Shown: positions 1-44,035 of the stretch, piece by piece
Layout of the letters: every line of letters starts with the position of its first letter
How positions within the stretch are numbered: position 1 is the first letter of the stretch
Sequence record: PZ179884.1
Length of the DNA stretch: 44,035 nt
From: a phage
Reading direction: 5' to 3' (one strand)
Program-made: the position numbers and the translations under genes
The notes under the pieces: generated by a model
Databases searched by the model: none
Told to the model about the DNA's origin: nothing
The model's input: the letters and a program-made list of their open reading frames with translations, nothing else

Positions 1-127
1 ATGGGCTTTTTCAAAGTAACTGATGTACCGTCACGTCGCGTAGTCCAGTACGCCCGCGTGTCTGGCTCCGGTGAGAACGTGGTATTTATCGAGGATGAAA
101 GTGTACTCGGCACGCCAGTAGACGATA
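1..127. repeat. Direct repeat identical to 43909-44035 (window wraps a circularly permuted / terminally redundant genome)
   Basis: 127-nt identity between window start and window end by direct reading. Confidence 0.9.
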
Positions 128-459
128 TGCCGTTTGCTGATAAAACCGGTATTGCGCTGCCAGCGGCTGGTATGCTTTATGAAATTCCGTATCTGGCGGA
201 CGCGGGCGACGTGTATTTCTCTGCGCAACCGCAGGATGCTGAACTGGCAGACGGAAGCGCAACTATCACCGTCGAAGTTAAGGCGGGCAAAGCACCATAT
301 ACACTGACATGGTACAAAGACGGTAAGGAAGTGGTAAACGCACCGGAAGAGGCTTTGTCTCTGACGGTTAATGCGGCGGGCGAATACTTCGTTAAAGTCA
401 CCGATGCCGATGGTGTAGAGGCCATCAGTAAAGCGGCGAAGGTCACTAAGCCTGAATGA
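1..459 (+). CDS. Ig-like domain head-associated protein (152 aa); 5' end duplicated at 43909-44035
   Basis: ORF track; I-set-like Ig signature TLTWYKDGKEV...GEYFVKVTDADG; directly downstream of head morphogenesis gene; followed by hairpin terminator. Confidence 0.6.
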   Translation: MGFFKVTDVPSRRVVQYARVSGSGENVVFIEDESVLGTPVDDMPFADKTGIALPAAGMLYEIPYLADAGDVYFSAQPQDAELADGSATITVEVKAGKAPYTLTWYKDGKEVVNAPEEALSLTVNAAGEYFVKVTDADGVEAISKAAKVTKPE

Positions 460-462
460 GAA

Positions 463-493
463 AAGGCCCCATAATGGGGCCTTAGTTTTATTT
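463..493. terminator. Bidirectional rho-independent terminator between convergent genes
   Basis: Stem AAGGCCCC / GGGGCCTT with 5-nt loop, T-run on plus strand and A-run upstream (T-run on minus strand). Confidence 0.7.
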
Positions 494-1009
494 AACTCTC
501 GCCGGCATTAACACCATAAATGCCGTGCTTGAAAATGATATTTTGCATCCTCTGGTTTGGTCCTGGAAATCGAAACGGGCAATTTCATTTTTGTATGCCT
601 TAGAAATCTTGTGCGCGTCTGCCAAATAACGCAGAGTGAACCCTATGCTATCAACTGAACCAGGTGTAATGCGCGCCACGCGTCGCCAGTCAGGAAATCT
701 CCCATCTACAACATCAATCGGAAGTGTGCATATAAGCGCACTACTATCGTCATAGAAAGAAACACTACCGTTGTCGTGGTCTACCTCCGCGTAGTTAAAT
801 TTAGAGGGCTCCCTACCTTTGATGTCTATTAGAACTCCCGTTTCGACGTTTGTTTTCACATTGTCGCAGAACAATCTATGCCCATCCGTAGACACTATCA
901 ATCCTTCAGGGTCTATGTAAAAAGCGTTCAAATAGTAGCGCACATCATTTTTCGCCCTGCAGATTTTCGCCCCTACATACGCAGGGAAAGTAATTACTGT
1001 AGTAACCAT
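488..1009 (-). CDS. Truncated beta sliding clamp (DnaN) homolog: domain II plus a shortened C-terminal segment (173 aa)
   Basis: Motifs DVRYYLN, TDGHRL, VDGRFPDWRRV and C-terminal MPARV match E. coli DnaN DVRYYLNG, ATDGHRLA, VDGRFPDYRRV, MPMRL as recalled from memory; RBS GAGGAG 7 nt upstream of ATG. Confidence 0.6.
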   Translation of the reverse strand: MVTTVITFPAYVGAKICRAKNDVRYYLNAFYIDPEGLIVSTDGHRLFCDNVKTNVETGVLIDIKGREPSKFNYAEVDHDNGSVSFYDDSSALICTLPIDVVDGRFPDWRRVARITPGSVDSIGFTLRYLADAHKISKAYKNEIARFDFQDQTRGCKISFSSTAFMVLMPARVK

Positions 1010-1037
1010 TTTTCATCTCCTCGTTTCGATGTAATGA

Positions 1038-1066
1038 ATAGTACCCTATTATGTTGGTGTCTGCAA
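1038..1066 (-). promoter_or_regulatory. Class B promoter (minus strand: TTGCAG -17- TACTAT) driving the DnaN-like gene
   Basis: -35/-10 hexamers with 17-nt spacer; spacer and flank share ATAATAGGGTACTATTCA with four other loci. Confidence 0.55.
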
Positions 1067-1340
1067 ACTATTTATTTACCTATTCCAGTTATTCCACTCA
1101 ATTGTAAATGTTGGAATAAACTATTCGAATAGTTGACTTTTCACTGAAAATATGCTAAGCTCCACCTGAGCTTGTGAAGTATGAACAAGCGACCGCGGCG
1201 CGGGCAGGTAACGGAGCGGGACGTAAGTCCTGAGTGTAGTTACGCTGACGCGTTCGGAAGGGCCATACTCTATTGCTTGTGTAAAAAGTAACTGGTTTAC
1301 TGAGATTACGCCGTTTCTATGTTTAAATGATAAGGACTAG

Positions 1341-1368
1341 CGCCCCGCTTTAAGGCGGGGCTTTACTT
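1341..1368 (+). terminator. Terminator-like hairpin in the leader upstream of the spanin genes
   Basis: Stem GCCCCGC / GCGGGGC, 6-nt loop, followed by TTTACTT; lies just before the RBS of the 1386 gene, so may act as an attenuator. Confidence 0.4.
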
Positions 1369-1385
1369 ATCGAGAAAGGAGAAAC

Positions 1386-1772
1386 ATGAATCTTAAAGCA
1401 ACTGTCGTAGCAGGAGCATGTTTCATCATCCTGGCCTACGCACACGGCATCTACCAGTATCGCAGCGGATGGAACGAAGGCCGGGCGAATCTCGTTTCGC
1501 AGCAACAGCAGAAAGCACAGGCTGAGTTAGCGAAGAAAACACAACGGCAGCAGCAGGACGAATCAAAGGCCGCAGCCGCTGACAACGAAGGCAAGACGAA
1601 ATCAGAGGTGATTAACCGTGAAGTCGTTAAGTACATTAAAACGCCTGGCCGCAGCGTGTACACTTTTGACCCTGAGCGCGTGCAGCTCAAGTCCCGCGCC
1701 GTCGCAAACGCCAATTCCATCCCCGGATACGACGATGATGCAGCCGCCGTGCAAACTGGCGCTGCCAAGTAG
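1386..1772 (+). CDS. Rz-like i-spanin (128 aa)
   Basis: N-terminal TM helix, then Gln/charge-rich predicted coiled coil; a lipoprotein ORF is embedded in the +1 frame. Confidence 0.55.
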   Translation: MNLKATVVAGACFIILAYAHGIYQYRSGWNEGRANLVSQQQQKAQAELAKKTQRQQQDESKAAAADNEGKTKSEVINREVVKYIKTPGRSVYTFDPERVQLKSRAVANANSIPGYDDDAAAVQTGAAK

Positions 1773-1881
1773 CGACGCGGACGAGGATTTAGCTATCGAC
1801 GTTCAGAACGCAGAATGTGTACGGCAACTGAGGCTGAAAGTGTTCATGTTGCAGGATTACGTGAGGAATATTCTGGAATAG
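1618..1881 (+). CDS. Rz1-like o-spanin lipoprotein (87 aa), overlapping and extending beyond the i-spanin gene
   Basis: Lipobox LTLSAC at the end of a signal peptide; proline-rich mature region; +1 frame relative to 1386-1772. Confidence 0.5.
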   Translation: MKSLSTLKRLAAACTLLTLSACSSSPAPSQTPIPSPDTTMMQPPCKLALPSSDADEDLAIDVQNAECVRQLRLKVFMLQDYVRNILE

Positions 1882-1963
1882 TTGCCTTGCATGTTGGAAT
1901 AATTTATTCTTGACATGTAAATCCGGGTGGCCCGGATTCCAACGTCCAGGGGACATACTGACT

Positions 1964-2665
1964 ATGAATCGTTTTTTACGTTATCCGTTCCAGGAAGAAG
2001 CTGGAGCAGAAGATAAAGCTGGTGGCGGTGACGCTCCTAAAATGTTCACCGCTGAAGAAGTTCAGGCGCTGATTGAGAAAGAAGTTGCCGGGCTTAAGGC
2101 TAATCAGGAAGCATTGTTGGCGGAGAAGAAAGAAGCCGCTCGCAAAGCAAAAGAGGCCGAAGAAGAACGGCAGCGCGCGCACCAGGAGGCGTTAAAAGCC
2201 GCTGGTAAGATGGATGAGTTCGAAAAGACGATTCGTAGCCAGTACGACCCTGTGTTAGCCGAGAAAGACGGTCGCATCTCCAGAATGGCAGAGCGTATCC
2301 TCGGCAGCGAACGTAAAGCGGTGCTAGGCTCTTTCGCGGGTGACTTTATTACCCCAGAAGCAGTGGACATTCTTGCGCCGTTCGTTAAGACTGAGTTCGA
2401 AGGCGATGATGTGGTTACTAAGTTTGTTGGTGCAGACGGTAACGTAATCACGACTGACCCGGAACAGTTCCGCAAATACCTGCGCGAACACAAGGCGTTT
2501 TCGCATTTGATCAAAGCAAATGCAGCTTCCGGCGGCGGGGCTTCCGGTAGCAAAGGCGGCGGGGCCGCACCAGCGTTTAAAGACATGAGTGAAGCAGAGC
2601 GTTTAGCCCTGTATAAATCGAACCCTGCCGAATTTGAACGGCAACTTAAAGCCCTGAGGAAATAA
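1964..2665 (+). CDS. Scaffolding protein
   Basis: ATG at 1964 in frame with track ORF 1910-2665 (TTG start); Ala/Glu/Lys-rich helical protein immediately upstream of major capsid gene. Confidence 0.55.
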   Translation: MNRFLRYPFQEEAGAEDKAGGGDAPKMFTAEEVQALIEKEVAGLKANQEALLAEKKEAARKAKEAEEERQRAHQEALKAAGKMDEFEKTIRSQYDPVLAEKDGRISRMAERILGSERKAVLGSFAGDFITPEAVDILAPFVKTEFEGDDVVTKFVGADGNVITTDPEQFRKYLREHKAFSHLIKANAASGGGASGSKGGGAAPAFKDMSEAERLALYKSNPAEFERQLKALRK

Positions 2666-2667
2666 TA

Positions 2668-3717
2668 ATGGCAATTACCACTATCGGCGATATCGTAACT
2701 GGCAACATCCCGGTCCTGGCGTCTTATATGACCGAGGACCCGGTAGAAAAAACCGCGTTCTTCCAGTCTGGTATTCTGACCCCGACCCCGTACGCTGCCG
2801 AGATTGCCCGCGGCCCGTCCAACGTCGCTAATATTCCTTTCTGGAAAGCGATTGATACCTCTATCGAGCCGAACTACTCGAACGACGTATACCAGGACAT
2901 CGCCACCCCGCGTAACGTGCAGACCGGCGAGATGATGGCGCGCGTTGCGTACCTGAACGAAGGTTTCGGTCAGGCGGATTTGACCGTTGAACTGACCAGC
3001 CAGAACCCGCTGCAATCCGTAGCGTCACGTCTGGATAACTTCTGGCAGCGTCAGGCACAACGCCGTCTGATTGCTACCGCGCTCGGGCTGTACAATGACA
3101 ACGTAGCCGCTACCGACGCATACCACGAGCAGAATGACATGGTAATCGACGTGTCTGCTACTCTGGGCTTCGATGCGGGCGCGTTCATCGACGCTACCCA
3201 GACTATGGGCGATGCTCTGATGGGCAACGGCGGTGAAGTGCTGGGGGCTATCGCGATGCATAGCTTCGTTTATGCGCAGGCACGTAAGCAGCAGCTTATC
3301 GACTTCATCCGTGACGCGGACAACAACACCATGTTCGCCACCTACCAGGGCTACCGCGTGATTGTTGACGACAGCATGACCGTAGTCGGCACTGGCCCGA
3401 CCCGTAAGTTCATCTCCATCATCTTCGGCAACGGCGCTATCGGTTACGGTGAAGGTTCTCCGTCCAACCCGCTGGAATACGAGCGCGAAGCGTCCCGCGG
3501 CAACGGCGGCGGCGTTGAAACCCTGTGGACCCGTAAGACCTGGTTGCTACATCCGTTTGGCTACAGCTTCACCAGCGCGGTAATCACCGGCAACGGCACC
3601 GAGACTGTAGCCCGCTCTGCTTCCTGGCAGGACCTGGCGAATGCCTCCAACTGGAACCGTGTTGTCGACCGTAAGCATGTGCCTATTGCCTTCCTGGTAA
3701 CTGGTGTAGGGTCTTAA
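2668..3717 (+). CDS. Major capsid protein (349 aa)
   Basis: ORF track; position after scaffold; size and composition typical of HK97-fold capsid; strong terminator follows. Confidence 0.7.
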   Translation: MAITTIGDIVTGNIPVLASYMTEDPVEKTAFFQSGILTPTPYAAEIARGPSNVANIPFWKAIDTSIEPNYSNDVYQDIATPRNVQTGEMMARVAYLNEGFGQADLTVELTSQNPLQSVASRLDNFWQRQAQRRLIATALGLYNDNVAATDAYHEQNDMVIDVSATLGFDAGAFIDATQTMGDALMGNGGEVLGAIAMHSFVYAQARKQQLIDFIRDADNNTMFATYQGYRVIVDDSMTVVGTGPTRKFISIIFGNGAIGYGEGSPSNPLEYEREASRGNGGGVETLWTRKTWLLHPFGYSFTSAVITGNGTETVARSASWQDLANASNWNRVVDRKHVPIAFLVTGVGS

Positions 3718-3734
3718 GGTTAAGCTATAATCGA

Positions 3735-3761
3735 GAGGGACTTCGGTCCCTCTTTTCATTT
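3735..3761 (+). terminator. Rho-independent terminator after major capsid gene
   Basis: Stem GAGGGAC / GTCCCTC, loop TTCG, followed by TTTTCATTT. Confidence 0.7.
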
Positions 3762-3778
3762 ACTAAGAGGATTCCTAA

Positions 3779-4120
3779 ATGGCAGACGTATTGAAGCGAC
3801 GCATCACCGGCGTCTCCGCTGACGCCCCGGGCGCTAAGATCGACATGGCGACTATTTCACCTGCGTCTTTCTCTTCCGCGCTGGCGGCTACTACCGCAGT
3901 GACCATAGGTGAAACTATGACGCTGACCGTAACGGTAGCCGGCGGTCTGGAGCCATATTCTTATCAGTGGTACAAGAACAATAACGCTATCGCCGGGGCT
4001 ACCGCGGCTACCTATGCTAAAGCGTCAACCACTACCGCCGATTCTGGTACGTATAAAGTGGTTGTTCACGATGTGTATGGTAATATTATCTCCAGCAGCA
4101 CCGTAGCAACTGTGTCTTAA
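3779..4120 (+). CDS. Ig-like domain protein, likely capsid decoration (113 aa)
   Basis: Ig signature SYQWYKNN...GTYKVVVHD, paralogous to the C-terminus of the 1-459 product. Confidence 0.55.
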   Translation: MADVLKRRITGVSADAPGAKIDMATISPASFSSALAATTAVTIGETMTLTVTVAGGLEPYSYQWYKNNNAIAGATAATYAKASTTTADSGTYKVVVHDVYGNIISSSTVATVS

Positions 4121-4156
4121 TACAACGGCCCTTCGGGGCCGTAATAAGGAAAGGTC

Positions 4157-4336
4157 ATGGCAGATAATTACGTAATCCGCGAAAAGTATACCCACGTTGA
4201 TATCGTTGACGGACAGGTGATGCCTGTTCGCGGTGTGGTAGAAGCGGATGAACTGGTTGCAACCCAACCAGACAATGAAGAAGCGCACAACAACGGCGGT
4301 GGTGCCAAGCGTCGTCGCCGTAAGTCAGAGGAATAA
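4157..4336 (+). CDS. Small basic protein (59 aa), not in ORF track
   Basis: ATG with AAGGAAAGG RBS; C-terminal GGGAKRRRRK; fills gap between flanking genes. Confidence 0.4.
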   Translation: MADNYVIREKYTHVDIVDGQVMPVRGVVEADELVATQPDNEEAHNNGGGAKRRRRKSEE

Positions 4337-4339
4337 TTT

Positions 4340-4852
4340 ATGCCGCTAATCGTGGAAACGGGGGCAATCGTCCCGAATGCTGATTCGTACATCTCACTAG
4401 CGGACGCCCGCGCGTTAGCGGCTAATTATGGCCTTGAACTACCGGCAGACGATACCGCTGCAGAGGTGGCCTTGCGCAACGGTGCTACTTATGTCGGGCT
4501 TGCAGAACCGCAGATGTGCGGTCGTCGTGTATCCGCTGAACAGTCTCTGGCGTATCCTCGCACTGGTGTAACATTGAATGGTTTCCCCGTATCGAACAAC
4601 GTTATCCCGAAACAGGTAATTCTTGCGCAAGTAATCGCTGCGGCTACATACGGTGCTGGTACTGAGGTGAGGGCTAACTCTGACGGTCGTTCCGTGCAGA
4701 CAGAGCGCGTAGAGGGCGCGGTGACAGTGACCTACTTCAACAACGGCAGCAGTGGCGCTACAACCGCGATTACCGCTGCGGACGACGCCTTACGCCCGTT
4801 ACTGTGCGGTGGTCTTAACAATGGCTTCTCGTTTAACGTGTACCGGGGCTGA
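4340..4852 (+). CDS. Head-tail joining region structural protein (170 aa)
   Basis: ORF track; operon position between capsid and tail genes. Confidence 0.45.
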   Translation: MPLIVETGAIVPNADSYISLADARALAANYGLELPADDTAAEVALRNGATYVGLAEPQMCGRRVSAEQSLAYPRTGVTLNGFPVSNNVIPKQVILAQVIAAATYGAGTEVRANSDGRSVQTERVEGAVTVTYFNNGSSGATTAITAADDALRPLLCGGLNNGFSFNVYRG

Positions 4853-4854
4853 AA

Positions 4855-5469
4855 ATGGCGAAGACTAAAACAGAGATGTTTACCCTTATCGGCGCGAACC
4901 TCCCAGATAACACCGCCGGACTTATTACCCCCGCGAAGCTACGCGAGGTAATGACGCAGATGGCCGACTCGCCTATTTACGCCACTCCGGGTGTTAAAGA
5001 GGTTGAAGTTCTCCGCGCTGCGTCTACCGTAATACAAGCGCCAACAGCGACGGACACGGCGTTGCAGTTAACTTTTGGCTCCGCTAAGGGAAGTGCATCT
5101 GACCCGGTAATGATTAATGCCGCCGGGCTGGTTACGTTCAACGCCGCAGGCAACTACGCCGTTCGCATCAAGTTACAAGCTGGCCGCACAGGGGCCAGCG
5201 GTACATCTATCCTGCTATCACGTATTTTAGTAAACGGCGCTCAGTACGGCTCACCCGCCGCCACGAAACTGGTAAGCGCCGACATAACAATCCCGATTGA
5301 ATCCCGCGTCGTTATTAACCCTGCAGCAGGCCAGACGTTTGCCGTTCAGATTATGCGAGATAGCGCAGGGAGCAACTTCGGCGGTGTATATCCGCAAGCG
5401 GCTACAGTAACCTCATGGGGCACAGCGCCGTCAGCGTTATTGGTTATCCCGAGACTGGAGGCCGCGTAA
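4855..5469 (+). CDS. Head-tail joining region structural protein (204 aa)
   Basis: ORF track; tight coupling to flanking genes. Confidence 0.45.
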   Translation: MAKTKTEMFTLIGANLPDNTAGLITPAKLREVMTQMADSPIYATPGVKEVEVLRAASTVIQAPTATDTALQLTFGSAKGSASDPVMINAAGLVTFNAAGNYAVRIKLQAGRTGASGTSILLSRILVNGAQYGSPAATKLVSADITIPIESRVVINPAAGQTFAVQIMRDSAGSNFGGVYPQAATVTSWGTAPSALLVIPRLEAA

Positions 5470-5600
5470 TGCGTAAAATAATTAATATGTGGATTAATTC
5501 TGATTTTTTGTGGAAGTACGAATTTTTGGTATCAGTGTTTGCGCTGGTATCAACAACAGCTCTAATTATATTTTTAGCGGTTTGCGGGGAGTCAACATGA
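5469..5600 (+). CDS. Small hydrophobic peptide (43 aa), AT-rich insert
   Basis: ATG overlaps upstream stop (TAATG); single predicted TM helix; stop overlaps next ATG (ATGA); local AT-richness differs from neighbours. Confidence 0.35.
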   Translation: MRKIINMWINSDFLWKYEFLVSVFALVSTTALIIFLAVCGEST

Positions 5601-5956
5601 GCACCGCCTTCAGTAAACGTATGCAAGGCGTTGGTACGCGCCTGCTAACCAAATTCGGTAGCACGGTATCTCTAGTCCGCGCTGGCTCGAAAGTGTGGGA
5701 CGAAATTCTCGGTGAGTACGTCTGGTCCGCGGATGAAGTGCTGCCGTTGAAGGCCGTTCCGGTTCCGGTAAACGCAGGACTGGTAAACGGTACGACGATT
5801 CAGGCGGGCGACATGATTGTTAAAGCGGATTGCAGTGTCGTTCCGAAGATGGAAGACAAGGTGCAATTCGGCGGCGAGCAATGGTCTGTCGTGGTCATCG
5901 AGAAGAAGATGGTTAACGATGATGTTGTGGCCTACTTTATTCAGGTGAGAAAATGA
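5597..5956 (+). CDS. Head-tail joining / head closure protein (119 aa)
   Basis: ATG at 5597 in frame with track ORF 5510-5956. Confidence 0.45.
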   Translation: MSTAFSKRMQGVGTRLLTKFGSTVSLVRAGSKVWDEILGEYVWSADEVLPLKAVPVPVNAGLVNGTTIQAGDMIVKADCSVVPKMEDKVQFGGEQWSVVVIEKKMVNDDVVAYFIQVRK

Positions 5957-6453
5957 GTTTCGCGCTTGATGTCTCTAAGTTCGTGGAAAAGGCGAAGAAG
6001 AACCCTGAGAAGGTGATGCGTCAGGTGTCTATCAAGCTGTTTTCCGCTATCATAAAGGCGAGTCCGGTAGATACAGGCCGGTTCCGAATGAACTGGATGG
6101 CCTCTGGCAGTACCCCCGCTTCCGGTACAAGCCGCGGTACTGACCCTAGCGGGGCGAACGCAATAAGTGCCATGGTTTCTACCGTGTCTGGTTTACCCGA
6201 CTGGAGCGAGTTCACCCTGACAAATAATCTGCCGTATGCGGAAGTTATAGAGTTCGGGGGTTACGCTACCGGCTTCCATGGCCCTAAGCGTCCTTCTAAC
6301 TTAGGCTCTAAATTTGTTGGCCCATTGAGGCCGAAAGCGCCCAGCAGAACAACCACAGACGGATATTCCCTTCAGGCTCCGCAAGGTGTTGTCCGGGTTA
6401 ACGTTCAGCGATTCAATAAACTGCTCGAAGAAGAAGCGAGGAAGTATAAATAA
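5953..6453 (+). CDS. HK97 gp10-like neck / tail completion protein
   Basis: Motif VDTGRFRMNW resembles the DTGxLR signature of the HK97 gp10 family (recalled). Confidence 0.5.
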   Translation: MSFALDVSKFVEKAKKNPEKVMRQVSIKLFSAIIKASPVDTGRFRMNWMASGSTPASGTSRGTDPSGANAISAMVSTVSGLPDWSEFTLTNNLPYAEVIEFGGYATGFHGPKRPSNLGSKFVGPLRPKAPSRTTTDGYSLQAPQGVVRVNVQRFNKLLEEEARKYK

Positions 6454-6866
6454 TGGGCTACTTTGAGGACTTAACAAAAGCGTTCGATGTTCCGCTGGTA
6501 GCCTTCGGAACCGCCAACGGCATCAAGGTTGCGCTTGAAAACATCGACGCGCCGACGTCAACCGATACGCCGTATCTGGCGAGTTACATGCTACTGGCAG
6601 ATACCGAGCAGGCGGATTTGTTCTTCACTGAGCAACGCTCTGGTATTTATCAGGTAGACATTAACTACGCATCGGTGAAAGGTAGCGCGCCAATCAATAA
6701 AATGGCAGACTTACTTAACACGGCGTTTAAAGCAGGTAAGTCATTTTCGCGTAACGACATCTGCGCCGAGGTTCAATCGGTTAGCCTGGGGCCGCTGATT
6801 GTAGAAAACGGATGGGCCAAACGGCCATTGTCAATTAACTTTATAGCATTCACCAAGAGGCTGTGA
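6453..6866 (+). CDS. Tail component, possibly tail terminator (137 aa)
   Basis: ORF track; position immediately before major tail protein. Confidence 0.4.
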   Translation: MGYFEDLTKAFDVPLVAFGTANGIKVALENIDAPTSTDTPYLASYMLLADTEQADLFFTEQRSGIYQVDINYASVKGSAPINKMADLLNTAFKAGKSFSRNDICAEVQSVSLGPLIVENGWAKRPLSINFIAFTKRL

Positions 6867-6868
6867 AT

Positions 6869-8035
6869 ATGGCTACAACTCCTTTTAAGGGCGCGAATAC
6901 CGCGCAATTCTATGTGGCGGAAGTGACCCCGGGTGTAACACCGACTAACCCGGTCTGGTCACCATTACGTAACACGGGCGGTGTTCCTGCCATTACCCGT
7001 GACACACTGACCTCCAACGAACTCGACGGCAGCCGTGAAACTACATCCATCCGCACCGGTAACAAACAGGTTAGCGGTGAATACGCAATTGAGCTTAGCT
7101 CTAAAAGCCAGGATGACTGGTTGGCAGGTGCTTTAGGCTCTACGTGGCAATCCGGTGTTTCTCTGCCAGGGCTATCGATCACCGTCGCGCCCGCGGGCAA
7201 GACGTTCACACGCGCTACCGGCAGTTTTATCACTGACGGAGTTGGGGTAGGCGACCTGATTGCGTTTACCGACTTAACAGGCGATAACGCAAAACCATTT
7301 ATTGTTACCGCAGTAACGGCTACCGTTGTTACTGGTGCAGGCATCCAACACACCCTGACCACCGAGACAAAAACTAGTAAGGCTAAAACTGGCGACACGC
7401 TGGAAACCGGTAACACATGTAAGACGTTCTCTATTCTCACCTGGTACAAAGGACAGTGCGGCGGGACTGACGCATACACACTAACCAAAGGTGTGGAAGT
7501 TTCCGGTTTCACCGTTGAGCAGGCCGTTAACGCGATGGTTACAGGTAGCTTCCCGTTCATCGGGCGCAGCCAGGAGATTCTTACTACGCCGCCGTCTGGT
7601 TCCAACTTCTCCTCTGTCACGTTTGGTGATGAGCCATTCTCCTCGGTTGACGTTTCTGTGTTTGACGGCTATACGCCGTTGCGTTGCGACAGCCTGACCA
7701 TCACCAACGACAACAGCGCATCCGCGCAGTTCGAACTCGGCAACACTAACGTAGCGTTTGTAGAACGTAGCCGCGCGGCTAACACCTTCTCCATCTCCGG
7801 CAAGCTGTATGACATGGCGATGATTCAGAAGTTTATCAACGAGCAGCAGGTAGAGATTAACTCTATTCTGGCGGGGGTAAACGGGGCTATGTCTTTCAGT
7901 TTGAAACGTGCGGAGCTTACGGCAGTTACCCCAGAGATTGGCGGACCTGAGTCAATCACTCAGTCCATTGAAGGCCAGGCTACTGGCAACCAGTACCAGT
8001 CGTCTATTGTTATTCAGCGTATCACCTACGCATAA
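6869..8035 (+). CDS. Major tail protein
   Basis: ATG at 6869 with AAGAGG RBS (track start 6863 is GTG); Thr/Ser/Gly-rich 389 aa protein ahead of the tail module; strong terminator follows. Confidence 0.55.
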   Translation: MATTPFKGANTAQFYVAEVTPGVTPTNPVWSPLRNTGGVPAITRDTLTSNELDGSRETTSIRTGNKQVSGEYAIELSSKSQDDWLAGALGSTWQSGVSLPGLSITVAPAGKTFTRATGSFITDGVGVGDLIAFTDLTGDNAKPFIVTAVTATVVTGAGIQHTLTTETKTSKAKTGDTLETGNTCKTFSILTWYKGQCGGTDAYTLTKGVEVSGFTVEQAVNAMVTGSFPFIGRSQEILTTPPSGSNFSSVTFGDEPFSSVDVSVFDGYTPLRCDSLTITNDNSASAQFELGNTNVAFVERSRAANTFSISGKLYDMAMIQKFINEQQVEINSILAGVNGAMSFSLKRAELTAVTPEIGGPESITQSIEGQATGNQYQSSIVIQRITYA

Positions 8036-8040
8036 AACTA

Positions 8041-8063
8041 AGGCCCCGAAAGGGGCCTTTTTT
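8041..8063. terminator. Bidirectional rho-independent terminator
   Basis: Stem AGGCCCC / GGGGCCT with GAAA loop and T6 run; A-run on the other side. Confidence 0.75.
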
Positions 8064-8064
8064 A

Positions 8065-8295
8065 TTACTCATCAATGTTACTCCTGTACTCCCGTAACTT
8101 TTCCAGACTTTCAATTGCTTCCGCTAAGTCGGTTCCGGTGTCCTTGTGTCCACGTAAACCCATGCACAATAGCTTCTTCAATGCGTGCTGTAACGCCGGG
8201 TCGCGGATGTCGAAAGCGCGGAGCACATCATAAACGTCTACTGTCATAGTGCTGCCGTGAGTATTTGTCATTGTGCGGTTGTATTTTGAAGTCAT
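8065..8295 (-). CDS. Hypothetical protein (76 aa), last gene of antisense island
   Basis: ORF track; start overlaps stop of upstream gene. Confidence 0.45.
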   Translation of the reverse strand: MTSKYNRTMTNTHGSTMTVDVYDVLRAFDIRDPALQHALKKLLCMGLRGHKDTGTDLAEAIESLEKLREYRSNIDE

Positions 8296-9422
8296 CCCAG
8301 CATCTCCGGTGAAATAGTTAAACGTGCGACCTCACCATATTCGGCGCTATAAGTAATTACGTTTGCACTACGGCCTGACATCCACCCGCCGCGTGAGGCG
8401 TAGGCATCTTTAGCCGCTAAAGTGCGGTGTTGTTCAACAATCATGTTACGGCTTTCTACAATCTTCTGATGGTGCAGGTGGCCTACGTGGGCGTAGCTGT
8501 AAACACTCTCACCGAACGCTTTGCGGAACTTGGCAATCATAACCGGTTCGATAGCATCGAATCGCGCCTTATGCCCGTGGTGAAAGAACAACGTCGTTTT
8601 TCCGTGTTGCACCATCTTGTAAACATCCGGCGACGTATCGACAATCACTCGGCTGTCGTTCGAATATAAAACTGTGAACATTTCAGCCAGCCATACAGAG
8701 CCTACAGGGTCATGGTTCCCCTGTACGATAAGCAAGCGAACATTTTTATGTTTAACCAGTGCCATATCTACAACACGGCGTACCATACGAATCATGTAGC
8801 GGACGAGTTTCTGGTAGCGAGTGTCTGCGTCCAACACGTGACGCGACTCAGGTGTAACGGCATCCAGACTATCGAAGTGCGCGAAATCACCCAGCAGGTT
8901 AATAACTCCTGTTCCTGCATCCGGTGCTTTCTGAAACGCCGCGTCGAACCAACGAGAGAACAGGTCTTCCGCAATCTTTATATCCCAGTCGTCGCCGCTC
9001 TCGTCGGCCCAGGCAAGCATACCGAGATGGAAATCAGATACCGTGTAAAGATTGAGTAGCTTGTCGTCGCGTTTGGCTCGAGTCGCTTTAGCCGGCGCAA
9101 CTGGCGTAATCTCTGACTTCATGCCTTCAATCACGGCTTTCATCAACTCGACCTGACGTTCAGCGTCGGTGTCTGTCTTAACCCATTGCAACTTAGTATT
9201 GCCGAACTCGTCTACCAGAGACGACGTCCCTTTAATCTTGTAGCCGTCTGGGACAAGGTGGCTAACGTCACGCCCGTGGCCTACACCTTTCTTAGCCAGC
9301 TTCGCTTTACGGATACGAATAACTCGGTCTGAGATGCCGTATTTACGGGCGATGTCTACATTCTTCATCCCGGCGTTCAATTCTTCCTGTAACTGTTCGT
9401 CGGTTATTTTCTTCTGAGCCAT
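8292..9422 (-). CDS. N-terminal HTH domain fused to calcineurin-like metallophosphoesterase (376 aa)
   Basis: HTH-like NVDIARKYGISDRVIRIRK; phosphoesterase motifs SDFHLG, GDFAHFD, GNHD, HHGH, GHLHH in canonical order; RBS GAGGAA. Confidence 0.6.
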   Translation of the reverse strand: MAQKKITDEQLQEELNAGMKNVDIARKYGISDRVIRIRKAKLAKKGVGHGRDVSHLVPDGYKIKGTSSLVDEFGNTKLQWVKTDTDAERQVELMKAVIEGMKSEITPVAPAKATRAKRDDKLLNLYTVSDFHLGMLAWADESGDDWDIKIAEDLFSRWFDAAFQKAPDAGTGVINLLGDFAHFDSLDAVTPESRHVLDADTRYQKLVRYMIRMVRRVVDMALVKHKNVRLLIVQGNHDPVGSVWLAEMFTVLYSNDSRVIVDTSPDVYKMVQHGKTTLFFHHGHKARFDAIEPVMIAKFRKAFGESVYSYAHVGHLHHQKIVESRNMIVEQHRTLAAKDAYASRGGWMSGRSANVITYSAEYGEVARLTISPEMLG

Positions 9423-9487
9423 GCTTACTTCCTCGTGTTTAGGATTTGTCCTATTTAACCACAGTGGATTCCTTTAAATAAAGGCAA

Positions 9488-9814
9488 CTATTTACTTTCT
9501 GCGCCTATCGCCCACCCTGTCATTACCATTTGCAGACGGGTGGCTGTCAGTAGGCTATAGAAAGCATCTCCGTTTTTCTCTACCGAACGTATCACTGTGT
9601 AGGTTACGGCCTGCGGGGGTAGGCCCGATTTACCAACCTCCACGGCGGCCTCACACTCGCGAACTGTAGAGTCCTTGAACGCCTTTACAATAGTAGGGTC
9701 GGCTTTCTCGAGCACACCAGAAGTCATAAGAACAGATTCACTAAATACCTGTTCGCACGGGGCTCCAAAAGTAGCAAAAGACATAAACCCCAGAGCTAAT
9801 ACTAATTTACGCAT
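9488..9814 (-). CDS. Secreted / periplasmic protein (108 aa)
   Basis: N-terminal signal peptide MRKLVLALGFMSFATFGA; RBS GAGGG 8 nt upstream. Confidence 0.5.
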   Translation of the reverse strand: MRKLVLALGFMSFATFGAPCEQVFSESVLMTSGVLEKADPTIVKAFKDSTVRECEAAVEVGKSGLPPQAVTYTVIRSVEKNGDAFYSLLTATRLQMVMTGWAIGAESK

Positions 9815-9842
9815 AATTATACCCTCAGTAAGTTACTGGTGA

Positions 9843-9871
9843 ATAGTACCCTATTATATTGGGGCGCGCAA
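9843..9871 (-). promoter_or_regulatory. Class B promoter (minus strand: TTGCGC -17- TACTAT) driving the antisense island
   Basis: Spacer CCCCAATATAATAGGG is near-identical to the class B promoter at 32856-32884. Confidence 0.55.
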
Positions 9872-9978
9872 GTAGTGTGTTAGAATAAGTTTGCGCCTAG
9901 TGTCGCACACGAAAAGCGGGTGGTTCCCGCCGGGCGCATTAACCATAACCAGTAACCTCTTAACCAAAGGACTAAAGA

Positions 9979-10395
9979 ATGAAACTTTCTGATTTCTATT
10001 TTGCCGACCGCCACGCCGCCGGTACTAAAATGCCTATCCTTCTGCCGAGTGGTAAAGACTCCGGTGAATGGTTGCAGGTCATCGGCCCCGATTGTGACGC
10101 TGGTGTTCGTGCAGGCCGCGCCTACACAACGGCAATTCGACGCCTTACGGAAGAACTTGCGCCCTTAGATAAAGAGTGTGAGGCACTGAATAACTGGGCG
10201 CGCTATAACGATGAGAAGGGCTGGCGGGTGATGGACCTGAACAAGCAGCTTGCCGTGGAAATTGTCACCGGTTGGTCATTCGACGAACCATTCAGCAAAG
10301 AGGCGCTGGCTAACCTGTTCGACCAGTACAGTGGACTGGCTGAGGCGGTAGTTAAGCACCACACCGACAGCCGCGAGAAACTATCGGAAAAGTAA
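9979..10395 (+). CDS. Tail assembly chaperone (G-like)
   Basis: Position directly upstream of tape measure gene; ends at a candidate slippery site. Confidence 0.5.
   Translation: MKLSDFYFADRHAAGTKMPILLPSGKDSGEWLQVIGPDCDAGVRAGRAYTTAIRRLTEELAPLDKECEALNNWARYNDEKGWRVMDLNKQLAVEIVTGWSFDEPFSKEALANLFDQYSGLAEAVVKHHTDSREKLSEK
10386..10392 (+). other. Candidate -1 programmed frameshift site G_GAA_AAG
   Basis: Heptamer sits immediately before the stop codon (10393-10395); the -1 frame is open from 10356 to 10757. Confidence 0.4.
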
Positions 10396-10757
10396 AAGCG
10401 CTGTATGAATTTGCGCAATGGTGTTTTGTTGACCGCCACAAACGTAAGCAATTCGACGACATCGCGGCAGGGCACCAGGCGGCTTTGATTGCAATGGGCG
10501 TGATTAAAGAACCGCAGATGAAAGAAACGACGGGGCCTGAATGCCCCGTTTCTCTTATCGACGTGTTCGATAAATACCGTGCCATTAAATTCCTACAGCG
10601 CGAAACAGATGATACTATCGTTATAATCCCGCGCGATGCGCTCAAATGGCAAGATTTGGCTGCGTTTCGCGATGTCGCCGGTTACGGCATAAGTTTGTTC
10701 GAAGCCGAGGTTATCATGGGCTTAGACGGAATATTTGAGGGCAGAGAAGATGGCTGA
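10392..10757 (+). CDS. -1 frame extension of the tail assembly chaperone (GT-like fusion product)
   Basis: Track ORF 10485-10757 (TTG start) lies in the -1 frame, has no convincing own start, and ends overlapping the tape measure start. Confidence 0.4.
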   Translation, partial: VKALYEFAQWCFVDRHKRKQFDDIAAGHQAALIAMGVIKEPQMKETTGPECPVSLIDVFDKYRAIKFLQRETDDTIVIIPRDALKWQDLAAFRDVAGYGISLFEAEVIMGLDGIFEGREDG

Positions 10758-13062
10758 TACGGCTTCCCTAATTGCCAGAGTAAAAACAGAAGGTGCTGAC
10801 GTAGCTGCCAAACAGCTTGACGCTATGGCGGCATCCGCAGCCCGGGCGGACACATCGGTAAATAAACTAGCTCCGGATGTTAATAAAGTAAACTCCGCTA
10901 CGTCTAAAGCTGCCTCTGACGGTTTCGCTAAGTTCCGTAACGCCGCAGGGCAGGTGGGCTTCCAGGTACAGGACATGGTTGTCCAGTTGCAGTCCGGTAC
11001 GTCTGCATTCGTAGCAATCGGGCAACAAGGTTCGCAGCTTGCGGGTGCTTTCGGCCCTGGTGGTGCGGTGCTTGGAGCTGTAATTGCTCTTGCGTCAGCA
11101 ATCGGTGGTGTCCTGTACAAATCGCTAACCGAAGCAGAAGGCAGTTCAAAAGACCTCGAAGCCGCGCAGAAACAGTTAAAAGACACCTTCCAGCAAACGG
11201 CATCCGGTTCTCTTGAACTGACAGATGGCCTTATCCAGCTTACCCAAATCAGCAGAGAAGCAGCGGAGACTCAGCTTGCTCTGGCTAAGGCTAACGCGGA
11301 CCTTATCGCGCAGCAAACCGCTAAAGCTGTTCGTGAAGATGCCGAATCATGGGAAACGTGGAAAGCCTCCACGGCATCGGCGATTAGCCAGTATGATGCA
11401 TTAGTCTCTAAGGGCGCAGATGTAGGCGACACATTAGAAAAACTCGGCGGCACTTACGAGGGCAACATCGTAGGCGTCAACATGCTGGCGCAGAATATCG
11501 CGGAGCTTAGCAGTAAGTTCGGAGTTAACCGTGACCAGGCGCTGGAGATGATAGCGGCGCAGAGTGCGTTTAACAAAGAGCCAACCGCCGAGAATGCCCG
11601 TCGCATCGCCGATGTGTTTACCGACTGGCTCGGTAACACAAAACAGTTGAACCCGGAACTTATCCGCCTGACGGACAACGCCAACAAGAACGCCACGGCA
11701 CTGGAGAACGCGGAGAAGTCAGCAAACGCGGCGGCAGAGGCCCAAAAGAATCTTGGTCGTAACGTCAACTCAACAACGCAGAGATTCCAGGAACAGAACG
11801 AAGCTATCGTCAAAAACCAGCAAATCGCTATCTTAAGTGACCGCGAGCGTATCCGTGCGCAAGCTGAACTGGATAAGCAGGCGTTCGCTAAACGTGAAGC
11901 TGTCACCAAAGAACAGATAGCCGCGTATAATGCGGCCCGCGACGCGGAAGCGCAGCAAGACATCGCCCGCATTGACAAGACCGAGAAAGAGAAGGCCGAC
12001 CGCGAGGCTAAATCGAACGAGGAACGTCTGGCGGCACAAGCCAAACGCGAAGAAACAGCGGCACAACGTCAGAAAAAAGCGGCGGAAGATTTCCTGGCTA
12101 CTGTCGACCGCACAACCGGAGATGAGATTTCGCGCATTACCGCTGCGGAAGAACAGAAACTGGCGAAACTGGAGGAGTTCAACCGCGCCGGAACGATAAG
12201 CCAGCAGCAGTATGAAAACGCCAAAACTCAAATTATGCTCACAGCCGAGCAGGCCAGACAGGAAGAACTGGATAAGAAAAGAAAAGAGCAGCAGGAAAAG
12301 CAGCAGAAAGGCGAGGACTTCATGGCGCAGATTATGGGTCAGAACGCTACTGAGCTTGAGCTTCTCGACATCCAGGAACAGCAGAAACTGGAGGTAGCGG
12401 ATAAGTACCGTGAGCAGGGGCTTATTAGTGAGAAGCAGTACCAGGCGGCGCTTAACGCCATCAATGAGCAGTATGCTACGAAGCGTGCCGACGCAACGGC
12501 AACCGCCTTCGGTAACATGGCTTCAAACATCGGTTCGGCTTTGGGCGAGGCTTCTGGCGCGTATAAGGCATTCGCTATCGTACAGGCCACTATCGCCACG
12601 TACACCGCGGCTATCGAGGCGTACAAGTCCACAGCGGCTATCCCTGTAGTTGGTCCGTTCCTGGCTCCTGTAGCTGCCGCCGCTGCCGTTGGGGCGGGTA
12701 TGGCGCAGATTTCCGCTATCAGGTCCGCACGTGAACAGGGCGGACAGTTATCAGCCGGGCAGGCTTCCACCATCGCTGAACGTGGTAAACCAGAAGTTAT
12801 CATGCCCGCTGGTGCGTCACGTGTACGCACCGCACAGCAGATGAAAGAAATTATGGGGCAAAACGGGTCTTCTTCCGGCCCATCTAATGTTACCATTGTA
12901 AATAATACATCGAGTCAGATTGGCAACGTATCCACCGAGCAGGATGATGAAGGCCGTCTGCGTATCATCATAGAAGAGCAAGTTGCTGCATCTTTGCAGA
13001 ATAGCAACAGTAAGATTAGCAAGGCCCGCAAGGCCACAAGAAACGCGCCGGGGTTTAAATAA
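10750..13062 (+). CDS. Tail tape measure protein
   Basis: ATG at 10750 (track start 10735); long Ala/Gln/Glu-rich helical protein with Gly/Ala-rich hydrophobic stretches. Confidence 0.75.
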   Translation: MADTASLIARVKTEGADVAAKQLDAMAASAARADTSVNKLAPDVNKVNSATSKAASDGFAKFRNAAGQVGFQVQDMVVQLQSGTSAFVAIGQQGSQLAGAFGPGGAVLGAVIALASAIGGVLYKSLTEAEGSSKDLEAAQKQLKDTFQQTASGSLELTDGLIQLTQISREAAETQLALAKANADLIAQQTAKAVREDAESWETWKASTASAISQYDALVSKGADVGDTLEKLGGTYEGNIVGVNMLAQNIAELSSKFGVNRDQALEMIAAQSAFNKEPTAENARRIADVFTDWLGNTKQLNPELIRLTDNANKNATALENAEKSANAAAEAQKNLGRNVNSTTQRFQEQNEAIVKNQQIAILSDRERIRAQAELDKQAFAKREAVTKEQIAAYNAARDAEAQQDIARIDKTEKEKADREAKSNEERLAAQAKREETAAQRQKKAAEDFLATVDRTTGDEISRITAAEEQKLAKLEEFNRAGTISQQQYENAKTQIMLTAEQARQEELDKKRKEQQEKQQKGEDFMAQIMGQNATELELLDIQEQQKLEVADKYREQGLISEKQYQAALNAINEQYATKRADATATAFGNMASNIGSALGEASGAYKAFAIVQATIATYTAAIEAYKSTAAIPVVGPFLAPVAAAAAVGAGMAQISAIRSAREQGGQLSAGQASTIAERGKPEVIMPAGASRVRTAQQMKEIMGQNGSSSGPSNVTIVNNTSSQIGNVSTEQDDEGRLRIIIEEQVAASLQNSNSKISKARKATRNAPGFK

Positions 13063-14462
13063 TGAGCGACTTATATTTCCCACGTAGCCTTAAGCCGGTG
13101 GTATCGAAAGGCTACTCAATGACCAGACGTAACAACGTCTGGAGTGTAGATTTAGCTGGTGGCGGTGTACGTCAGGGGCGCGACACGTATTACGACGTGT
13201 TCCCGATAAGCGTAACTCTGATTACATCGGCACTGGGACGGCAGGCGTTTCTGTCGTTCCTCGAAAAAGTAGACGGCGGTGCGTCAAGTTTCTGGATGGC
13301 GCACGACTTCGGCATGGGTATTGAAGATTATCAGGTAACCATCACGTCCACCATCGCGGAGTCCACCGAAGACGGCATTAACTGGACGATTACTTTCACG
13401 GCAACCGCCGAGAAATCCCCGTTCCAGGACCTCGAGAACCAGTGTCTTGTCAATAATCTGCCGGATTTGTATGGTTGCTATGGTGACGGGCTGGGGTGTT
13501 TCCTGAAAATATACGCGAACTATGAGACAACGTTCCCGCGAATCTGGAGTAATGAAGGCCCTGCCGGATATCCGCCGATTAACCTTCTGGCGTCGACTCT
13601 TGATAGCCGCATTGTGTATGAAGGGCCGCAGGTTTATTACATCAACCGCAACGGCAATCTTGTGCAGTCCGCCACTAATGAATGGCCTCTTACGTTTATC
13701 GATGGAGTTGCTGTTGGGCGTGTACCACCGGAAAAGGCGGCTACCAATGTGGTAGAACATTCTAACAACTTACTATCTACATCATTTTCGCGCACCAGAA
13801 CAACAACTACGGCGAGTTCTTTGGCGTTATTCCAAGAAACTTATGCTGCTAAATTAACCGCAACGTCGGTATCAGGTAACCATTATATAAACAAGGCAGA
13901 GGCCCCAGAACAAGAAACAAGATACTCTATTAGTGCTATTATAAAAGCAGATGAGTACCAGTCGGCAGCGGTAGCCATCGGCAACCGAGCCGCTTTAGAT
14001 AATTTCCAGTATGCCTATGTTGACTTAGCCTCCGGCTATTTGATATCAGGCGACACCTCAAGGTCGTTCGTAAGCAATCTTGGTGGTGGGTGGTATCACG
14101 TTTCAATGTCAGCGGACACTAACGACTCCGGCGGATTGATTTATTCGCAGATAAACATGTTGTCTCCGTCTAACTCCCTCACCTTCACAGGGGATGATGT
14201 CAGTGGGTTCATTATAGCCCTAATCCAGATGGAGCCTTCAGAGTTTGCCTCCTCCCCGATAGTGACCGAGGAGTCACCGGTAACTCGTCCAACGGCATCA
14301 GCAAAAGTGGCAATGAACGGCGCGACAAGCATCGACATTACCTATTCCGACGGCTCTGTGGTAAACGTTCTGGCGGCAGATGATTACGCAACCATCCCGC
14401 AGGCTGATTCCGCGTGGGGTAGCAAGTACATCACTCGTATTGATTTTAATGTGGACGGTTAA
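13062..14462 (+). CDS. Minor tail protein with lambda gpM-like N-terminus and ~340 aa C-terminal extension
   Basis: N-terminal SVTL...FLSFLEKVDGGASSFW resembles lambda M as recalled; 466 aa total. Confidence 0.45.
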   Translation: MSDLYFPRSLKPVVSKGYSMTRRNNVWSVDLAGGGVRQGRDTYYDVFPISVTLITSALGRQAFLSFLEKVDGGASSFWMAHDFGMGIEDYQVTITSTIAESTEDGINWTITFTATAEKSPFQDLENQCLVNNLPDLYGCYGDGLGCFLKIYANYETTFPRIWSNEGPAGYPPINLLASTLDSRIVYEGPQVYYINRNGNLVQSATNEWPLTFIDGVAVGRVPPEKAATNVVEHSNNLLSTSFSRTRTTTTASSLALFQETYAAKLTATSVSGNHYINKAEAPEQETRYSISAIIKADEYQSAAVAIGNRAALDNFQYAYVDLASGYLISGDTSRSFVSNLGGGWYHVSMSADTNDSGGLIYSQINMLSPSNSLTFTGDDVSGFIIALIQMEPSEFASSPIVTEESPVTRPTASAKVAMNGATSIDITYSDGSVVNVLAADDYATIPQADSAWGSKYITRIDFNVDG

Positions 14463-14465
14463 TTT

Positions 14466-14981
14466 ATGAGCCAGGAATCTGTAGAAGCCGCCTATCGCCG
14501 TAAGCTGGCCTCAAATCCCGACGGCGAGATGGACTACATCACGTTGCAAATCAGCCACCCGTTGTTGTCAAAGACGTACTATCTTGTTCGTGGGCTACAG
14601 GAACTCACGGCAACACTGGAGACAGGCGAAATTATCACGTTCGAGCCAACCCCGATGGAGGCGTCGGGGGCGGCTAACAACAGTGATATGGACCAGACGA
14701 CTACGTTTACTTTACCGGATATTCTCAATCAACTTGACGATGAGATGGATAAAATCCCTATGAGTAACACCGAGTTGCCGAAGTTCGTCTTCCGTCGTTA
14801 CGTCAGCACAGACCTGTCTTATCCGGCTGACGGTCCTGTCATGTATGAGTTGCAGGCCATCAACCAGGAGAAGGGCGAGTTCTCCGCGGATGTTGGTACA
14901 CCTATGCTGAACCAGCGAAGCACTGGTATACTGATGACACCTAAAGAGATACCGTTATTACGCGGCCTGTTGACCACATGA
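14466..14981 (+). CDS. Minor tail protein (171 aa)
   Basis: ORF track; tail module position. Confidence 0.4.
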   Translation: MSQESVEAAYRRKLASNPDGEMDYITLQISHPLLSKTYYLVRGLQELTATLETGEIITFEPTPMEASGAANNSDMDQTTTFTLPDILNQLDDEMDKIPMSNTELPKFVFRRYVSTDLSYPADGPVMYELQAINQEKGEFSADVGTPMLNQRSTGILMTPKEIPLLRGLLTT

Positions 14982-15343
14982 ATATTAACGACTACACGGG
15001 CATACCTTACGACTTTCGCAAGCGCAATTGCTGGCATCACGTTCGCATTGTACGGGCCGATGCCGGGTTAGAAACCCCGGCGTTCGACGTTACAAGCCCA
15101 ACGGCGATTAACGAAGCGTTCGACGAAGGCCATCGTGACACGAAGGGGCTTACAAAAATTGATAAGCCTGAAAACTTCTGTGCGGTTCTTATGGGGTATC
15201 GCCGTGGCGGTCGTATCGTGTGGCACGCGGGAGTTTACTTCGACGGGATGGTGAGTCATTGCGAGCTTGCGTCCCGTCAGGTACGGCTTGACAGGCTGGC
15301 GGATCTCAGAGACACGTACACGGAGATTGAATTTTGGCGATAA
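14978..15343 (+). CDS. Minor tail / tail assembly protein (121 aa)
   Basis: ORF track; Cys and His rich (CWHH), possibly a peptidase-like tail assembly protein. Confidence 0.35.
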   Translation: MNINDYTGIPYDFRKRNCWHHVRIVRADAGLETPAFDVTSPTAINEAFDEGHRDTKGLTKIDKPENFCAVLMGYRRGGRIVWHAGVYFDGMVSHCELASRQVRLDRLADLRDTYTEIEFWR

Positions 15344-17901
15344 TCCTGCACTACACGCGAAACGCTGATGGCGCTTTCAACCGTACAAAACACGTCGGGA
15401 TGCCGATGGAGTTTGTCGTTAACCGTATCCCGGACGGCGTTCCGGTACGCGTCTATCTTGGCGAGATTGGTGATGATACTGATGTTACAGACGACTTCGA
15501 CGCGCTCAAAGACGAGGACGCCGTGTACCACATTATTGAGGGCGCTGGCGGCGGCATTGGCGACGCCATCGGGAGTGTATTCAGTTTCATCCTTAAGCCA
15601 ATCGCCAAATTGTTCGGGCTAAACACAGCGGCTAACGCTAATTATTCCGCTACCAACAATCAGGCTACGTCGCCTAACAACAGTCTCACCGACCGCTCAA
15701 ACAAGCCACGACCTTATGAGCGTTCCTATGATATCTGCGGGACAGTGCAGACCATCCCCAATGACCTGATGCAGACATATAAGGTGTTTAATGCCGCGGG
15801 TGCGCTTATTGAATATGCGTACTATGACGCCGGTCGAGGGTATCTGCATATTGAGGAAGACGGTGTAACTGAGGCAGATACCCGAATCAGCGAGATAACT
15901 GGCTCGTCGGTGACGGTGTATTCTCCTTACACTTCGCCGAATAACACCAGCACACCACAATTGCATATCGGCGACCCTATAGACCAGAAATTGTACGTTA
16001 CATTTAAAAACGCCGATGTCGATGGCGCTGTTCTTCCCGCCCCTAATGATATCGCTATAGACGTGCAGGACTACACTGTCCAGCGGCAGGGAACAACCGG
16101 CGTTGTAGTAGGCGATGACGCTGGTTTCGATGAGTTTTTGGCGGTCGGGGACCTGGCATACTTCGATAACGTATATGCAGATACAACCCCAGGGTCTTTG
16201 GGTAATGAGGTTAACCTGGACGGGAGGTACACGGTTCTTTCGGTTAGTGAAACCACCCTTATTGTGGACGTCAGTACAAATCAATCAGTATGGAACCAGC
16301 TAGGGGCGTCTGTGTGGTTTATAGGTGAAGAGGGTAACCATCTTATAGGCCCGGCGGACACTTACGCGGCTTCTCTCTCTGAATGGGCGTACATCACCCG
16401 CGGTACTGTCGACCGTGTTGTAGCCAATGTCGCCGCCAGCAACGGCATGTATAAATACAACGGCGACTATAACCGCGCTTCAGTGACAGTGGAACTGCAA
16501 TACCAGATGGTTGATGAGCTGAAACAGCCTGTAGGCGATATATTTACTGTACAAGGAACCGTAACAGGCCGGAACACGGATTACACAGGTATTACTCTTT
16601 ACGGAAGTTTACCAACTGCTTCCAGATTCCGCGCCCGTATGCGTCGTGTTTCCGACACCGATAAAGATTTTGAAGGTACTGTTAGTGATGAGGTTACTTT
16701 CACTAATCTGTACGGGCAGTCTCTGGACACAACCCCACACTACGGCAACAGAACCACCGTACACTGCGCTCGTAAACAAACGCCACGTGCCGCGGAGGTG
16801 TCAGAACCGGAACTACGCATGATAGCAACCGAGATGTGTTACAAATACTTAGGTAACGGCATATTCGATACTGTAATGACCACAAATACTCAGGCGGTGC
16901 AGTCGCTAATCAGACTGGCCCGTGACCCGGCGGTAGGTAACTTAGAACTGACAACCGCAAACATGGACAAGTTACTCGCTGTGCAGGAAGAAATTGAGTC
17001 CTATTTCGGCAGTGAATTAGCGGGACAATTCTGCTACACGTTCGACGACTACGACACCACGATGCAGGACATCGTTCAGACTATAGCGGAAGCCGTGTTC
17101 TGTACTGCGTACCGTAAAGGTGCGGATATTATGCTGCGATTCGACCGTCCGGTTGCTGGGCCTGAGATGGTGTTCACCCACCGCAGCAAAACTACTGGTA
17201 CAGAGAAATGGACGCGCACGTTCAACGATTCGACAACCTATGATAGCCTGTCGTTCTCATACATCGACCCGGATACTAACGTACAGGAAACGATTTATAT
17301 CCCGGAAGAACTCGGAGCAAACACCGAGGAATATGAATCGAAGGGCGTACGTAACTATCAGCAGGCATATTGGCTGGCGTGGCGTCGCTACCAGCGCAAC
17401 GCGTTAAGTAAAGTTGTCGTAGAGTTCGAAGCTACCGAAGAGGGGGCACTCGCTACACCGGGCGGCGTAATCAGCGTGGTTAAAGGCTCACGCATCGCGC
17501 CGCAGGATGGTTATGTTGTTGCCGTTAACGGGCTTACGCTTACGCTGTCTCAGCCAGTTACGTTTACCCCCGGAGACGACCACTCCATCATCCTCAAGAA
17601 GCGCGATGGCTCTGTGCAGAGTATCTCGGTTATCAAAGGAAGCCACGACCGCGAGGTGATTATGCTCTCCGCGCCGGAAGAAGCAATCTACACGGGGAAT
17701 AGCGCGCTAAAAACTGAGTTTTCATTCGGCAACGAAGCAAGGCATAATGCTCAGAAGATAGTTGTTTCTTCAATCGACCCCGGCGACGACCGCACGGTCA
17801 AGATTACGGGCTACAACTATGATGACGGATTCTATAAATACGACGGCGTCGCGCCATACGGCAGCGGTTTCTCCGACGGATTCAGCAATGGTTTTAATTA
17901 A
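15334..17901 (+). CDS. Tail tip / central fibre protein (855 aa)
   Basis: Large protein after the minor tail genes and before the tailspike. Confidence 0.5.
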   Translation: MAIILHYTRNADGAFNRTKHVGMPMEFVVNRIPDGVPVRVYLGEIGDDTDVTDDFDALKDEDAVYHIIEGAGGGIGDAIGSVFSFILKPIAKLFGLNTAANANYSATNNQATSPNNSLTDRSNKPRPYERSYDICGTVQTIPNDLMQTYKVFNAAGALIEYAYYDAGRGYLHIEEDGVTEADTRISEITGSSVTVYSPYTSPNNTSTPQLHIGDPIDQKLYVTFKNADVDGAVLPAPNDIAIDVQDYTVQRQGTTGVVVGDDAGFDEFLAVGDLAYFDNVYADTTPGSLGNEVNLDGRYTVLSVSETTLIVDVSTNQSVWNQLGASVWFIGEEGNHLIGPADTYAASLSEWAYITRGTVDRVVANVAASNGMYKYNGDYNRASVTVELQYQMVDELKQPVGDIFTVQGTVTGRNTDYTGITLYGSLPTASRFRARMRRVSDTDKDFEGTVSDEVTFTNLYGQSLDTTPHYGNRTTVHCARKQTPRAAEVSEPELRMIATEMCYKYLGNGIFDTVMTTNTQAVQSLIRLARDPAVGNLELTTANMDKLLAVQEEIESYFGSELAGQFCYTFDDYDTTMQDIVQTIAEAVFCTAYRKGADIMLRFDRPVAGPEMVFTHRSKTTGTEKWTRTFNDSTTYDSLSFSYIDPDTNVQETIYIPEELGANTEEYESKGVRNYQQAYWLAWRRYQRNALSKVVVEFEATEEGALATPGGVISVVKGSRIAPQDGYVVAVNGLTLTLSQPVTFTPGDDHSIILKKRDGSVQSISVIKGSHDREVIMLSAPEEAIYTGNSALKTEFSFGNEARHNAQKIVVSSIDPGDDRTVKITGYNYDDGFYKYDGVAPYGSGFSDGFSNGFN

Positions 17902-17913
17902 AGAGGACTCTAT

Positions 17914-19851
17914 ATGTCAAGCGGATGCGGTGACGTTTTAAGCCTGGTGGATTTACAAACCGCCAAGAAACACCAGATTTTCGAGGCCGAGGTTATCACC
18001 GGTAAAGCTGGCGGTGTAGCTACGGGTGCTGATATTGATTACGCAACTAATCAGGTTACGGGACAGACACAGAAGACGTTGCCAGCCGTGTTGCGTGACG
18101 CCGGGTTCAGACCTGCGCCATTCACATTCGAAACAGGTGGGACTTTGGGCGTTAACGACGCTGACCTGGCGGTGTTGTGGCCAGGGCCATCAGGCGACGG
18201 CAACTATTATGCATGGAAAGGTGCCCTGCCAAAAACCATCCCGGCATCTTCAACCCCGGCGTCTACGGGCGGAGTAGGCCAGACCGCATGGGTTGCCGTT
18301 AGTGAAGCTGCATTGCGCCGTGATTTGGCCCTAAGCACTGGCGCAGGGTTAGTTGGTACGTCTTCGGGGCGCACGGTGCAGGGCGAGGTTGATCATTTCA
18401 AAATAGGGTATATGACCCCTGATGATTTCGGCGCGGTAGGTGATGGCACTACTGACGACACTACCGCTATAACTAACGCTATTGTGTACTGTTCCTCCAA
18501 TAACATCCCCCTCAGGGTCCCATCAAAACCATATGTGTATACAGGCGGGACTGTAACTCAAAACATTACAATTATTGGCGATAAAGTACCTTTTTATAAC
18601 GCATCGACAAATACAATGACATCCGGCAGCAGAATTATCGGCGGCATGCGTTTTTCTGGAAATCAAGTTGTAATTGAAAACATGGGGTTTAAGCGGCCTA
18701 CCGGCTCCCCAGGAGACGCCCTGGTGTTGTCAACAAATAACGCGGCAGGTGCTAGCGCTAGGGTTAGAAATGTAGTAGCTGCTGGTCTTGCAGCAACTGA
18801 CGCTTTCCATGCCTGTCTGGTAGAGGGGTACGATGCCGCCCATATTTCTGATGTTACCGGCGCGTATAACCTGTTCGGTGTTGCCATAAAAAGTAGAAAT
18901 GTTGTGGCTAAGGGTCTTATAACTTATAGCTGCGATACCGGGCTGATTATCAAATCTGACGCCGAATTCAGTACAGCCAAAAATGTCGTTGTTACGGGCC
19001 ATGTTAACGTAGGCAACGGCGTTTGCAGCCAGGGCGTGTGGCTGATTGCTACCACAGCACAAATGGAGCGCATTCTTGTATCTAATCTTGAAAGTACAGG
19101 CTCCGCGATAAACTGCCGTATTAACGGGTCGACTGCCGGGGTTGTTAACGATATTGTAGTTAACGGGGTCAGCTATAGTGGGGCTACCTACGCCGATTTT
19201 GTCATCGATGGCGGGGCCTCTGGTAAGCTGTATAATGTGTCTCTTAATGGTGTATCAGCGGTTAGCAGTGTCAAACTAGCTTCAGTTGGGTTCTGCGAGC
19301 AACTCACCGTTGATGGGTTCTATGGTTCAATCACGAATGCCGCCGCCGTTGATACTGCCTTTGAAGTTTCCAGTGGTGTTGGATTGTTCGTCGGGTCTAA
19401 TATTCATTTGGCGGTGAATTACGGGCCCGCATTTGCGGGGCTTACGCTCGGGAACAGCTATGCGAATAACAGGCTATCCGGCGTGCGTGCTAAGGTATTA
19501 GGCGCGGGCAAGCCCAGACCTGGATACACAGAGGTAACGGTTTCTGGAGCAGCGCAGGCCCTTACTGTCGGGGATTCATTATTCAATTCTGGAGCAGTGT
19601 TTATCACCACGGCAGCGGCTTCTAGTTCTTATAGCAGTATTAACGTTAATGACGTAATTGGGCAGCCTGTGTCCCCCGGGTTCAGATTAGCCATTCGTAA
19701 CGGCTCCGCTAATACCGTTGTGTTCAACCACAATCCGGGTACTGGCGGTATTATCAACAATGCTAATATTGCTAAAAATCTTGGCGGAGGGGATATAATT
19801 GAATACACCTTCGACGGGACTAACTGGCGTCAGACTCCATCAATAACATAA
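17914..19851 (+). CDS. Tailspike, likely receptor-binding depolymerase (645 aa)
   Basis: Conserved-looking N-terminal anchor followed by Gly/Asn/Val-rich repetitive region typical of a right-handed beta-helix. Confidence 0.55.
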   Translation: MSSGCGDVLSLVDLQTAKKHQIFEAEVITGKAGGVATGADIDYATNQVTGQTQKTLPAVLRDAGFRPAPFTFETGGTLGVNDADLAVLWPGPSGDGNYYAWKGALPKTIPASSTPASTGGVGQTAWVAVSEAALRRDLALSTGAGLVGTSSGRTVQGEVDHFKIGYMTPDDFGAVGDGTTDDTTAITNAIVYCSSNNIPLRVPSKPYVYTGGTVTQNITIIGDKVPFYNASTNTMTSGSRIIGGMRFSGNQVVIENMGFKRPTGSPGDALVLSTNNAAGASARVRNVVAAGLAATDAFHACLVEGYDAAHISDVTGAYNLFGVAIKSRNVVAKGLITYSCDTGLIIKSDAEFSTAKNVVVTGHVNVGNGVCSQGVWLIATTAQMERILVSNLESTGSAINCRINGSTAGVVNDIVVNGVSYSGATYADFVIDGGASGKLYNVSLNGVSAVSSVKLASVGFCEQLTVDGFYGSITNAAAVDTAFEVSSGVGLFVGSNIHLAVNYGPAFAGLTLGNSYANNRLSGVRAKVLGAGKPRPGYTEVTVSGAAQALTVGDSLFNSGAVFITTAAASSSYSSINVNDVIGQPVSPGFRLAIRNGSANTVVFNHNPGTGGIINNANIAKNLGGGDIIEYTFDGTNWRQTPSIT

Positions 19852-19855
19852 AACT

Positions 19856-19880
19856 AAGGCCCCGTTTGGGGCCTTTTCTC
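19856..19880. terminator. Bidirectional rho-independent terminator
   Basis: Stem AAGGCCCC / GGGGCCTT, loop GTTT, T-run; preceded by ACATAAAACTAAGGCCCCG, nearly identical to the terminator at 8031-8063. Confidence 0.75.
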
Positions 19881-20017
19881 TACTCTTCCGATAACTTCTC
19901 CAGCACAAACGCCAGTTGCGCATTAGCGGCATCTCTCTGTTGCCGTAGGCGTAGAACCTCCTCTTCGAGTTCCTTGATACGTTTTTGCAATGCTGGAATC
20001 GGGGCTATGATGTTCAT
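19880..20017 (-). CDS. Small coiled-coil protein (45 aa), not in ORF track
   Basis: ATG overlaps stop of upstream gene (ATGA); heptad-like QKRIKELEEEVLRLRQQRD. Confidence 0.3.
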   Translation of the reverse strand: MNIIAPIPALQKRIKELEEEVLRLRQQRDAANAQLAFVLEKLSEE

Positions 20018-20199
20018 TTCTTACCTTCGCTTTTCTTGAAGCTGCGCTTTATGTCCGGCAGCGTGTAACATCGTGACTTTTCATATTTACCGTTCGAGCT
20101 TACTAAAACAAAGCTGTTGCCGTCTTTTGATATGTACTCGATGGTGAAAGTATTGAATGAGCGTATGCTGTATATTTCATCACCAACATTAAGTTTCAT
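20014..20199 (-). CDS. Hypothetical protein (61 aa)
   Basis: ORF track; coupled to the helicase gene. Confidence 0.4.
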   Translation of the reverse strand: MKLNVGDEIYSIRSFNTFTIEYISKDGNSFVLVSSNGKYEKSRCYTLPDIKRSFKKSEGKK

Positions 20200-21620
20200 T
20201 TCTTACCTCGTCTCTTCATGTAATTAAGCAACTCTTCCTGGACCGATTTCTTCTCGTCCGTACGCGCCGCAACAACCTCATCCAGCGTGTCTTTAGCAAC
20301 GATGTGATAGAGGAACACCGGGCGCTCGTGGCCCGCCTGTTTCTGACGGACCGGGCCTATACGCTCGACAACCTGCAAATAGTGCTCAAGGTTCCAGCCT
20401 TGTGAGATGAATGCCAGATGATGTCCGCCGTCTTGTAAATTCAAACCATGGCCCGCTGACGCAGGATGTACGCATAAGATTTCTACTTCACCGCGGTTCC
20501 ACGCTTCCATCTGCTTATTACCCCTGGCACCTTTGGCAAAGGCCTGTGCTTGTGGGAATCGCTTAAGGATGCGCTCCAGTTCGTGCTTGAACTGATAGGC
20601 CACCAGTAACGGTGCCCCCTGTAACTCCTCAACAATGGACTCGAGCGCATCAAGTTTCGTGTCGTGCACTTTCTCCCATTCTTTGGTTGATTCGCCATCT
20701 GGCCCCGATACATACACGGCACCGGAGGCAATCTGTAGGCACTTCGACGTCTTCGCCGCAGCGTTAGCCGCTTCAACTTCTCCGCTTTCCAGTTCCGCGA
20801 ATAACTTCTCCTCCATATCGATGTACGCCTGACGTGCTTTCTTCGGCAGGTCGATTTCAACCGGCACAATAATCGGCGCTTCACACCCGAACCACTCGGC
20901 GGCGTCAATCGTGAGACTAATGTCCTTCATCTTCTGGTGAATTTCATTATCCGCACCCGGGCGTGCGTGGTATTCACGGGCCATCGCAGATTTCCCTTTC
21001 TGTACCGAGTTAAACCAGCGGTCGGTGAATGCTGTGTACGATGACCCCAGGCGCTCGCCTGCGTCGATAAACCAGTTCTGCCCCCACAAGTCCTTGAGGC
21101 CGTTTGGTGACGGCGTGCCAGTCAGGTTAATGAAACGCTTAACTTTGCCAAATGCCACTTTACTAAGCGCCTTTGCCCTCTTGCTGCCGCCTGAACGGCT
21201 GCGGAATGACTTCAGTTTCGTGCTTTCATCGGCAACGATAACGGTAAAAGGCCAGTCGTCTTTGCCGTAGTAGTCAATCAACCACTCTATTACCTCATAG
21301 TTCGTGCACACCACGTTAGCGTCCGACTCCAGCGCCGCGATGCGGCGCTTCTCTGAACCGGTCGCGTCTACGACACGCAGACATGGGAAATTCCACTTAG
21401 TTTGTTCCGCCGGCCATGTGCCTGATGCAACGCGCAACGGGGCGAGGATTAACACGCGGTCCTCTTCTGTAAGCTGCCCGTTGCGGAACAGTCGGTTTAA
21501 TGTCCACAGTACGCTGCCAGTCTTCCCGGCGCCCATGCTCGCCCAAATATTACAGCGATGGTGCCGCAACATGAACGAAGTCATTAGCTTCTGGTATTCG
21601 CGCCTTTGAAACTTACTCAT
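20196..21620 (-). CDS. SNF2/DEAD-like superfamily 2 helicase
   Basis: Walker A GAGKTGS, DExx box VIVADEST, C-terminal helicase-like region. Confidence 0.65.
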   Translation of the reverse strand: MSKFQRREYQKLMTSFMLRHHRCNIWASMGAGKTGSVLWTLNRLFRNGQLTEEDRVLILAPLRVASGTWPAEQTKWNFPCLRVVDATGSEKRRIAALESDANVVCTNYEVIEWLIDYYGKDDWPFTVIVADESTKLKSFRSRSGGSKRAKALSKVAFGKVKRFINLTGTPSPNGLKDLWGQNWFIDAGERLGSSYTAFTDRWFNSVQKGKSAMAREYHARPGADNEIHQKMKDISLTIDAAEWFGCEAPIIVPVEIDLPKKARQAYIDMEEKLFAELESGEVEAANAAAKTSKCLQIASGAVYVSGPDGESTKEWEKVHDTKLDALESIVEELQGAPLLVAYQFKHELERILKRFPQAQAFAKGARGNKQMEAWNRGEVEILCVHPASAGHGLNLQDGGHHLAFISQGWNLEHYLQVVERIGPVRQKQAGHERPVFLYHIVAKDTLDEVVAARTDEKKSVQEELLNYMKRRGKK

Positions 21621-22407
21621 TTACGGCCCCCATGAACGCCTTTATAAATTCAGCGGCTACTTGCGGGACGATAGCATTGCCGTAACCGCGCAATCGTCCC
21701 ACTCTGGCGGGTACCCCATTAGCCAGCGGGAATGTGCTGGGTTCAACTGGCCTGAATTTTCCATCCCGGCATCCGAGCCAGTCAGCATCTGACCAGAACC
21801 CGTTAGGCGGATTGGCTGTGTCAGAGATGCCTCTGTTTGCAGATTGTGGCCCCCGTTCCTGCCCTGATGGCCTGCTCCCGCCGAGTTGTTCGCACACGGT
21901 GTTGGCCAGTTGCTGCGCTCCGAAGAACAATCGATTCCTTTTGTGCGGTGCGCCGACGCTACAAGCTGGGAGTACGGCAAACCCGACGGCGTAGTCTTCT
22001 CTTTCCAGGTGAGTTTGTAAATCGCACATCCACGATTTTGCAATTGCTGCCGCAACCTGCTCCCCAAAGATGACTGGAGGGTGGCACTCGCTGATGAGGT
22101 CGAGGAGCACAGGTGCGAGGTGTCTCTGGTCGAACTGTCCGAGTTGCTTTCCTGCCGTGCTAAACGGTTGGCAAGGCGGACTTCCCGTCCATATAGGCGT
22201 ATCTTCAGAAACTCCCGCAAGTCTGAGCGCGAGAGGCCAGCCGCCGATACCCGCGAAAAAATGACACTGGGTGAACCCGTCAAGGTCTTCTGGCTTAACT
22301 TCGGTAATGCTTCTTTCATCTACAACTCCAAAAGGTATGTGACCCTGTTTTATTAATTCACGCAGCCACGCGGCTGCGCCTTTATCCCATTCGTTGTAAT
22401 AGTTCAT
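21613..22407 (-). CDS. Compact DNA cytosine-C5 methyltransferase (264 aa)
   Basis: Motif I FAGIGGW, motif [14 protein letters not shown]-like FGEQV, RxR motif HKRNR, motif X-like GYGNAIV. Confidence 0.65.
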
Positions 22408-22595
22408 TTTGCCACCAGAACTAACTCTTTACGCCCGAACGCCGTAATATTGCCGGTTACATCTTCGATAACCAGTTTACCGTTCGACTCGACGAACACT
22501 GTATCAACGGCAACAGGACGACGGGTCTTAACGTTGAAAATCATGTCACCTGGTACGATGTCACGTGCAGGTTTGCGGTCATATTCGTGTTTCAT
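22404..22595 (-). CDS. Hypothetical protein (63 aa)
   Basis: ORF track; class A promoter directly upstream. Confidence 0.45.
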   Translation of the reverse strand: MKHEYDRKPARDIVPGDMIFNVKTRRPVAVDTVFVESNGKLVIEDVTGNITAFGRKELVLVAK

Positions 22596-22625
22596 TTCTC
22601 AATTCCTTATATTGTTGGTGTAGGA

Positions 22626-22910
22626 CTAACTATAATAGTTCGCTATTAGGTCGTCAACCTGTTTGAACGAACCAACGACAAAAACATTTGCACCACGTTT
22701 ACGCATCCGCTCGTGCTCTCGTATCTGGTGCGGGTCTGGCTTCGTGTTTTCGTCTTTCTTAACCTCGACGAACCAGACGATGCCGCCAGGGAGAATTACC
22801 AGCAGGTCGGGAGCGCCGGAACGCCCCTCGTAGGAAAGTTTACGAACGAGGCCCCCAAGGGCCTCAAATCGCTCTTTTGCGTATTTCTGGATGCGGCCCT
22901 CTTTAGTCAT
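22626..22910 (-). CDS. VRR-NUC domain nuclease (95 aa)
   Basis: PDLLVILPGGIVWFVEVKK motif; start taken at internal ATG 22910, coupled (ATGA) to an upstream micro-ORF; track ORF runs to 23126. Confidence 0.55.
   Translation of the reverse strand: MTKEGRIQKYAKERFEALGGLVRKLSYEGRSGAPDLLVILPGGIVWFVEVKKDENTKPDPHQIREHERMRKRGANVFVVGSFKQVDDLIANYYS
22629..22657 (-). promoter_or_regulatory. Class A promoter (minus strand: TTGACG -17- TATAGT)
   Basis: Near-consensus hexamers; spacer ends ...AATAGCGAACTAT like two other loci. Confidence 0.55.
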
Positions 22911-23059
22911 GACCGCAGCATCCAGGTAAGGAAAGCCCCGCCTAGAAGGGCAACACCGGCAAACTGAAAGAACAGGCCGTAACAGAACATAGCAGCTATT
23001 CCCGCACCGAGTAACAGTGCGAGCATGGTTACTATCGACCCGAATACAAACATTCTCAT
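22907..23059 (-). CDS. Small membrane protein (50 aa, 2 TM), not in ORF track
   Basis: Translated by hand; stop overlaps VRR-NUC ATG; RBS GAGGGG upstream. Confidence 0.3.
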   Translation of the reverse strand: MRMFVFGSIVTMLALLLGAGIAAMFCYGLFFQFAGVALLGGAFLTWMLRS

Positions 23060-23145
23060 AACACGCACCCCTCACGTTTGGTATGCTCAATACCGCAGCG
23101 CGGGCAGATTCGACAGTCTTCTTCATAAAACCAGTAGATTTTCAT
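23056..23145 (-). CDS. Micro-ORF (29 aa), Cys-rich
   Basis: MKIYWFYEEDCRICPRCGIEHTKREGCVL; ATGA overlaps on both sides. Confidence 0.2.
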   Translation of the reverse strand: MKIYWFYEEDCRICPRCGIEHTKREGCVL

Positions 23146-23273
23146 TCCAGCACCCACATATAAATTGCGATGAACATGCCCAATACGGCAACCATCATGC
23201 CGTATTGACCCTCGTGACAGTAGACACCGGCGGCAAATCCCGCCAGTACCGCGATAATCAGTTTACTTAGCAT
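23142..23273 (-). CDS. Micro-ORF (43 aa), hydrophobic
   Basis: Hydrophobic peptide; start overlaps 3' end of polymerase gene by 11 nt. Confidence 0.2.
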   Translation of the reverse strand: MLSKLIIAVLAGFAAGVYCHEGQYGMMVAVLGMFIAIYMWVLE

Positions 23274-25434
23274 AGCGTTTTAACTCCTGACCTTCCGCTA
23301 CGAGAGGGAACCCCTCCGCCCATTCTGGTAATTCGCACATCAATCGCTCAAGCTCTGCAACATTGTATTCTGGCGTATCTGGTGTTTCGCAGATAATTTC
23401 GTCGTGTACGTGAAGCACAATAGGATAGCCGTTTGCTTCAACGTTCAGCAGTGCATTGGCCAGCAAATCACGGCACAGCGCCTGAGTACAGTTTTCCACG
23501 AGTTTACCAGAGTAGGTGTACTGGAAGCCCCACTGCCTGGTTAACTGATTTTCACCCTGATACTTGATGCGCACGTTAGTAGAAACTTTTCCGTCTTCGT
23601 CTGTCTCTTTTGACACGCTCAACCCGACGCCCGGGTATGACATAACGCGACCTGACGGCAACGTCATGCGCAACCACCAACCAGCGACTTTGTTGCCGTT
23701 GTTGTCTGTTTCTACGTTGCGAGAAAACTTAACCCCGCGAGGGCCAGCGGTGAACTCTTTCCCCGGATTACGGATTGCTGCCATAGCTGCGTCTTCAATA
23801 TCGCGCCAGAATTGGACTATTGCAGGATTAGCTTCCCGGTACATGCGCTTTAAAGCGTCACAGGTGCGCCAAACTTTCTTATCAAGGATATATGAGGGTC
23901 GGTCATCTTTTTCACCAGGACGTGGTGGTCGCTTGGCTTCCTGAATACGCGCCCATTCGTATCCGCGTGCGGTAGCGGCCCAAATATGGTCCGGGAATGT
24001 ACCGTCTAAAGTGTTAGTCATGTCATTCAAATCAAGACCTAAGTTTTTAGCAAACGTGACGAAAGCACCGACGCCCCCCGCGTAGCCGAGTCCCAGAACC
24101 ATTGCTTTGGCTATTTGTCTTTGGTCCTTTGTTACGGCTTCATATGCAACATTGAACACCGTTGATGCGAGTTTCTTATACACATCAACCCCGTTTACAA
24201 ATACTTCGATTAAATCGTCTTCACCCGCCAGCCACGCAAGACCGCGGCCTTCGACGTTAGAGTAATCGGCAACGACAAACTTATGCCCTGCTTCCGGTAT
24301 GATGCAGCTACGAACGGTCGATGCCGTTAGCTTGGCCACATCGAAACGGCGATGGGCGCGACCCTTAAGTAACGCCGAAATGCCTTTATCCAGCTCATCA
24401 TCGTGATAGTAACCGCGTGCCAGGTTCTGCGGCTGAAATCCTTTACCGGCAAATCGTAATGTACGCTTGGCTCCGCCGTACTGAATGCAACCACGACGGC
24501 GGTCGTCCGACGAGCGCCCTAACAGCAGCGGGTTATATTTCGTTGACGCTGTGGACGCGGCCCCGAGGCGCATTTCGATAATCGTGCGTGCGTCGTCCGG
24601 TAAATCATCATCCGCCAACAGGTCGTTAAGCGTAGACTTCTGCGCGTTGTGGATGCGGTGCGCTGGTGCAAGTTCACGCAGAATCGGCAGGAAGTCTTTA
24701 CCAGTAAGCGAGCCGCCGTATTTACGTTGAGCTTCTTCCTGTAGCTGGGCCTTGTGTTTTTCCACGGCTTCAATCGCGGCTTCCGCCAGCGTCACATCAA
24801 CCTTAAACCCACGGTCGTTAATCAACTGGTCCATTTCCAGTACACGGTCTTCGAACTCGGAGTTACCCCAACGCGGCAGCTTATGGAAGACTTCACGCAT
24901 CGCAGTGATGTCGCTCACGGCGTACCTGATGAACATCGCCCACTCGTCAGGGTGAGTTTCTGCGGTGTAGCGGCGGATTTTGTAGTTCTTCGGCGTCGGT
25001 TTAGAGAAACGCTTAATCAGAGCCTTGCCGCGTTTATCTTTCGCGTTGTCTGCAGACACGCCCAGCACTTCGCACAGCGCATCGAGTGACCCCGGCAGCG
25101 CGTGACGAAACGCCAAAATCATCGTATCAATGGTGTTGCTTACGGGAATATCAAAGCCCCAGCAGTGTTTCATGATGAGCCTGTCGAACATTGAGCCGTT
25201 GTGCCACACCATCTTAATACGACTGTTCGGCTTAACCAGGCGGCGCAGTGCGCGGTGCAAATCACCCGGCATGTCGTTGCCGTCGGTGCAATCCCATACC
25301 CGCACAGGCTCGTCGTCAAAAGCATATGTGCAGATAAGCACTTCGGTAGTCGGGTGTTCGGCGTAAGCGTAGGAGCCGACTTTCTTTAAATCGGCTTCGG
25401 AGAATGTTTCAAAGTCCAGGTATAAGTAGCTCAT
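23263..25434 (-). CDS. Family A DNA polymerase with 3'-5' exonuclease domain
   Basis: Exo I YLDFETFS; motif A DYSNVEGR; motif B KAMVLGLGYAGG; motif C HVHDEI; ATG at 25434 with RBS (track start 25488 is TTG). Confidence 0.8.
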   Translation of the reverse strand: MSYLYLDFETFSEADLKKVGSYAYAEHPTTEVLICTYAFDDEPVRVWDCTDGNDMPGDLHRALRRLVKPNSRIKMVWHNGSMFDRLIMKHCWGFDIPVSNTIDTMILAFRHALPGSLDALCEVLGVSADNAKDKRGKALIKRFSKPTPKNYKIRRYTAETHPDEWAMFIRYAVSDITAMREVFHKLPRWGNSEFEDRVLEMDQLINDRGFKVDVTLAEAAIEAVEKHKAQLQEEAQRKYGGSLTGKDFLPILRELAPAHRIHNAQKSTLNDLLADDDLPDDARTIIEMRLGAASTASTKYNPLLLGRSSDDRRRGCIQYGGAKRTLRFAGKGFQPQNLARGYYHDDELDKGISALLKGRAHRRFDVAKLTASTVRSCIIPEAGHKFVVADYSNVEGRGLAWLAGEDDLIEVFVNGVDVYKKLASTVFNVAYEAVTKDQRQIAKAMVLGLGYAGGVGAFVTFAKNLGLDLNDMTNTLDGTFPDHIWAATARGYEWARIQEAKRPPRPGEKDDRPSYILDKKVWRTCDALKRMYREANPAIVQFWRDIEDAAMAAIRNPGKEFTAGPRGVKFSRNVETDNNGNKVAGWWLRMTLPSGRVMSYPGVGLSVSKETDEDGKVSTNVRIKYQGENQLTRQWGFQYTYSGKLVENCTQALCRDLLANALLNVEANGYPIVLHVHDEIICETPDTPEYNVAELERLMCELPEWAEGFPLVAEGQELKRYAK

Positions 25435-25586
25435 TTCTTTTTCCTTAAATCCAGTGCCTTCGTTTCGCTGAGTCTTATTTTCATACAATCACGGCAAATC
25501 CACACATGCCTGTACCCGGCGCGGTACTCATCCGCGTACCACGGAAGCGGTTTCATATATCGGTATACGTGCTTACAGAAAAACAT
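25431..25586 (-). CDS. Small Cys/His-rich protein (51 aa), not in ORF track
   Basis: Translated by hand; stop overlaps polymerase ATG (ATGA). Confidence 0.25.
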   Translation of the reverse strand: MFFCKHVYRYMKPLPWYADEYRAGYRHVWICRDCMKIRLSETKALDLRKKK

Positions 25587-25600
25587 GATTTTCGACCCCT

Positions 25601-25627
25601 AGTAAAAAGGCCCAATGAAGGGCCTTA
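25601..25627 (-). terminator. Rho-independent terminator after the ssDNA-binding-like gene
   Basis: Stem AAGGCCC / GGGCCTT, 6-nt loop, T-run on minus strand. Confidence 0.6.
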
Positions 25628-25645
25628 GTTAAATTGATTCAGATA

Positions 25646-26272
25646 TTAGCGGCGGCGACGTTCGCGGCGCGGTGCTTCATCTTCTTCGTCGTCTTCCAGG
25701 TCATTGACGCTCGCAGCGACTTTAGAACCGCCGAACGCTTTGCCTTCGCCAACGTATTTAATCGCCAGCAGGTTAACGCCGAGGACTTTGTATTTCTGGC
25801 TGAACCAGATTTCAACGCTTACGTTAGCTAAGCATCCGCTGTAAACCTGTTCACCTTCAATCTGTTCGCCGTCTACGTTGAAGTCCTGCTCTACCTGAGT
25901 CTCACCTTTTTTAGAGGTTACAATCAGCGGCTGTTTCTGTGCCTTCGCTTTGAAGTAGAAGCCTTCCGGGAAGTCTTCAAACGGATTGTCGCGCTCGGCA
26001 ATGTCTTTAATCGCGCATTTATCCATGTGCTTACCTTCACCGTAGTTGGACTTCATCCATTTCTCGGCAGCGGCTGCGCCTAACGCTTCTTCAACTACAG
26101 CGTAAACGGTGTCGTAGAGTGCATCGATTTGAGCATGGTCAGACGGCAGGATGATAGTCGCGCTGTACTGGCCTTTAGTGATTGAGCCATCATCGTTTTC
26201 ACGGTCTTTTTCACGTTCAAATACGTTAACCCAAGCAGTGTTTACTTTACGCAGATTCAGTTTAATACCCAT
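25646..26272 (-). CDS. Putative ssDNA-binding protein (DUF2815-like)
   Basis: 208 aa; C-terminal tail DLEDDEEDEAPRRERRRR; neighbourhood with DUF2800-like nuclease and polymerase. Confidence 0.45.
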   Translation of the reverse strand: MGIKLNLRKVNTAWVNVFEREKDRENDDGSITKGQYSATIILPSDHAQIDALYDTVYAVVEEALGAAAAEKWMKSNYGEGKHMDKCAIKDIAERDNPFEDFPEGFYFKAKAQKQPLIVTSKKGETQVEQDFNVDGEQIEGEQVYSGCLANVSVEIWFSQKYKVLGVNLLAIKYVGEGKAFGGSKVAASVNDLEDDEEDEAPRRERRRR

Positions 26273-26331
26273 CTTAATTTCTCGCTTTTAAGTTTCGTTT
26301 ACTCCGGGAAGCTGCCCGGTCAGTGATTAGA

Positions 26332-26360
26332 ACTATAATAGCTAACTATTCAGGTGTCAA
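26332..26360 (-). promoter_or_regulatory. Class A promoter (minus strand: TTGACA -17- TATAGT)
   Basis: Consensus -35; spacer CCTGAATAGTTAGCTAT. Confidence 0.6.
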
Positions 26361-26549
26361 ATAAAATTTCGCAATACGGACTATGTTCTCGAAATCATTC
26401 ATATCAACGGGTTCGAATTCATCCTCCACATGGTTGTATCGCACCATCGTGCCGTTCAGGAACGTAAACGATTCCGAATGGATATAACCACCCCAGCGCC
26501 ATATCATCACAAAATCTTTATCTGTGGGCATTTCATTTACTTGAATCAT
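26346..26549 (-). CDS. Hypothetical protein (67 aa)
   Basis: ORF track. Confidence 0.4.
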   Translation of the reverse strand: MIQVNEMPTDKDFVMIWRWGGYIHSESFTFLNGTMVRYNHVEDEFEPVDMNDFENIVRIAKFYLTPE

Positions 26550-27787
26550 TCTAAATCCTCCTCTGTTACCCTATTCCACTCAGGACGTTTGTCGTCTGCC
26601 GTTGCAACACATGGTGCGCCTGGCTTACGGGTAATGAAGTCTTTCAGTTCTTCTTCCGGTATGACTTTAACCGCTTCGGTTGGCGTCATGAGCACTTGCT
26701 TCATTAGCGCTATGCCATACTTGCCAGCCACTTTCTCTGCGTCTTTCCACGCACGATTGCCCGGGCGGCCCTCAACCAGCTTGTACCCCGGCACTTTCTT
26801 ACCGGAATGCAACGCGGTGGCCATCGCTTTCTCAACCTTGTCGATGTGCTGGCGCAACAACGGCAACTTCTCATATTCAGCTACGAGTTGCTCCGGCGTA
26901 AGTTCCAGCGCAAAGTCGTCCTCCAGTTCTTCCGCCAGTACAGAGTTAACGGTTTTTGTACGCGCGGCACACTGTTCAGAGAACCGACACCACTGACAAC
27001 CATCTACAGACGGCTTGAAATCAGATGCTTTCAGGTTCTTCTTACCGCGGAAATACGCATCAAGCGCCAACAGTGCACGTTTCTTGGCAAACTTAGCGAA
27101 CAGTTCCAGACCTTCAACCGAGATGTCCCACTCCGACGCACCGCCAGCGTACGGCTGGAAGATGACCAGGCGCACTACTGTGATGTTATAACGTCTCTTG
27201 AGTCGGCGATAAACACCGAGAGCGTAAAGCATAAGCTGCTTGTTTTCTTTCGCTTCGACGCGATGCCGCCCGGTTTTCAGGTCGCCGATAATGAGCATGT
27301 GCTCGTCGGTGTTTGCCAGTTCCTGTACAGCAACGAGGTCAGCGGTTCCGAACGTCTCAACGCCTTCATACCCCGGATGCAATACCTCAGTAAGATTGAC
27401 ACGCATTTCCAGCTTGGCGTAAGTCGCTACGTCTATAATCGCTTTGCAGTAGTCGGTGTACTTGCGCACCTGCTCAATCATGTCCGCCGTAATCAGTACC
27501 GCGCCTTTCATCGGGCTGATTAGCGCCTTAATCTGGCCCTTACCCTCATCCAGAACATAAGCACCAACTTCACGCTCTAACGGCAACGCAGTGCCGCGTA
27601 TATGAGCGTTGAGATGGACCTCGGCTATGGTGTGACACGCGGTCCCCGTAACAGCAGCTTTACCGGACGTGTTAGGAATATCTTTTTCACAGGCCAGTGA
27701 TGCACTGCACGCCAGCCACTTTTTGGCGCCAGACGGCGACAGTAAGGCGTGCACATCGTTATTGCCACCGCGTTCTTTTAGAATCAT
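26546..27787 (-). CDS. PD-(D/E)XK nuclease, Cas4/RecB-like (DUF2800-like)
   Basis: DxK motif in IIGDLKTG, QhxxY motif QLMLYAL, C-terminal Cys cluster CQWCRFSEQC. Confidence 0.65.
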   Translation of the reverse strand: MILKERGGNNDVHALLSPSGAKKWLACSASLACEKDIPNTSGKAAVTGTACHTIAEVHLNAHIRGTALPLEREVGAYVLDEGKGQIKALISPMKGAVLITADMIEQVRKYTDYCKAIIDVATYAKLEMRVNLTEVLHPGYEGVETFGTADLVAVQELANTDEHMLIIGDLKTGRHRVEAKENKQLMLYALGVYRRLKRRYNITVVRLVIFQPYAGGASEWDISVEGLELFAKFAKKRALLALDAYFRGKKNLKASDFKPSVDGCQWCRFSEQCAARTKTVNSVLAEELEDDFALELTPEQLVAEYEKLPLLRQHIDKVEKAMATALHSGKKVPGYKLVEGRPGNRAWKDAEKVAGKYGIALMKQVLMTPTEAVKVIPEEELKDFITRKPGAPCVATADDKRPEWNRVTEEDLE

Positions 27788-28146
27788 CGTAAACTCTCCA
27801 AATACAAGTTTAATGCCTGTAGCTGTTCTTCTGTGGGAATGAAAGAATCATCGCGACGTAAGTCGCTTAACTGTTGCAGCATTCCTGCGAACTTACGTCT
27901 TGCGTCAACAGCGACAATGTGATGCTTTTCACTTTTATATATTAAGGTTTTCGGGTAATCCTCAATCCTGCCAGACGATTTATTCACGCGGAGTGCGCGA
28001 GCTTCATGCGCAATGTGTATGTACTTTTTGCCGTTTTGTAGCACAGTAGCTACACCGCTGTTCTTTCTGCGGTCGCCGACGGTGTAAACTTTGTCGCCGC
28101 TGCGCAAATTAAGCCACCATTTATCAGTCATACCCTGCTCTCCCAC
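27784..28146 (-). CDS. Hypothetical protein (120 aa)
   Basis: ORF track. Confidence 0.4.
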   Translation of the reverse strand: MGEQGMTDKWWLNLRSGDKVYTVGDRRKNSGVATVLQNGKKYIHIAHEARALRVNKSSGRIEDYPKTLIYKSEKHHIVAVDARRKFAGMLQQLSDLRRDDSFIPTEEQLQALNLYLESLR

Positions 28147-28400
28147 TGGTCAATTAAATGCCGTGTCTTGTGGTCGCAATGTAAGGCCCATCCATACATC
28201 GACTCGAAGACATAAAAGTCGGGCTTGGCGAATGTCGTGCGTTTAATCCGCGACACGTGACGACCTATATCTTTAGGACGCGGTACTTTGCCTAAGTACG
28301 CCATCTCTTCCATCTGGTGTGCACCGGACGGCGCACGCAACAGCCACAACGACTCTGTGTTGTCCCGCCTGTCTACGGCGCGGTAGAGTTGGTAAATCAT
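28128..28400 (-). CDS. Hypothetical protein (90 aa)
   Basis: ORF track. Confidence 0.4.
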   Translation of the reverse strand: MIYQLYRAVDRRDNTESLWLLRAPSGAHQMEEMAYLGKVPRPKDIGRHVSRIKRTTFAKPDFYVFESMYGWALHCDHKTRHLIDQWESRV

Positions 28401-28443
28401 AATTCCGACCCTCAGTTAAAGCGGCCTGAAGGCCGCCAGATAA

Positions 28444-28944
28444 TTATTCTTCTTCGAAATACTTGTTCTTGATCGCCGTCAGGCGTTCCAGGTACTCTGC
28501 CAGGTCTTCATCTTTAATCGCGGCAATCTTCATCTTCTTACCGGTGAACTCTTCCAGCAGTTCGTCAGAATCGTCGCACGCGGCATCGCTTGGGCCTTCG
28601 TTAATTGCATCGTCGATAGCCTGAATCTGGTCGCGCAGAGACTTATAGTCTACTTCTTCTTTCTCTTCTTCCGGCTCTGGCGTCGTTTCCTCTACTTTAG
28701 CTTTACGCGGCTTGCGTTTTGGCTTCTCTTCCTCCGCCGGTTTAGTGTCAACTACGTCTTCACCTTCAACCGGGATTTCTTTTGTTGCTTCTTCAGCGCA
28801 CTCAGCTACCGCTTCTTTGGTGTACGATACCGTCTCTACTTCCAGCGGCGTGGCAACCTGAACAACTTGTTTCGCACTGTTCGCGGCAATCAGTTCGTGC
28901 GCAACTACGAAACGTTCCAGTAATACTAAGAATTTCTCTAACAT
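28444..28944 (-). CDS. Acidic Glu/Asp/Lys-rich protein (166 aa)
   Basis: Low-complexity acidic segments EEEKEEVDY and DDSDELLEE with a basic KPKRKPRKAK patch. Confidence 0.45.
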   Translation of the reverse strand: MLEKFLVLLERFVVAHELIAANSAKQVVQVATPLEVETVSYTKEAVAECAEEATKEIPVEGEDVVDTKPAEEEKPKRKPRKAKVEETTPEPEEEKEEVDYKSLRDQIQAIDDAINEGPSDAACDDSDELLEEFTGKKMKIAAIKDEDLAEYLERLTAIKNKYFEEE

Positions 28945-28968
28945 TATTTATTCTCCTGTTTATTTGGG

Positions 28969-29196
28969 CTACTCGCCGTCGCCTTCTGTAAGGCTATCGT
29001 CTATTAATTCAAATTTACCGTTTGGGTGTTGAATAGCTTCTTGCCCGCAATGGTCGCAGACAACAAGTTTATCGAACCCATCAAACTCATCCCCTACTAC
29101 GCAAGAAAGTACAAATTTATGTTTTGTGCACACTTCTTGCGGAGCGCCGAAAATTGCTCGAAAACCTTTAGCTATGGCCCCAGTGATTGTGTTCAT
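28969..29196 (-). CDS. Small zinc-ribbon-like protein (75 aa)
   Basis: Cys pairs ...CTKHK...CVVGD and CDHC; first gene after a class A promoter. Confidence 0.45.
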   Translation of the reverse strand: MNTITGAIAKGFRAIFGAPQEVCTKHKFVLSCVVGDEFDGFDKLVVCDHCGQEAIQHPNGKFELIDDSLTEGDGE

Positions 29197-29224
29197 ATCT
29201 GCCCCTCTCGTTTGGTATGGGCTA

Positions 29225-29253
29225 ACTATAATAGCGAACTATTCACATGTCAA
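29225..29253 (-). promoter_or_regulatory. Class A promoter (minus strand: TTGACA -17- TATAGT)
   Basis: Consensus -35; spacer TGTGAATAGTTCGCTAT. Confidence 0.6.
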
Positions 29254-29257
29254 TGGG

Positions 29258-29286
29258 CTTTTCTAAAATAATTAATATGGTACTAT
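29258..29286 (+). promoter_or_regulatory. Divergent plus-strand promoter-like element with TACTAT -10 and weak -35
   Basis: Shares TACTATTCAC with class B; -35 region overlaps the minus-strand class A -35. Confidence 0.3.
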
Positions 29287-29317
29287 TCACATATCAACTG
29301 ACTAAGGAGTAATTGAC

Positions 29318-29533
29318 ATGCAACCATCTGAACTAGGCATCCGTGTAGAACAACGCCGCAAAGAACTCGGCATCTCCCAGCGCCGTTTGGCGGCCCTGAC
29401 CGGCGTTTCCCAGGGCGCGATTAACCAACTGGCACTTGGAGTAACTCAGGACGTCCGCCCGGCAACGCTGTTCAAACTGGCGGAAGTTCTGGAAGTAGAC
29501 GCCAAGTGGCTGGCGTTAGGTGAAGGGGCTTAA
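29318..29533 (+). CDS. Cro/C1-type HTH (XRE family) regulator (71 aa)
   Basis: HTH region ELGISQRRLAALTGVSQGAINQL; RBS AAGGAG. Confidence 0.65.
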   Translation: MQPSELGIRVEQRRKELGISQRRLAALTGVSQGAINQLALGVTQDVRPATLFKLAEVLEVDAKWLALGEGA

Positions 29534-29548
29534 AGCCCCTTTCTTTTT
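29524..29548 (+). terminator. Rho-independent terminator overlapping the stop codon of the HTH gene
   Basis: Stem AGGGGCT / AGCCCCT followed by TTTCTTTTT. Confidence 0.65.
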
Positions 29549-29550
29549 AC

Positions 29551-31773
29551 CTATTCCAAATCCTCCGCTGTCACCACCAGCATCTCATTTGGTTCGTATA
29601 GTGTCTTCGGCCTTAATCTATCCCCTATTCTTTCGGGTATACGATATGTTCTCGGTACTACTTCGCCGTTAGCATCGCAACCAAGCATTAGTTCTCCATC
29701 TTTCAACATTTTATCAAGATGGGTGTTAGTCACAGAGAAGTCACCGGAACGAGCCACTATCTGCTGCTGAGTAAAACCGCGACCTGTGTCATCTGACTGT
29801 TGCAGGTCTTCCAGTGCCGAAAGTATTGACTCCTTCCTTACTTCATCCCTGCCGCGTTTAACTTCTTCCTTTACTTTTTGCTTACCTTCTTTCGTCAACC
29901 CTTCTTCCCGCTCTTTCTCCTCGTCAGTTTTGAACGGCTCGAAGCCCCACGGCATCAGCACAAGTGCCTTATGCGGCTCAGGAAGGTCCAGGTTTACGAT
30001 TGTGCCGTATTCTTCTGTGCTACCCAGGAACTCAACAGCACGGTATTCTTTCGGCGGCGGGGCTTCACGGAACTGTACAGACTCAAGCACCATGCCGACG
30101 GTTTTCTGTTGAGGCCCGTGCTTAAATTTCGAGTGGTATACGTTTATCTGGCGGTCGGTAGCGCGTTCGATTGTCAGCTCGACGTCGACACCTGCATACA
30201 GTGCCCCGCTGCCACGGGCTTTCTTTCCACCCTTCGGCGTATGGTGGACAACGCCCACCGCGGCTTTAGTCGCATCACGTACTTCTTTCAGGATGGCGAT
30301 AACTTTACCCATACCGATTGCCGTGGACGAACTGTTCTCGTCGAACTTATCAATCGTCAGGGCTAGCGTCTGGTTAAGGGTATCAAACGCGACCACCCCA
30401 ATTGGCTCATCGCCAGCAGTTTCACGCATTAACTTAATCAGGCTTTTCAGTTTTCCGACTTCGCCCATATCGATAACATGTACATAATCTTTACCTTCCT
30501 CGCCATATTTAGCCGCTAGCGCATCAATACGTGTACGTGTAGCTGCACCGCCTTCGCCATCGATATAGAAATGGTGGCAACGCTGGGTATCCGCCCCCGC
30601 AAACCGGTACCCGGCGGCGCTCAGGTACATCATCCCCAGCGTATAGAATGATTTGTACGTGCCAGATTCCCCGACGATATCCCATATACAATCTGATGGC
30701 ATGTACCCTTCAACGACGAAATCAGTCTTTACCGGCTCCGGTAACTCGTCCCCCTCTGAGTTCTCGTCGTCTTCCAGGTCGTCGAGGCTGCAAGTTACTG
30801 GGTCCTCGTTCTCTGTGCGGTGTAGTTCTTCAATCTCTTCTTCCGGTAAATCAGGCAGAGCCGCACGAATGCTGTTAATGCTGATAGGTTGCTTGTCTAC
30901 GTTAAGCTCGTCTGGCAGGCCGCACATACGCAGGGCCAAATGCTGTCGGCGGTTAAGCTCGGTGCAAGCGCCGTTGTTTGTATGCTGGCAGACAAAGCGC
31001 ACTTCTTTACCGTCGAGCATTATGCTGGTGGAGCCCTTGCCTGTATGCAGATGTTCGTTAGGGCATGGCACTTCGTACCCGCGCCCGGAAGATAAAGCGT
31101 CAAGGCCAAGCTCGGCTTCGCAGAAGTGTGCTATATCCGCGTTAAGCCCATGCTCATCAGCGGCAAGTGTTTTAGCCTCACGCTTACGCAACCCCATCTC
31201 TTCGGCTTTCTTGATGTACCGCTCGGCACGGATAACACGCCCTTCTGTAACCGTTATCTTCGACTCTTTATGCGGCAGGTAGATAAGGCGGTTGCCGTCT
31301 TCTGTGCAGTGGTCGCGCAACGCTTCGTCTATTTCTAACTCTGCACAAATAGCACGTTGCACCATCCACGCGTCGTTAGAGTTAAACGGCGTGCGAGCTG
31401 GAACCAGAACGCGGAAAGCGTAATCTCCATTTTTACATGCGTGCCGATGCGATGCCGTTGTGTGCAGAATATTGAAGAACGGCGCGTTCTTGAATTTGCG
31501 TGTCAGGTCGCGGTACTGAGTACGGTTGAGATGGTCGAAATCGAACTTAACCACACTGTCTTCCAGGATAGCGTTTTTACGGCGACCACCAACAGGCGCA
31601 ATAGCTTTCTGTTTAATCTTGGCAGCGTCGTACTCTTCCTTAGTCCATGACGGGTCCACGGATAAACGCTTCGATGTATCGCAGACATACTCGACAAACT
31701 GCTCCAGCGGCATTTCACGCGCTACAGGGTTTTTATCGAATGTGTTACGCAGCGTTGCAAAAACAATATTCAT
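29551..31773 (-). CDS. Primase-helicase (N-terminal primase-like domain with zinc-binding motif plus RecA-like ATPase)
   Basis: Walker A GESGTYKS; Cys/His cluster CPNEHLHTGKG...CQHTNNGAC; 740 aa. Confidence 0.6.
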   Translation of the reverse strand: MNIVFATLRNTFDKNPVAREMPLEQFVEYVCDTSKRLSVDPSWTKEEYDAAKIKQKAIAPVGGRRKNAILEDSVVKFDFDHLNRTQYRDLTRKFKNAPFFNILHTTASHRHACKNGDYAFRVLVPARTPFNSNDAWMVQRAICAELEIDEALRDHCTEDGNRLIYLPHKESKITVTEGRVIRAERYIKKAEEMGLRKREAKTLAADEHGLNADIAHFCEAELGLDALSSGRGYEVPCPNEHLHTGKGSTSIMLDGKEVRFVCQHTNNGACTELNRRQHLALRMCGLPDELNVDKQPISINSIRAALPDLPEEEIEELHRTENEDPVTCSLDDLEDDENSEGDELPEPVKTDFVVEGYMPSDCIWDIVGESGTYKSFYTLGMMYLSAAGYRFAGADTQRCHHFYIDGEGGAATRTRIDALAAKYGEEGKDYVHVIDMGEVGKLKSLIKLMRETAGDEPIGVVAFDTLNQTLALTIDKFDENSSSTAIGMGKVIAILKEVRDATKAAVGVVHHTPKGGKKARGSGALYAGVDVELTIERATDRQINVYHSKFKHGPQQKTVGMVLESVQFREAPPPKEYRAVEFLGSTEEYGTIVNLDLPEPHKALVLMPWGFEPFKTDEEKEREEGLTKEGKQKVKEEVKRGRDEVRKESILSALEDLQQSDDTGRGFTQQQIVARSGDFSVTNTHLDKMLKDGELMLGCDANGEVVPRTYRIPERIGDRLRPKTLYEPNEMLVVTAEDLE

Positions 31774-31898
31774 TTCTTTTTCTCCGCACGTTCTAAGGCT
31801 TCCTGCATACGGCGCATTGCGCGGTTCATCTTTACCGGCGCGAAGAAATCGGCGCCGTGTTTCTGTCGGCGCAGCTGTGGAACTATTAACTTCGTCAT
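31770..31898 (-). CDS. Small basic protein (42 aa), not in ORF track
   Basis: Translated by hand; stop overlaps primase ATG (ATGA). Confidence 0.25.
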   Translation of the reverse strand: MTKLIVPQLRRQKHGADFFAPVKMNRAMRRMQEALERAEKKK

Positions 31899-31967
31899 TG
31901 TATAATCCTTGTGCTTACTTTGATGATTTGTGCTTTGGCCCCGACGTTCTTGCGTTGGGGTTTCTTT

Positions 31968-32258
31968 TTACCGTTTAGCCAACCCTTCCAGCAAATTTTT
32001 ATACTCTTCAAAATATTCCTCGACCAAATCATCGCCGAAATAGAAGTCGATATACTCGAGATTATCTCTTACGTTAAGCGATGCCGACATGGTGCTTAGT
32101 TGGCGTAAGCTAATTAGCTTCATTTCTGTTTCTACGCAGAAAGGCCGGTAGGTATCAAGATGGCAAGAGATATTGAAGCATAAAGCGAACTCTCCGGCCA
32201 CGGAGTGAACCATATACACTTCGTTTTCTGCTTTATTGTGGAAAATTACGCCTTTCAT
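31968..32258 (-). CDS. Hypothetical protein (96 aa)
   Basis: ORF track. Confidence 0.4.
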   Translation of the reverse strand: MKGVIFHNKAENEVYMVHSVAGEFALCFNISCHLDTYRPFCVETEMKLISLRQLSTMSASLNVRDNLEYIDFYFGDDLVEEYFEEYKNLLEGLAKR

Positions 32259-32437
32259 TTCACGTTCTCCTTAATCCATGCTTCGACTTTATTACGGTCA
32301 AATGTTCCCGGTAAACGGCGGCCCATAACCTTAATACAGCAGTCAGGGAATTTGCCGCTGCGCAACCAGTTATTAATGGTCTGACGTGTCACCCCGATAC
32401 GTTCAGCTACTTCATTCTGCGTCATATAATGCGACAT
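32255..32437 (-). CDS. AlpA/Xis-like HTH regulator (61 aa)
   Basis: Start at ATG 32437 with AGGAGA RBS (track ORF runs to 32551); pattern IGVTRQTINNWLRSGKFP...VEAWI. Confidence 0.55.
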   Translation of the reverse strand: MSHYMTQNEVAERIGVTRQTINNWLRSGKFPDCCIKVMGRRLPGTFDRNKVEAWIKENVK

Positions 32438-32468
32438 TTTTATATCTCCTGTTTGTTTGGTGAAACTG

Positions 32469-32497
32469 AGTATAGGATAGCGGGAATGTAAAAGCAA
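32469..32497 (-). promoter_or_regulatory. Leftward early promoter (minus strand: TTGCTT -17- TATACT)
   Basis: Hexamers with 17-nt spacer upstream of the AlpA-like gene. Confidence 0.45.
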
Positions 32498-32534
32498 CCA
32501 ATCTCTGTAATATTTAATCTTTACAAAAATGTTA

Positions 32535-32564
32535 TTGAAAGTTCTTGACACATGTTTGTATAAT
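32535..32564 (+). promoter_or_regulatory. Rightward promoter TTGAAA -18- TATAAT
   Basis: Consensus -10 preceded by TG; AT-rich upstream region. Confidence 0.5.
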
Positions 32565-32591
32565 GGTTTTGGGACTTGTATATATTACGGA

Positions 32592-32623
32592 GTTGACGAA
32601 CCCTCCCCGAGGGATTCGTCAAC
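32592..32623. promoter_or_regulatory. Long imperfect palindrome GTTGACGAACCCTC-CCC-GAGGG-A-TTCGTCAAC
   Basis: 9-bp outer and 5-bp inner inverted repeats in the divergent early control region. Confidence 0.5.
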
Positions 32624-32763
32624 CCCTCCCAGACAGCTGAGATGCTTGCCTTGGGGTTTAAGGATAAGTGTATCTAAATCTCATTTAAAGAAGTAACCCG
32701 CTGAAATATCTACTGTTTCTTAATGTGCCGTAGATTCGCAACCGTAAAAATGTAACGATTATT

Positions 32764-32790
32764 GGGCAGGCTTAAGCCTGCCCTTTAGTT
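32764..32790 (+). terminator. Rho-independent terminator
   Basis: Stem GGGCAGGC / GCCTGCCC, loop TTAA, followed by TTTAGTT. Confidence 0.6.
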
Positions 32791-32855
32791 ACCAAGTAAT
32801 AAGAATAAAGGCACAACCCTCCCCGAAGAATCACAACGGCAACGTAACTATTCTC

Positions 32856-32884
32856 TTGCACACCCCAATATAATAGGATACTAT
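32856..32884 (+). promoter_or_regulatory. Class B promoter (TTGCAC -17- TACTAT) for the early-right operon
   Basis: Spacer ACCCCAATATAATAGGA; downstream TCACTTATCGAAACGAG leader motif. Confidence 0.6.
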
Positions 32885-32918
32885 TCACTTATCGAAACGA
32901 GACAGAGGAGTGGTGGTT

Positions 32919-33110
32919 ATGTTTAAGAAGGGTCAGTTGATTAAAACGATGTACGGTAGCTTAGGTATTATTGAAAAGAAATCGGCAGTGTACCGAAGTT
33001 CTTATGTCGTTAGCTTACTCAGGGAGCACGGGTTAAGTTCCGCGGCGTATTACCAAGAGTATGAAATGAAACTAATTGGCAACAATTTTAAATTCAAAGG
33101 GGTGAAGTGA
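32919..33110 (+). CDS. Early protein (63 aa)
   Basis: ATG 32919 with GAGGAG RBS (track start 32910 is GTG). Confidence 0.5.
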   Translation: MFKKGQLIKTMYGSLGIIEKKSAVYRSSYVVSLLREHGLSSAAYYQEYEMKLIGNNFKFKGVK

Positions 33111-33325
33111 TGGAAGAATTAATTTGTATTGAATCCCGCCAGGATGTGCAGGATTGGTTTGTGAAAGGTAACAAATATTCGTCAGGAGTATATTACGACG
33201 GCCGTCGATACGTTTTAGATGAAGACGGTGATGAATGGGATTTAGAGGACACTGTGGGCGAGACTTTAACCGTTAGTTTTCTTCAATGTTGTTTCCGCAT
33301 CATTCACAACGGCGCCGAATCATGA
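33110..33325 (+). CDS. Early protein (71 aa), acidic
   Basis: ATG overlaps upstream stop (track start 33107). Confidence 0.45.
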   Translation: MEELICIESRQDVQDWFVKGNKYSSGVYYDGRRYVLDEDGDEWDLEDTVGETLTVSFLQCCFRIIHNGAES

Positions 33326-33582
33326 TGCTCGTGCCGACGACTCTGAGGGAGGTTGCCGTGAATAATATTTTAATTGTGGGGGTTGATATGAGTCCGTATA
33401 ACCAATTCCGCCTTGAGCGTCTACGTCGCGGATTAAGTAACGCTAAATTAGCTCTCGATATATGGGAGAGTACGCCATATTTTTCCTCGAAGGCCTGGTA
33501 TGTAGCTCGCGCTAAAGCGTCCGTACAGTACCGCGAGTATAAGTTAAACAGTTTCCTTAAACACCACGGGGTAGCGTTATGA
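33322..33582 (+). CDS. Early protein (86 aa; alternative GTG start at 33358 has RBS GAGGGAGG)
   Basis: In frame with track ORF 33286-33582; ATGA coupling. Confidence 0.4.
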   Translation: MMLVPTTLREVAVNNILIVGVDMSPYNQFRLERLRRGLSNAKLALDIWESTPYFSSKAWYVARAKASVQYREYKLNSFLKHHGVAL

Positions 33583-33740
33583 GAGAAGCATTCGAACGAT
33601 GGGCCGTCGTAGAGGGTCTGCCGGTTAACAAGGGTTTAAAGAAAGAGTACCTGAACGTTAAGACGCGTCTCGCGTGGCGGGCGTGGAAAGCTGGTGTGCA
33701 GTTCCGTGACGGTGTAACAGGTGGGGTAACAGGTCAATAG
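33579..33740 (+). CDS. Early protein (53 aa), not in ORF track
   Basis: Translated by hand; ATGA overlap with upstream gene; terminator follows. Confidence 0.35.
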   Translation: MREAFERWAVVEGLPVNKGLKKEYLNVKTRLAWRAWKAGVQFRDGVTGGVTGQ

Positions 33741-33763
33741 TTTGGGATTTTACTGAGTGACTT

Positions 33764-33795
33764 ACGCTGCTACACAGCAGCGTATCATTTTTCTC
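33764..33795 (+). terminator. Rho-independent terminator
   Basis: Stem ACGCTGCT / AGCAGCGT followed by a U-rich tract ATCATTTTTCTCATTTTT. Confidence 0.55.
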
Positions 33796-33878
33796 ATTTT
33801 TGTTCTATTTCACCAAACGCAACAATCGAAGCGACTATTGCAGGAGATGCAACAATATAACACACCAATAAAATTTAC

Positions 33879-33907
33879 TTGCACACTGGGATAGAATAGG
33901 CTACTAT
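33879..33907 (+). promoter_or_regulatory. Class B promoter (TTGCAC -17- TACTAT)
   Basis: Spacer ACTGGGATAGAATAGGC; downstream TCATTTACACAAACGAG leader motif. Confidence 0.6.
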
Positions 33908-33938
33908 TCATTTACACAAACGAGAGGAGAGACGGAAG

Positions 33939-34058
33939 ATGTATAAGTATCTGACGGTTGAGAAACTGGAACAGCTTTATGCTGAGTTGCGAGTTTGCAG
34001 TGTATGCAGCGGCGACAACGAGCATGTTTACGGCGAACTGGAGGTAGCTGATGAGTAA
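33939..34058 (+). CDS. Micro-protein (39 aa) with CxxC motif
   Basis: ATG with purine-rich RBS; VCSVCSGDNEH; not in ORF track. Confidence 0.35.
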   Translation: MYKYLTVEKLEQLYAELRVCSVCSGDNEHVYGELEVADE

Positions 34059-34476
34059 CAAAAACGAAGTATTCGAGTACCTGATTGACCAACTACGGCA
34101 GCAGGTGAACAACAGCCCGTACAAGCAACAGTGCGAAGACCTGGCGCACGAGGTGTTGTCACTCAAGAATCAGTTACGTGATGCTTCGGCGCAGATTAAG
34201 GAGTTGCATCTGGCTCTGGCCCAAGCTACGGGTGACGTGGAGGCGTATAAACTTATCCGCAAAGGTGGGTACGTTTCCGCGGGCCAGCGCTACGTGGTTG
34301 GCGAACATGCGCCCGGGCCAACGGTAAATTGTCGGTGCACACAGACGCCTGTACCGCCGGAGCAATCTGGTTGCCGTAAGGAAGATACGCAGGAGTGCCG
34401 CCACGACTTTGAATACATATACCCTGAAAGCGGGGTGCACCGTCATTGTATTAAATGTGGATGGATAACCGAATGA
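34051..34476 (+). CDS. Early protein (141 aa) with C-terminal Cys/His cluster
   Basis: ORF track; C-terminal CRC...C...C...H...CIKCG suggests zinc binding. Confidence 0.45.
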   Translation: MSNKNEVFEYLIDQLRQQVNNSPYKQQCEDLAHEVLSLKNQLRDASAQIKELHLALAQATGDVEAYKLIRKGGYVSAGQRYVVGEHAPGPTVNCRCTQTPVPPEQSGCRKEDTQECRHDFEYIYPESGVHRHCIKCGWITE

Positions 34477-34676
34477 CCAGCATCCTCTTTATCTGGGTAC
34501 TGTCCGCAGGCCAGATGCAACTCGCGGCATCAGAAACGTTTTACTCGATGGAGGCGTGCCAGTCAGCGGCACGCGCCGCAGAGAACGCGCACTTCCTGTT
34601 TCAGGGCGACAAGCCCAACGATTCAGAGGTACGCGCTATCTGCTCACCTAAGAGACTTGGTAAACAGGAGAAGTGA
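34473..34676 (+). CDS. Small secreted or membrane protein (67 aa)
   Basis: Start at ATG 34473 (ATGA coupling; track start 34455); N-terminal hydrophobic MTSILFIWVLSAGQMQLAA. Confidence 0.4.
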   Translation: MTSILFIWVLSAGQMQLAASETFYSMEACQSAARAAENAHFLFQGDKPNDSEVRAICSPKRLGKQEK

Positions 34677-34678
34677 TT

Positions 34679-34948
34679 ATGGTGCAGAGATATGAGGTAA
34701 AAGCGTGGGGCCTGCCAGAGCCTGAGATGGCTGAGTACGCATACGGCGATTATGTAGAGTACGACAGCTATAAGGAACTGGACGACTATTACCAGGAACG
34801 TCTAGCCGACGCCGACAAGGAAATAGAAGGGCTTGTGTCGAGACTGGCAGAAGTAAACGCCGAGCTACAGAAATACAAAGACCAGTACCCTGATTACGTC
34901 GAGTGCGCGAACTGCGGGTCGGTTACACATGTGGAGGGGGTGGAGTGA
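34679..34948 (+). CDS. Early protein (89 aa), acidic with C-terminal CxxC
   Basis: ATG 34679 with AGGAG RBS (track start 34673 is GTG). Confidence 0.45.
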   Translation: MVQRYEVKAWGLPEPEMAEYAYGDYVEYDSYKELDDYYQERLADADKEIEGLVSRLAEVNAELQKYKDQYPDYVECANCGSVTHVEGVE

Positions 34949-34950
34949 AG

Positions 34951-35175
34951 ATGACGAGTAGAGAGCAGTTTTATGAATGGTTTTATGAATATACCGCATG
35001 CGACCCAAATGACATTAGGTATGTGGATATGGTCGAGATGTATTGGATGGCATGGAAGGCATCGCGAGAGGCGATTGAGGTTCAAGCGTGCCCATGCCCA
35101 AACGACCATGGCCCGTATGTTGATGACCATTATCGCGAGCAAATTAATAACGCAGGCCTAAAGTTGAAAAAATGA
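34951..35175 (+). CDS. Early protein (74 aa)
   Basis: ATG 34951 with strong RBS GGAGGGGG (track start 34903). Confidence 0.45.
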   Translation: MTSREQFYEWFYEYTACDPNDIRYVDMVEMYWMAWKASREAIEVQACPCPNDHGPYVDDHYREQINNAGLKLKK

Positions 35176-35261
35176 TTATCCAACTGAACGACAGCATGAA
35201 AGCCGATACCATTCAGCTTGAAGATTACGGCATACAACTCGCGGAGATTCTCGCCCTATGA
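35172..35261 (+). CDS. Micro-ORF (29 aa)
   Basis: ATGA overlaps on both sides. Confidence 0.2.
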   Translation: MIIQLNDSMKADTIQLEDYGIQLAEILAL

Positions 35262-35551
35262 GCCTTGCAACTGACATCATGAAACGCAGCGGCCTTGCGC
35301 CGCTGTCGCCGAGGGCGAACACCCGGATATACAAGCGCCGCCGCAATGCACTGTACCCTGAGATTCAGGCCAGACGCAAAGTTGTCCGCGCCTGTGGATT
35401 CCAGAACGGAAAGGCCGTGAATCTCGGTGAGTTTAAAACAAAGGAACGCGCAGCTATCGCGAACCGGCTATTTAATTACTGGAAATCGCTGGGGTACGAT
35501 GATATTCCGACGAAACCACAGAGACGACAATACATCTGGAGACATAAATGA
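35258..35551 (+). CDS. Early protein (97 aa), basic
   Basis: ORF track. Confidence 0.45.
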   Translation: MSLATDIMKRSGLAPLSPRANTRIYKRRRNALYPEIQARRKVVRACGFQNGKAVNLGEFKTKERAAIANRLFNYWKSLGYDDIPTKPQRRQYIWRHK

Positions 35552-35988
35552 CTACTATCGCGTTTGACGGAAAGACAATGGCCTGTGATACCCGTGTTGT
35601 GTGCGGGAGTAACTGTTACAACACAGACACAAAGATATACGAGAACGAATTTGTTGTTATTGGTGCGGCTGGCGATGCAGGGGTTGGTATCCTTTTAGTG
35701 GAGGACGATAGTATTTTAGTGCCTAAGCACTACGATTTTGATTTCTCTGCCTTGGTGTGGGTTAAAGACATCGAAACGTTGTGTAGGGTGGAGTTCTATA
35801 AATCTTGGGATTGTGCTCTTAGTTTGGTTATTCAGATTGCGGACAGCTTTTCCGCCGTTGGTTCAGGCGCCCCTTATGCCCTAGCGGCTATGGAATGTGG
35901 GTATTCGGCGCAAGGTGGTGTAGCAGTTGCATCGAAGTTCGACCCTGACACCGGCGGCAAGATTATTACCAAACAACTATTAGGATAA
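35548..35988 (+). CDS. HslV / proteasome beta-subunit-like Ntn-hydrolase (146 aa)
   Basis: N-terminal MTTIAF (Thr directly after Met) and GSGAPYALAA match HslV MTTIV and GSGGPYAQAA as recalled. Confidence 0.5.
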   Translation: MTTIAFDGKTMACDTRVVCGSNCYNTDTKIYENEFVVIGAAGDAGVGILLVEDDSILVPKHYDFDFSALVWVKDIETLCRVEFYKSWDCALSLVIQIADSFSAVGSGAPYALAAMECGYSAQGGVAVASKFDPDTGGKIITKQLLG

Positions 35989-36002
35989 TTCCTACCCGTG
36001 CT

Positions 36003-36042
36003 ATCCTCCAGTTACTGCATACTTAATACGCACCTGGAGGAT
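36003..36042 (+). promoter_or_regulatory. Hairpin pairing the holin Shine-Dalgarno (ATCCTCCAG ... CTGGAGGAT)
   Basis: Perfect 9-bp inverted repeat with 22-nt loop; 3' arm contains GGAGG, 8 nt upstream of holin TTG start. Confidence 0.4.
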
Positions 36043-36047
36043 TCATC

Positions 36048-36356
36048 TTGGATAAATTTACTGAAACTGTGACGGGGTGGCTTCTCGCTGCCGCACTAGC
36101 CGGAGGGGTAATCGGACTAAGGCAACATAAGTCCGCTATTTCCGGCCCTATCGACGGCTTATTCTTTATTGTAACCGGCTTCGCTTGCGCCGTATTTGGC
36201 GCGCCTCTTGCCGCTCAATGGTTTGGCATTACCGGGGAACGCGAGATAGCGGGCCTCGGATTCATCATTGCCATTCTCTGGATGCCTATCTATTCCCGCC
36301 TTTCTGGCATCGTATCTGGCGGCGATATTGCCCGCCCAGGAGGACCACATGACTGA
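36048..36356 (+). CDS. Holin (102 aa, about three TM segments)
   Basis: TTG start with GGAGG RBS; three hydrophobic segments; directly upstream of endolysin. Confidence 0.55.
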   Translation: MDKFTETVTGWLLAAALAGGVIGLRQHKSAISGPIDGLFFIVTGFACAVFGAPLAAQWFGITGEREIAGLGFIIAILWMPIYSRLSGIVSGGDIARPGGPHD

Positions 36357-36621
36357 GCTATTCTGGTTTGCCGTAATGCTGGCAATCGGTGGCGCATCGC
36401 TGTTTAATGTATACCACCCCAGTGTTGACGACGGGTTATTTGGTCGGGTGCTCTACATCCTGACTGCTATCGTTTGCGCTGCCGGATGTATTCACCTGTT
36501 ACAGGGCAGCATGTCTCCGACGCTGCCTGAGACATTAATCACATTAGTTGCGCTGCGCCAGATTCGTCAGGCATGGCTGTCATACGGAGGACATAAGCGT
36601 GTCTCGAAACATTTCAGATAA
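36349..36621 (+). CDS. Second holin / antiholin-like membrane protein (90 aa, 2 TM)
   Basis: ATG 36349 with AGGAGG RBS; two hydrophobic helices; in-frame portion of track ORF 36268-36621. Confidence 0.5.
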   Translation: MTELFWFAVMLAIGGASLFNVYHPSVDDGLFGRVLYILTAIVCAAGCIHLLQGSMSPTLPETLITLVALRQIRQAWLSYGGHKRVSKHFR

Positions 36622-37084
36622 TGGGTTGCATTTCACCGCTGCGTTCGAGGGATTCCGAGGTACTGCGTATCGTGCTACGCCGAACGAGAAGTACCTTACT
36701 ATTGGCTACGGAAGCTATGGCCCTCATGTGTATGAAGGGCAGAAGATTACGAAGGGGCAGGGCCTCCTGTTACTGAATCGTGATATGGCTAAGGCCGTAG
36801 CTGCGGTTGACGCAGCAGCACACCATTCATTGACACAGGCACAGTTCGATGCAGTGTGCGACCTGGTATACAACGCAGGTGCTGGTGTGATTGCTGCTAC
36901 TACCGGCACGGGTAAGGCACTGCGTTCTGGTGATATTGCAACGCTGCGGGCTAAGCTGGCGCTGTTCATCAACCAGAACGGCAAACCGTTACTTGGCCTG
37001 CGTCGCCGTACTGCCGGTCGTCTGGCGCTGTTCGACGGTAAGCCGTGGCAAGAGGCGGAGGCTATCGGGAGGGCTGTTAAATGA
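36599..37084 (+). CDS. Endolysin, GH24 lysozyme-like
   Basis: Motif FEGFRGTAYRA...TIGYG; GTG 36599 with GGAGG RBS (track start 36548 is TTG). Confidence 0.65.
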   Translation: MSRNISDNGLHFTAAFEGFRGTAYRATPNEKYLTIGYGSYGPHVYEGQKITKGQGLLLLNRDMAKAVAAVDAAAHHSLTQAQFDAVCDLVYNAGAGVIAATTGTGKALRSGDIATLRAKLALFINQNGKPLLGLRRRTAGRLALFDGKPWQEAEAIGRAVK

Positions 37085-37210
37085 TGGACGAATACGAAGG
37101 CGTTTAGTAAACTTATCCCTACGCTGTTTGTGCTTGCATACTAAGCCCCGGTAAACCCGAAGCAGCAGCCCAAGCGGTGGAGACTGCGTAGGGTTCAAGG
37201 GCTTATGGCC

Positions 37211-37242
37211 AAAACCCGGACCGCAAATCCGGGTTTTATTTT
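37211..37242 (+). terminator. Rho-independent terminator after the lysis cassette
   Basis: Stem CCCGGA / TCCGGG with loop CCGCAAA, followed by TTTTATTTT. Confidence 0.7.
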
Positions 37243-37247
37243 ACCAA

Positions 37248-37276
37248 TTGACACCTAAGACTAATCCGACGATACT
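37248..37276 (+). promoter_or_regulatory. Promoter TTGACA -17- GATACT
   Basis: Consensus -35; 17-nt spacer; -10 matches TATAAT at 4 of 6 positions. Confidence 0.45.
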
Positions 37277-37282
37277 TAAATC

Positions 37283-37347
37283 ACCTCCTGCTCCATCTCT
37301 CTTCTCTCCAGTTTTATCCCGGCCCTGACCCAGCCGGGATTTTTTTT
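37283..37347 (+). ncRNA. Candidate ~65-nt small RNA with CU-rich body and intrinsic terminator
   Basis: No ORF; body ACCTCCTGCTCCATCTCTCTTCTCTCC; contains CACCTCCT identical to the 16S rRNA 3' end motif. Confidence 0.35.
37317..37347 (+). terminator. Strong rho-independent terminator
   Basis: Stem TCCCGGC / GCCGGGA with 9-nt loop, followed by T8. Confidence 0.75.
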
Positions 37348-37369
37348 ATCTATTTTCTGCAATGACTAG

Positions 37370-37398
37370 TTGACTATTACCATCGACCCTATTATATT
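37370..37398 (+). promoter_or_regulatory. Promoter TTGACT -17- TATATT for the operon starting at 37433
   Basis: Hexamers with 17-nt spacer; downstream leader CATCGACAACGAG resembles class B leaders. Confidence 0.5.
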
Positions 37399-37432
37399 TA
37401 CTCCATCGACAACGAGAACGGGGTAGAGAGAA

Positions 37433-37621
37433 ATGATGGCTAAGATTAAGCATACCGATAACTGGGGTGATTTCATGGAGATAGAGAAATGCCGTGACGG
37501 GACATTACTTATAACTTGTACAGACGGAGATACCGACGAATCAGTTAGTGTTAACGTGAGTATGGATGATTTTATGATTATTGTTGAGCAAGCGGCGGCT
37601 TTTTACGGAGATGATAAATGA
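37433..37621 (+). CDS. Hypothetical protein (62 aa), acidic
   Basis: ORF track. Confidence 0.45.
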   Translation: MMAKIKHTDNWGDFMEIEKCRDGTLLITCTDGDTDESVSVNVSMDDFMIIVEQAAAFYGDDK

Positions 37622-37767
37622 AAATCACAGATATCGAAGCATTCAAAGACGCACAACTGATGGCGCGCATCGCCGTTAGTAACCTGAGCAACAGCATTCC
37701 AGCGGACGCGTTCTGGTTCGCTGCGATGCAGACACTTAAAGCAGCTTATGCAGGAGATAAGAAATGA
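37618..37767 (+). CDS. Hypothetical protein (49 aa), not in ORF track
   Basis: ATGA coupling at both ends. Confidence 0.35.
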   Translation: MKITDIEAFKDAQLMARIAVSNLSNSIPADAFWFAAMQTLKAAYAGDKK

Positions 37768-37961
37768 AAGTTAAAGCCGCTAAAATTCTCTGGTTAGCCG
37801 CCCTTGACTATGTCACAGAGGGTAAAGTGTATGATGTATACAACCCGACAGCTACTGGTTTCGGTTATATAGACTCCGACGACGACTGCCATATTTTCAT
37901 AGACTTTGGTAACGATGACGGTGATGGTTTCCACGGCGTTAAATGGGAGGTTGTAGAATGA
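37764..37961 (+). CDS. Hypothetical protein (65 aa)
   Basis: ORF track. Confidence 0.45.
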   Translation: MKVKAAKILWLAALDYVTEGKVYDVYNPTATGFGYIDSDDDCHIFIDFGNDDGDGFHGVKWEVVE

Positions 37962-38119
37962 GCGAACAAGGTCAAGTAAGCCAACCATTACGAGTAGGCC
38001 GTAAGGTGAGTCACACCCCGTTCCCGACACGCGAGGAACTGATGAAACGTAACAGTTTCCCTGGGCCGGACAAGAACAAGTATCTCAACCGCATGTGGGG
38101 AGAGCGTAAAAATGACTGA
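37958..38119 (+). CDS. Hypothetical protein (53 aa), not in ORF track
   Basis: ATGA coupling; translated by hand. Confidence 0.3.
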   Translation: MSEQGQVSQPLRVGRKVSHTPFPTREELMKRNSFPGPDKNKYLNRMWGERKND

Positions 38120-38297
38120 CCGTGAATATGAAAAGATGATGGTAGAGGCCGTTAACGGCGGCGTAGACATTAGCCACGTGATGTGCGTCCTGAATAATAA
38201 AATCGCGGTAGCCGAGCAAATGGTGGAGTCGCTTTATGAGACGCGCCGCGAACTGATTAACTGCTTCAACCTGAACAAAGGTGACACCAATGCCTAA
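38112..38297 (+). CDS. Hypothetical protein (61 aa)
   Basis: ORF track. Confidence 0.45.
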   Translation: MTDREYEKMMVEAVNGGVDISHVMCVLNNKIAVAEQMVESLYETRRELINCFNLNKGDTNA

Positions 38298-38589
38298 AAT
38301 CACAATTGCATCGCTCGAGCGCCGTATTATGGTGCTTGAGTCGGAGAAACAGACGTTAGGCGGGCAACTGTCAATTAACGGTGAGTTTCAACTGGAGGCG
38401 TATAAAGAACTTCTAGAGGCGTTTAAAGAGCTACAAGCCATCGCGTCTGACATAGAAAATATGATTGGATTGTTGCAATCCGGGGAGTGGGCCGAACACT
38501 GCACTAAATCGGCGTTAGGAAAACGGCTTGAGACGGAGATTACTGACATGCTGAGTTGTCTTGTTGAGGCGCCAGATGAGCACGCCTGA
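38290..38589 (+). CDS. Hypothetical coiled-coil protein (99 aa)
   Basis: ATG 38290 in frame with track ORF 38281-38589. Confidence 0.45.
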   Translation: MPKITIASLERRIMVLESEKQTLGGQLSINGEFQLEAYKELLEAFKELQAIASDIENMIGLLQSGEWAEHCTKSALGKRLETEITDMLSCLVEAPDEHA

Positions 38590-38758
38590 GCCGGTAGTTA
38601 TCGATGGCGTCCTGTGGAAACCTTACTCGGTTAACCACATCGACGCCGATGGGAAGAAGTTCAGTTTCTACATTTTTGCGATTAGCCGCGAGCACGCTGC
38701 GTGTGTAGTAGACGATATACGAGAAACGGCGTGGCTTGGCGATGAGATAGTGGGGTGA
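38576..38758 (+). CDS. Hypothetical protein (60 aa)
   Basis: ATG 38576 in frame with track ORF 38561-38758 (TTG start). Confidence 0.4.
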   Translation: MSTPEPVVIDGVLWKPYSVNHIDADGKKFSFYIFAISREHAACVVDDIRETAWLGDEIVG

Positions 38759-38762
38759 GAGC

Positions 38763-38846
38763 ATGAGTCTTGAGGTTGTTATAAGTCTGGTTGGTCTTAG
38801 TTACTTCATTGGGCTATTGGTCGGTTTTCTGTGGGGTAGATACTAA
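38763..38846 (+). CDS. Micro membrane peptide (27 aa)
   Basis: MSLEVVISLVGLSYFIGLLVGFLWGRY; TAATG coupling to next ORF. Confidence 0.25.
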   Translation: MSLEVVISLVGLSYFIGLLVGFLWGRY

Positions 38847-39016
38847 TGTTCAGCGACATCAACGCAGCAATCGAAGAAGCAATCTGGCGCCGTTACAACG
38901 GCGAGCAACAGCGTCACTTCTGCCTGGTGCAACGTGGTAACATGGTCGCCGTGGTGCAGGACCGCGATAACAAATATCCGAATGCGATGTGGACAACGAG
39001 GAATTTCTTAGGATGA
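38846..39016 (+). CDS. Hypothetical protein (56 aa), not in ORF track
   Basis: Translated by hand; ATGA coupling. Confidence 0.3.
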   Translation: MFSDINAAIEEAIWRRYNGEQQRHFCLVQRGNMVAVVQDRDNKYPNAMWTTRNFLG

Positions 39017-39249
39017 TTACCAGCATTCCTAACCTGATTAAAGAATTTGGTACGATGGCGGAGACATGCCGACAAACCGGTATCAACGAAATGACGATTG
39101 CTAAGTACAGTAAAGACGTTGATTGTGAGCGCCACGTAATTTATAACAATCGTCTGATGACGCACGTTAAGACTAGCCCGGTGTTATTCACGCGCCGTGG
39201 TATCACTAAAACTGAGCAACGTATTGCTAAAGAGGAGAGTGGAGAATGA
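39013..39249 (+). CDS. Small HTH-like protein (78 aa)
   Basis: ATG 39013 in frame with track ORF 38989-39249; HTH-like ETCRQTGINEMTIAKYSKD. Confidence 0.4.
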   Translation: MITSIPNLIKEFGTMAETCRQTGINEMTIAKYSKDVDCERHVIYNNRLMTHVKTSPVLFTRRGITKTEQRIAKEESGE

Positions 39250-39401
39250 AAAAGTTAACTATCTACTGGAAAACAGGGGCTACGTCAGAACTCGATGTTT
39301 TCAGCGTAACGCAGTGTGAAAAGTTCTGGTATGCCGAAACATTCAACGGTGAAGTGAGAATACCAATCGCACTGGTAGACGGCGGCGATATAACAGAATA
39401 A
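39246..39401 (+). CDS. Hypothetical protein (51 aa), not in ORF track
   Basis: ATGA coupling; terminator follows. Confidence 0.3.
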   Translation: MKKLTIYWKTGATSELDVFSVTQCEKFWYAETFNGEVRIPIALVDGGDITE

Positions 39402-39411
39402 CCAACCCACA

Positions 39412-39434
39412 AGCCCTCTACGGAGGGCTTTTCT
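39412..39434 (+). terminator. Rho-independent terminator upstream of terminase genes
   Basis: Stem AGCCCTC / GAGGGCT, loop TACG, followed by TTTTCT. Confidence 0.6.
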
Positions 39435-39528
39435 GTACATCCCGCCCAATCCCCTTATATAATCCATTTAGACGCGTAGGGCGCGTCTGGTGCGCTCTGA
39501 TGGTCAGACGCATATGCAAGGGGATTCT

Positions 39529-40038
39529 ATGAAGCTGAAACTTAAGCAGCCATCACCAGAGGTGGTGCAAGCTGCACATGAAGAAGCTGTTAGCGCAAAC
39601 CGTCGCCGTAAACGACCGCGCGGTAAACAGAGCCTTTATCAATCATCCCGTAATTCTGCGGCATTGTGGGACCCGGACTACTGTGACGCGTTAATCGAGT
39701 TCTTCGACCGCACGTCGTGGGAGCTTGTGCCAACGTCTAAGGGTGACGAACGCCCGCTGATTCAGGATAAACCACCGTCACTGGCCCGCTTCGCCTTACA
39801 CATCGGAGTCACTATCCCGATTATTAAGCTTTGGCTGCGTGAGATTCCCGCATTTGCAGAAGCCTGGGAGACAGCACAGGCGCTGGAAGAGGCATACTTC
39901 ACTGAAACGGGGGCCGCGGGCATCTCTGCTACGTTTGCTGCCGCGAAACTGGGCCTGAATAAAACAGTTGTCGCCGAAGAAGTACGCGACGAGCCAATCA
40001 GCGAAGTAACAATTAAGGTGGTGTCCGGTGAACGTTAA
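39529..40038 (+). CDS. Terminase small subunit (candidate)
   Basis: ATG 39529 (track start 39490 is GTG); basic N-terminus; directly upstream of and overlapping the large terminase gene. Confidence 0.5.
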   Translation: MKLKLKQPSPEVVQAAHEEAVSANRRRKRPRGKQSLYQSSRNSAALWDPDYCDALIEFFDRTSWELVPTSKGDERPLIQDKPPSLARFALHIGVTIPIIKLWLREIPAFAEAWETAQALEEAYFTETGAAGISATFAAAKLGLNKTVVAEEVRDEPISEVTIKVVSGER

Positions 40039-41299
40039 TATCACGGCAACGGAGCCGCAAGGCGCGTTTCTCGGTATGCATTGCAAGTTTCCGGCATTCG
40101 TAGCTGGCTTCGGTACGGGTAAATCCGAAGTTATGTGCAACTCTGCACTACTCGACAGCATGGAAGGTGGTAGCGATTCTATCATCGCCATGTATGAGCC
40201 GACTTATGACCTGGTGCGCCTCATCCTTGCACCGCGTATGGAAGAAAAGCTCACCGACTGGGGTATCCGGTACAAATACAACAAGTCTGACAACATAATC
40301 TATACGTCTTCCGGACAATTTGGGGATTTTGTTCTGCGTACACTTGATAATCCAGCACGAATCGTTGGCTACGAATCGTTTCGTGCGAAAATCGACGAGT
40401 TGGACACCCTTAACATGGAGCACGCCGAGCACGCGTGGAACAAAGTCATCGCCCGTAACCGCCAGTTGCCGCGGACATATAAACCTATTACACCGAAACC
40501 TGCTAATACCGTTTCCGTGTTCACTACCCCGGAAGGATTCCGTTTCGTACATGACCGCTGGGTAGTCAAAAAGAATCCAGGCTACGAGATGATTCAGGCG
40601 TCCACCCTGTCTAACCCGTTCCTGCCAGAAGATTATGTGCAGTCGTTACGCGACACATACCCGGGTCAGTTGATTGACGCCTACATCAACGGCGAGTTCG
40701 TCAACCTGACGGCGGGGACTGTCTATTACGCCTATGACCGCAGGAAAAACAGCAGCCGCGAAACAATAAAACCAGGCGAGACTCTGTATATCGGGCAGGA
40801 CTTTAACGTAGGCCACATGGCTAGTACAGTTTACGTGCAACGTGGCAAAGTCTGGCATGCAGTCGCCGAGTTGGTGGATATGTTCGATACGCCCGATGTG
40901 GTGAGAGCCGTAACAGAGCGCTGGAAAAGTAAGGGCCACTATATCGTTATGTACCCCGACGCAAGCGGTAAAAACCGTAAAAGTAACAACGCCAGCACAT
41001 CTGATATTGCCCAGTTACAGCAGGCCGGCTTCGAAGTGCGCGCTAAATCGACAAACCCACCGGTTAAAGACCGCGTAGCGGCGATGAATAAGGCGCTTGA
41101 ATCTGGTATGGTCATGATTAATGAGCAGGCTTGCCCGGTTACCGCACGATGCCTGGAGCAACAGGCTTACGACAAGAACGGCGAACCGGATAAATCAGGC
41201 GGTGTGGACCACCAGAATGATGGAACCACATACCCTATCGCGTATGAAATGCCGATTCGCAAACCAGTTATTAACGTCCCGGTGACTTTCGCACTTTAA
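40028..41299 (+). CDS. Terminase large subunit
   Basis: Walker A-like FVAGFGTGKSE near N-terminus; 423 aa; followed by portal gene. Confidence 0.7.
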   Translation: MNVNITATEPQGAFLGMHCKFPAFVAGFGTGKSEVMCNSALLDSMEGGSDSIIAMYEPTYDLVRLILAPRMEEKLTDWGIRYKYNKSDNIIYTSSGQFGDFVLRTLDNPARIVGYESFRAKIDELDTLNMEHAEHAWNKVIARNRQLPRTYKPITPKPANTVSVFTTPEGFRFVHDRWVVKKNPGYEMIQASTLSNPFLPEDYVQSLRDTYPGQLIDAYINGEFVNLTAGTVYYAYDRRKNSSRETIKPGETLYIGQDFNVGHMASTVYVQRGKVWHAVAELVDMFDTPDVVRAVTERWKSKGHYIVMYPDASGKNRKSNNASTSDIAQLQQAGFEVRAKSTNPPVKDRVAAMNKALESGMVMINEQACPVTARCLEQQAYDKNGEPDKSGGVDHQNDGTTYPIAYEMPIRKPVINVPVTFAL

Positions 41300-41311
41300 G
41301 AGGATTATTCA

Positions 41312-42793
41312 ATGTTAACTATGAACGGTCAGAATCAGGGTGTTAAGACAAAACACCGGGAATGGCTGCATCACTTCGATAAATGGCAGAAGGTACGCCA
41401 CGCTCTTGAAGGCGACCTTATCCGCTATCTGCGCAACGTCGGGAAGAACGAGCCTGACCAGACCTACGCAGCACAGCGACAGGAAGAATACGAGAACGGC
41501 GCTATCTGCTACAATTTCACCAAACGCACGCTGGCGGGGATGACTGGGTCAGTGATGCGCAAAGACCCTGAGCAGATTATCCCGCCTGAACTTGAGTACC
41601 TGTTGCACAACGCTGACGGTTCAGGTGTCGGGCTGTGGCAGCACGCGCAGGATACGCTGATGGAGATTAACTCGATAGGCCGTGGCGGGTTGCTGGTGGA
41701 CGCCCCGGAAACAGCCGCAGCAACGGCGGCAGAGCAGAACGCGGGATTATTAAACCCGGTAATCGCATTCTATACCGCGGAGAACATTATCAACTGGAGA
41801 CTCACCCGCATCGGTTCAGTGAACCGCGTGACGATGGTTGTATTGCGTGAGGCATGGGAATACTCGGAACCAGGCGCTGAGTTTGAAACAAAATTCGGCG
41901 AGCAATACCGCGTCCTTGACCTGATTGACGGTCGCTACCGCCAGCGCATCTACCGCTTCGATGCCGAAGGTGGCGCACAGGATGAAGTAATCGAAATCTT
42001 CCCGGAACTCGGCGAACAGTTGCGCGGTAAAATCCCGTTCACGTTCATTGGCGCAAGCAACAACGACGCCACTATAGACGATGCGCCTTTACTGCCGTTA
42101 GCTGAGCTAAATATAGGACACTTCAGAAATTCGGCCGATGTGGAAGAGGCCAGCTTTATAGTAGGTCAGCCGACACTGTTCATTGCCCCCGGCGAGAACA
42201 TGAGCATGGAGCAGTGGAAAGAAGCCAACCCACACGGCATACGCATGGGGTCGCGTTCAGGCCACAACATCGGCTCCGGCGGAAATGCGTTTCTGGTTCA
42301 GGCGGCGGAAACTAACCTCGCCAAACAGAATATGCTGGATAAAGAGAATCAGGCCATCCAGATTGGCGCGCAGCTTATCACCCCGACGCAGCAAATCACC
42401 GCGGAATCGGCCCGCCTGCAACGCGGCGCCGACACGTCAGTCATGGCAACAATAGCACGTAATGTAAGCATGGCGTATACCGATGCGTTGCGCTGGGTTG
42501 CGGGTATGCTTGGGCTTAGTGAAGATACTGAGATTGAGTTCAAGCTGAATATGGAATTCTTCCTGCAACCTATGACAGCTCAGGACCGCGCTCAGTGGAT
42601 GGCGGATATTAACGCTGGCCTGCTACCCGCCACCGCTTACTATGCTGCGTTGCGCAAGGCAGGTGTGACTGACTGGACAGATGAGGACATTCAGAATGCT
42701 ATCGAGGATGCACCTCTGCCGTTGGGTTCGGTTACTCCGGTAGCAGGAGAAATTCCGCAGTCAGCGCGGCAACAAGACACCGCTCAGCAGTAA
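41312..42793 (+). CDS. Portal protein
   Basis: 493 aa; position between large terminase and head morphogenesis gene. Confidence 0.65.
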   Translation: MLTMNGQNQGVKTKHREWLHHFDKWQKVRHALEGDLIRYLRNVGKNEPDQTYAAQRQEEYENGAICYNFTKRTLAGMTGSVMRKDPEQIIPPELEYLLHNADGSGVGLWQHAQDTLMEINSIGRGGLLVDAPETAAATAAEQNAGLLNPVIAFYTAENIINWRLTRIGSVNRVTMVVLREAWEYSEPGAEFETKFGEQYRVLDLIDGRYRQRIYRFDAEGGAQDEVIEIFPELGEQLRGKIPFTFIGASNNDATIDDAPLLPLAELNIGHFRNSADVEEASFIVGQPTLFIAPGENMSMEQWKEANPHGIRMGSRSGHNIGSGGNAFLVQAAETNLAKQNMLDKENQAIQIGAQLITPTQQITAESARLQRGADTSVMATIARNVSMAYTDALRWVAGMLGLSEDTEIEFKLNMEFFLQPMTAQDRAQWMADINAGLLPATAYYAALRKAGVTDWTDEDIQNAIEDAPLPLGSVTPVAGEIPQSARQQDTAQQ

Positions 42794-42803
42794 GTTCGCA
42801 TAT

Positions 42804-42824
42804 AGCCCCGAAAGGGGCTTTCTT
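42804..42824 (+). terminator. Hairpin, weak terminator after the portal gene
   Basis: Stem AGCCCC / GGGGCT with GAAA loop and short T-tract. Confidence 0.4.
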
Positions 42825-42829
42825 ATAGT

Positions 42830-43906
42830 ATGCTATTAACTTTAGCACCACAGGGTTTATCTATGAGCTTACTTACATCTCTAATCAGCCACCAGATATG
42901 GCTGCAACGCACCGCATCAGGTGAGGTGAAAGACCTCACGCCGTTTATTCAGGAGATGCGGGACGAAATCAAACGGCAGGTGCTGCTATTCGGCGACGAT
43001 GGCCGTAGCACCGCACGACTGAATAAACTGTTACGCGACTTGGAAGAAGCACTGACCGGACTTACGGGTGACTGGCAAACAAAGCTGACAGAAGACCTTA
43101 ATGAGCTGGCGGCGTATGAAGCAGAGTGGAACGTAAAAACGCTGACCGCCAACGTTAACGCGGAATTTGTCACCCCTACCGCGGAACAGGTGTGGGCCGC
43201 GGCCGAGTTTCAGCCTCTGTCATTAAGTGACAAGCCTATTGACTTCACTAAGCTGATGTCTGGCTGGGGCGAAGCGGAGGTCGCGCGCCTGGTAACGGGC
43301 GTTAAGATGGGCTTTGTACAAGGCCAAACCACACGACAGATTGTTAAGAATGTTGTTGGCGCGGGCGGCCTGGCTGACATCTCTGAGCGTAACGCGACTA
43401 CGGTAATCCGCACCGCGCTGTCCCACGTATCCAACGAGGCCCGTAACGAGACGTACCGCCAGAACGACGACATCATCGAGAAGTACGAGTGGGTGTCAAC
43501 GCTTGACAGCCGCACCAGTACGATTTGCAGGGTCAGAGACGGGATGACGTGGGAAATTGGTAAGGGGCCGATGCCCCCAGCCCATCCGAACTGCCGGTCG
43601 TGCACGGCTCCGGTAATCAGTTCCGAGTTCGACTTCCTCGATAAAGGCGCAAAACGCGCGGCTAAAGGCGCGGAAGGTGGCACTCAGGTAAGCGCAGACA
43701 CCACTTACTACGAGTTCCTTAAACAACAACCGGCGTGGTTTCAGGACCAGGCGCTCGGCCCGGTGCGAGGTAAGATTTTCCGTAACAGCGGTATATCGCC
43801 GGAAGAGTTTCGCGTAATATCTGTAGATGGTTTCGGGAATCCGCTCACGCTTAAGCAGATGGCGGAACTCGATAAACGTGTTGCTGATTATCTGAAAGGG
43901 GACTAA
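42830..43906 (+). CDS. Head morphogenesis protein (Mu gpF / SPP1 gp7-like)
   Basis: 358 aa; conserved position after portal. Confidence 0.55.
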   Translation: MLLTLAPQGLSMSLLTSLISHQIWLQRTASGEVKDLTPFIQEMRDEIKRQVLLFGDDGRSTARLNKLLRDLEEALTGLTGDWQTKLTEDLNELAAYEAEWNVKTLTANVNAEFVTPTAEQVWAAAEFQPLSLSDKPIDFTKLMSGWGEAEVARLVTGVKMGFVQGQTTRQIVKNVVGAGGLADISERNATTVIRTALSHVSNEARNETYRQNDDIIEKYEWVSTLDSRTSTICRVRDGMTWEIGKGPMPPAHPNCRSCTAPVISSEFDFLDKGAKRAAKGAEGGTQVSADTTYYEFLKQQPAWFQDQALGPVRGKIFRNSGISPEEFRVISVDGFGNPLTLKQMAELDKRVADYLKGD

Positions 43907-43908
43907 TG

Positions 43909-44035
43909 ATGGGCTTTTTCAAAGTAACTGATGTACCGTCACGTCGCGTAGTCCAGTACGCCCGCGTGTCTGGCTCCGGTGAGAACGTGGTATTTATCGA
44001 GGATGAAAGTGTACTCGGCACGCCAGTAGACGATA
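43909..44035 (+). CDS. 5' part of the Ig-like head protein gene (same gene as 1-459; duplicate copy)
   Basis: Identical to 1-127; ATG follows the stop of the head morphogenesis gene. Confidence 0.6.
   Translation, partial: MGFFKVTDVPSRRVVQYARVSGSGENVVFIEDESVLGTPVDD

Follow-up and report, generated by a model that had tools for sequence, protein, structure and literature searches.

The segment between positions 32,535 and 32,790 of phage genome PZ179884.1 is best read as a noncoding, regulatory RNA unit. Among the ways in which such an RNA could work, the one placed first is action in cis, with the RNA serving the rightward early operon as a structured leader or attenuator; this is a tentative preference, which falls somewhat short of an even chance. 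The unit itself is an instance of a familiar kind of phage control element. Less ordinary are the exchange of non-homologous cassettes at the single slot that it occupies, and a covarying leader RNA that has not been described previously.

The window (the whole stretch of DNA that was analysed, 44,035 bases) is a complete phage genome, whose two ends are joined by a 127-bp overlap. The region considered here is 100% identical to that of Escherichia phages VerenaMeyer_Bas76 and vB_EcoS_XY2, which belong to the genus Kagunavirus of the Guernseyvirinae. Gene regulation in this subfamily is essentially unstudied (PMC11990801), and the BASEL paper likewise remarks that at the molecular level these phage groups have hardly been studied. 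The only RNA-seq study of a Kagunavirus, a time course on vB_Eco_K1B4, which carries the same version of the unit as the window at 97.6% identity (OQ696342, 19162-19626), gives gene-level counts and classes, in which the helix-turn-helix gene is early (PMC12645636). A search of the literature for transcript maps and for the origin of the odd record starts returned nothing usable.

Anatomy of the divergent early control region

A gap of 481 bp separates a leftward AlpA-like helix-turn-helix gene (32255-32437), from which the leftward operon runs on into a helicase-primase gene, from the first rightward gene (ATG at 32919). The first-pass annotation had described divergent promoters in this gap, together with a noncoding unit, a hairpin, a terminator and a separate promoter for the first rightward gene. 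This anatomy is borne out, and the promoters, the palindrome and the terminator hairpin all lie where it had placed them. (In the published genome of fBC-Eco01, a promoter, a terminator, and a 'phage promoter' are already annotated as predictions at these same places, with no interpretation offered.)

The predicted rightward early promoter, PR (plus strand, 32535-32564), has the form TTGAAA-18-TATAAT, with its -35 element at 32535-40 and its -10 element at 32559-64. A σ70 promoter was defined by hexamers close to TTGACA and TATAAT at a spacing of 16-18 bp; PR fits this definition, matches the consensus at 11 of 12 positions, and would start transcription near G32571. Parts of the window were scanned for such sites, and in both of the scans that cover it the proposed TTGAAA-18-TATAAT sequence is the top-scoring σ70 site. 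The total of promoter-like matches in the scanned regions is no higher than in shuffled sequence, so the score by itself proves nothing and the case for PR rests on conservation. None of its 30 positions varies among seven phages that share the window's version of the unit, and each of the other versions described below has its own good σ70 match at the equivalent place, 275-335 nt upstream of a shared ACAACGGCAACGTAAC motif. In addition, the fBC-Eco01 record annotates PR as a predicted host promoter. It is therefore from conservation that PR is expected to fire. The leftward promoter, PL (TTGCTT-17-TATACT; minus strand, 32469-32497), was read from the sequence and would serve the operon of the AlpA-like and helicase-primase genes. 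It scores below the scan threshold, and the bases of its -10 element (AGTATA on the plus strand) and of its -35 element are invariant in an alignment across versions of the unit, so that this earlier assignment stands as well.

Immediately downstream of the predicted PR start lies the 5' hairpin domain of the putative RNA (plus strand, 32571-32630). Its core is the palindrome at 32592-32623, which corresponds to +22 to +53 of the predicted transcript and is extended by GG/CC and GGGA/UCCC pairs. Within the core, GTTGACGAA (32592-32600) pairs with TTCGTCAAC (32615-32623), and CCCTC (32601-05) pairs with GAGGG (32609-13); the 14-bp stem reported previously is thus 9 + 5 bp, with A32614 bulged out and a loop of 3 nt (32606-08). 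The minimum free energy of the 71-nt 5' segment is -28.8 kcal/mol, compared with -15.7 ± 2.6 for shuffled sequences (z = -4.99; none of 200 shuffles reached the observed value). The predicted RNA as a whole reaches z = -4.5, and so does the opposite strand; the hairpin has the same stability whichever strand is folded. In the genome the palindrome motif is found once. Only one of its 38 positions varies among the seven phages, and that is a substitution in the loop (32608 C>T). A AACCCTCCCCGA repeat at 32815, considered as a third copy of the palindrome arm, is absent from the other phages that carry this version and is taken as coincidence.

At its 3' end the unit has a terminator-like hairpin, here called t-alpha (plus strand, 32764-32790; GGGCAGGC-TTAA-GCCTGCCC, then TTTAGTT), which was found by scanning. 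An intrinsic terminator was defined as a GC-rich stem that is closed by a short loop and followed at once, on its 3' side, by a U-run. The stem and loop of t-alpha (32764-83; 8 bp, seven of them GC, and a 4-nt loop) fit this definition, as had been claimed, but the T-run is interrupted, the tail TTTAGTT having just three contiguous T residues. In the related genus Jerseyvirus, copies of t-alpha read GGGCAGGT...ACCTGCCC, a compensatory change of C-G to U-A, and the fBC-Eco01 record annotates a predicted terminator at this site. t-alpha is thus a candidate terminator.

The hairpin lies within a longer conserved stretch, the alpha block (plus strand, 32701-32855), which comprises the 3' part of the unit and the sequence upstream of the next promoter. 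From about 32701 through the terminator to that promoter, the block is 83-95% identical in genomes of Kagunavirus and of Salmonella Jerseyvirus, and it contains a near-invariant stretch at 32727-32761 (GCCGTAGATTCGCAACCGTAAAAATGTAACGATTA). Compared with phage Ent1 it shows 83% identity, while typical coding regions show 67-80%. Most records of the Salmonella phages annotate nothing beneath it. The promoter that follows, 66 nt downstream of t-alpha, is of the type called class B (TTGCAC-17-TACTAT; plus strand, 32856-32884); it would serve the first rightward gene, and it contains the palindrome AATAG-N4-CTATT (32872-32885). As a repeated motif it is real: the window has four copies, each of which is followed after 25-32 nt by a ribosome-binding site and start codon, and the motif matches the 'phage promoter' consensus that PHIRE analysis reported for fBC-Eco01. 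The motif can also be read as a leftward promoter (TCGATA-17-TATATT), a reading that was rejected because all four copies keep a fixed spacing to the ribosome-binding site and ATG in the other orientation.

Coding capacity does not account for the unit. The open reading frames within the predicted transcript are tiny, as had been noted before; the longest are 15-16 aa, with TTG starts and no Shine-Dalgarno sequence. A conserved reading frame was sought in the predicted transcript and none was found, nor was there an equivalent frame in the other versions of the unit. Minus-strand reading frames annotated over the region start with TTG or GTG. Two frames span the palindrome, a 33-aa minus-strand frame (a hypothetical protein in Bas76) and a 55-aa plus-strand frame that starts upstream of PR. 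In phage Bas72 a 2-nt TA insertion falls inside both and shifts the frame, which argues against coding; the two 'hypothetical proteins' annotated here in many records are probably not genes. Known RNA families do not account for it either. The whole window has no Rfam match at the gathering threshold (the best sub-threshold hits reach 16-17 bits, E > 1), and a tRNA/tmRNA scan found none.

Interchangeable cassettes in one slot

A BLAST search with the gap returns 388 phage records that match part of it, of which only 21 match all of it. The first-pass annotation had tied its reading to conservation of the region in relatives, and the outcome is divided: about 390 phage records share the layout and the 3' block, but the sequence of the palindrome is not conserved. 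When the gap was extracted from 51 distinct loci, all 51 were found to have a good σ70 match, 200-300 nt without a conserved reading frame, a GC-rich hairpin, and a class B promoter. The phages concerned infect E. coli and Salmonella. Within this common layout the 5' parts fall into four types, A (carried by the window), B, C, and D, between which no homology is detected; all of them nevertheless have a long stable hairpin shortly after the start predicted for the RNA. The 3' parts also fall into four types, alpha (in the window), beta, gamma, and delta. The combinations A-alpha, B-alpha, B-beta, B-delta, C-beta, C-gamma, and D-beta are observed, which shows independent assortment of the 5' and 3' halves. 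Their junction is a short shared stretch of the form AAGTNNCTGAT. In the beta, gamma, and delta blocks the GC hairpin has no U-run immediately adjacent to it, so termination is not a conserved property of the slot.

The swappable block in the window, cassette A (plus strand, 32502-32700), contains PR and the hairpin. Its edges were taken from alignment to phages with cassettes C and B; the left edge lies just after the -35 element of PL, and the right edge is the start of the shared alpha block. Cassette A is present in only 21 Kagunavirus GenBank records, always at the same locus and with an identity of at least 95.7%. It has two exact matches in metagenome contigs; a search of 5,426 E. coli genomes found none. 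Among the seven cassette-A phages, the stretch from PR to the terminator has 11 variable positions out of 256 (4.3%), compared with 14% in the PL region and 20%, with a period of three, in the AlpA-like codons of the same phages. This low variation suggests constraint, although a recent horizontal sweep would look identical. The palindrome of cassette A is a young version of a conserved slot, restricted to one lineage.

Relationships between the cassettes were sought in several ways. A profile of the 3' half of cassette B, searched against the window with nhmmer, gave no match in cassette A, and an alignment of A with B that had been made by eye was dropped for this lack of support. The covariance model of cassette C (see below) has no match in the region of the unit, even at E <= 10 with filters off, and none in the B and D loci. 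By these comparisons the cassettes are analogues and not detectable homologues.

Structured RNA in cassettes B and C

Variation within cassette A is too small for covariation to be assessed, and it is in two of the other cassettes that conserved pairing can be seen. Cassette B contains a hairpin of about 100 nt. Its outer helix (AGUUAC/GUAACU) is invariant, while the next helices differ in sequence between the Kagunavirus and Jerseyvirus copies with pairing kept, one pair running through G-C, A-U, and U-A. The apical stems of five variants are wholly unlike one another. There is no strand asymmetry in the stability of this cassette.

The RNA of cassette C was described by a model, R1, which consists of hairpin I, then a basal helix (CCG.GGNGC / GCNUUCGG) that encloses the long hairpin II, and then AAGGGCC. 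When 33 distinct sequences are aligned under the guidance of this model, pairing holds in 96.2% of cells and compensatory double changes are seen at 18 of 28 pairs; an alignment fitted to the model in this way favours the structure. No shuffle out of 500 reaches the observed values, and controls in which the alignment was slid give 29-40% pairing. In a plain MAFFT alignment covariation of the basal helix is already visible (U-A, C-G, and A-U at one pair). MAFFT followed by RNAalifold, with an alignment that uses sequence alone, recovered the basal helix and nothing more of the structure, and for this reason the model-guided alignment was needed. In all 18 of 18 sequences the plus strand is more stable than the minus strand, by a mean of 9.3 kcal/mol, and 15% of pairs are G-U. 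This asymmetry indicates a structure formed in an RNA that is transcribed from the promoter, as opposed to a cruciform in the DNA.

Besides cassette A in its early slot, the window contains cassette C, in a second unit at the head of the late operon (plus strand, 1134-1385). This unit comprises a predicted promoter (TTGACT-17-TAAGCT, plus strand, 1134-62), the cassette-C structured RNA (plus strand, 1166-1275; 136 bits with model R1, E = 6e-33, the sole match in the window), and a GC hairpin followed by TTTACTT (plus strand, 1342-1368). Twenty bases past the hairpin are the ribosome-binding site and ATG (1386) of an Rz-like spanin gene, and the scaffold and major head genes come next. The unit is present at the same place in every related phage contig obtained from a pattern search, in Kagunavirus as well as Jerseyvirus, and the two genera differ from each other by compensatory changes. 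Because there is no promoter between the RNA and the spanin gene, cassette C at this locus forms a 5' leader. The early slot, which cassette A occupies in the window, is filled in many Kagunaviruses by a near-copy of this late leader. Rfam searches of both loci (the early slot and 1134-1385), at the gathering threshold and at E-value thresholds, gave nothing. Cassette C is thus a well-supported family of strongly covarying leader RNAs, undescribed so far and absent from Rfam.

Function of the unit

The sequence of events envisaged for a cis-acting leader is the following. Host RNA polymerase with σ70 would start at PR, near 32571, and make an RNA of about 217 nt, whose first 60 nt would fold into the stable hairpin, i.e., the palindrome, and which would end in the GC hairpin and UUUAGUU of 32764-32790. 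The 5' hairpin would then shape the fate of the PR transcript or of its polymerase, through stability, processing, pausing, or read-through of the terminator, while t-alpha would set how much of the transcription from PR joins the transcripts that arise at the class B promoter. Cassettes A-D would be exchanged by recombination at the short shared junction sequences, the slot being the same in all Guernseyvirinae examined.

Several observations bear on this scheme. For at least one cassette type (C, in the late operon) the predicted anatomy demonstrates a leader role in cis. Neither the AlpA-like protein, the XRE-like regulator, nor the helicase-primase co-varies with the cassette, as would be expected of an element that is read by the machinery of the host. 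Several sites that resemble intrinsic terminators are present in the operons downstream, and the Bas76 annotation lists no antiterminator protein. Since no relationship of cassette A to B or C is detected, any transfer of function from those cassettes to A would be by position only. In addition, at the early locus the unit and the first gene are always separated by a class B promoter, and the genes have no need of PR. This last arrangement fits a self-contained small RNA gene at least as well.

Such a gene is the strongest of the other readings, possible but on balance unlikely. Here PR and t-alpha would delimit an abundant early RNA of about 217 nt that acts in trans, either on host or phage targets (by binding mRNA or protein) or as a decoy against host defence, and the variable hairpins would reflect diversifying selection. 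The unit does have its own strong predicted promoter and a hairpin whose UUUAGUU could make it a working terminator, the genes downstream have a class B promoter of their own, and a second arrangement of promoter, short RNA, strong terminator, and next promoter is found at 37248-37352. The swapping of non-homologous cassettes at one slot and the hypervariable apical hairpins also speak for it, as do C-rich motifs (CCUCC-like in cassettes A and D, CCUUCC in B). On the other hand, the search for antisense complementarity to the rest of the phage genome found nothing beyond 10-11 nt (E > 1), no Rfam family matches, the U-tail is short, the beta, gamma, and delta blocks have no U-run immediately adjacent to the hairpin, and at the late operon cassette C can be shown to be a 5' leader. 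Lambda oop and P22 sar are phage small RNAs with their own promoter and terminator, and they are antisense to a neighbouring gene. The present unit resembles them as a compact promoter-RNA-terminator unit in a control region, but its RNA overlaps no credible gene and has no complementarity elsewhere in the phage genome.

It is also conceivable, though quite unlikely, that there is no specific RNA function, and that PR is simply an early rightward promoter with 200 nt of mosaic spacer behind it, brought along as related phages recombine, in which the palindrome arose by chance. The cassettes are mutually unrelated and yet interchangeable, as if the slot tolerated almost any sequence, and the conservation of cassette A, which is young and nearly clonal, may reflect recent spread. 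A spacer would not be expected, however, to keep a strong promoter and a long stable hairpin in every cassette, to maintain pairing through compensatory changes as cassettes B and C do, or to include a block (alpha) that is more conserved between genera than most coding sequence.

A transcription-primed origin of replication is improbable to much the same degree. According to this proposal, transcription from PR through the AT-rich stretch at 32640-32760 would open the DNA or prime a T7-like replisome. The primary origin of T7 and oriF and oriG of T4 consist of a promoter followed by an AT-rich stretch near replication genes, and PR with the AT-rich stretch behind it, beside replication genes, is similar. 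The cumulative GC-skew minimum and the lowest G+C content of the genome (41%) are both found at 32-33 kb, between divergent transcription units and adjoining the helicase-primase operon, and a T7-like replication set is annotated (family A polymerase, Gp2.5-like SSB, helicase-primase). Origins of the T7 or T4 type need no sequence-specific initiator, so that the lack of protein co-variation does not count against this idea. However, the GC skew is confounded by a switch in gene orientation at the same place, 32438-32920 has no DnaA box (the genome-wide count is that expected by chance), and no convincing family of iterons was identified. Selection for strand-specific pairing of the cassette-C RNA, and a copy of that cassette directly before late genes, would not be predicted, and conserved RNA pairing such as that of the sister cassettes is no feature of the T7 and T4 origins.

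In a bolder form of the cis-acting leader, cassettes A-D and the cassette-C leader of early and late operons would be alternative forms of a factor-independent RNA device that reprograms host RNA polymerase, i.e., put-like processive antitermination in a virulent siphovirus, with swapping as a result of competition during co-infection or of adaptation to the host. This is regarded as quite unlikely, at about the level of the replication origin. The put RNAs of HK022 (putL and putR, about 70 nt with two stem-loops) suppress terminators downstream of them in cis, by way of the β' zinc-binding domain of RNA polymerase. As with the put elements, structured RNA comes directly after early promoters, two copies per genome stand at the head of long, terminator-containing operons, there is no evident dedicated phage protein, and cassette C forms two adjacent stem-loops from about +3. 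The putL RNA is about 72 nt and folds as two short stems (PMC9378689), whereas cassette A has one dominant hairpin and the second stem of cassette C is about 65 nt. Similarity to the HK022 immunity region amounts to chance matches of 10 nt or less, and membership of the unit in the put family is not supported by these comparisons. Furthermore, four unrelated cassettes would each have to bind RNA polymerase. That four unrelated cassettes appear to do the same job favours a generic property, a stable promoter-proximal hairpin, over a specific polymerase-binding fold, and lowers the put-like model.

Last, on the operator reading, the palindrome would be bound by the AlpA-like or XRE-like regulator and act as a roadblock downstream of PR. 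This can hardly be credited, for all that a near-perfect inverted repeat lies near two promoters and beside a helix-turn-helix gene. An operator should be inherited along with its protein, and would usually be repeated at the promoters under control, but none of the proteins compared tracks the cassette type, and the palindrome is thus not their operator. Between phages with cassette A and phages with cassette C, the AlpA-like protein keeps 98% identity and the N-terminal 300 residues of the helicase-primase keep 98-99.7%; for the XRE-like regulator the value is 92-100% among phages with B, C, and D. The palindrome is confined to 21 phages and a single genomic site with no such sequence in B, C, or D, and the palindrome that does recur at promoters of this phage is another one, AATAG-N4-CTATT. 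Of the functions offered by the first-pass annotation, a regulatory RNA is the one that fits best, while an operator is not supported, the neighbouring proteins being the same across cassette types.

The reading as a cis-acting leader has partial counterparts in two well-known phages. In the late leader of lambda, the site of Q antitermination, a constitutive σ70 promoter (PR'), a noncoding RNA of about 200 nt (6S RNA), and an intrinsic terminator (tR') lie just upstream of an operon, as they appear to here, and the copy at 1134-1385 precedes lysis and head genes, as in lambda. In contrast to lambda, no Q-like protein is annotated, the genes at the early locus own a promoter, and no conserved -10-like pause element is seen across the cassettes. 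The early leader of T7 has strong host promoters and an RNase III site, R0.3. Like the present unit, it has several hundred untranslated nucleotides after the promoter and a long imperfect hairpin before the first early gene, and its hairpin family recurs in the genome with conserved structure and variable sequence. It differs in that here there are two or three units per genome, and the hairpins lie beside the promoter and not between genes.

The Guernseyvirinae include hundreds of sequenced phages of E. coli and Salmonella and are used in therapy, in biocontrol, and as chassis for synthetic biology. The main early control region of these phages consists of interchangeable noncoding cassettes. 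If the cassettes control transcription elongation or the fate of RNA, they would constitute the switch that sets early and late expression throughout the subfamily and, if this is true, would offer a natural set of orthogonal parts for phage engineering.

Annotated reading frames and block structure of the early control region

Two minus-strand reading frames are annotated as hypothetical proteins across the early control region in Bas76 and many other records: one (32521-32622) covers the rightward promoter PR plus the adjoining long palindrome, and the other (32772-32888) covers the terminator-like hairpin plus the class B promoter. Both begin with TTG or GTG, and a 2-nt indel in the related phage Bas72 breaks the first of them; these frames are probably over-annotation.

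The 3' blocks of this early slot differ among relatives. The GenBank records of Salmonella phages celemicas, dunkel, and templet all start inside the alpha block, within 50 nt of one another (window equivalents 32697-32745) and just upstream of the alpha-block hairpin. The clustered starts could mean that assembly broke off at the hairpin, or that a packaging end was called here. Within the gamma block, a (CTCA)n run varies in copy number among phages (L078 versus L075 and L077). In the Jerseyviruses, up to 1 kb carries no annotation (37359-38359 in L008, phage Ent1; 919-1565 in L005). This gap holds two blocks in succession: first alpha, with a class B-like promoter, and then delta, which brings a second class B promoter. 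At the ends of the window, positions 1-127 are duplicated exactly at 43909-44035; this 127-bp repeat is most simply an overlap from the assembly of a circular or circularly permuted genome.

A short CU-rich RNA unit

A further plus-strand unit lies at 37248-37352, where a promoter (TTGACA-17-GATACT) precedes a CU-rich, unstructured RNA of approximately 65 nt that terminates at a hairpin followed by eight U residues. Within this RNA lies AUCACCUCCU, a sequence identical to the anti-Shine-Dalgarno end of 16S rRNA. Ent1 shares 78% identity over this stretch, and the next promoter (37370-37398) comes immediately after it.

A palindrome shared by two promoter classes

The palindrome (G)AATAG-N3/4-CTATT recurs at window positions 1036, 9841, 26351, 29244, 32872-32885, and 33894. 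It spans part of the spacer and the -10 element in two promoter classes, the strong leftward promoters (TTGACA-17-TATAGT) and the weaker class B promoters (TTGCAC-17-TACTAT), and the presence of one palindrome in both suggests that a single phage regulator acts at these sites. The motif has been ascribed to a phage RNA polymerase in the fBC-Eco01 paper; no such polymerase is found in the annotations of the relatives Bas76 and Ent1.

The leader of the late operon

The same half-sites, arranged the opposite way round, form a perfect palindrome, ACTATTCGAATAGT, at 1120-1133, directly upstream of the -35 element of the late-leader promoter; the Jerseyvirus counterpart in this place is GAATACTTTATTC. 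This palindrome could be an activator site. The promoter (TTGACT-17-TAAGCT) opens a second non-coding unit, on the plus strand at 1134-1385, in which the cassette C RNA (approximately 110 nt, two hairpins) is followed by a closing GC hairpin with TTTACTT and, directly 3', by the spanin gene. The unit is found in all Kagunavirus and Jerseyvirus relatives recovered. Its cassette C RNA has no match in Rfam and exhibits strong covariation; this RNA, which heads the late operon, is a candidate for a new family of cis-regulatory RNAs.

Follow-up and report, generated by a model that had tools for sequence, protein, structure and literature searches.

A gene on the plus strand of the window, the 44,035-nucleotide stretch of phage DNA analysed here (sequence record PZ179884.1), encodes at 35548..35988 a 146-residue protein that agrees with the proteasome-like PPH family in every feature tested. 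We consider it rather probable that this protein is a Thr1 peptidase that acts independently of HslU and serves the phage as an accessory fitness factor. The sighting of a PPH protein is correct but not new: the PPH family had already been described, PHROG 1040 covers it, and a related phage encodes an identical protein that carries an annotation.

The gene and its setting

The reading frame comprises 146 codons plus a stop, its earliest start codon lies at 35548, and the encoded protein begins MTTIAFDGKTMACD. Both the frame and the Thr that directly follows the initiator Met had been claimed in an earlier note on this DNA and were borne out on reading; the Met-Thr start recurs in 95 of 96 diverse relatives, with Ser in the remaining one. 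A Shine-Dalgarno-like GGAG (35538..35541, +) precedes the ATG by 6 nt, and the ATG overlaps the TGA of an upstream 97-residue ORF in the sequence ATGA (35548-35551, +), so that the two genes are translationally coupled. The frame is not a chance one, since homologs with 60–100% identity occur in 298 phage records (tblastn, GenBank phages), a profile search returned 3,851 cluster representatives, and dN/dS between Kagunavirus copies of the gene is 0.09–0.21 (Nei-Gojobori), values that indicate purifying selection. The upstream ORF itself (35258-35551; PHROG 9632) encodes a very basic protein with RRRN and KRRR-type runs; it is kept in the phage Bas76, which lacks the proteasome-like gene, and thus does not depend on that gene.

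Megablast and tblastn against GenBank phages assign the phage to the Guernseyvirinae, a group of lytic siphophages that infect E. coli and Salmonella; within them it is of the Kagunavirus type, and it is not lambdoid. An ‘early-right operon’, as the earlier note had labelled the locus, is therefore not to be expected, and only the part of that description that made the gene the last of its run survives: it is the final member of a series of small same-strand ORFs (PHROGs 9632, 343, 29624 and 6094, function unassigned). It is probably transcribed together with this series, which ends at the lysis cassette. The region was scanned for terminators and, with a consensus, for promoters; promoter counts were no better than in shuffled sequence, and we therefore claim no timing class for the gene. 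An identical protein (100%) is encoded by Bas73_0068 of Escherichia phage GertrudWoker_Bas73, where it is annotated ‘peptidase HslV family protein’. Other records label the homolog ‘ATP-dependent protease’, ‘NTN-hydrolase superfamily protein’ or ‘nucleophile aminohydrolase’, and ‘hypothetical protein’ is the commonest label.

Directly 3′ of the gene and on the same strand lie two holin genes (36048-36356, with a TTG start at 36048, and 36349-36621), a pair listed as the holin PHROGs 2359 and 2508, followed by an endolysin gene (36599-37084, +, likely start 36599). The holin genes overlap each other by 8 nt, and the endolysin gene overlaps the second of them by 23 nt. Kagunavirus and Jerseyvirus share this order of proteasome-like gene, holin, holin and endolysin. 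Rz-like spanins are encoded in Bas73, an annotated relative, inside the head module and not at the lysis cassette.

Between the stop codon of the 146-residue protein and the holin TTG, the RNA folds into a stable hairpin (36003-36042) whose stem arms occupy 36003-36011 and 36034-36042 (AUCCUCCAG...CUGGAGGAU). The 86-nt stretch containing it (35980-36065) has a minimum free energy of -22.3 kcal/mol and a z-score of -3.5, and 0 of 200 shuffled sequences were as stable. The hairpin is not a terminator, because no T-run follows the stem. The holin's GGAGG Shine-Dalgarno sequence (36036-36040) is buried in the 3′ arm, and the structure may control holin translation. Since it is retained in Bas76, the hairpin belongs to the holin rather than to the proteasome-like gene.

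Fold and family membership

Single-sequence comparisons fell short of the established families. The protein scored 15.1 bits with the Pfam Proteasome model PF00227, below its gathering score of 22.4, and with the NCBIfam HslV models TIGR03692 and NF003964 it reached 11.6 bits against a cut-off of 157.75 and 11.3 against 137. The best match of the single sequence in the PDB was BPH, the Betaproteobacteria proteasome homolog (E 0.11), and the phage-specific PHROG 1040 (‘peptidase HslV family’) matched at 1.2e-33. An exhaustive profile search yielded 3,851 representatives of 50%-identity clusters at E<=1e-3, most of them 135–160 residues long; in most of those covering the whole profile the match starts at residue 1. 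From these searches we used a diverse alignment of 96 family members, 29–41% identical to the query and with a median length of 145.5 residues. Its profile, compared with solved structures, matched HslV (4e-12), the proteasome beta5 subunit (1e-10) and BPH (1.5e-9), and hhalign aligned it to E. coli HslV (176 residues, sequence verified against PDB 5ji3) with 97.3% probability and an E-value of 1.8e-11, at approximately 23% identity over aligned columns. The comparison with HslV and beta subunits that the earlier note had called for thus uncovered clear similarity at the level of the fold.

A structure prediction made with 26 close homologs had a pLDDT of 38 and was discarded; repeated with the 96 diverse sequences, AlphaFold (AF2) returned a single-chain model with a pLDDT of 93.2 and a pTM of 0.88. 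The predicted model displays the alpha-beta-beta-alpha Ntn sandwich with an N-terminal nucleophile, and contains neither a signal peptide nor a membrane segment. With this model and the profile matches, the assignment of the protein as a predicted proteasome-like Ntn-hydrolase of the PF00227 clan superfamily stands. The earlier note had called it an HslV or proteasome-beta-like Ntn-hydrolase: the Ntn-hydrolase part holds, whereas HslV proper does not, given 11.6 bits where 157.75 are required. The top viral structural match in BFVD, A0A1W6DWU9, is 263 residues long, with its 58% identity confined to 131 aligned columns; a fusion to the upstream ORF may account for this, or a mis-called start in a Jerseyvirus record.

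PPH proteins were described as having approximately 140 residues and being encoded by tailed phages (Caudovirales) of Proteobacteria and by the hosts themselves, there for the most part in prophages; they were placed in ‘group I’, which radiates from BPH together with HslV (Fuchs et al. 2021). They have no propeptide and no S12/H5, lack helix H2, an absence uniquely shared with the derivative RPC, and keep the catalytic triad Thr1/Asp17/Lys33 together with Gly47; no AAA+ partner was found, the genomic context was uninformative and the function was unknown (Fuchs et al. 2021). The protein of the window resembles them in each of these respects. It has 146 residues, a Met-Thr start without a propeptide and no extra C-terminal domain; T2, D14, K29 and G42 align with their HslV equivalents and are conserved in 95–96 of 96 relatives; H2 is absent from the predicted model and the hhalign alignment, as is the C-terminal S12/H5 from model and alignment; and its nearest relatives are BPH and HslV, which points to group I. 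The family consensus matches 494 phage records in GenBank, and the metagenomic members sit on phage-like contigs. The comparison was made with the published family features, the reference sequence WP_042125023.1 (KEGG OC.1434257) apart. Set against the 324 nr90 sequences of 2021, the 3,851 representatives of 50%-identity clusters enlarge the PPH family at least tenfold. Phages carrying a member infect Salmonella, Escherichia, Klebsiella, Rhizobium, Aeromonas, Caulobacter, Vibrio, Campylobacter and Pseudomonas. Literature searches brought up no later paper on PPH, no biochemical data on any PPH protein and no work on the function of a phage protein resembling HslV.

Several known proteins are related to this one. 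BPH (PDB 5ovs/5ovt) has approximately 200 residues, keeps H1 and H2, bears a long acidic pore loop, is encoded by a chromosomal bacterial gene and forms tetradecamers (PMC5777263), whereas here only a single chain was predicted. Relative to HslV (ClpQ; PDB 1m4y, 1e94, 5ji3), the phage protein is trimmed in H2 and at the end of H1, as well as in the H3-H4 loop and at the C-terminus, does not conserve the HslU tail pocket or R86/R89/K90, and has no hslU neighbour; with scores below the NCBIfam and Pfam cut-offs in addition, we rejected HslV proper as its identity. RPC shares the PPH-like core without H2, but the 146-residue protein lacks the C-terminal extension of RPC, and the absence of H2 sets PPH and RPC apart from the remaining phage-encoded families of group I, AAH and CPH. 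The versions of 209–230 residues in the Stephanstirmvirinae phages ESCO5 and KP2025 look RPC-like. Longer members, of 191–230 residues and in ESCO5 with an acidic C-terminal extension, were seen at loci L005 (1707-3693, ESCO5), L013 (2714-4627, KP2025) and L018 (4170-5576); in two or three independent contexts such members adjoin a PhoH-like NTPase gene or lie one gene from it. Connectase (PDB 6zw0, 8jtu; PMC7980362), a proteasome homolog without the first helix pair, provides a precedent for non-proteasomal chemistry.

The predicted active site

The residues of the proteasome-type active site are present and conserved across the family, including the equivalents of Thr1, Lys33 and the oxyanion glycine for which the earlier note had proposed a check. 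Thr2 (codon 35551..35553, +), found in the 95 Met-Thr relatives noted above, would become the N-terminal nucleophile Thr1 once the Met is removed. Asp14 (35587..35589, +; Asp in 95/96) aligns with HslV D17 and is the equivalent of Asp17 in the proteasome and HslV, and Lys29 (35632..35634, +; invariant in 96/96) aligns with HslV K33. Gly42 (35671..35673, +; 96/96) is placed by hhalign at the oxyanion-hole glycine (proteasome Gly47, HslV G48). The GSG-type, HslV-like motif that the earlier note had pointed out is confirmed: residues 103–115 read AVGSGAPYALAAM, and within them Gly105-Ser106-Gly107 (35860..35868, +; conserved in 96, 92 and 96 of 96, respectively) align with HslV GSG, the serine being the Ser129 equivalent. 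Asp132 and Thr135 (35941..35952, +) are, judging by alignment position, the equivalents of proteasome Asp166 and Ser169, with Asp in 93/96 and Thr, Ser or Cys in 96/96.

A Met followed by Thr is a substrate for methionine aminopeptidase, and we infer that the host enzyme would remove Met1 and expose the Thr as nucleophile; Asp14, Lys29, Gly42, Ser106 and Asp132 would then complete a classical proteasome-type active site. Removal of Met is probable by analogy with the Met-Thr homolog BPH, in which exposure of Thr1 was seen by mass spectrometry (PMC5777263). Given these conserved residues and an exposed Thr, the protein is most likely a catalytically competent threonine peptidase, a judgement that draws on conservation. 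The active site of BPH is likewise intact and reacts with inhibitors, yet BPH cleaved none of the substrates with which it was assayed in vitro (PMC5777263); conserved residues are therefore no guarantee of general peptidase activity.

Predicted loss of the HslU docking surface

The earlier note had remarked that the protein is shorter than canonical HslV, and at 146 residues it is indeed 30 residues shorter than the E. coli protein (176 residues). By hhalign, the missing residues are 3 in the first hairpin, approximately 17–20 in H2 and the adjoining end of H1, 9 in the H3-H4 loop and 10 at the C-terminus. In the predicted model, a lone six-residue helix (residues 46–51) lies between strands S4 and S5 and is followed by coil to residue 65; this H1 remnant and the loop with its conserved YDFDF (62–66) replace the long H1 and the H2 of HslV (DSSP of the model and hhalign; residues 46–65, 35683..35742, +). 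Y62, F64, D65 and F66 are invariant in the Guernseyvirinae. Helix H2 is not present in the model (pLDDT 93), and the H2 residues of HslV are unmatched in hhalign. The C-terminus of the model consists of H4 (121–131) and one strand (139–143), and the alignment stops at HslV residue 166.

In E. coli HslV, the pocket for the HslU C-terminal tail is formed by Phe54, Phe57 and Gln114, Ala79 and Lys80 being further contacts (PMC6429459), and the pore cluster Arg86/Arg89/Lys90 is required for activity and is remodelled by HslU (PMC5777263). The three pocket residues map to I48, V51 and Q96 of the phage protein, positions that vary among close relatives, and A79/K80 fall in the deleted segment. Arg86, Arg89 and Lys90 align with Tyr62, Phe64 and Asp65 in a low-confidence stretch; the alignment to HslV is least reliable in the H1/H2 region, where the loss of the pocket is read. 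The genome annotation of Bas73, the closest record, lists no AAA+ unfoldase, and none, hslU included, adjoins the homologs in 17 other lineages inspected, where PhoH-type NTPases were the only NTPase neighbours, and occasional ones. On this alignment, docking of the protein onto host HslU appears unlikely, because H2, the tail-pocket residues, the pore cluster and an AAA+ neighbour are all absent.

A natural deletion in Bas76

Escherichia phage VerenaMeyer_Bas76 (PQ850632.1) lacks the whole proteasome-like gene cleanly, with flanks 97.7% identical to those of the window. When positions 35552-35985 of the window are compared with the Bas76 locus (L002 2052-2128), nothing but a short spacer separates the upstream 97-residue ORF of Bas76 from the holin leader. 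Approximately 462 phage records encode a capsid protein with 80% or more identity to that of the window, and 298 contain the proteasome-like gene, such that about two thirds of the Guernseyvirinae relatives have the gene and about one third do not. Since Bas76 and this third do without it, the gene is common but accessory, and not essential. Bas73, with an identical gene, and Bas76, a natural knockout, are both in the BASEL phage collection.

Genomic contexts and a lysis lead

The family was found in at least 494 GenBank phage records, from very different phage types. When the ORFs on either side of the gene were compared by blastp between five unrelated phages, no similarity emerged; since immediate neighbours are not homologous between lineages, no conserved partner gene is evident. 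In 8 of 17 hand-inspected lineages, however, the family member has a holin or muralytic gene no more than three genes away, and in two further ones lysis genes lie within five. The eight comprise the Guernseyvirinae; Seuratvirus yong3; the Stephanstirmvirinae; roseophage DSS3P8; a T7-like contig with a Peptidase_M15_4 gene; a lambdoid-type contig in which PPH, a small ORF and a lysozyme gene follow one another as in the window; a temperate contig with lysozyme immediately upstream; and a contig with Amidase_2. The muralytic classes involved are Phage_lysozyme, Amidase_2, Peptidase_M15_4 and ‘cell wall hydrolase’. Loci with lysis genes close by include L016 (5001-6204), L019 (4279-5432), L020 (3940-5432), L015 (4031-5423), L007 (3001-4646) and L012 (1761-4459).

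Because this pattern was noticed post hoc, a pre-specified near/far control was run, its tests designed after the pattern had been seen. Eighty IMG/VR loci were reduced to 48 clusters at 60% PPH identity, and the 64 locus sides whose flank extended over 7 kb or more were used. Pfam matches among the 176 ORFs at 0–2 kb included Phage_lysozyme three times, GTA_holin_3TM twice and Phage_lysis (Rz) once, whereas no lysis family was among the 25 families listed for the 142 ORFs at 5–7 kb. A symmetric local phmmer panel gave five lysis matches, all at 0–2 kb (4/85 sides), against 0/234 side-bins at 2–10 kb, with a nominal p of approximately 0.005, or 0.02 without the window's own lineage. The proximity signal is real but small and restricted to a minority of lineages, a weak lead and not a finding. 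It is also confounded, in that accessory genes tend to collect beside lysis cassettes. The lysis-gene context is absent from the family description of 2021 and is the only new lead here.

Family members were also found beside a tail module, DNA primase, PhoH or anti-defence genes and, in one phage, at the head of a terminal repeat, and the 0–2 kb set further contained Acb3, Acb2/Tad1-like, PhoH, RtcB and dNTP diphosphohydrolase genes. These contexts suggest that the gene often resides in accessory or counter-defence islands; a PADLOC search for defence or anti-defence assignments gave no match, and the one paper retrieved from the literature on this point, which concerns a T7-like phage and mentions host hslV, is unrelated. 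In some IMG/VR lineages, an Acb2/Tad1 hairpin domain (L020 5518-5742, minus strand), an Acb3 CBASS inhibitor or a dATP/dGTP diphosphohydrolase is encoded within 2 kb. In Caulobacter phage RB23, the family member (L014 764-1204) is gp001, the first gene of a 25-kb terminal repeat, and is present in two copies; provided that the repeat end is among the first parts to enter the cell, this position hints at an early role in that lineage.

Discussion

The loss of H2, most of H1, the HslU pocket and the basic pore cluster, together with the lack of an AAA+ unfoldase, makes action independent of HslU most likely. Its substrates would then be peptides, unfolded proteins or a single specific target, it would not operate as a degradation machine powered by ATP, and the role of the gene would be one of accessory fitness, neither essential nor structural.

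The earlier note had suggested a partnership with host HslU, and rings that dock on E. coli HslU as an alternative proteolytic core could in principle redirect ATP-dependent degradation. The homology to HslV is clear, and the closest annotated genome encodes no unfoldase of its own. To our knowledge, every host group in which the PPH-like family was found possesses HslUV, and host distribution is therefore no argument against such a partnership. The residues that HslU contacts, F54, F57, Q114, A79 and K80 (PMC6429459), nevertheless correspond to the variable I48/V51/Q96 or to a deleted segment; H2 is gone and H1 is reduced to six residues in the predicted model and the hhalign alignment; and Y62/F64/D65 stand in place of R86/R89/K90. 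The related BPH, which has lost the same residues, did not retain HslU in a pull-down (PMC5777263). The suggestion thus finds no support, and we regard such a core as quite improbable. The same note's other proposal, a decoy or inactive subunit, would have a catalytically dead protein co-assemble with HslV and poison it. HslV homology fits this idea, and a smaller subunit could in principle cap or disrupt rings, but the catalytic residues are strongly conserved across the family and dN/dS is low, neither of which a pure decoy needs, and identity to HslV is only approximately 23% over aligned columns; we judge a decoy very improbable. A prohead (capsid maturation) protease, which the earlier note had also considered unlikely, is suggested by the lack of any annotated one in the genome and by a family member located between the scaffold and capsid genes of one T7-like contig. 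The gene of the window, however, lies in the small-ORF and lysis block, apart from the head module (terminase, portal, scaffold and capsid), and viable relatives without it, Bas76 and about one third of the Guernseyvirinae, together with that position effectively exclude the role. We know of no prohead protease whose fold is related to the Ntn fold of this protein.

Two further readings would give the protein a narrower task. As a late, unfoldase-independent peptidase expressed with holin and endolysin, it could have a function linked to host lysis or to protection from lysis that comes too early, for example by trimming or degrading, after the holin has been triggered, a lysis regulator or an envelope or peptidoglycan-peptide target. 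The gene lies directly 5′ of the holin-holin-endolysin cassette in Kagunavirus and Jerseyvirus, muralytic or holin genes of varying class accompany it in the 8 of 17 lineages, and the Pfam and phmmer lysis matches fall in the nearest bin with none listed farther away; if true, the tie would explain why PPH genes lie beside differing holin and endolysin classes in unrelated siphophages, lambdoid and T7-like phages and large myophages. The signal nonetheless involves few locus sides and was tested only after it had been seen, the family occurs in many other contexts, and a tendency of lysis cassettes to border accessory-gene regions would give the same pattern. In addition, Bas76, as an isolated, plaque-forming phage, evidently lyses its host without the gene, and the predicted model offers no export signal or membrane anchor. 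We therefore consider a role in lysis unlikely, both for this protein and for PPH in general. Alternatively, the protein may be a non-proteolytic or highly specific Ntn enzyme, a connectase-like transpeptidase or amidase, possibly directed against a host defence component. Connectase is a monomeric, sequence-specific ligase without the first helix pair (PMC8665760) and thus offers a parallel to the phage protein, in which H2 and most of H1 are gone; the Acb2/Tad1-like and Acb3 genes adjoining family members at some loci, the gp001 position in RB23 and the behaviour of the gene as a solo accessory gene are consistent with such a specialised enzyme, although this reading, too, strikes us as hardly probable. 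An HslU-independent Thr1 peptidase with an accessory role remains the reading that we prefer.

In conclusion, the window holds no new kind of object, but it shows PPH to be present in BASEL phages that are well-behaved and infect E. coli K-12. With the HslU docking surface gone, as judged by alignment and predicted model, fewer mechanisms are worth testing. Should the weak link to lysis cassettes be borne out, the PPH family would have its first clue to function. The natural deletion in Bas76, with flanks approximately 98% identical, offers a practical handle on PPH function, and Bas73 and Bas76, with and without the gene, form a natural pair that allows a direct test. For work on PPH function, the Kagunavirus group, with its natural minus variant, provides a convenient system.

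Follow-up and report, generated by a model that had tools for sequence, protein, structure and literature searches.

A conserved promoter-to-terminator unit behind the lysis genes of Guernseyvirinae phages most likely encodes a small pyrimidine-rich RNA

Enterobacterial small RNAs (sRNAs) of the Hfq type with 5' seeds, such as RybB and OmrA/B, are transcribed from their own sigma70 promoters, have a length of 60-70 nt and expose a conserved single-stranded 5' end. Their Hfq-binding module, reportedly defined by Otaka in 2011 and Ishikawa in 2012, consists of a U-rich stretch 5' of the terminator hairpin and a tail of at least 7 U. The C-rich anti-Shine-Dalgarno (SD) sRNAs of Firmicutes, RsaE/RoxS and parts of RNAIII, act independently of Hfq and present several unpaired C/U-rich motifs in hairpin loops, which are able to pair with G-rich SDs. 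In phage lambda (pR'-6S-tR') and in Stx phages (by-product sRNA StxS), a long operon is headed by a strong constitutive promoter with an intrinsic terminator a short way behind it, and the short, abundant RNA made between the two can double as a regulator. DapZ and MicL represent the type I sRNAs, which are embedded in a 3' UTR, have a promoter of their own and share the terminator of the mRNA. The Betaproteobacteria toxic small RNA family (RF02278) comprises short RNAs of 57-92 nt in which a UCUCC-type motif precedes a terminator hairpin rich in GC and a U-run; the pyrimidine motif may mask ribosome-binding sites. Members of this family from Burkholderia (ncS03/05/27/62) are toxic when cloned in E. 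coli, according to a passage in PMC4603805 that cites Kimelman 2012.

The DNA analysed here (the window; 44,035 nucleotides, sequence record PZ179884.1) comes from a Kagunavirus of the Guernseyvirinae, a virulent E. coli phage with 99% identity to Escherichia phage Bas76. Among the phages of Salmonella and E. coli K1 that have been put forward for biocontrol and therapy, Jerseyviruses and Kagunaviruses are some of the most often isolated. To our knowledge, hardly any work has addressed how their genes are regulated, and they have no RNA polymerase gene. A preliminary description of the sequence had proposed a non-coding promoter-to-terminator unit of about 65 nt between the terminator of the lysis cassette and the promoter of the next operon. 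This placement is confirmed, and all the elements that it described exist. The unit spans 37248-37347 (+ strand), after the lysis genes and before the next operon, and runs from a promoter through a pyrimidine tract and a U-rich stretch into a GC-rich hairpin and U8. The features of the locus are as follows.

37213-37243, + strand: upstream intrinsic terminator, stem AACCCGGA/TCCGGGTT, loop CCGCAAA, followed by TTTTATTTT; ends the lysis operon in the window phage
37248-37276, + strand: promoter P1, -35 TTGACA (37248-37253), 17-bp spacer, -10 GATACT (37271-37276)
37283, + strand: predicted transcription start, 7 nt past the -10 hexamer, placed from promoter geometry
37282-37309, + strand: pyrimidine-rich segment CACCTCCTGCTCCATCTCTCTTCTCTCC, 24 of 27 bases pyrimidine
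37283-37315, + strand: predicted single-stranded 5' region and candidate seed, with CUCCU (37285-37289), CAUC(C/U)CUCU, CUCUCC and a terminal GUUUU
37316-37347, + strand: intrinsic terminator, 8-bp stem ATCCCGGC/GCCGGGAT, 9-nt loop CCTGACCCA, U8
37370-37398, + strand: promoter P2, TTGACT-17-TATATT; drives the downstream operon of about 10 small ORFs
37404-37435, + strand: P2 leader and start codon, CATCGACAACGAGAACGGGGTAGAGAGAAATG; the highest conservation between Kagunavirus and Jerseyvirus

P1 has the predicted TTGACA-17-GATACT arrangement, matching the consensus at 10 of 12 positions, and has the same hexamers and spacing as lambda pL. Only five + strand sites in the 44-kb window, P1 among them, reach at least 10/12. 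The predicted +1 base is a purine in all variants (A in Kagunavirus, G in Jerseyvirus), and the discriminator before it is fully variable in Jerseyvirus. At the other end, beyond a gap of about 65 bases that holds no protein gene, the strong stem-plus-T8 terminator of the preliminary description is present, with stem arms at 37316-37323 and 37333-37340 and T8 at 37340-37347. Its fold energy is -13.8 kcal/mol in the window and ranges from -13.8 to -15.5 (z of -2.6 and -4.0), and the U tail varies from U7 to U14 across relatives. An automated terminator scan missed the hairpin because its loop limit is 8 nt and the loop here has 9. One stem pair changes from C:G to U:A between the genera, a compensatory change that gives the hairpin the covariation support of a single event.

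The surroundings of the unit differ among relatives. Comparison indicates that the upstream terminator lies in a 163-nt insertion (37085-37247) that is absent from Jerseyvirus and from fTaEco03-like Kagunaviruses. In these phages, P1 begins 2 nt past the endolysin stop codon; no terminator other than the hairpin of the unit follows the endolysin gene, and the hairpin carries a terminator annotation. The lysis operon of Jerseyvirus and of some Kagunaviruses also ends at this hairpin, so that the RNA gene would there be embedded in the 3' UTR with its own promoter. On the downstream side, P2 starts 22 nt past the terminator of the unit; it belongs to the same conserved block but lies outside the RNA. 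A further promoter precedes terS (39434-39463), and the terminator/promoter flanking of the unit resembles other transcription-unit junctions of the genome.

The block is common to about 445 phage records of Kagunavirus and Salmonella Jerseyvirus, and homology sets in exactly at the -35 hexamer TTGACA. Variability was analysed in 56 unique copies from the two genera. The P1 hexamers are invariant in these copies except for a single variable -35 site (TTGACG) in Jerseyvirus, and hardly any variation is seen in the hairpin stem and the U-run, against 59% variable sites in the P1 spacer and 24-65% in spacers overall. At the level of sequence, invariant hexamers and hairpin with variable spacers are the signature of a working promoter and terminator, a pattern typical of a real gene that supports the proposed unit. 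The RNA body between them is constrained to different degrees. In Jerseyvirus, 13% of body sites are variable against 41% in spacers (Fisher p=0.008); in Kagunavirus, the figures are 42% against 50% in neighbouring spacers, which is not significant (p=0.52), and the transition/transversion pattern of the body is the same as that of the spacers. The pyrimidine richness of the body is kept in both genera despite several indels. In one relative from a metagenome, the -10 hexamer and the seed are separated by an inserted hairpin of 105 nt, and an exact 5' end may therefore be dispensable. With respect to a host origin or a long target in the host, a blastn comparison of the RNA with 5,426 E. coli genomes, which picks up stretches of about 20 nt or more and hence not the 8-15 nt of ordinary sRNA targets, gave no match.

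The unit lacks coding potential, as had been proposed. Its sole ORF, a frame of 26 codons opening with the TTG of the -35 hexamer, is not conserved; translation of four variants in all six frames, and thus of both strands, gave no conserved ORF, and the lengths of the indels that separate the genera are not divisible by three. Present annotations leave the region blank or place spurious proteins over it (Bas76_0074; a CDS in SE124_1FR). No tRNA or tmRNA was found in the window, nor any Rfam match at gathering thresholds, and a permissive Rfam scan of 37180-37450 returned only sub-threshold, terminator-driven matches. The RNA is not described in Rfam or in the sRNA and transcriptome literature on Guernseyvirinae, Jerseyvirus and Kagunavirus that we searched, and is absent from the phage sRNA table of a 2025 review. 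The only Kagunavirus RNA-seq study that we found (a public time course of vB_Eco_K1B4; PMC12645636, PRJNA939978 / PRJCA028359) limits its analysis to annotated CDSs.

The pyrimidine-rich segment expected downstream of the promoter is among the three most pyrimidine-rich loci of the + strand and is the sole one of these outside a long ORF. In both the minimum-free-energy and the centroid structure, the 5' 33 nt are unpaired, with 40% C, 41% U and only 9% G. All variants of the predicted RNA have CUCCU at +2/+3 to +6/+7. Ahead of the hairpin lies a U-rich stretch, GUUUUAU in Kagunavirus and CUUUAU in Jerseyvirus.

Compared with the described systems, the unit is closest to the Hfq-type sRNAs with 5' seeds, with which it shares its own sigma70 promoter, the length and the conserved single-stranded 5' end; both sequence elements of the Hfq-binding module are also present, the tail having at least 7 U in all copies. 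It differs in that it shows no sequence homology to them (Rfam negative), comes from virulent phages, has a low-complexity CU tract as its seed and has, within the phage genome, no targets that pair above chance or with compensatory changes. RF02278 is the best Rfam match (28.1 bits, E=6e-4, in a 271-nt search), and the order of pyrimidine motif, hairpin and U-run is alike. The score, however, is far under the 50-bit gathering threshold, the match covers mostly the terminator, and taxon and context are unrelated; the unit is not a member of this family. With the Firmicutes RNAs it has in common several unpaired C/U-rich motifs able to pair with G-rich SDs, but neither homology nor the placement of these motifs in hairpin loops. 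It resembles the lambda 6S type in its promoter and nearby terminator ahead of a long operon, but P2 and the promoter before terS come in between. It differs further in that neither the ten downstream small proteins nor the Bas76 and Ent1 annotations yielded a Q gene, and in that the lysis genes precede the unit instead of following it. The type I arrangement is matched in Jerseyvirus and fTaEco03-like phages, where the terminator is shared with the lysis mRNA. In the window, the separate terminator at 37213-37243 uncouples the lysis mRNA, so the unit is here a free-standing gene and not of type I. Unlike HK022 put and nut boxA/boxB RNAs, it is predicted to form neither two stem-loops nor a boxB, and its UGCUCU is only a partial boxA match.

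The preliminary description had also held that the body carries an anti-SD-like sequence and is complementary to the purine-rich leaders of many genes in the genome. The anti-SD idea is only partly supported. CUCCU is present in all variants, and E. coli Kagunaviruses carry ATCACCTCCT, identical over 10 nt to the 16S rRNA 3' tail, against a chance expectation of 0.06 matches per window. This 10-mer begins ahead of the predicted +1, so that part of it lies outside the RNA. Jerseyvirus and RP180-type copies lack the full CCUCC core, and their identity is down to 5-6 nt.

Pairing was assessed with RNAduplex, with shuffled controls; the sequences tested were every annotated initiation region of Bas76 and Ent1 and both strands of the whole window. 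The purine-rich leader cited as an example, GAGAGGAGAGACGGAAG, exists at 33922-33938. The claim of complementarity itself found no support as a specific interaction: pairing to the initiation regions of Bas76 was no better than that of composition-preserving shuffles (p=0.31 for the mean, 0.19 for the best), for those of Ent1 p was 0.05 (mean) and 0.45 (best), and the window likewise gave no excess over shuffles. Across the genome, the best non-self site reaches -30.1 kcal/mol, a value within what shuffled queries give (-26 to -35), and neither the initiation regions nor the whole phage genome contain an outstanding target. Pairing to initiation regions was only slightly above that of random genomic 31-33-mers. 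Its correlation with SD strength has an r of about 0.5, and the strongest pairing is predicted for the early/middle small-gene operons (Kruskal p=0.02-0.035). Pairing at the level of shuffles, together with the loss of the CCUCC core, suggests that the complementarity to purine-rich leaders follows from composition. Single candidates fared similarly. The best hit in Bas76, 11 bp at the exonuclease start, has no counterpart in the window. The neighbouring P2 leader is a possible cis target of the RNA but was set aside on the pairing data: its predicted duplexes of -17 to -24 kcal/mol, where shuffles gave -16 +/- 3, were inconsistent across variants, the fraction of shuffles at least as good being 0.015-0.68, and no covariation with polymorphic seed positions was seen.

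With a promoter and a terminator, no protein gene in between and conservation in about 445 genomes, the unit most likely specifies a small pyrimidine-rich regulatory RNA. Sequence and comparison display directly the promoter, the terminator, the lack of coding potential and the conservation, whereas its transcription, its dependence on Hfq, its pairing mechanism and its targets are inferred. We would give about an even chance to the reading that the unit is an early, sigma70-driven gene for a trans-acting sRNA of the Hfq type, about 62-65 nt long, whose seed masks purine-rich ribosome-binding regions. Host sigma70 RNA polymerase would start at P1 without phage factors, so that the RNA would probably be made from the first minutes of infection. 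The transcript would run from about A37283 to the hairpin and U-tract (37316-37347). Its seed, with the invariant 5'-proximal CUCCU, would most likely pair with purine-rich ribosome-binding regions and lower their translation. Candidate targets are the phage's own early/middle small-gene operons with their extended GGAG-rich leaders and, equally, host mRNAs.

The unit might instead serve as punctuation only, the terminator ending the lysis operon and shielding P2 from read-through, with the product of P1, itself a true promoter, as a by-product and the tract as a tolerated spacer; in variants of this explanation, P1 might hold RNA polymerase beside P2 or be a relic of an operon start. The role of the hairpin as sole annotated terminator after endolysin in Jerseyvirus and fTaEco03-like phages fits such a function, as do the concentration of constraint on hexamers, stem and U-run with a Kagunavirus body as variable as spacers, the natural variant with 105 nt inserted at the RNA 5' end, and the failure of any specific target to emerge against shuffles. 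We nevertheless regard punctuation alone as unlikely. P1 is invariant in K1G-like phages although a separate lysis-operon terminator sits 5 nt upstream, and a useless promoter firing into a terminator would be hard to preserve in 56 unique copies; in Jerseyvirus, conservation of the body is significant, and the pyrimidine richness and the invariant 5' CUCCU are kept across two genera that differ by several indels. The same invariance of hexamers and hairpin amid variable spacers, and the onset of homology exactly at the -35 hexamer, make it very improbable that a promoter-like sequence without function merely happens to precede a terminator, even though such matches in the region are no commoner than in shuffles (7 against 6.2 for promoter-like, 5 against 4.3 for terminator-like sequences).

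Two further explanations assign the RNA another role. As a conditional attenuator of the lambda pR'-6S-tR' type, the unit would ordinarily end P1 transcripts at the hairpin, until a phage or host factor that alters polymerase at P1 or works on the leader lets them run on into the small-gene operon and past the numerous terminators of the terminase and structural operon. The strong constitutive promoter with a terminator about 60 nt on heads a co-directional array of about 26 kb, and the structural operon of phage Ent1 has many annotated intrinsic terminators, so that processive antitermination would be useful; the body also contains UGCUCU, which resembles boxA. Against this, P1 read-through is not needed, as the near-consensus P2 lies so close behind the terminator and another promoter precedes terS, and neither the ten small proteins encoded downstream (Pfam, PHROG) nor the Bas76 and Ent1 annotations include a Q-like or other antiterminator. 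A -10-like pause element is missing from the initially transcribed region TAAATCACCTCC (no TAnnnT, and TAAATC lacks the final T), and the body, predicted to be unstructured with the terminator as its only hairpin, is unlike put or nut boxB. We hold this mechanism to be quite improbable. A marginally better, still low, probability goes to a decoy or mimic, an abundant, unstructured CU-rich RNA that titrates a host protein with affinity for unpaired pyrimidine-rich RNA, such as ribosomal protein S1, Rho or Hfq, or, in Kagunavirus, imitates the 16S 3' tail. CU-rich, G-poor unpaired RNA resembles rut sites and S1 ligands, which the composition of the unpaired 33 nt would suit; composition is conserved more than exact sequence, the absence of a specific RNA target fits, and the 10-nt identity to the 16S tail exceeds chance expectation. 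On the other side stand the reduction of this identity in Jerseyvirus and RP180-type copies and the position of the 10-mer partly upstream of +1, and a single tract of 30 nt offers little length for winding round a Rho hexamer.

If the unit encodes a regulatory RNA, it would be a universally conserved, unannotated early RNA and one of few sRNAs from strictly virulent coliphages, and would offer a handle on expression timing or host shut-off by these phages; several hundred records would be put right by its annotation as an RNA gene. Should the RNA prove to mask SDs in general or to titrate a protein, it would represent a new translation take-over strategy. In a bolder form, which we consider improbable, Guernseyvirinae would make an abundant free anti-SD RNA from the first minute, which competes with ribosomes for strong SDs throughout the genome or diverts, as a decoy, a factor that binds the 16S tail or pyrimidine-rich RNA (S1, Rho). 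Such an RNA would be a global RNA-based device for taking over translation or termination, unlike a gene-specific riboregulator.

Several other features were considered and set aside. An H-DNA mirror repeat (CTCTCT|TCTCTC) is specific to the window and missing in relatives. Mimicry of a CRISPR I-E repeat by the hairpin was rejected by eye, since the loop has 9 rather than 4 nt and the likeness is lost in Jerseyvirus, and GGGTCAG-type sites, as kissing partners of the hairpin loop, occur at chance level. A mini-ORF of 6-7 codons with an SD on the complementary strand (MEQEVI / MNKQEQV) has no promoter and loses its stop in S100-type phages. With regard to the anti-SD reading, the 5' CUCCU corresponds to the core of the 16S tail, and the phages of E. 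coli carry the full ACCUCCU.

By sequence, the window is the genome, complete or nearly so, of a phage of the genus Kagunavirus in the subfamily Guernseyvirinae. Over 37100-37500 it shares 99% identity with Escherichia phage VerenaMeyer_Bas76 (PQ850632; Bas76 below) and 92-96% with many E. coli siphophages, among them K1G and K1ind1-3. The ORF map, together with the annotation of Bas76, gave the gene order around the putative small RNA unit:

up to 37084, + strand: small-gene block ending with two holins and then the endolysin (stop at 37084)
37085-37247: non-coding insertion of 163 nt, from the endolysin stop codon to P1 (the unit's own promoter), carrying its own intrinsic terminator at 37213-37243
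37248-37347, + strand: the small RNA unit, between the endolysin and the block of about ten ORFs
37276-37362, minus strand: hypothetical protein annotated over the unit (in Bas76, 41461-41583; the SE124_1FR call, 538-666, is on the + strand)
37370-37398, + strand: P2 (TTGACT-17-TATATT), promoter of the downstream operon, 22 nt past the U-tract
37433-39401, + strand: about ten small ORFs
39413-39463: terminator GCCCTC-TACG-GAGGGC-TTTT followed directly by promoter TGTACA-18-TATAAT, just upstream of terS
from 39490: terS, then terL, portal, head and tail genes
after the tail genes in gene order, minus strand: replication block

The terminator (39413-39428) and promoter (39434-39463) before terS repeat the terminator-then-promoter punctuation found at the small RNA unit, so that the P2-driven small-ORF operon and the packaging and structural genes form separate transcription units. 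The P2 operon encodes a NinH-like protein (38989-39249; PHROG 268, Pfam PF06322 below threshold) and a DUF2737 protein (37943-38119), products that recall the lambdoid nin region, though the phage is a virulent siphophage.

Every element listed in the preliminary description was found in the sequence at 37248-37347. P1 consists of TTGACA (37248-37253) and GATACT (37271-37276) separated by 17 bp; it is among five + strand sites in the whole window with at least 10 of 12 sigma70 consensus matches, and comparison with the lambda genome showed that pL has the same hexamers and spacing. Transcription most likely starts at A37283, 7 nt past the -10 hexamer. The pyrimidine-rich body that follows (37283-37315, ACCUCCUGCUCCAUCUCUCUUCUCUCCAGUUUU) contains 24 pyrimidines in its first 27 nt, a content reached by only 21 of the 44,009 windows of that length, at three loci, the other two of which lie within long minus-strand ORFs. 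The terminator has an 8-bp stem (37316-37323 with 37333-37340), a 9-nt loop and T8 (37340-37347); our terminator scan missed it only through its 8-nt loop limit. In the predicted fold of RNA 37283-37347 the first 33 nt are unpaired and the hairpin gives -13.8 kcal/mol (z = -2.6), and the RNA of Salmonella phage Ent1, a Jerseyvirus, has the same fold (-15.5 kcal/mol, z = -4.0). The unit also lies, as described, between the lysis terminator (37213-37243) and the next promoter, P2. With its own promoter and terminator in this position, it is, as far as its sequence shows, an independent transcription unit 65 nt long.

Of the 445 phage records matched by blastn with 37200-37430, 325 were of Salmonella and 102 of Escherichia phages, 11 were named Kagunavirus and a few were of other kinds; pattern scans of IMG/VR added further copies. 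The 163-nt insertion is present in K1G-like Kagunaviruses and missing from Jerseyviruses and fTaEco03-like phages; in all records without it the match starts at query position 49, the T of TTGACA. In these Jerseyviruses and fTaEco03-like Kagunaviruses the -35 hexamer of P1 stands 2 nt past the endolysin stop codon, P1, body, terminator, P2 and leader make up the whole intergenic region, and the lysis operon has no terminator but the unit's hairpin, as annotated in Ent1 and phi135. The copies fall into two types:

Kagunavirus type: ACCUCCUGYUYCAUCCCUCUGCUCUCCAGUUUUAU, stem CCCGGC/GCCGGG
Jerseyvirus type: GCUCCUGYUKAUUCAUCCCUCUAGCUCCUUUAU, stem CCCGGUA/UACCGGG

Variation was counted over 37 Kagunavirus and 19 Jerseyvirus copies, all of them extended and unique (56 in total). 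The four hexamers of P1 and P2 were invariant, save for one variable site per Jerseyvirus -35 hexamer, and the stem and U-run did not vary, while variable sites made up 59% of the P1 spacer, 24-65% of the P2 spacer and 24-45% of the terminator-to-P2 spacer. Such invariant signals amid variable spacers correspond to the footprint expected of a working promoter and terminator. Between the genera one stem pair changes from C:G to U:A; as a single compensatory event, this is weak covariation evidence for the predicted hairpin. The Jerseyvirus body was more conserved than the spacers (4/31 versus 25/61 variable sites, Fisher p = 0.008), and all 6 positions between the -10 hexamer and the predicted +1 varied there. 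The Kagunavirus body was not significantly more conserved (14/33 versus 31/62, p = 0.52), nor did the transition/transversion ratio differ between body and spacers (13:6 versus 40:34, p = 0.31). All variants have a purine at the predicted +1, CUCCU starting 1-2 nt after it and a common overall composition (40% C, 41% U, 10% A, 9% G). The blocks (C)UCCUGYU, CAUCCCUCU, GCUC(U)CC and UUUAU are kept between genera despite indels; synonymous sites of the adjoining endolysin are just 46-51% identical. One natural variant, on the reverse strand of IMGVR_UViG_3300015181_000003, has the 5' end of the small RNA displaced by an element of ~105 nt, about 30-135 nt after the P1 -35 hexamer and inserted exactly between the -10 hexamer and CUCCUG. 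With 14-nt terminal inverted repeats (TTAGGCGAGTAGTG...CTACTCGCCTAA) and a predicted hairpin of -47 kcal/mol, it looks like a miniature mobile element.

The absence of an ORF was borne out. The sole + strand frame in the unit, 26 codons from the TTG of the -35 hexamer, is not conserved, six-frame translation of four variants gave no conserved reading frame on either strand, and the Kagunavirus and Jerseyvirus copies differ by indels of 2, 4, 1 and 1 columns. Deposited protein calls conflict, Bas76_0074 lying on the minus strand and the SE124_1FR call being a 42-codon + strand CDS; these hypothetical proteins were probably called in error across an RNA gene. On the minus strand (37277-37311), the complement of the pyrimidine tract reads as a GGAG-type Shine-Dalgarno (SD) sequence, an ATG and 5-6 codons (MEQEVI and a stop in Kagunavirus, MNKQEQV and a stop in Jerseyvirus). 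We rejected this mini-ORF as a gene: a promoter for it was not found on the minus strand, S100-type phages have lost the stop, and the arrangement is probably coincidental.

The anti-SD-like character ascribed to the body held for CUCCU, which is part of the 16S anti-SD sequence. Fuller identity was confined to E. coli Kagunaviruses, where the 10-mer ATCACCTCCT (0.06 chance occurrences expected per window) matches the 16S 3' tail; RP180-type copies keep only CUCCUU of it and Jerseyvirus copies only CUCCU. The proposed complementarity to purine-rich leaders was not borne out as a specific one. Predicted pairing correlated with SD strength (r about 0.5) and was stronger for small-gene early/middle operons (-15 to -16 kcal/mol) than for structural genes (-10; Kruskal p = 0.02 and 0.035). 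At annotated start regions, the real RNA did not surpass composition-preserving shuffles (RNAduplex), either in Bas76 (mean -14.4 versus -14.1 +/- 0.6, p = 0.31; best -30.2 versus -27.6 +/- 3.0, p = 0.19) or in Ent1 (p = 0.05 and 0.45), and it outdid random genomic 31-33-mers only marginally (fractions 0.22 and 0.12). Leader complementarity is thus a property of composition; it fits the preliminary description and gives no evidence of a specific interaction. Across both strands of the window, the best non-self site (-30.1 kcal/mol) fell within the range that 12 shuffled queries gave for their own best sites (-26.1 to -34.8). With the adjoining P2 leader, pairing spans GGAGUAGAG..GAUG and reaches -17 to -24 kcal/mol, shuffles giving about -16 +/- 3; depending on the variant, a fraction of 0.015 to 0.68 of them did equally well or better. 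Polymorphic positions of the seed, the putative pairing region, did not covary with the first codons of swapped downstream genes. No match to the RNA was found by blastn in 5,426 E. coli genomes, a search that detects only matches of at least ~20 nt. An anti-SD mechanism is plausible in a generic sense and has no specific support. The top Bas76 match, at the exonuclease start GGGAGAGCAGAGCATGG (about 32133, minus strand; -30.2 kcal/mol), has 11 contiguous pairs spanning SD and AUG plus 4 more complementary bases; it was rejected as a target, being absent from the window, where small RNA and exonuclease leader both differ without compensation.

Rfam holds no family for the unit. The best permissive match, with 28.1 bits where the threshold is 50 (E = 6e-4), was to the betaproteobacterial 'toxic small RNA' family, RF02278, aligned through a UCUCC motif and the terminator. 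Kimelman reportedly found in 2012 that the pyrimidine motif of these RNAs masks ribosome-binding sites. One paper describes RNAs of the RF02278 type as 57-92 nt long, with a terminator and toxic when cloned in E. coli (PMC4603805). The likeness is one of design by analogy, not of membership. Further analogues of the unit are the C-rich RsaE/RoxS class and lambda 6S/StxS and, for the Jerseyvirus arrangement, 3'UTR-embedded sRNAs that have a promoter of their own (DapZ, MicL). No description of a Guernseyvirinae sRNA was found in literature on the subfamily or its genera dealing with small RNA or transcriptomes, or in that on phage-encoded sRNAs, including a 2025 review that tabulates 38 uncharacterised phage sRNAs. 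The only RNA-seq study of a Kagunavirus that was found covered 57 CDSs, with no mention of promoters, terminators or non-coding RNA.

The unit almost certainly has a function. Its best reading is a small-RNA gene, hitherto unannotated, that has been conserved in two genera of virulent enterobacterial phages. We give an even chance to its product being an early, phage-encoded, trans-acting small RNA: it would appear immediately after DNA entry, because P1 needs no phage factor, and would use its pyrimidine-rich 5' region to pair with translation-initiation regions rich in purines. Judged from its sequence alone, the unit has the anatomy of an enterobacterial Hfq-type sRNA, with a sigma70 promoter of its own, a conserved 5' region predicted to be single-stranded, U-rich sequence just 5' of the Rho-independent terminator and a 3' tail of at least 7 U; the Hfq-binding module was reportedly defined by Otaka in 2011 and Ishikawa in 2012.

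Chance juxtaposition is very improbable, being excluded for practical purposes by the invariant signals and variable spacers of the 56 copies. It is possible, though unlikely, that the unit is punctuation only, the hairpin ending the lysis operon and insulating P2 while the P1 product is a by-product. The Kagunavirus copies, with signals more constrained than the body, and the IMG/VR contig with the 105-nt hairpin-forming element would suit that role, which leaves the conserved Jerseyvirus body, the persistent composition and the 5' motif without explanation; moreover, P1 is invariant in K1G-like phages, although these have a lysis terminator of their own 5 nt upstream. Action as a decoy for proteins (S1, Rho, Hfq) or as a mimic of the 16S tail is quite unlikely, even though composition is conserved more than sequence and the searches made yielded no RNA target. 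The geometry of the unit and the numerous terminators that the Ent1 annotation places in its structural operon recall a lambda pR'-tR'-like attenuator, a distinctly improbable reading given that P2 and the terS promoter are present, that no Q-like protein occurs among the ten downstream products or in deposited annotations, that a -10-like pause element is absent and that the RNA is predicted to be unstructured.

The Ent1 structural operon (3337-12764) itself carries at least seven annotated rho-independent terminators among co-directional genes, after the portal, head decoration, coat, Hoc and major tail genes, which poses the question of how late transcription gets past them in a phage without an annotated antiterminator.

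Comparison of Kagunavirus with Jerseyvirus showed the highest conservation in the 5' leader of P2 (37404-37432), with 86-97% identity and, inside each genus, 21-25% variable sites. The leader is kept even where the first downstream gene is swapped (K1G, S100, SE124_1FR), which points to a regulatory function of its own. Two further promoter-leader cassettes, 77% identical, lie at 32850-32902 and 33873-33925, each with TTGCAC-17-TACTAT and then a leader of the form ...TCGAAACGAGA...GGAG...ATG. Both leaders share with the P2 leader (37407-37420) the motif CGAnAACGAGA, recurrent in initially transcribed regions.
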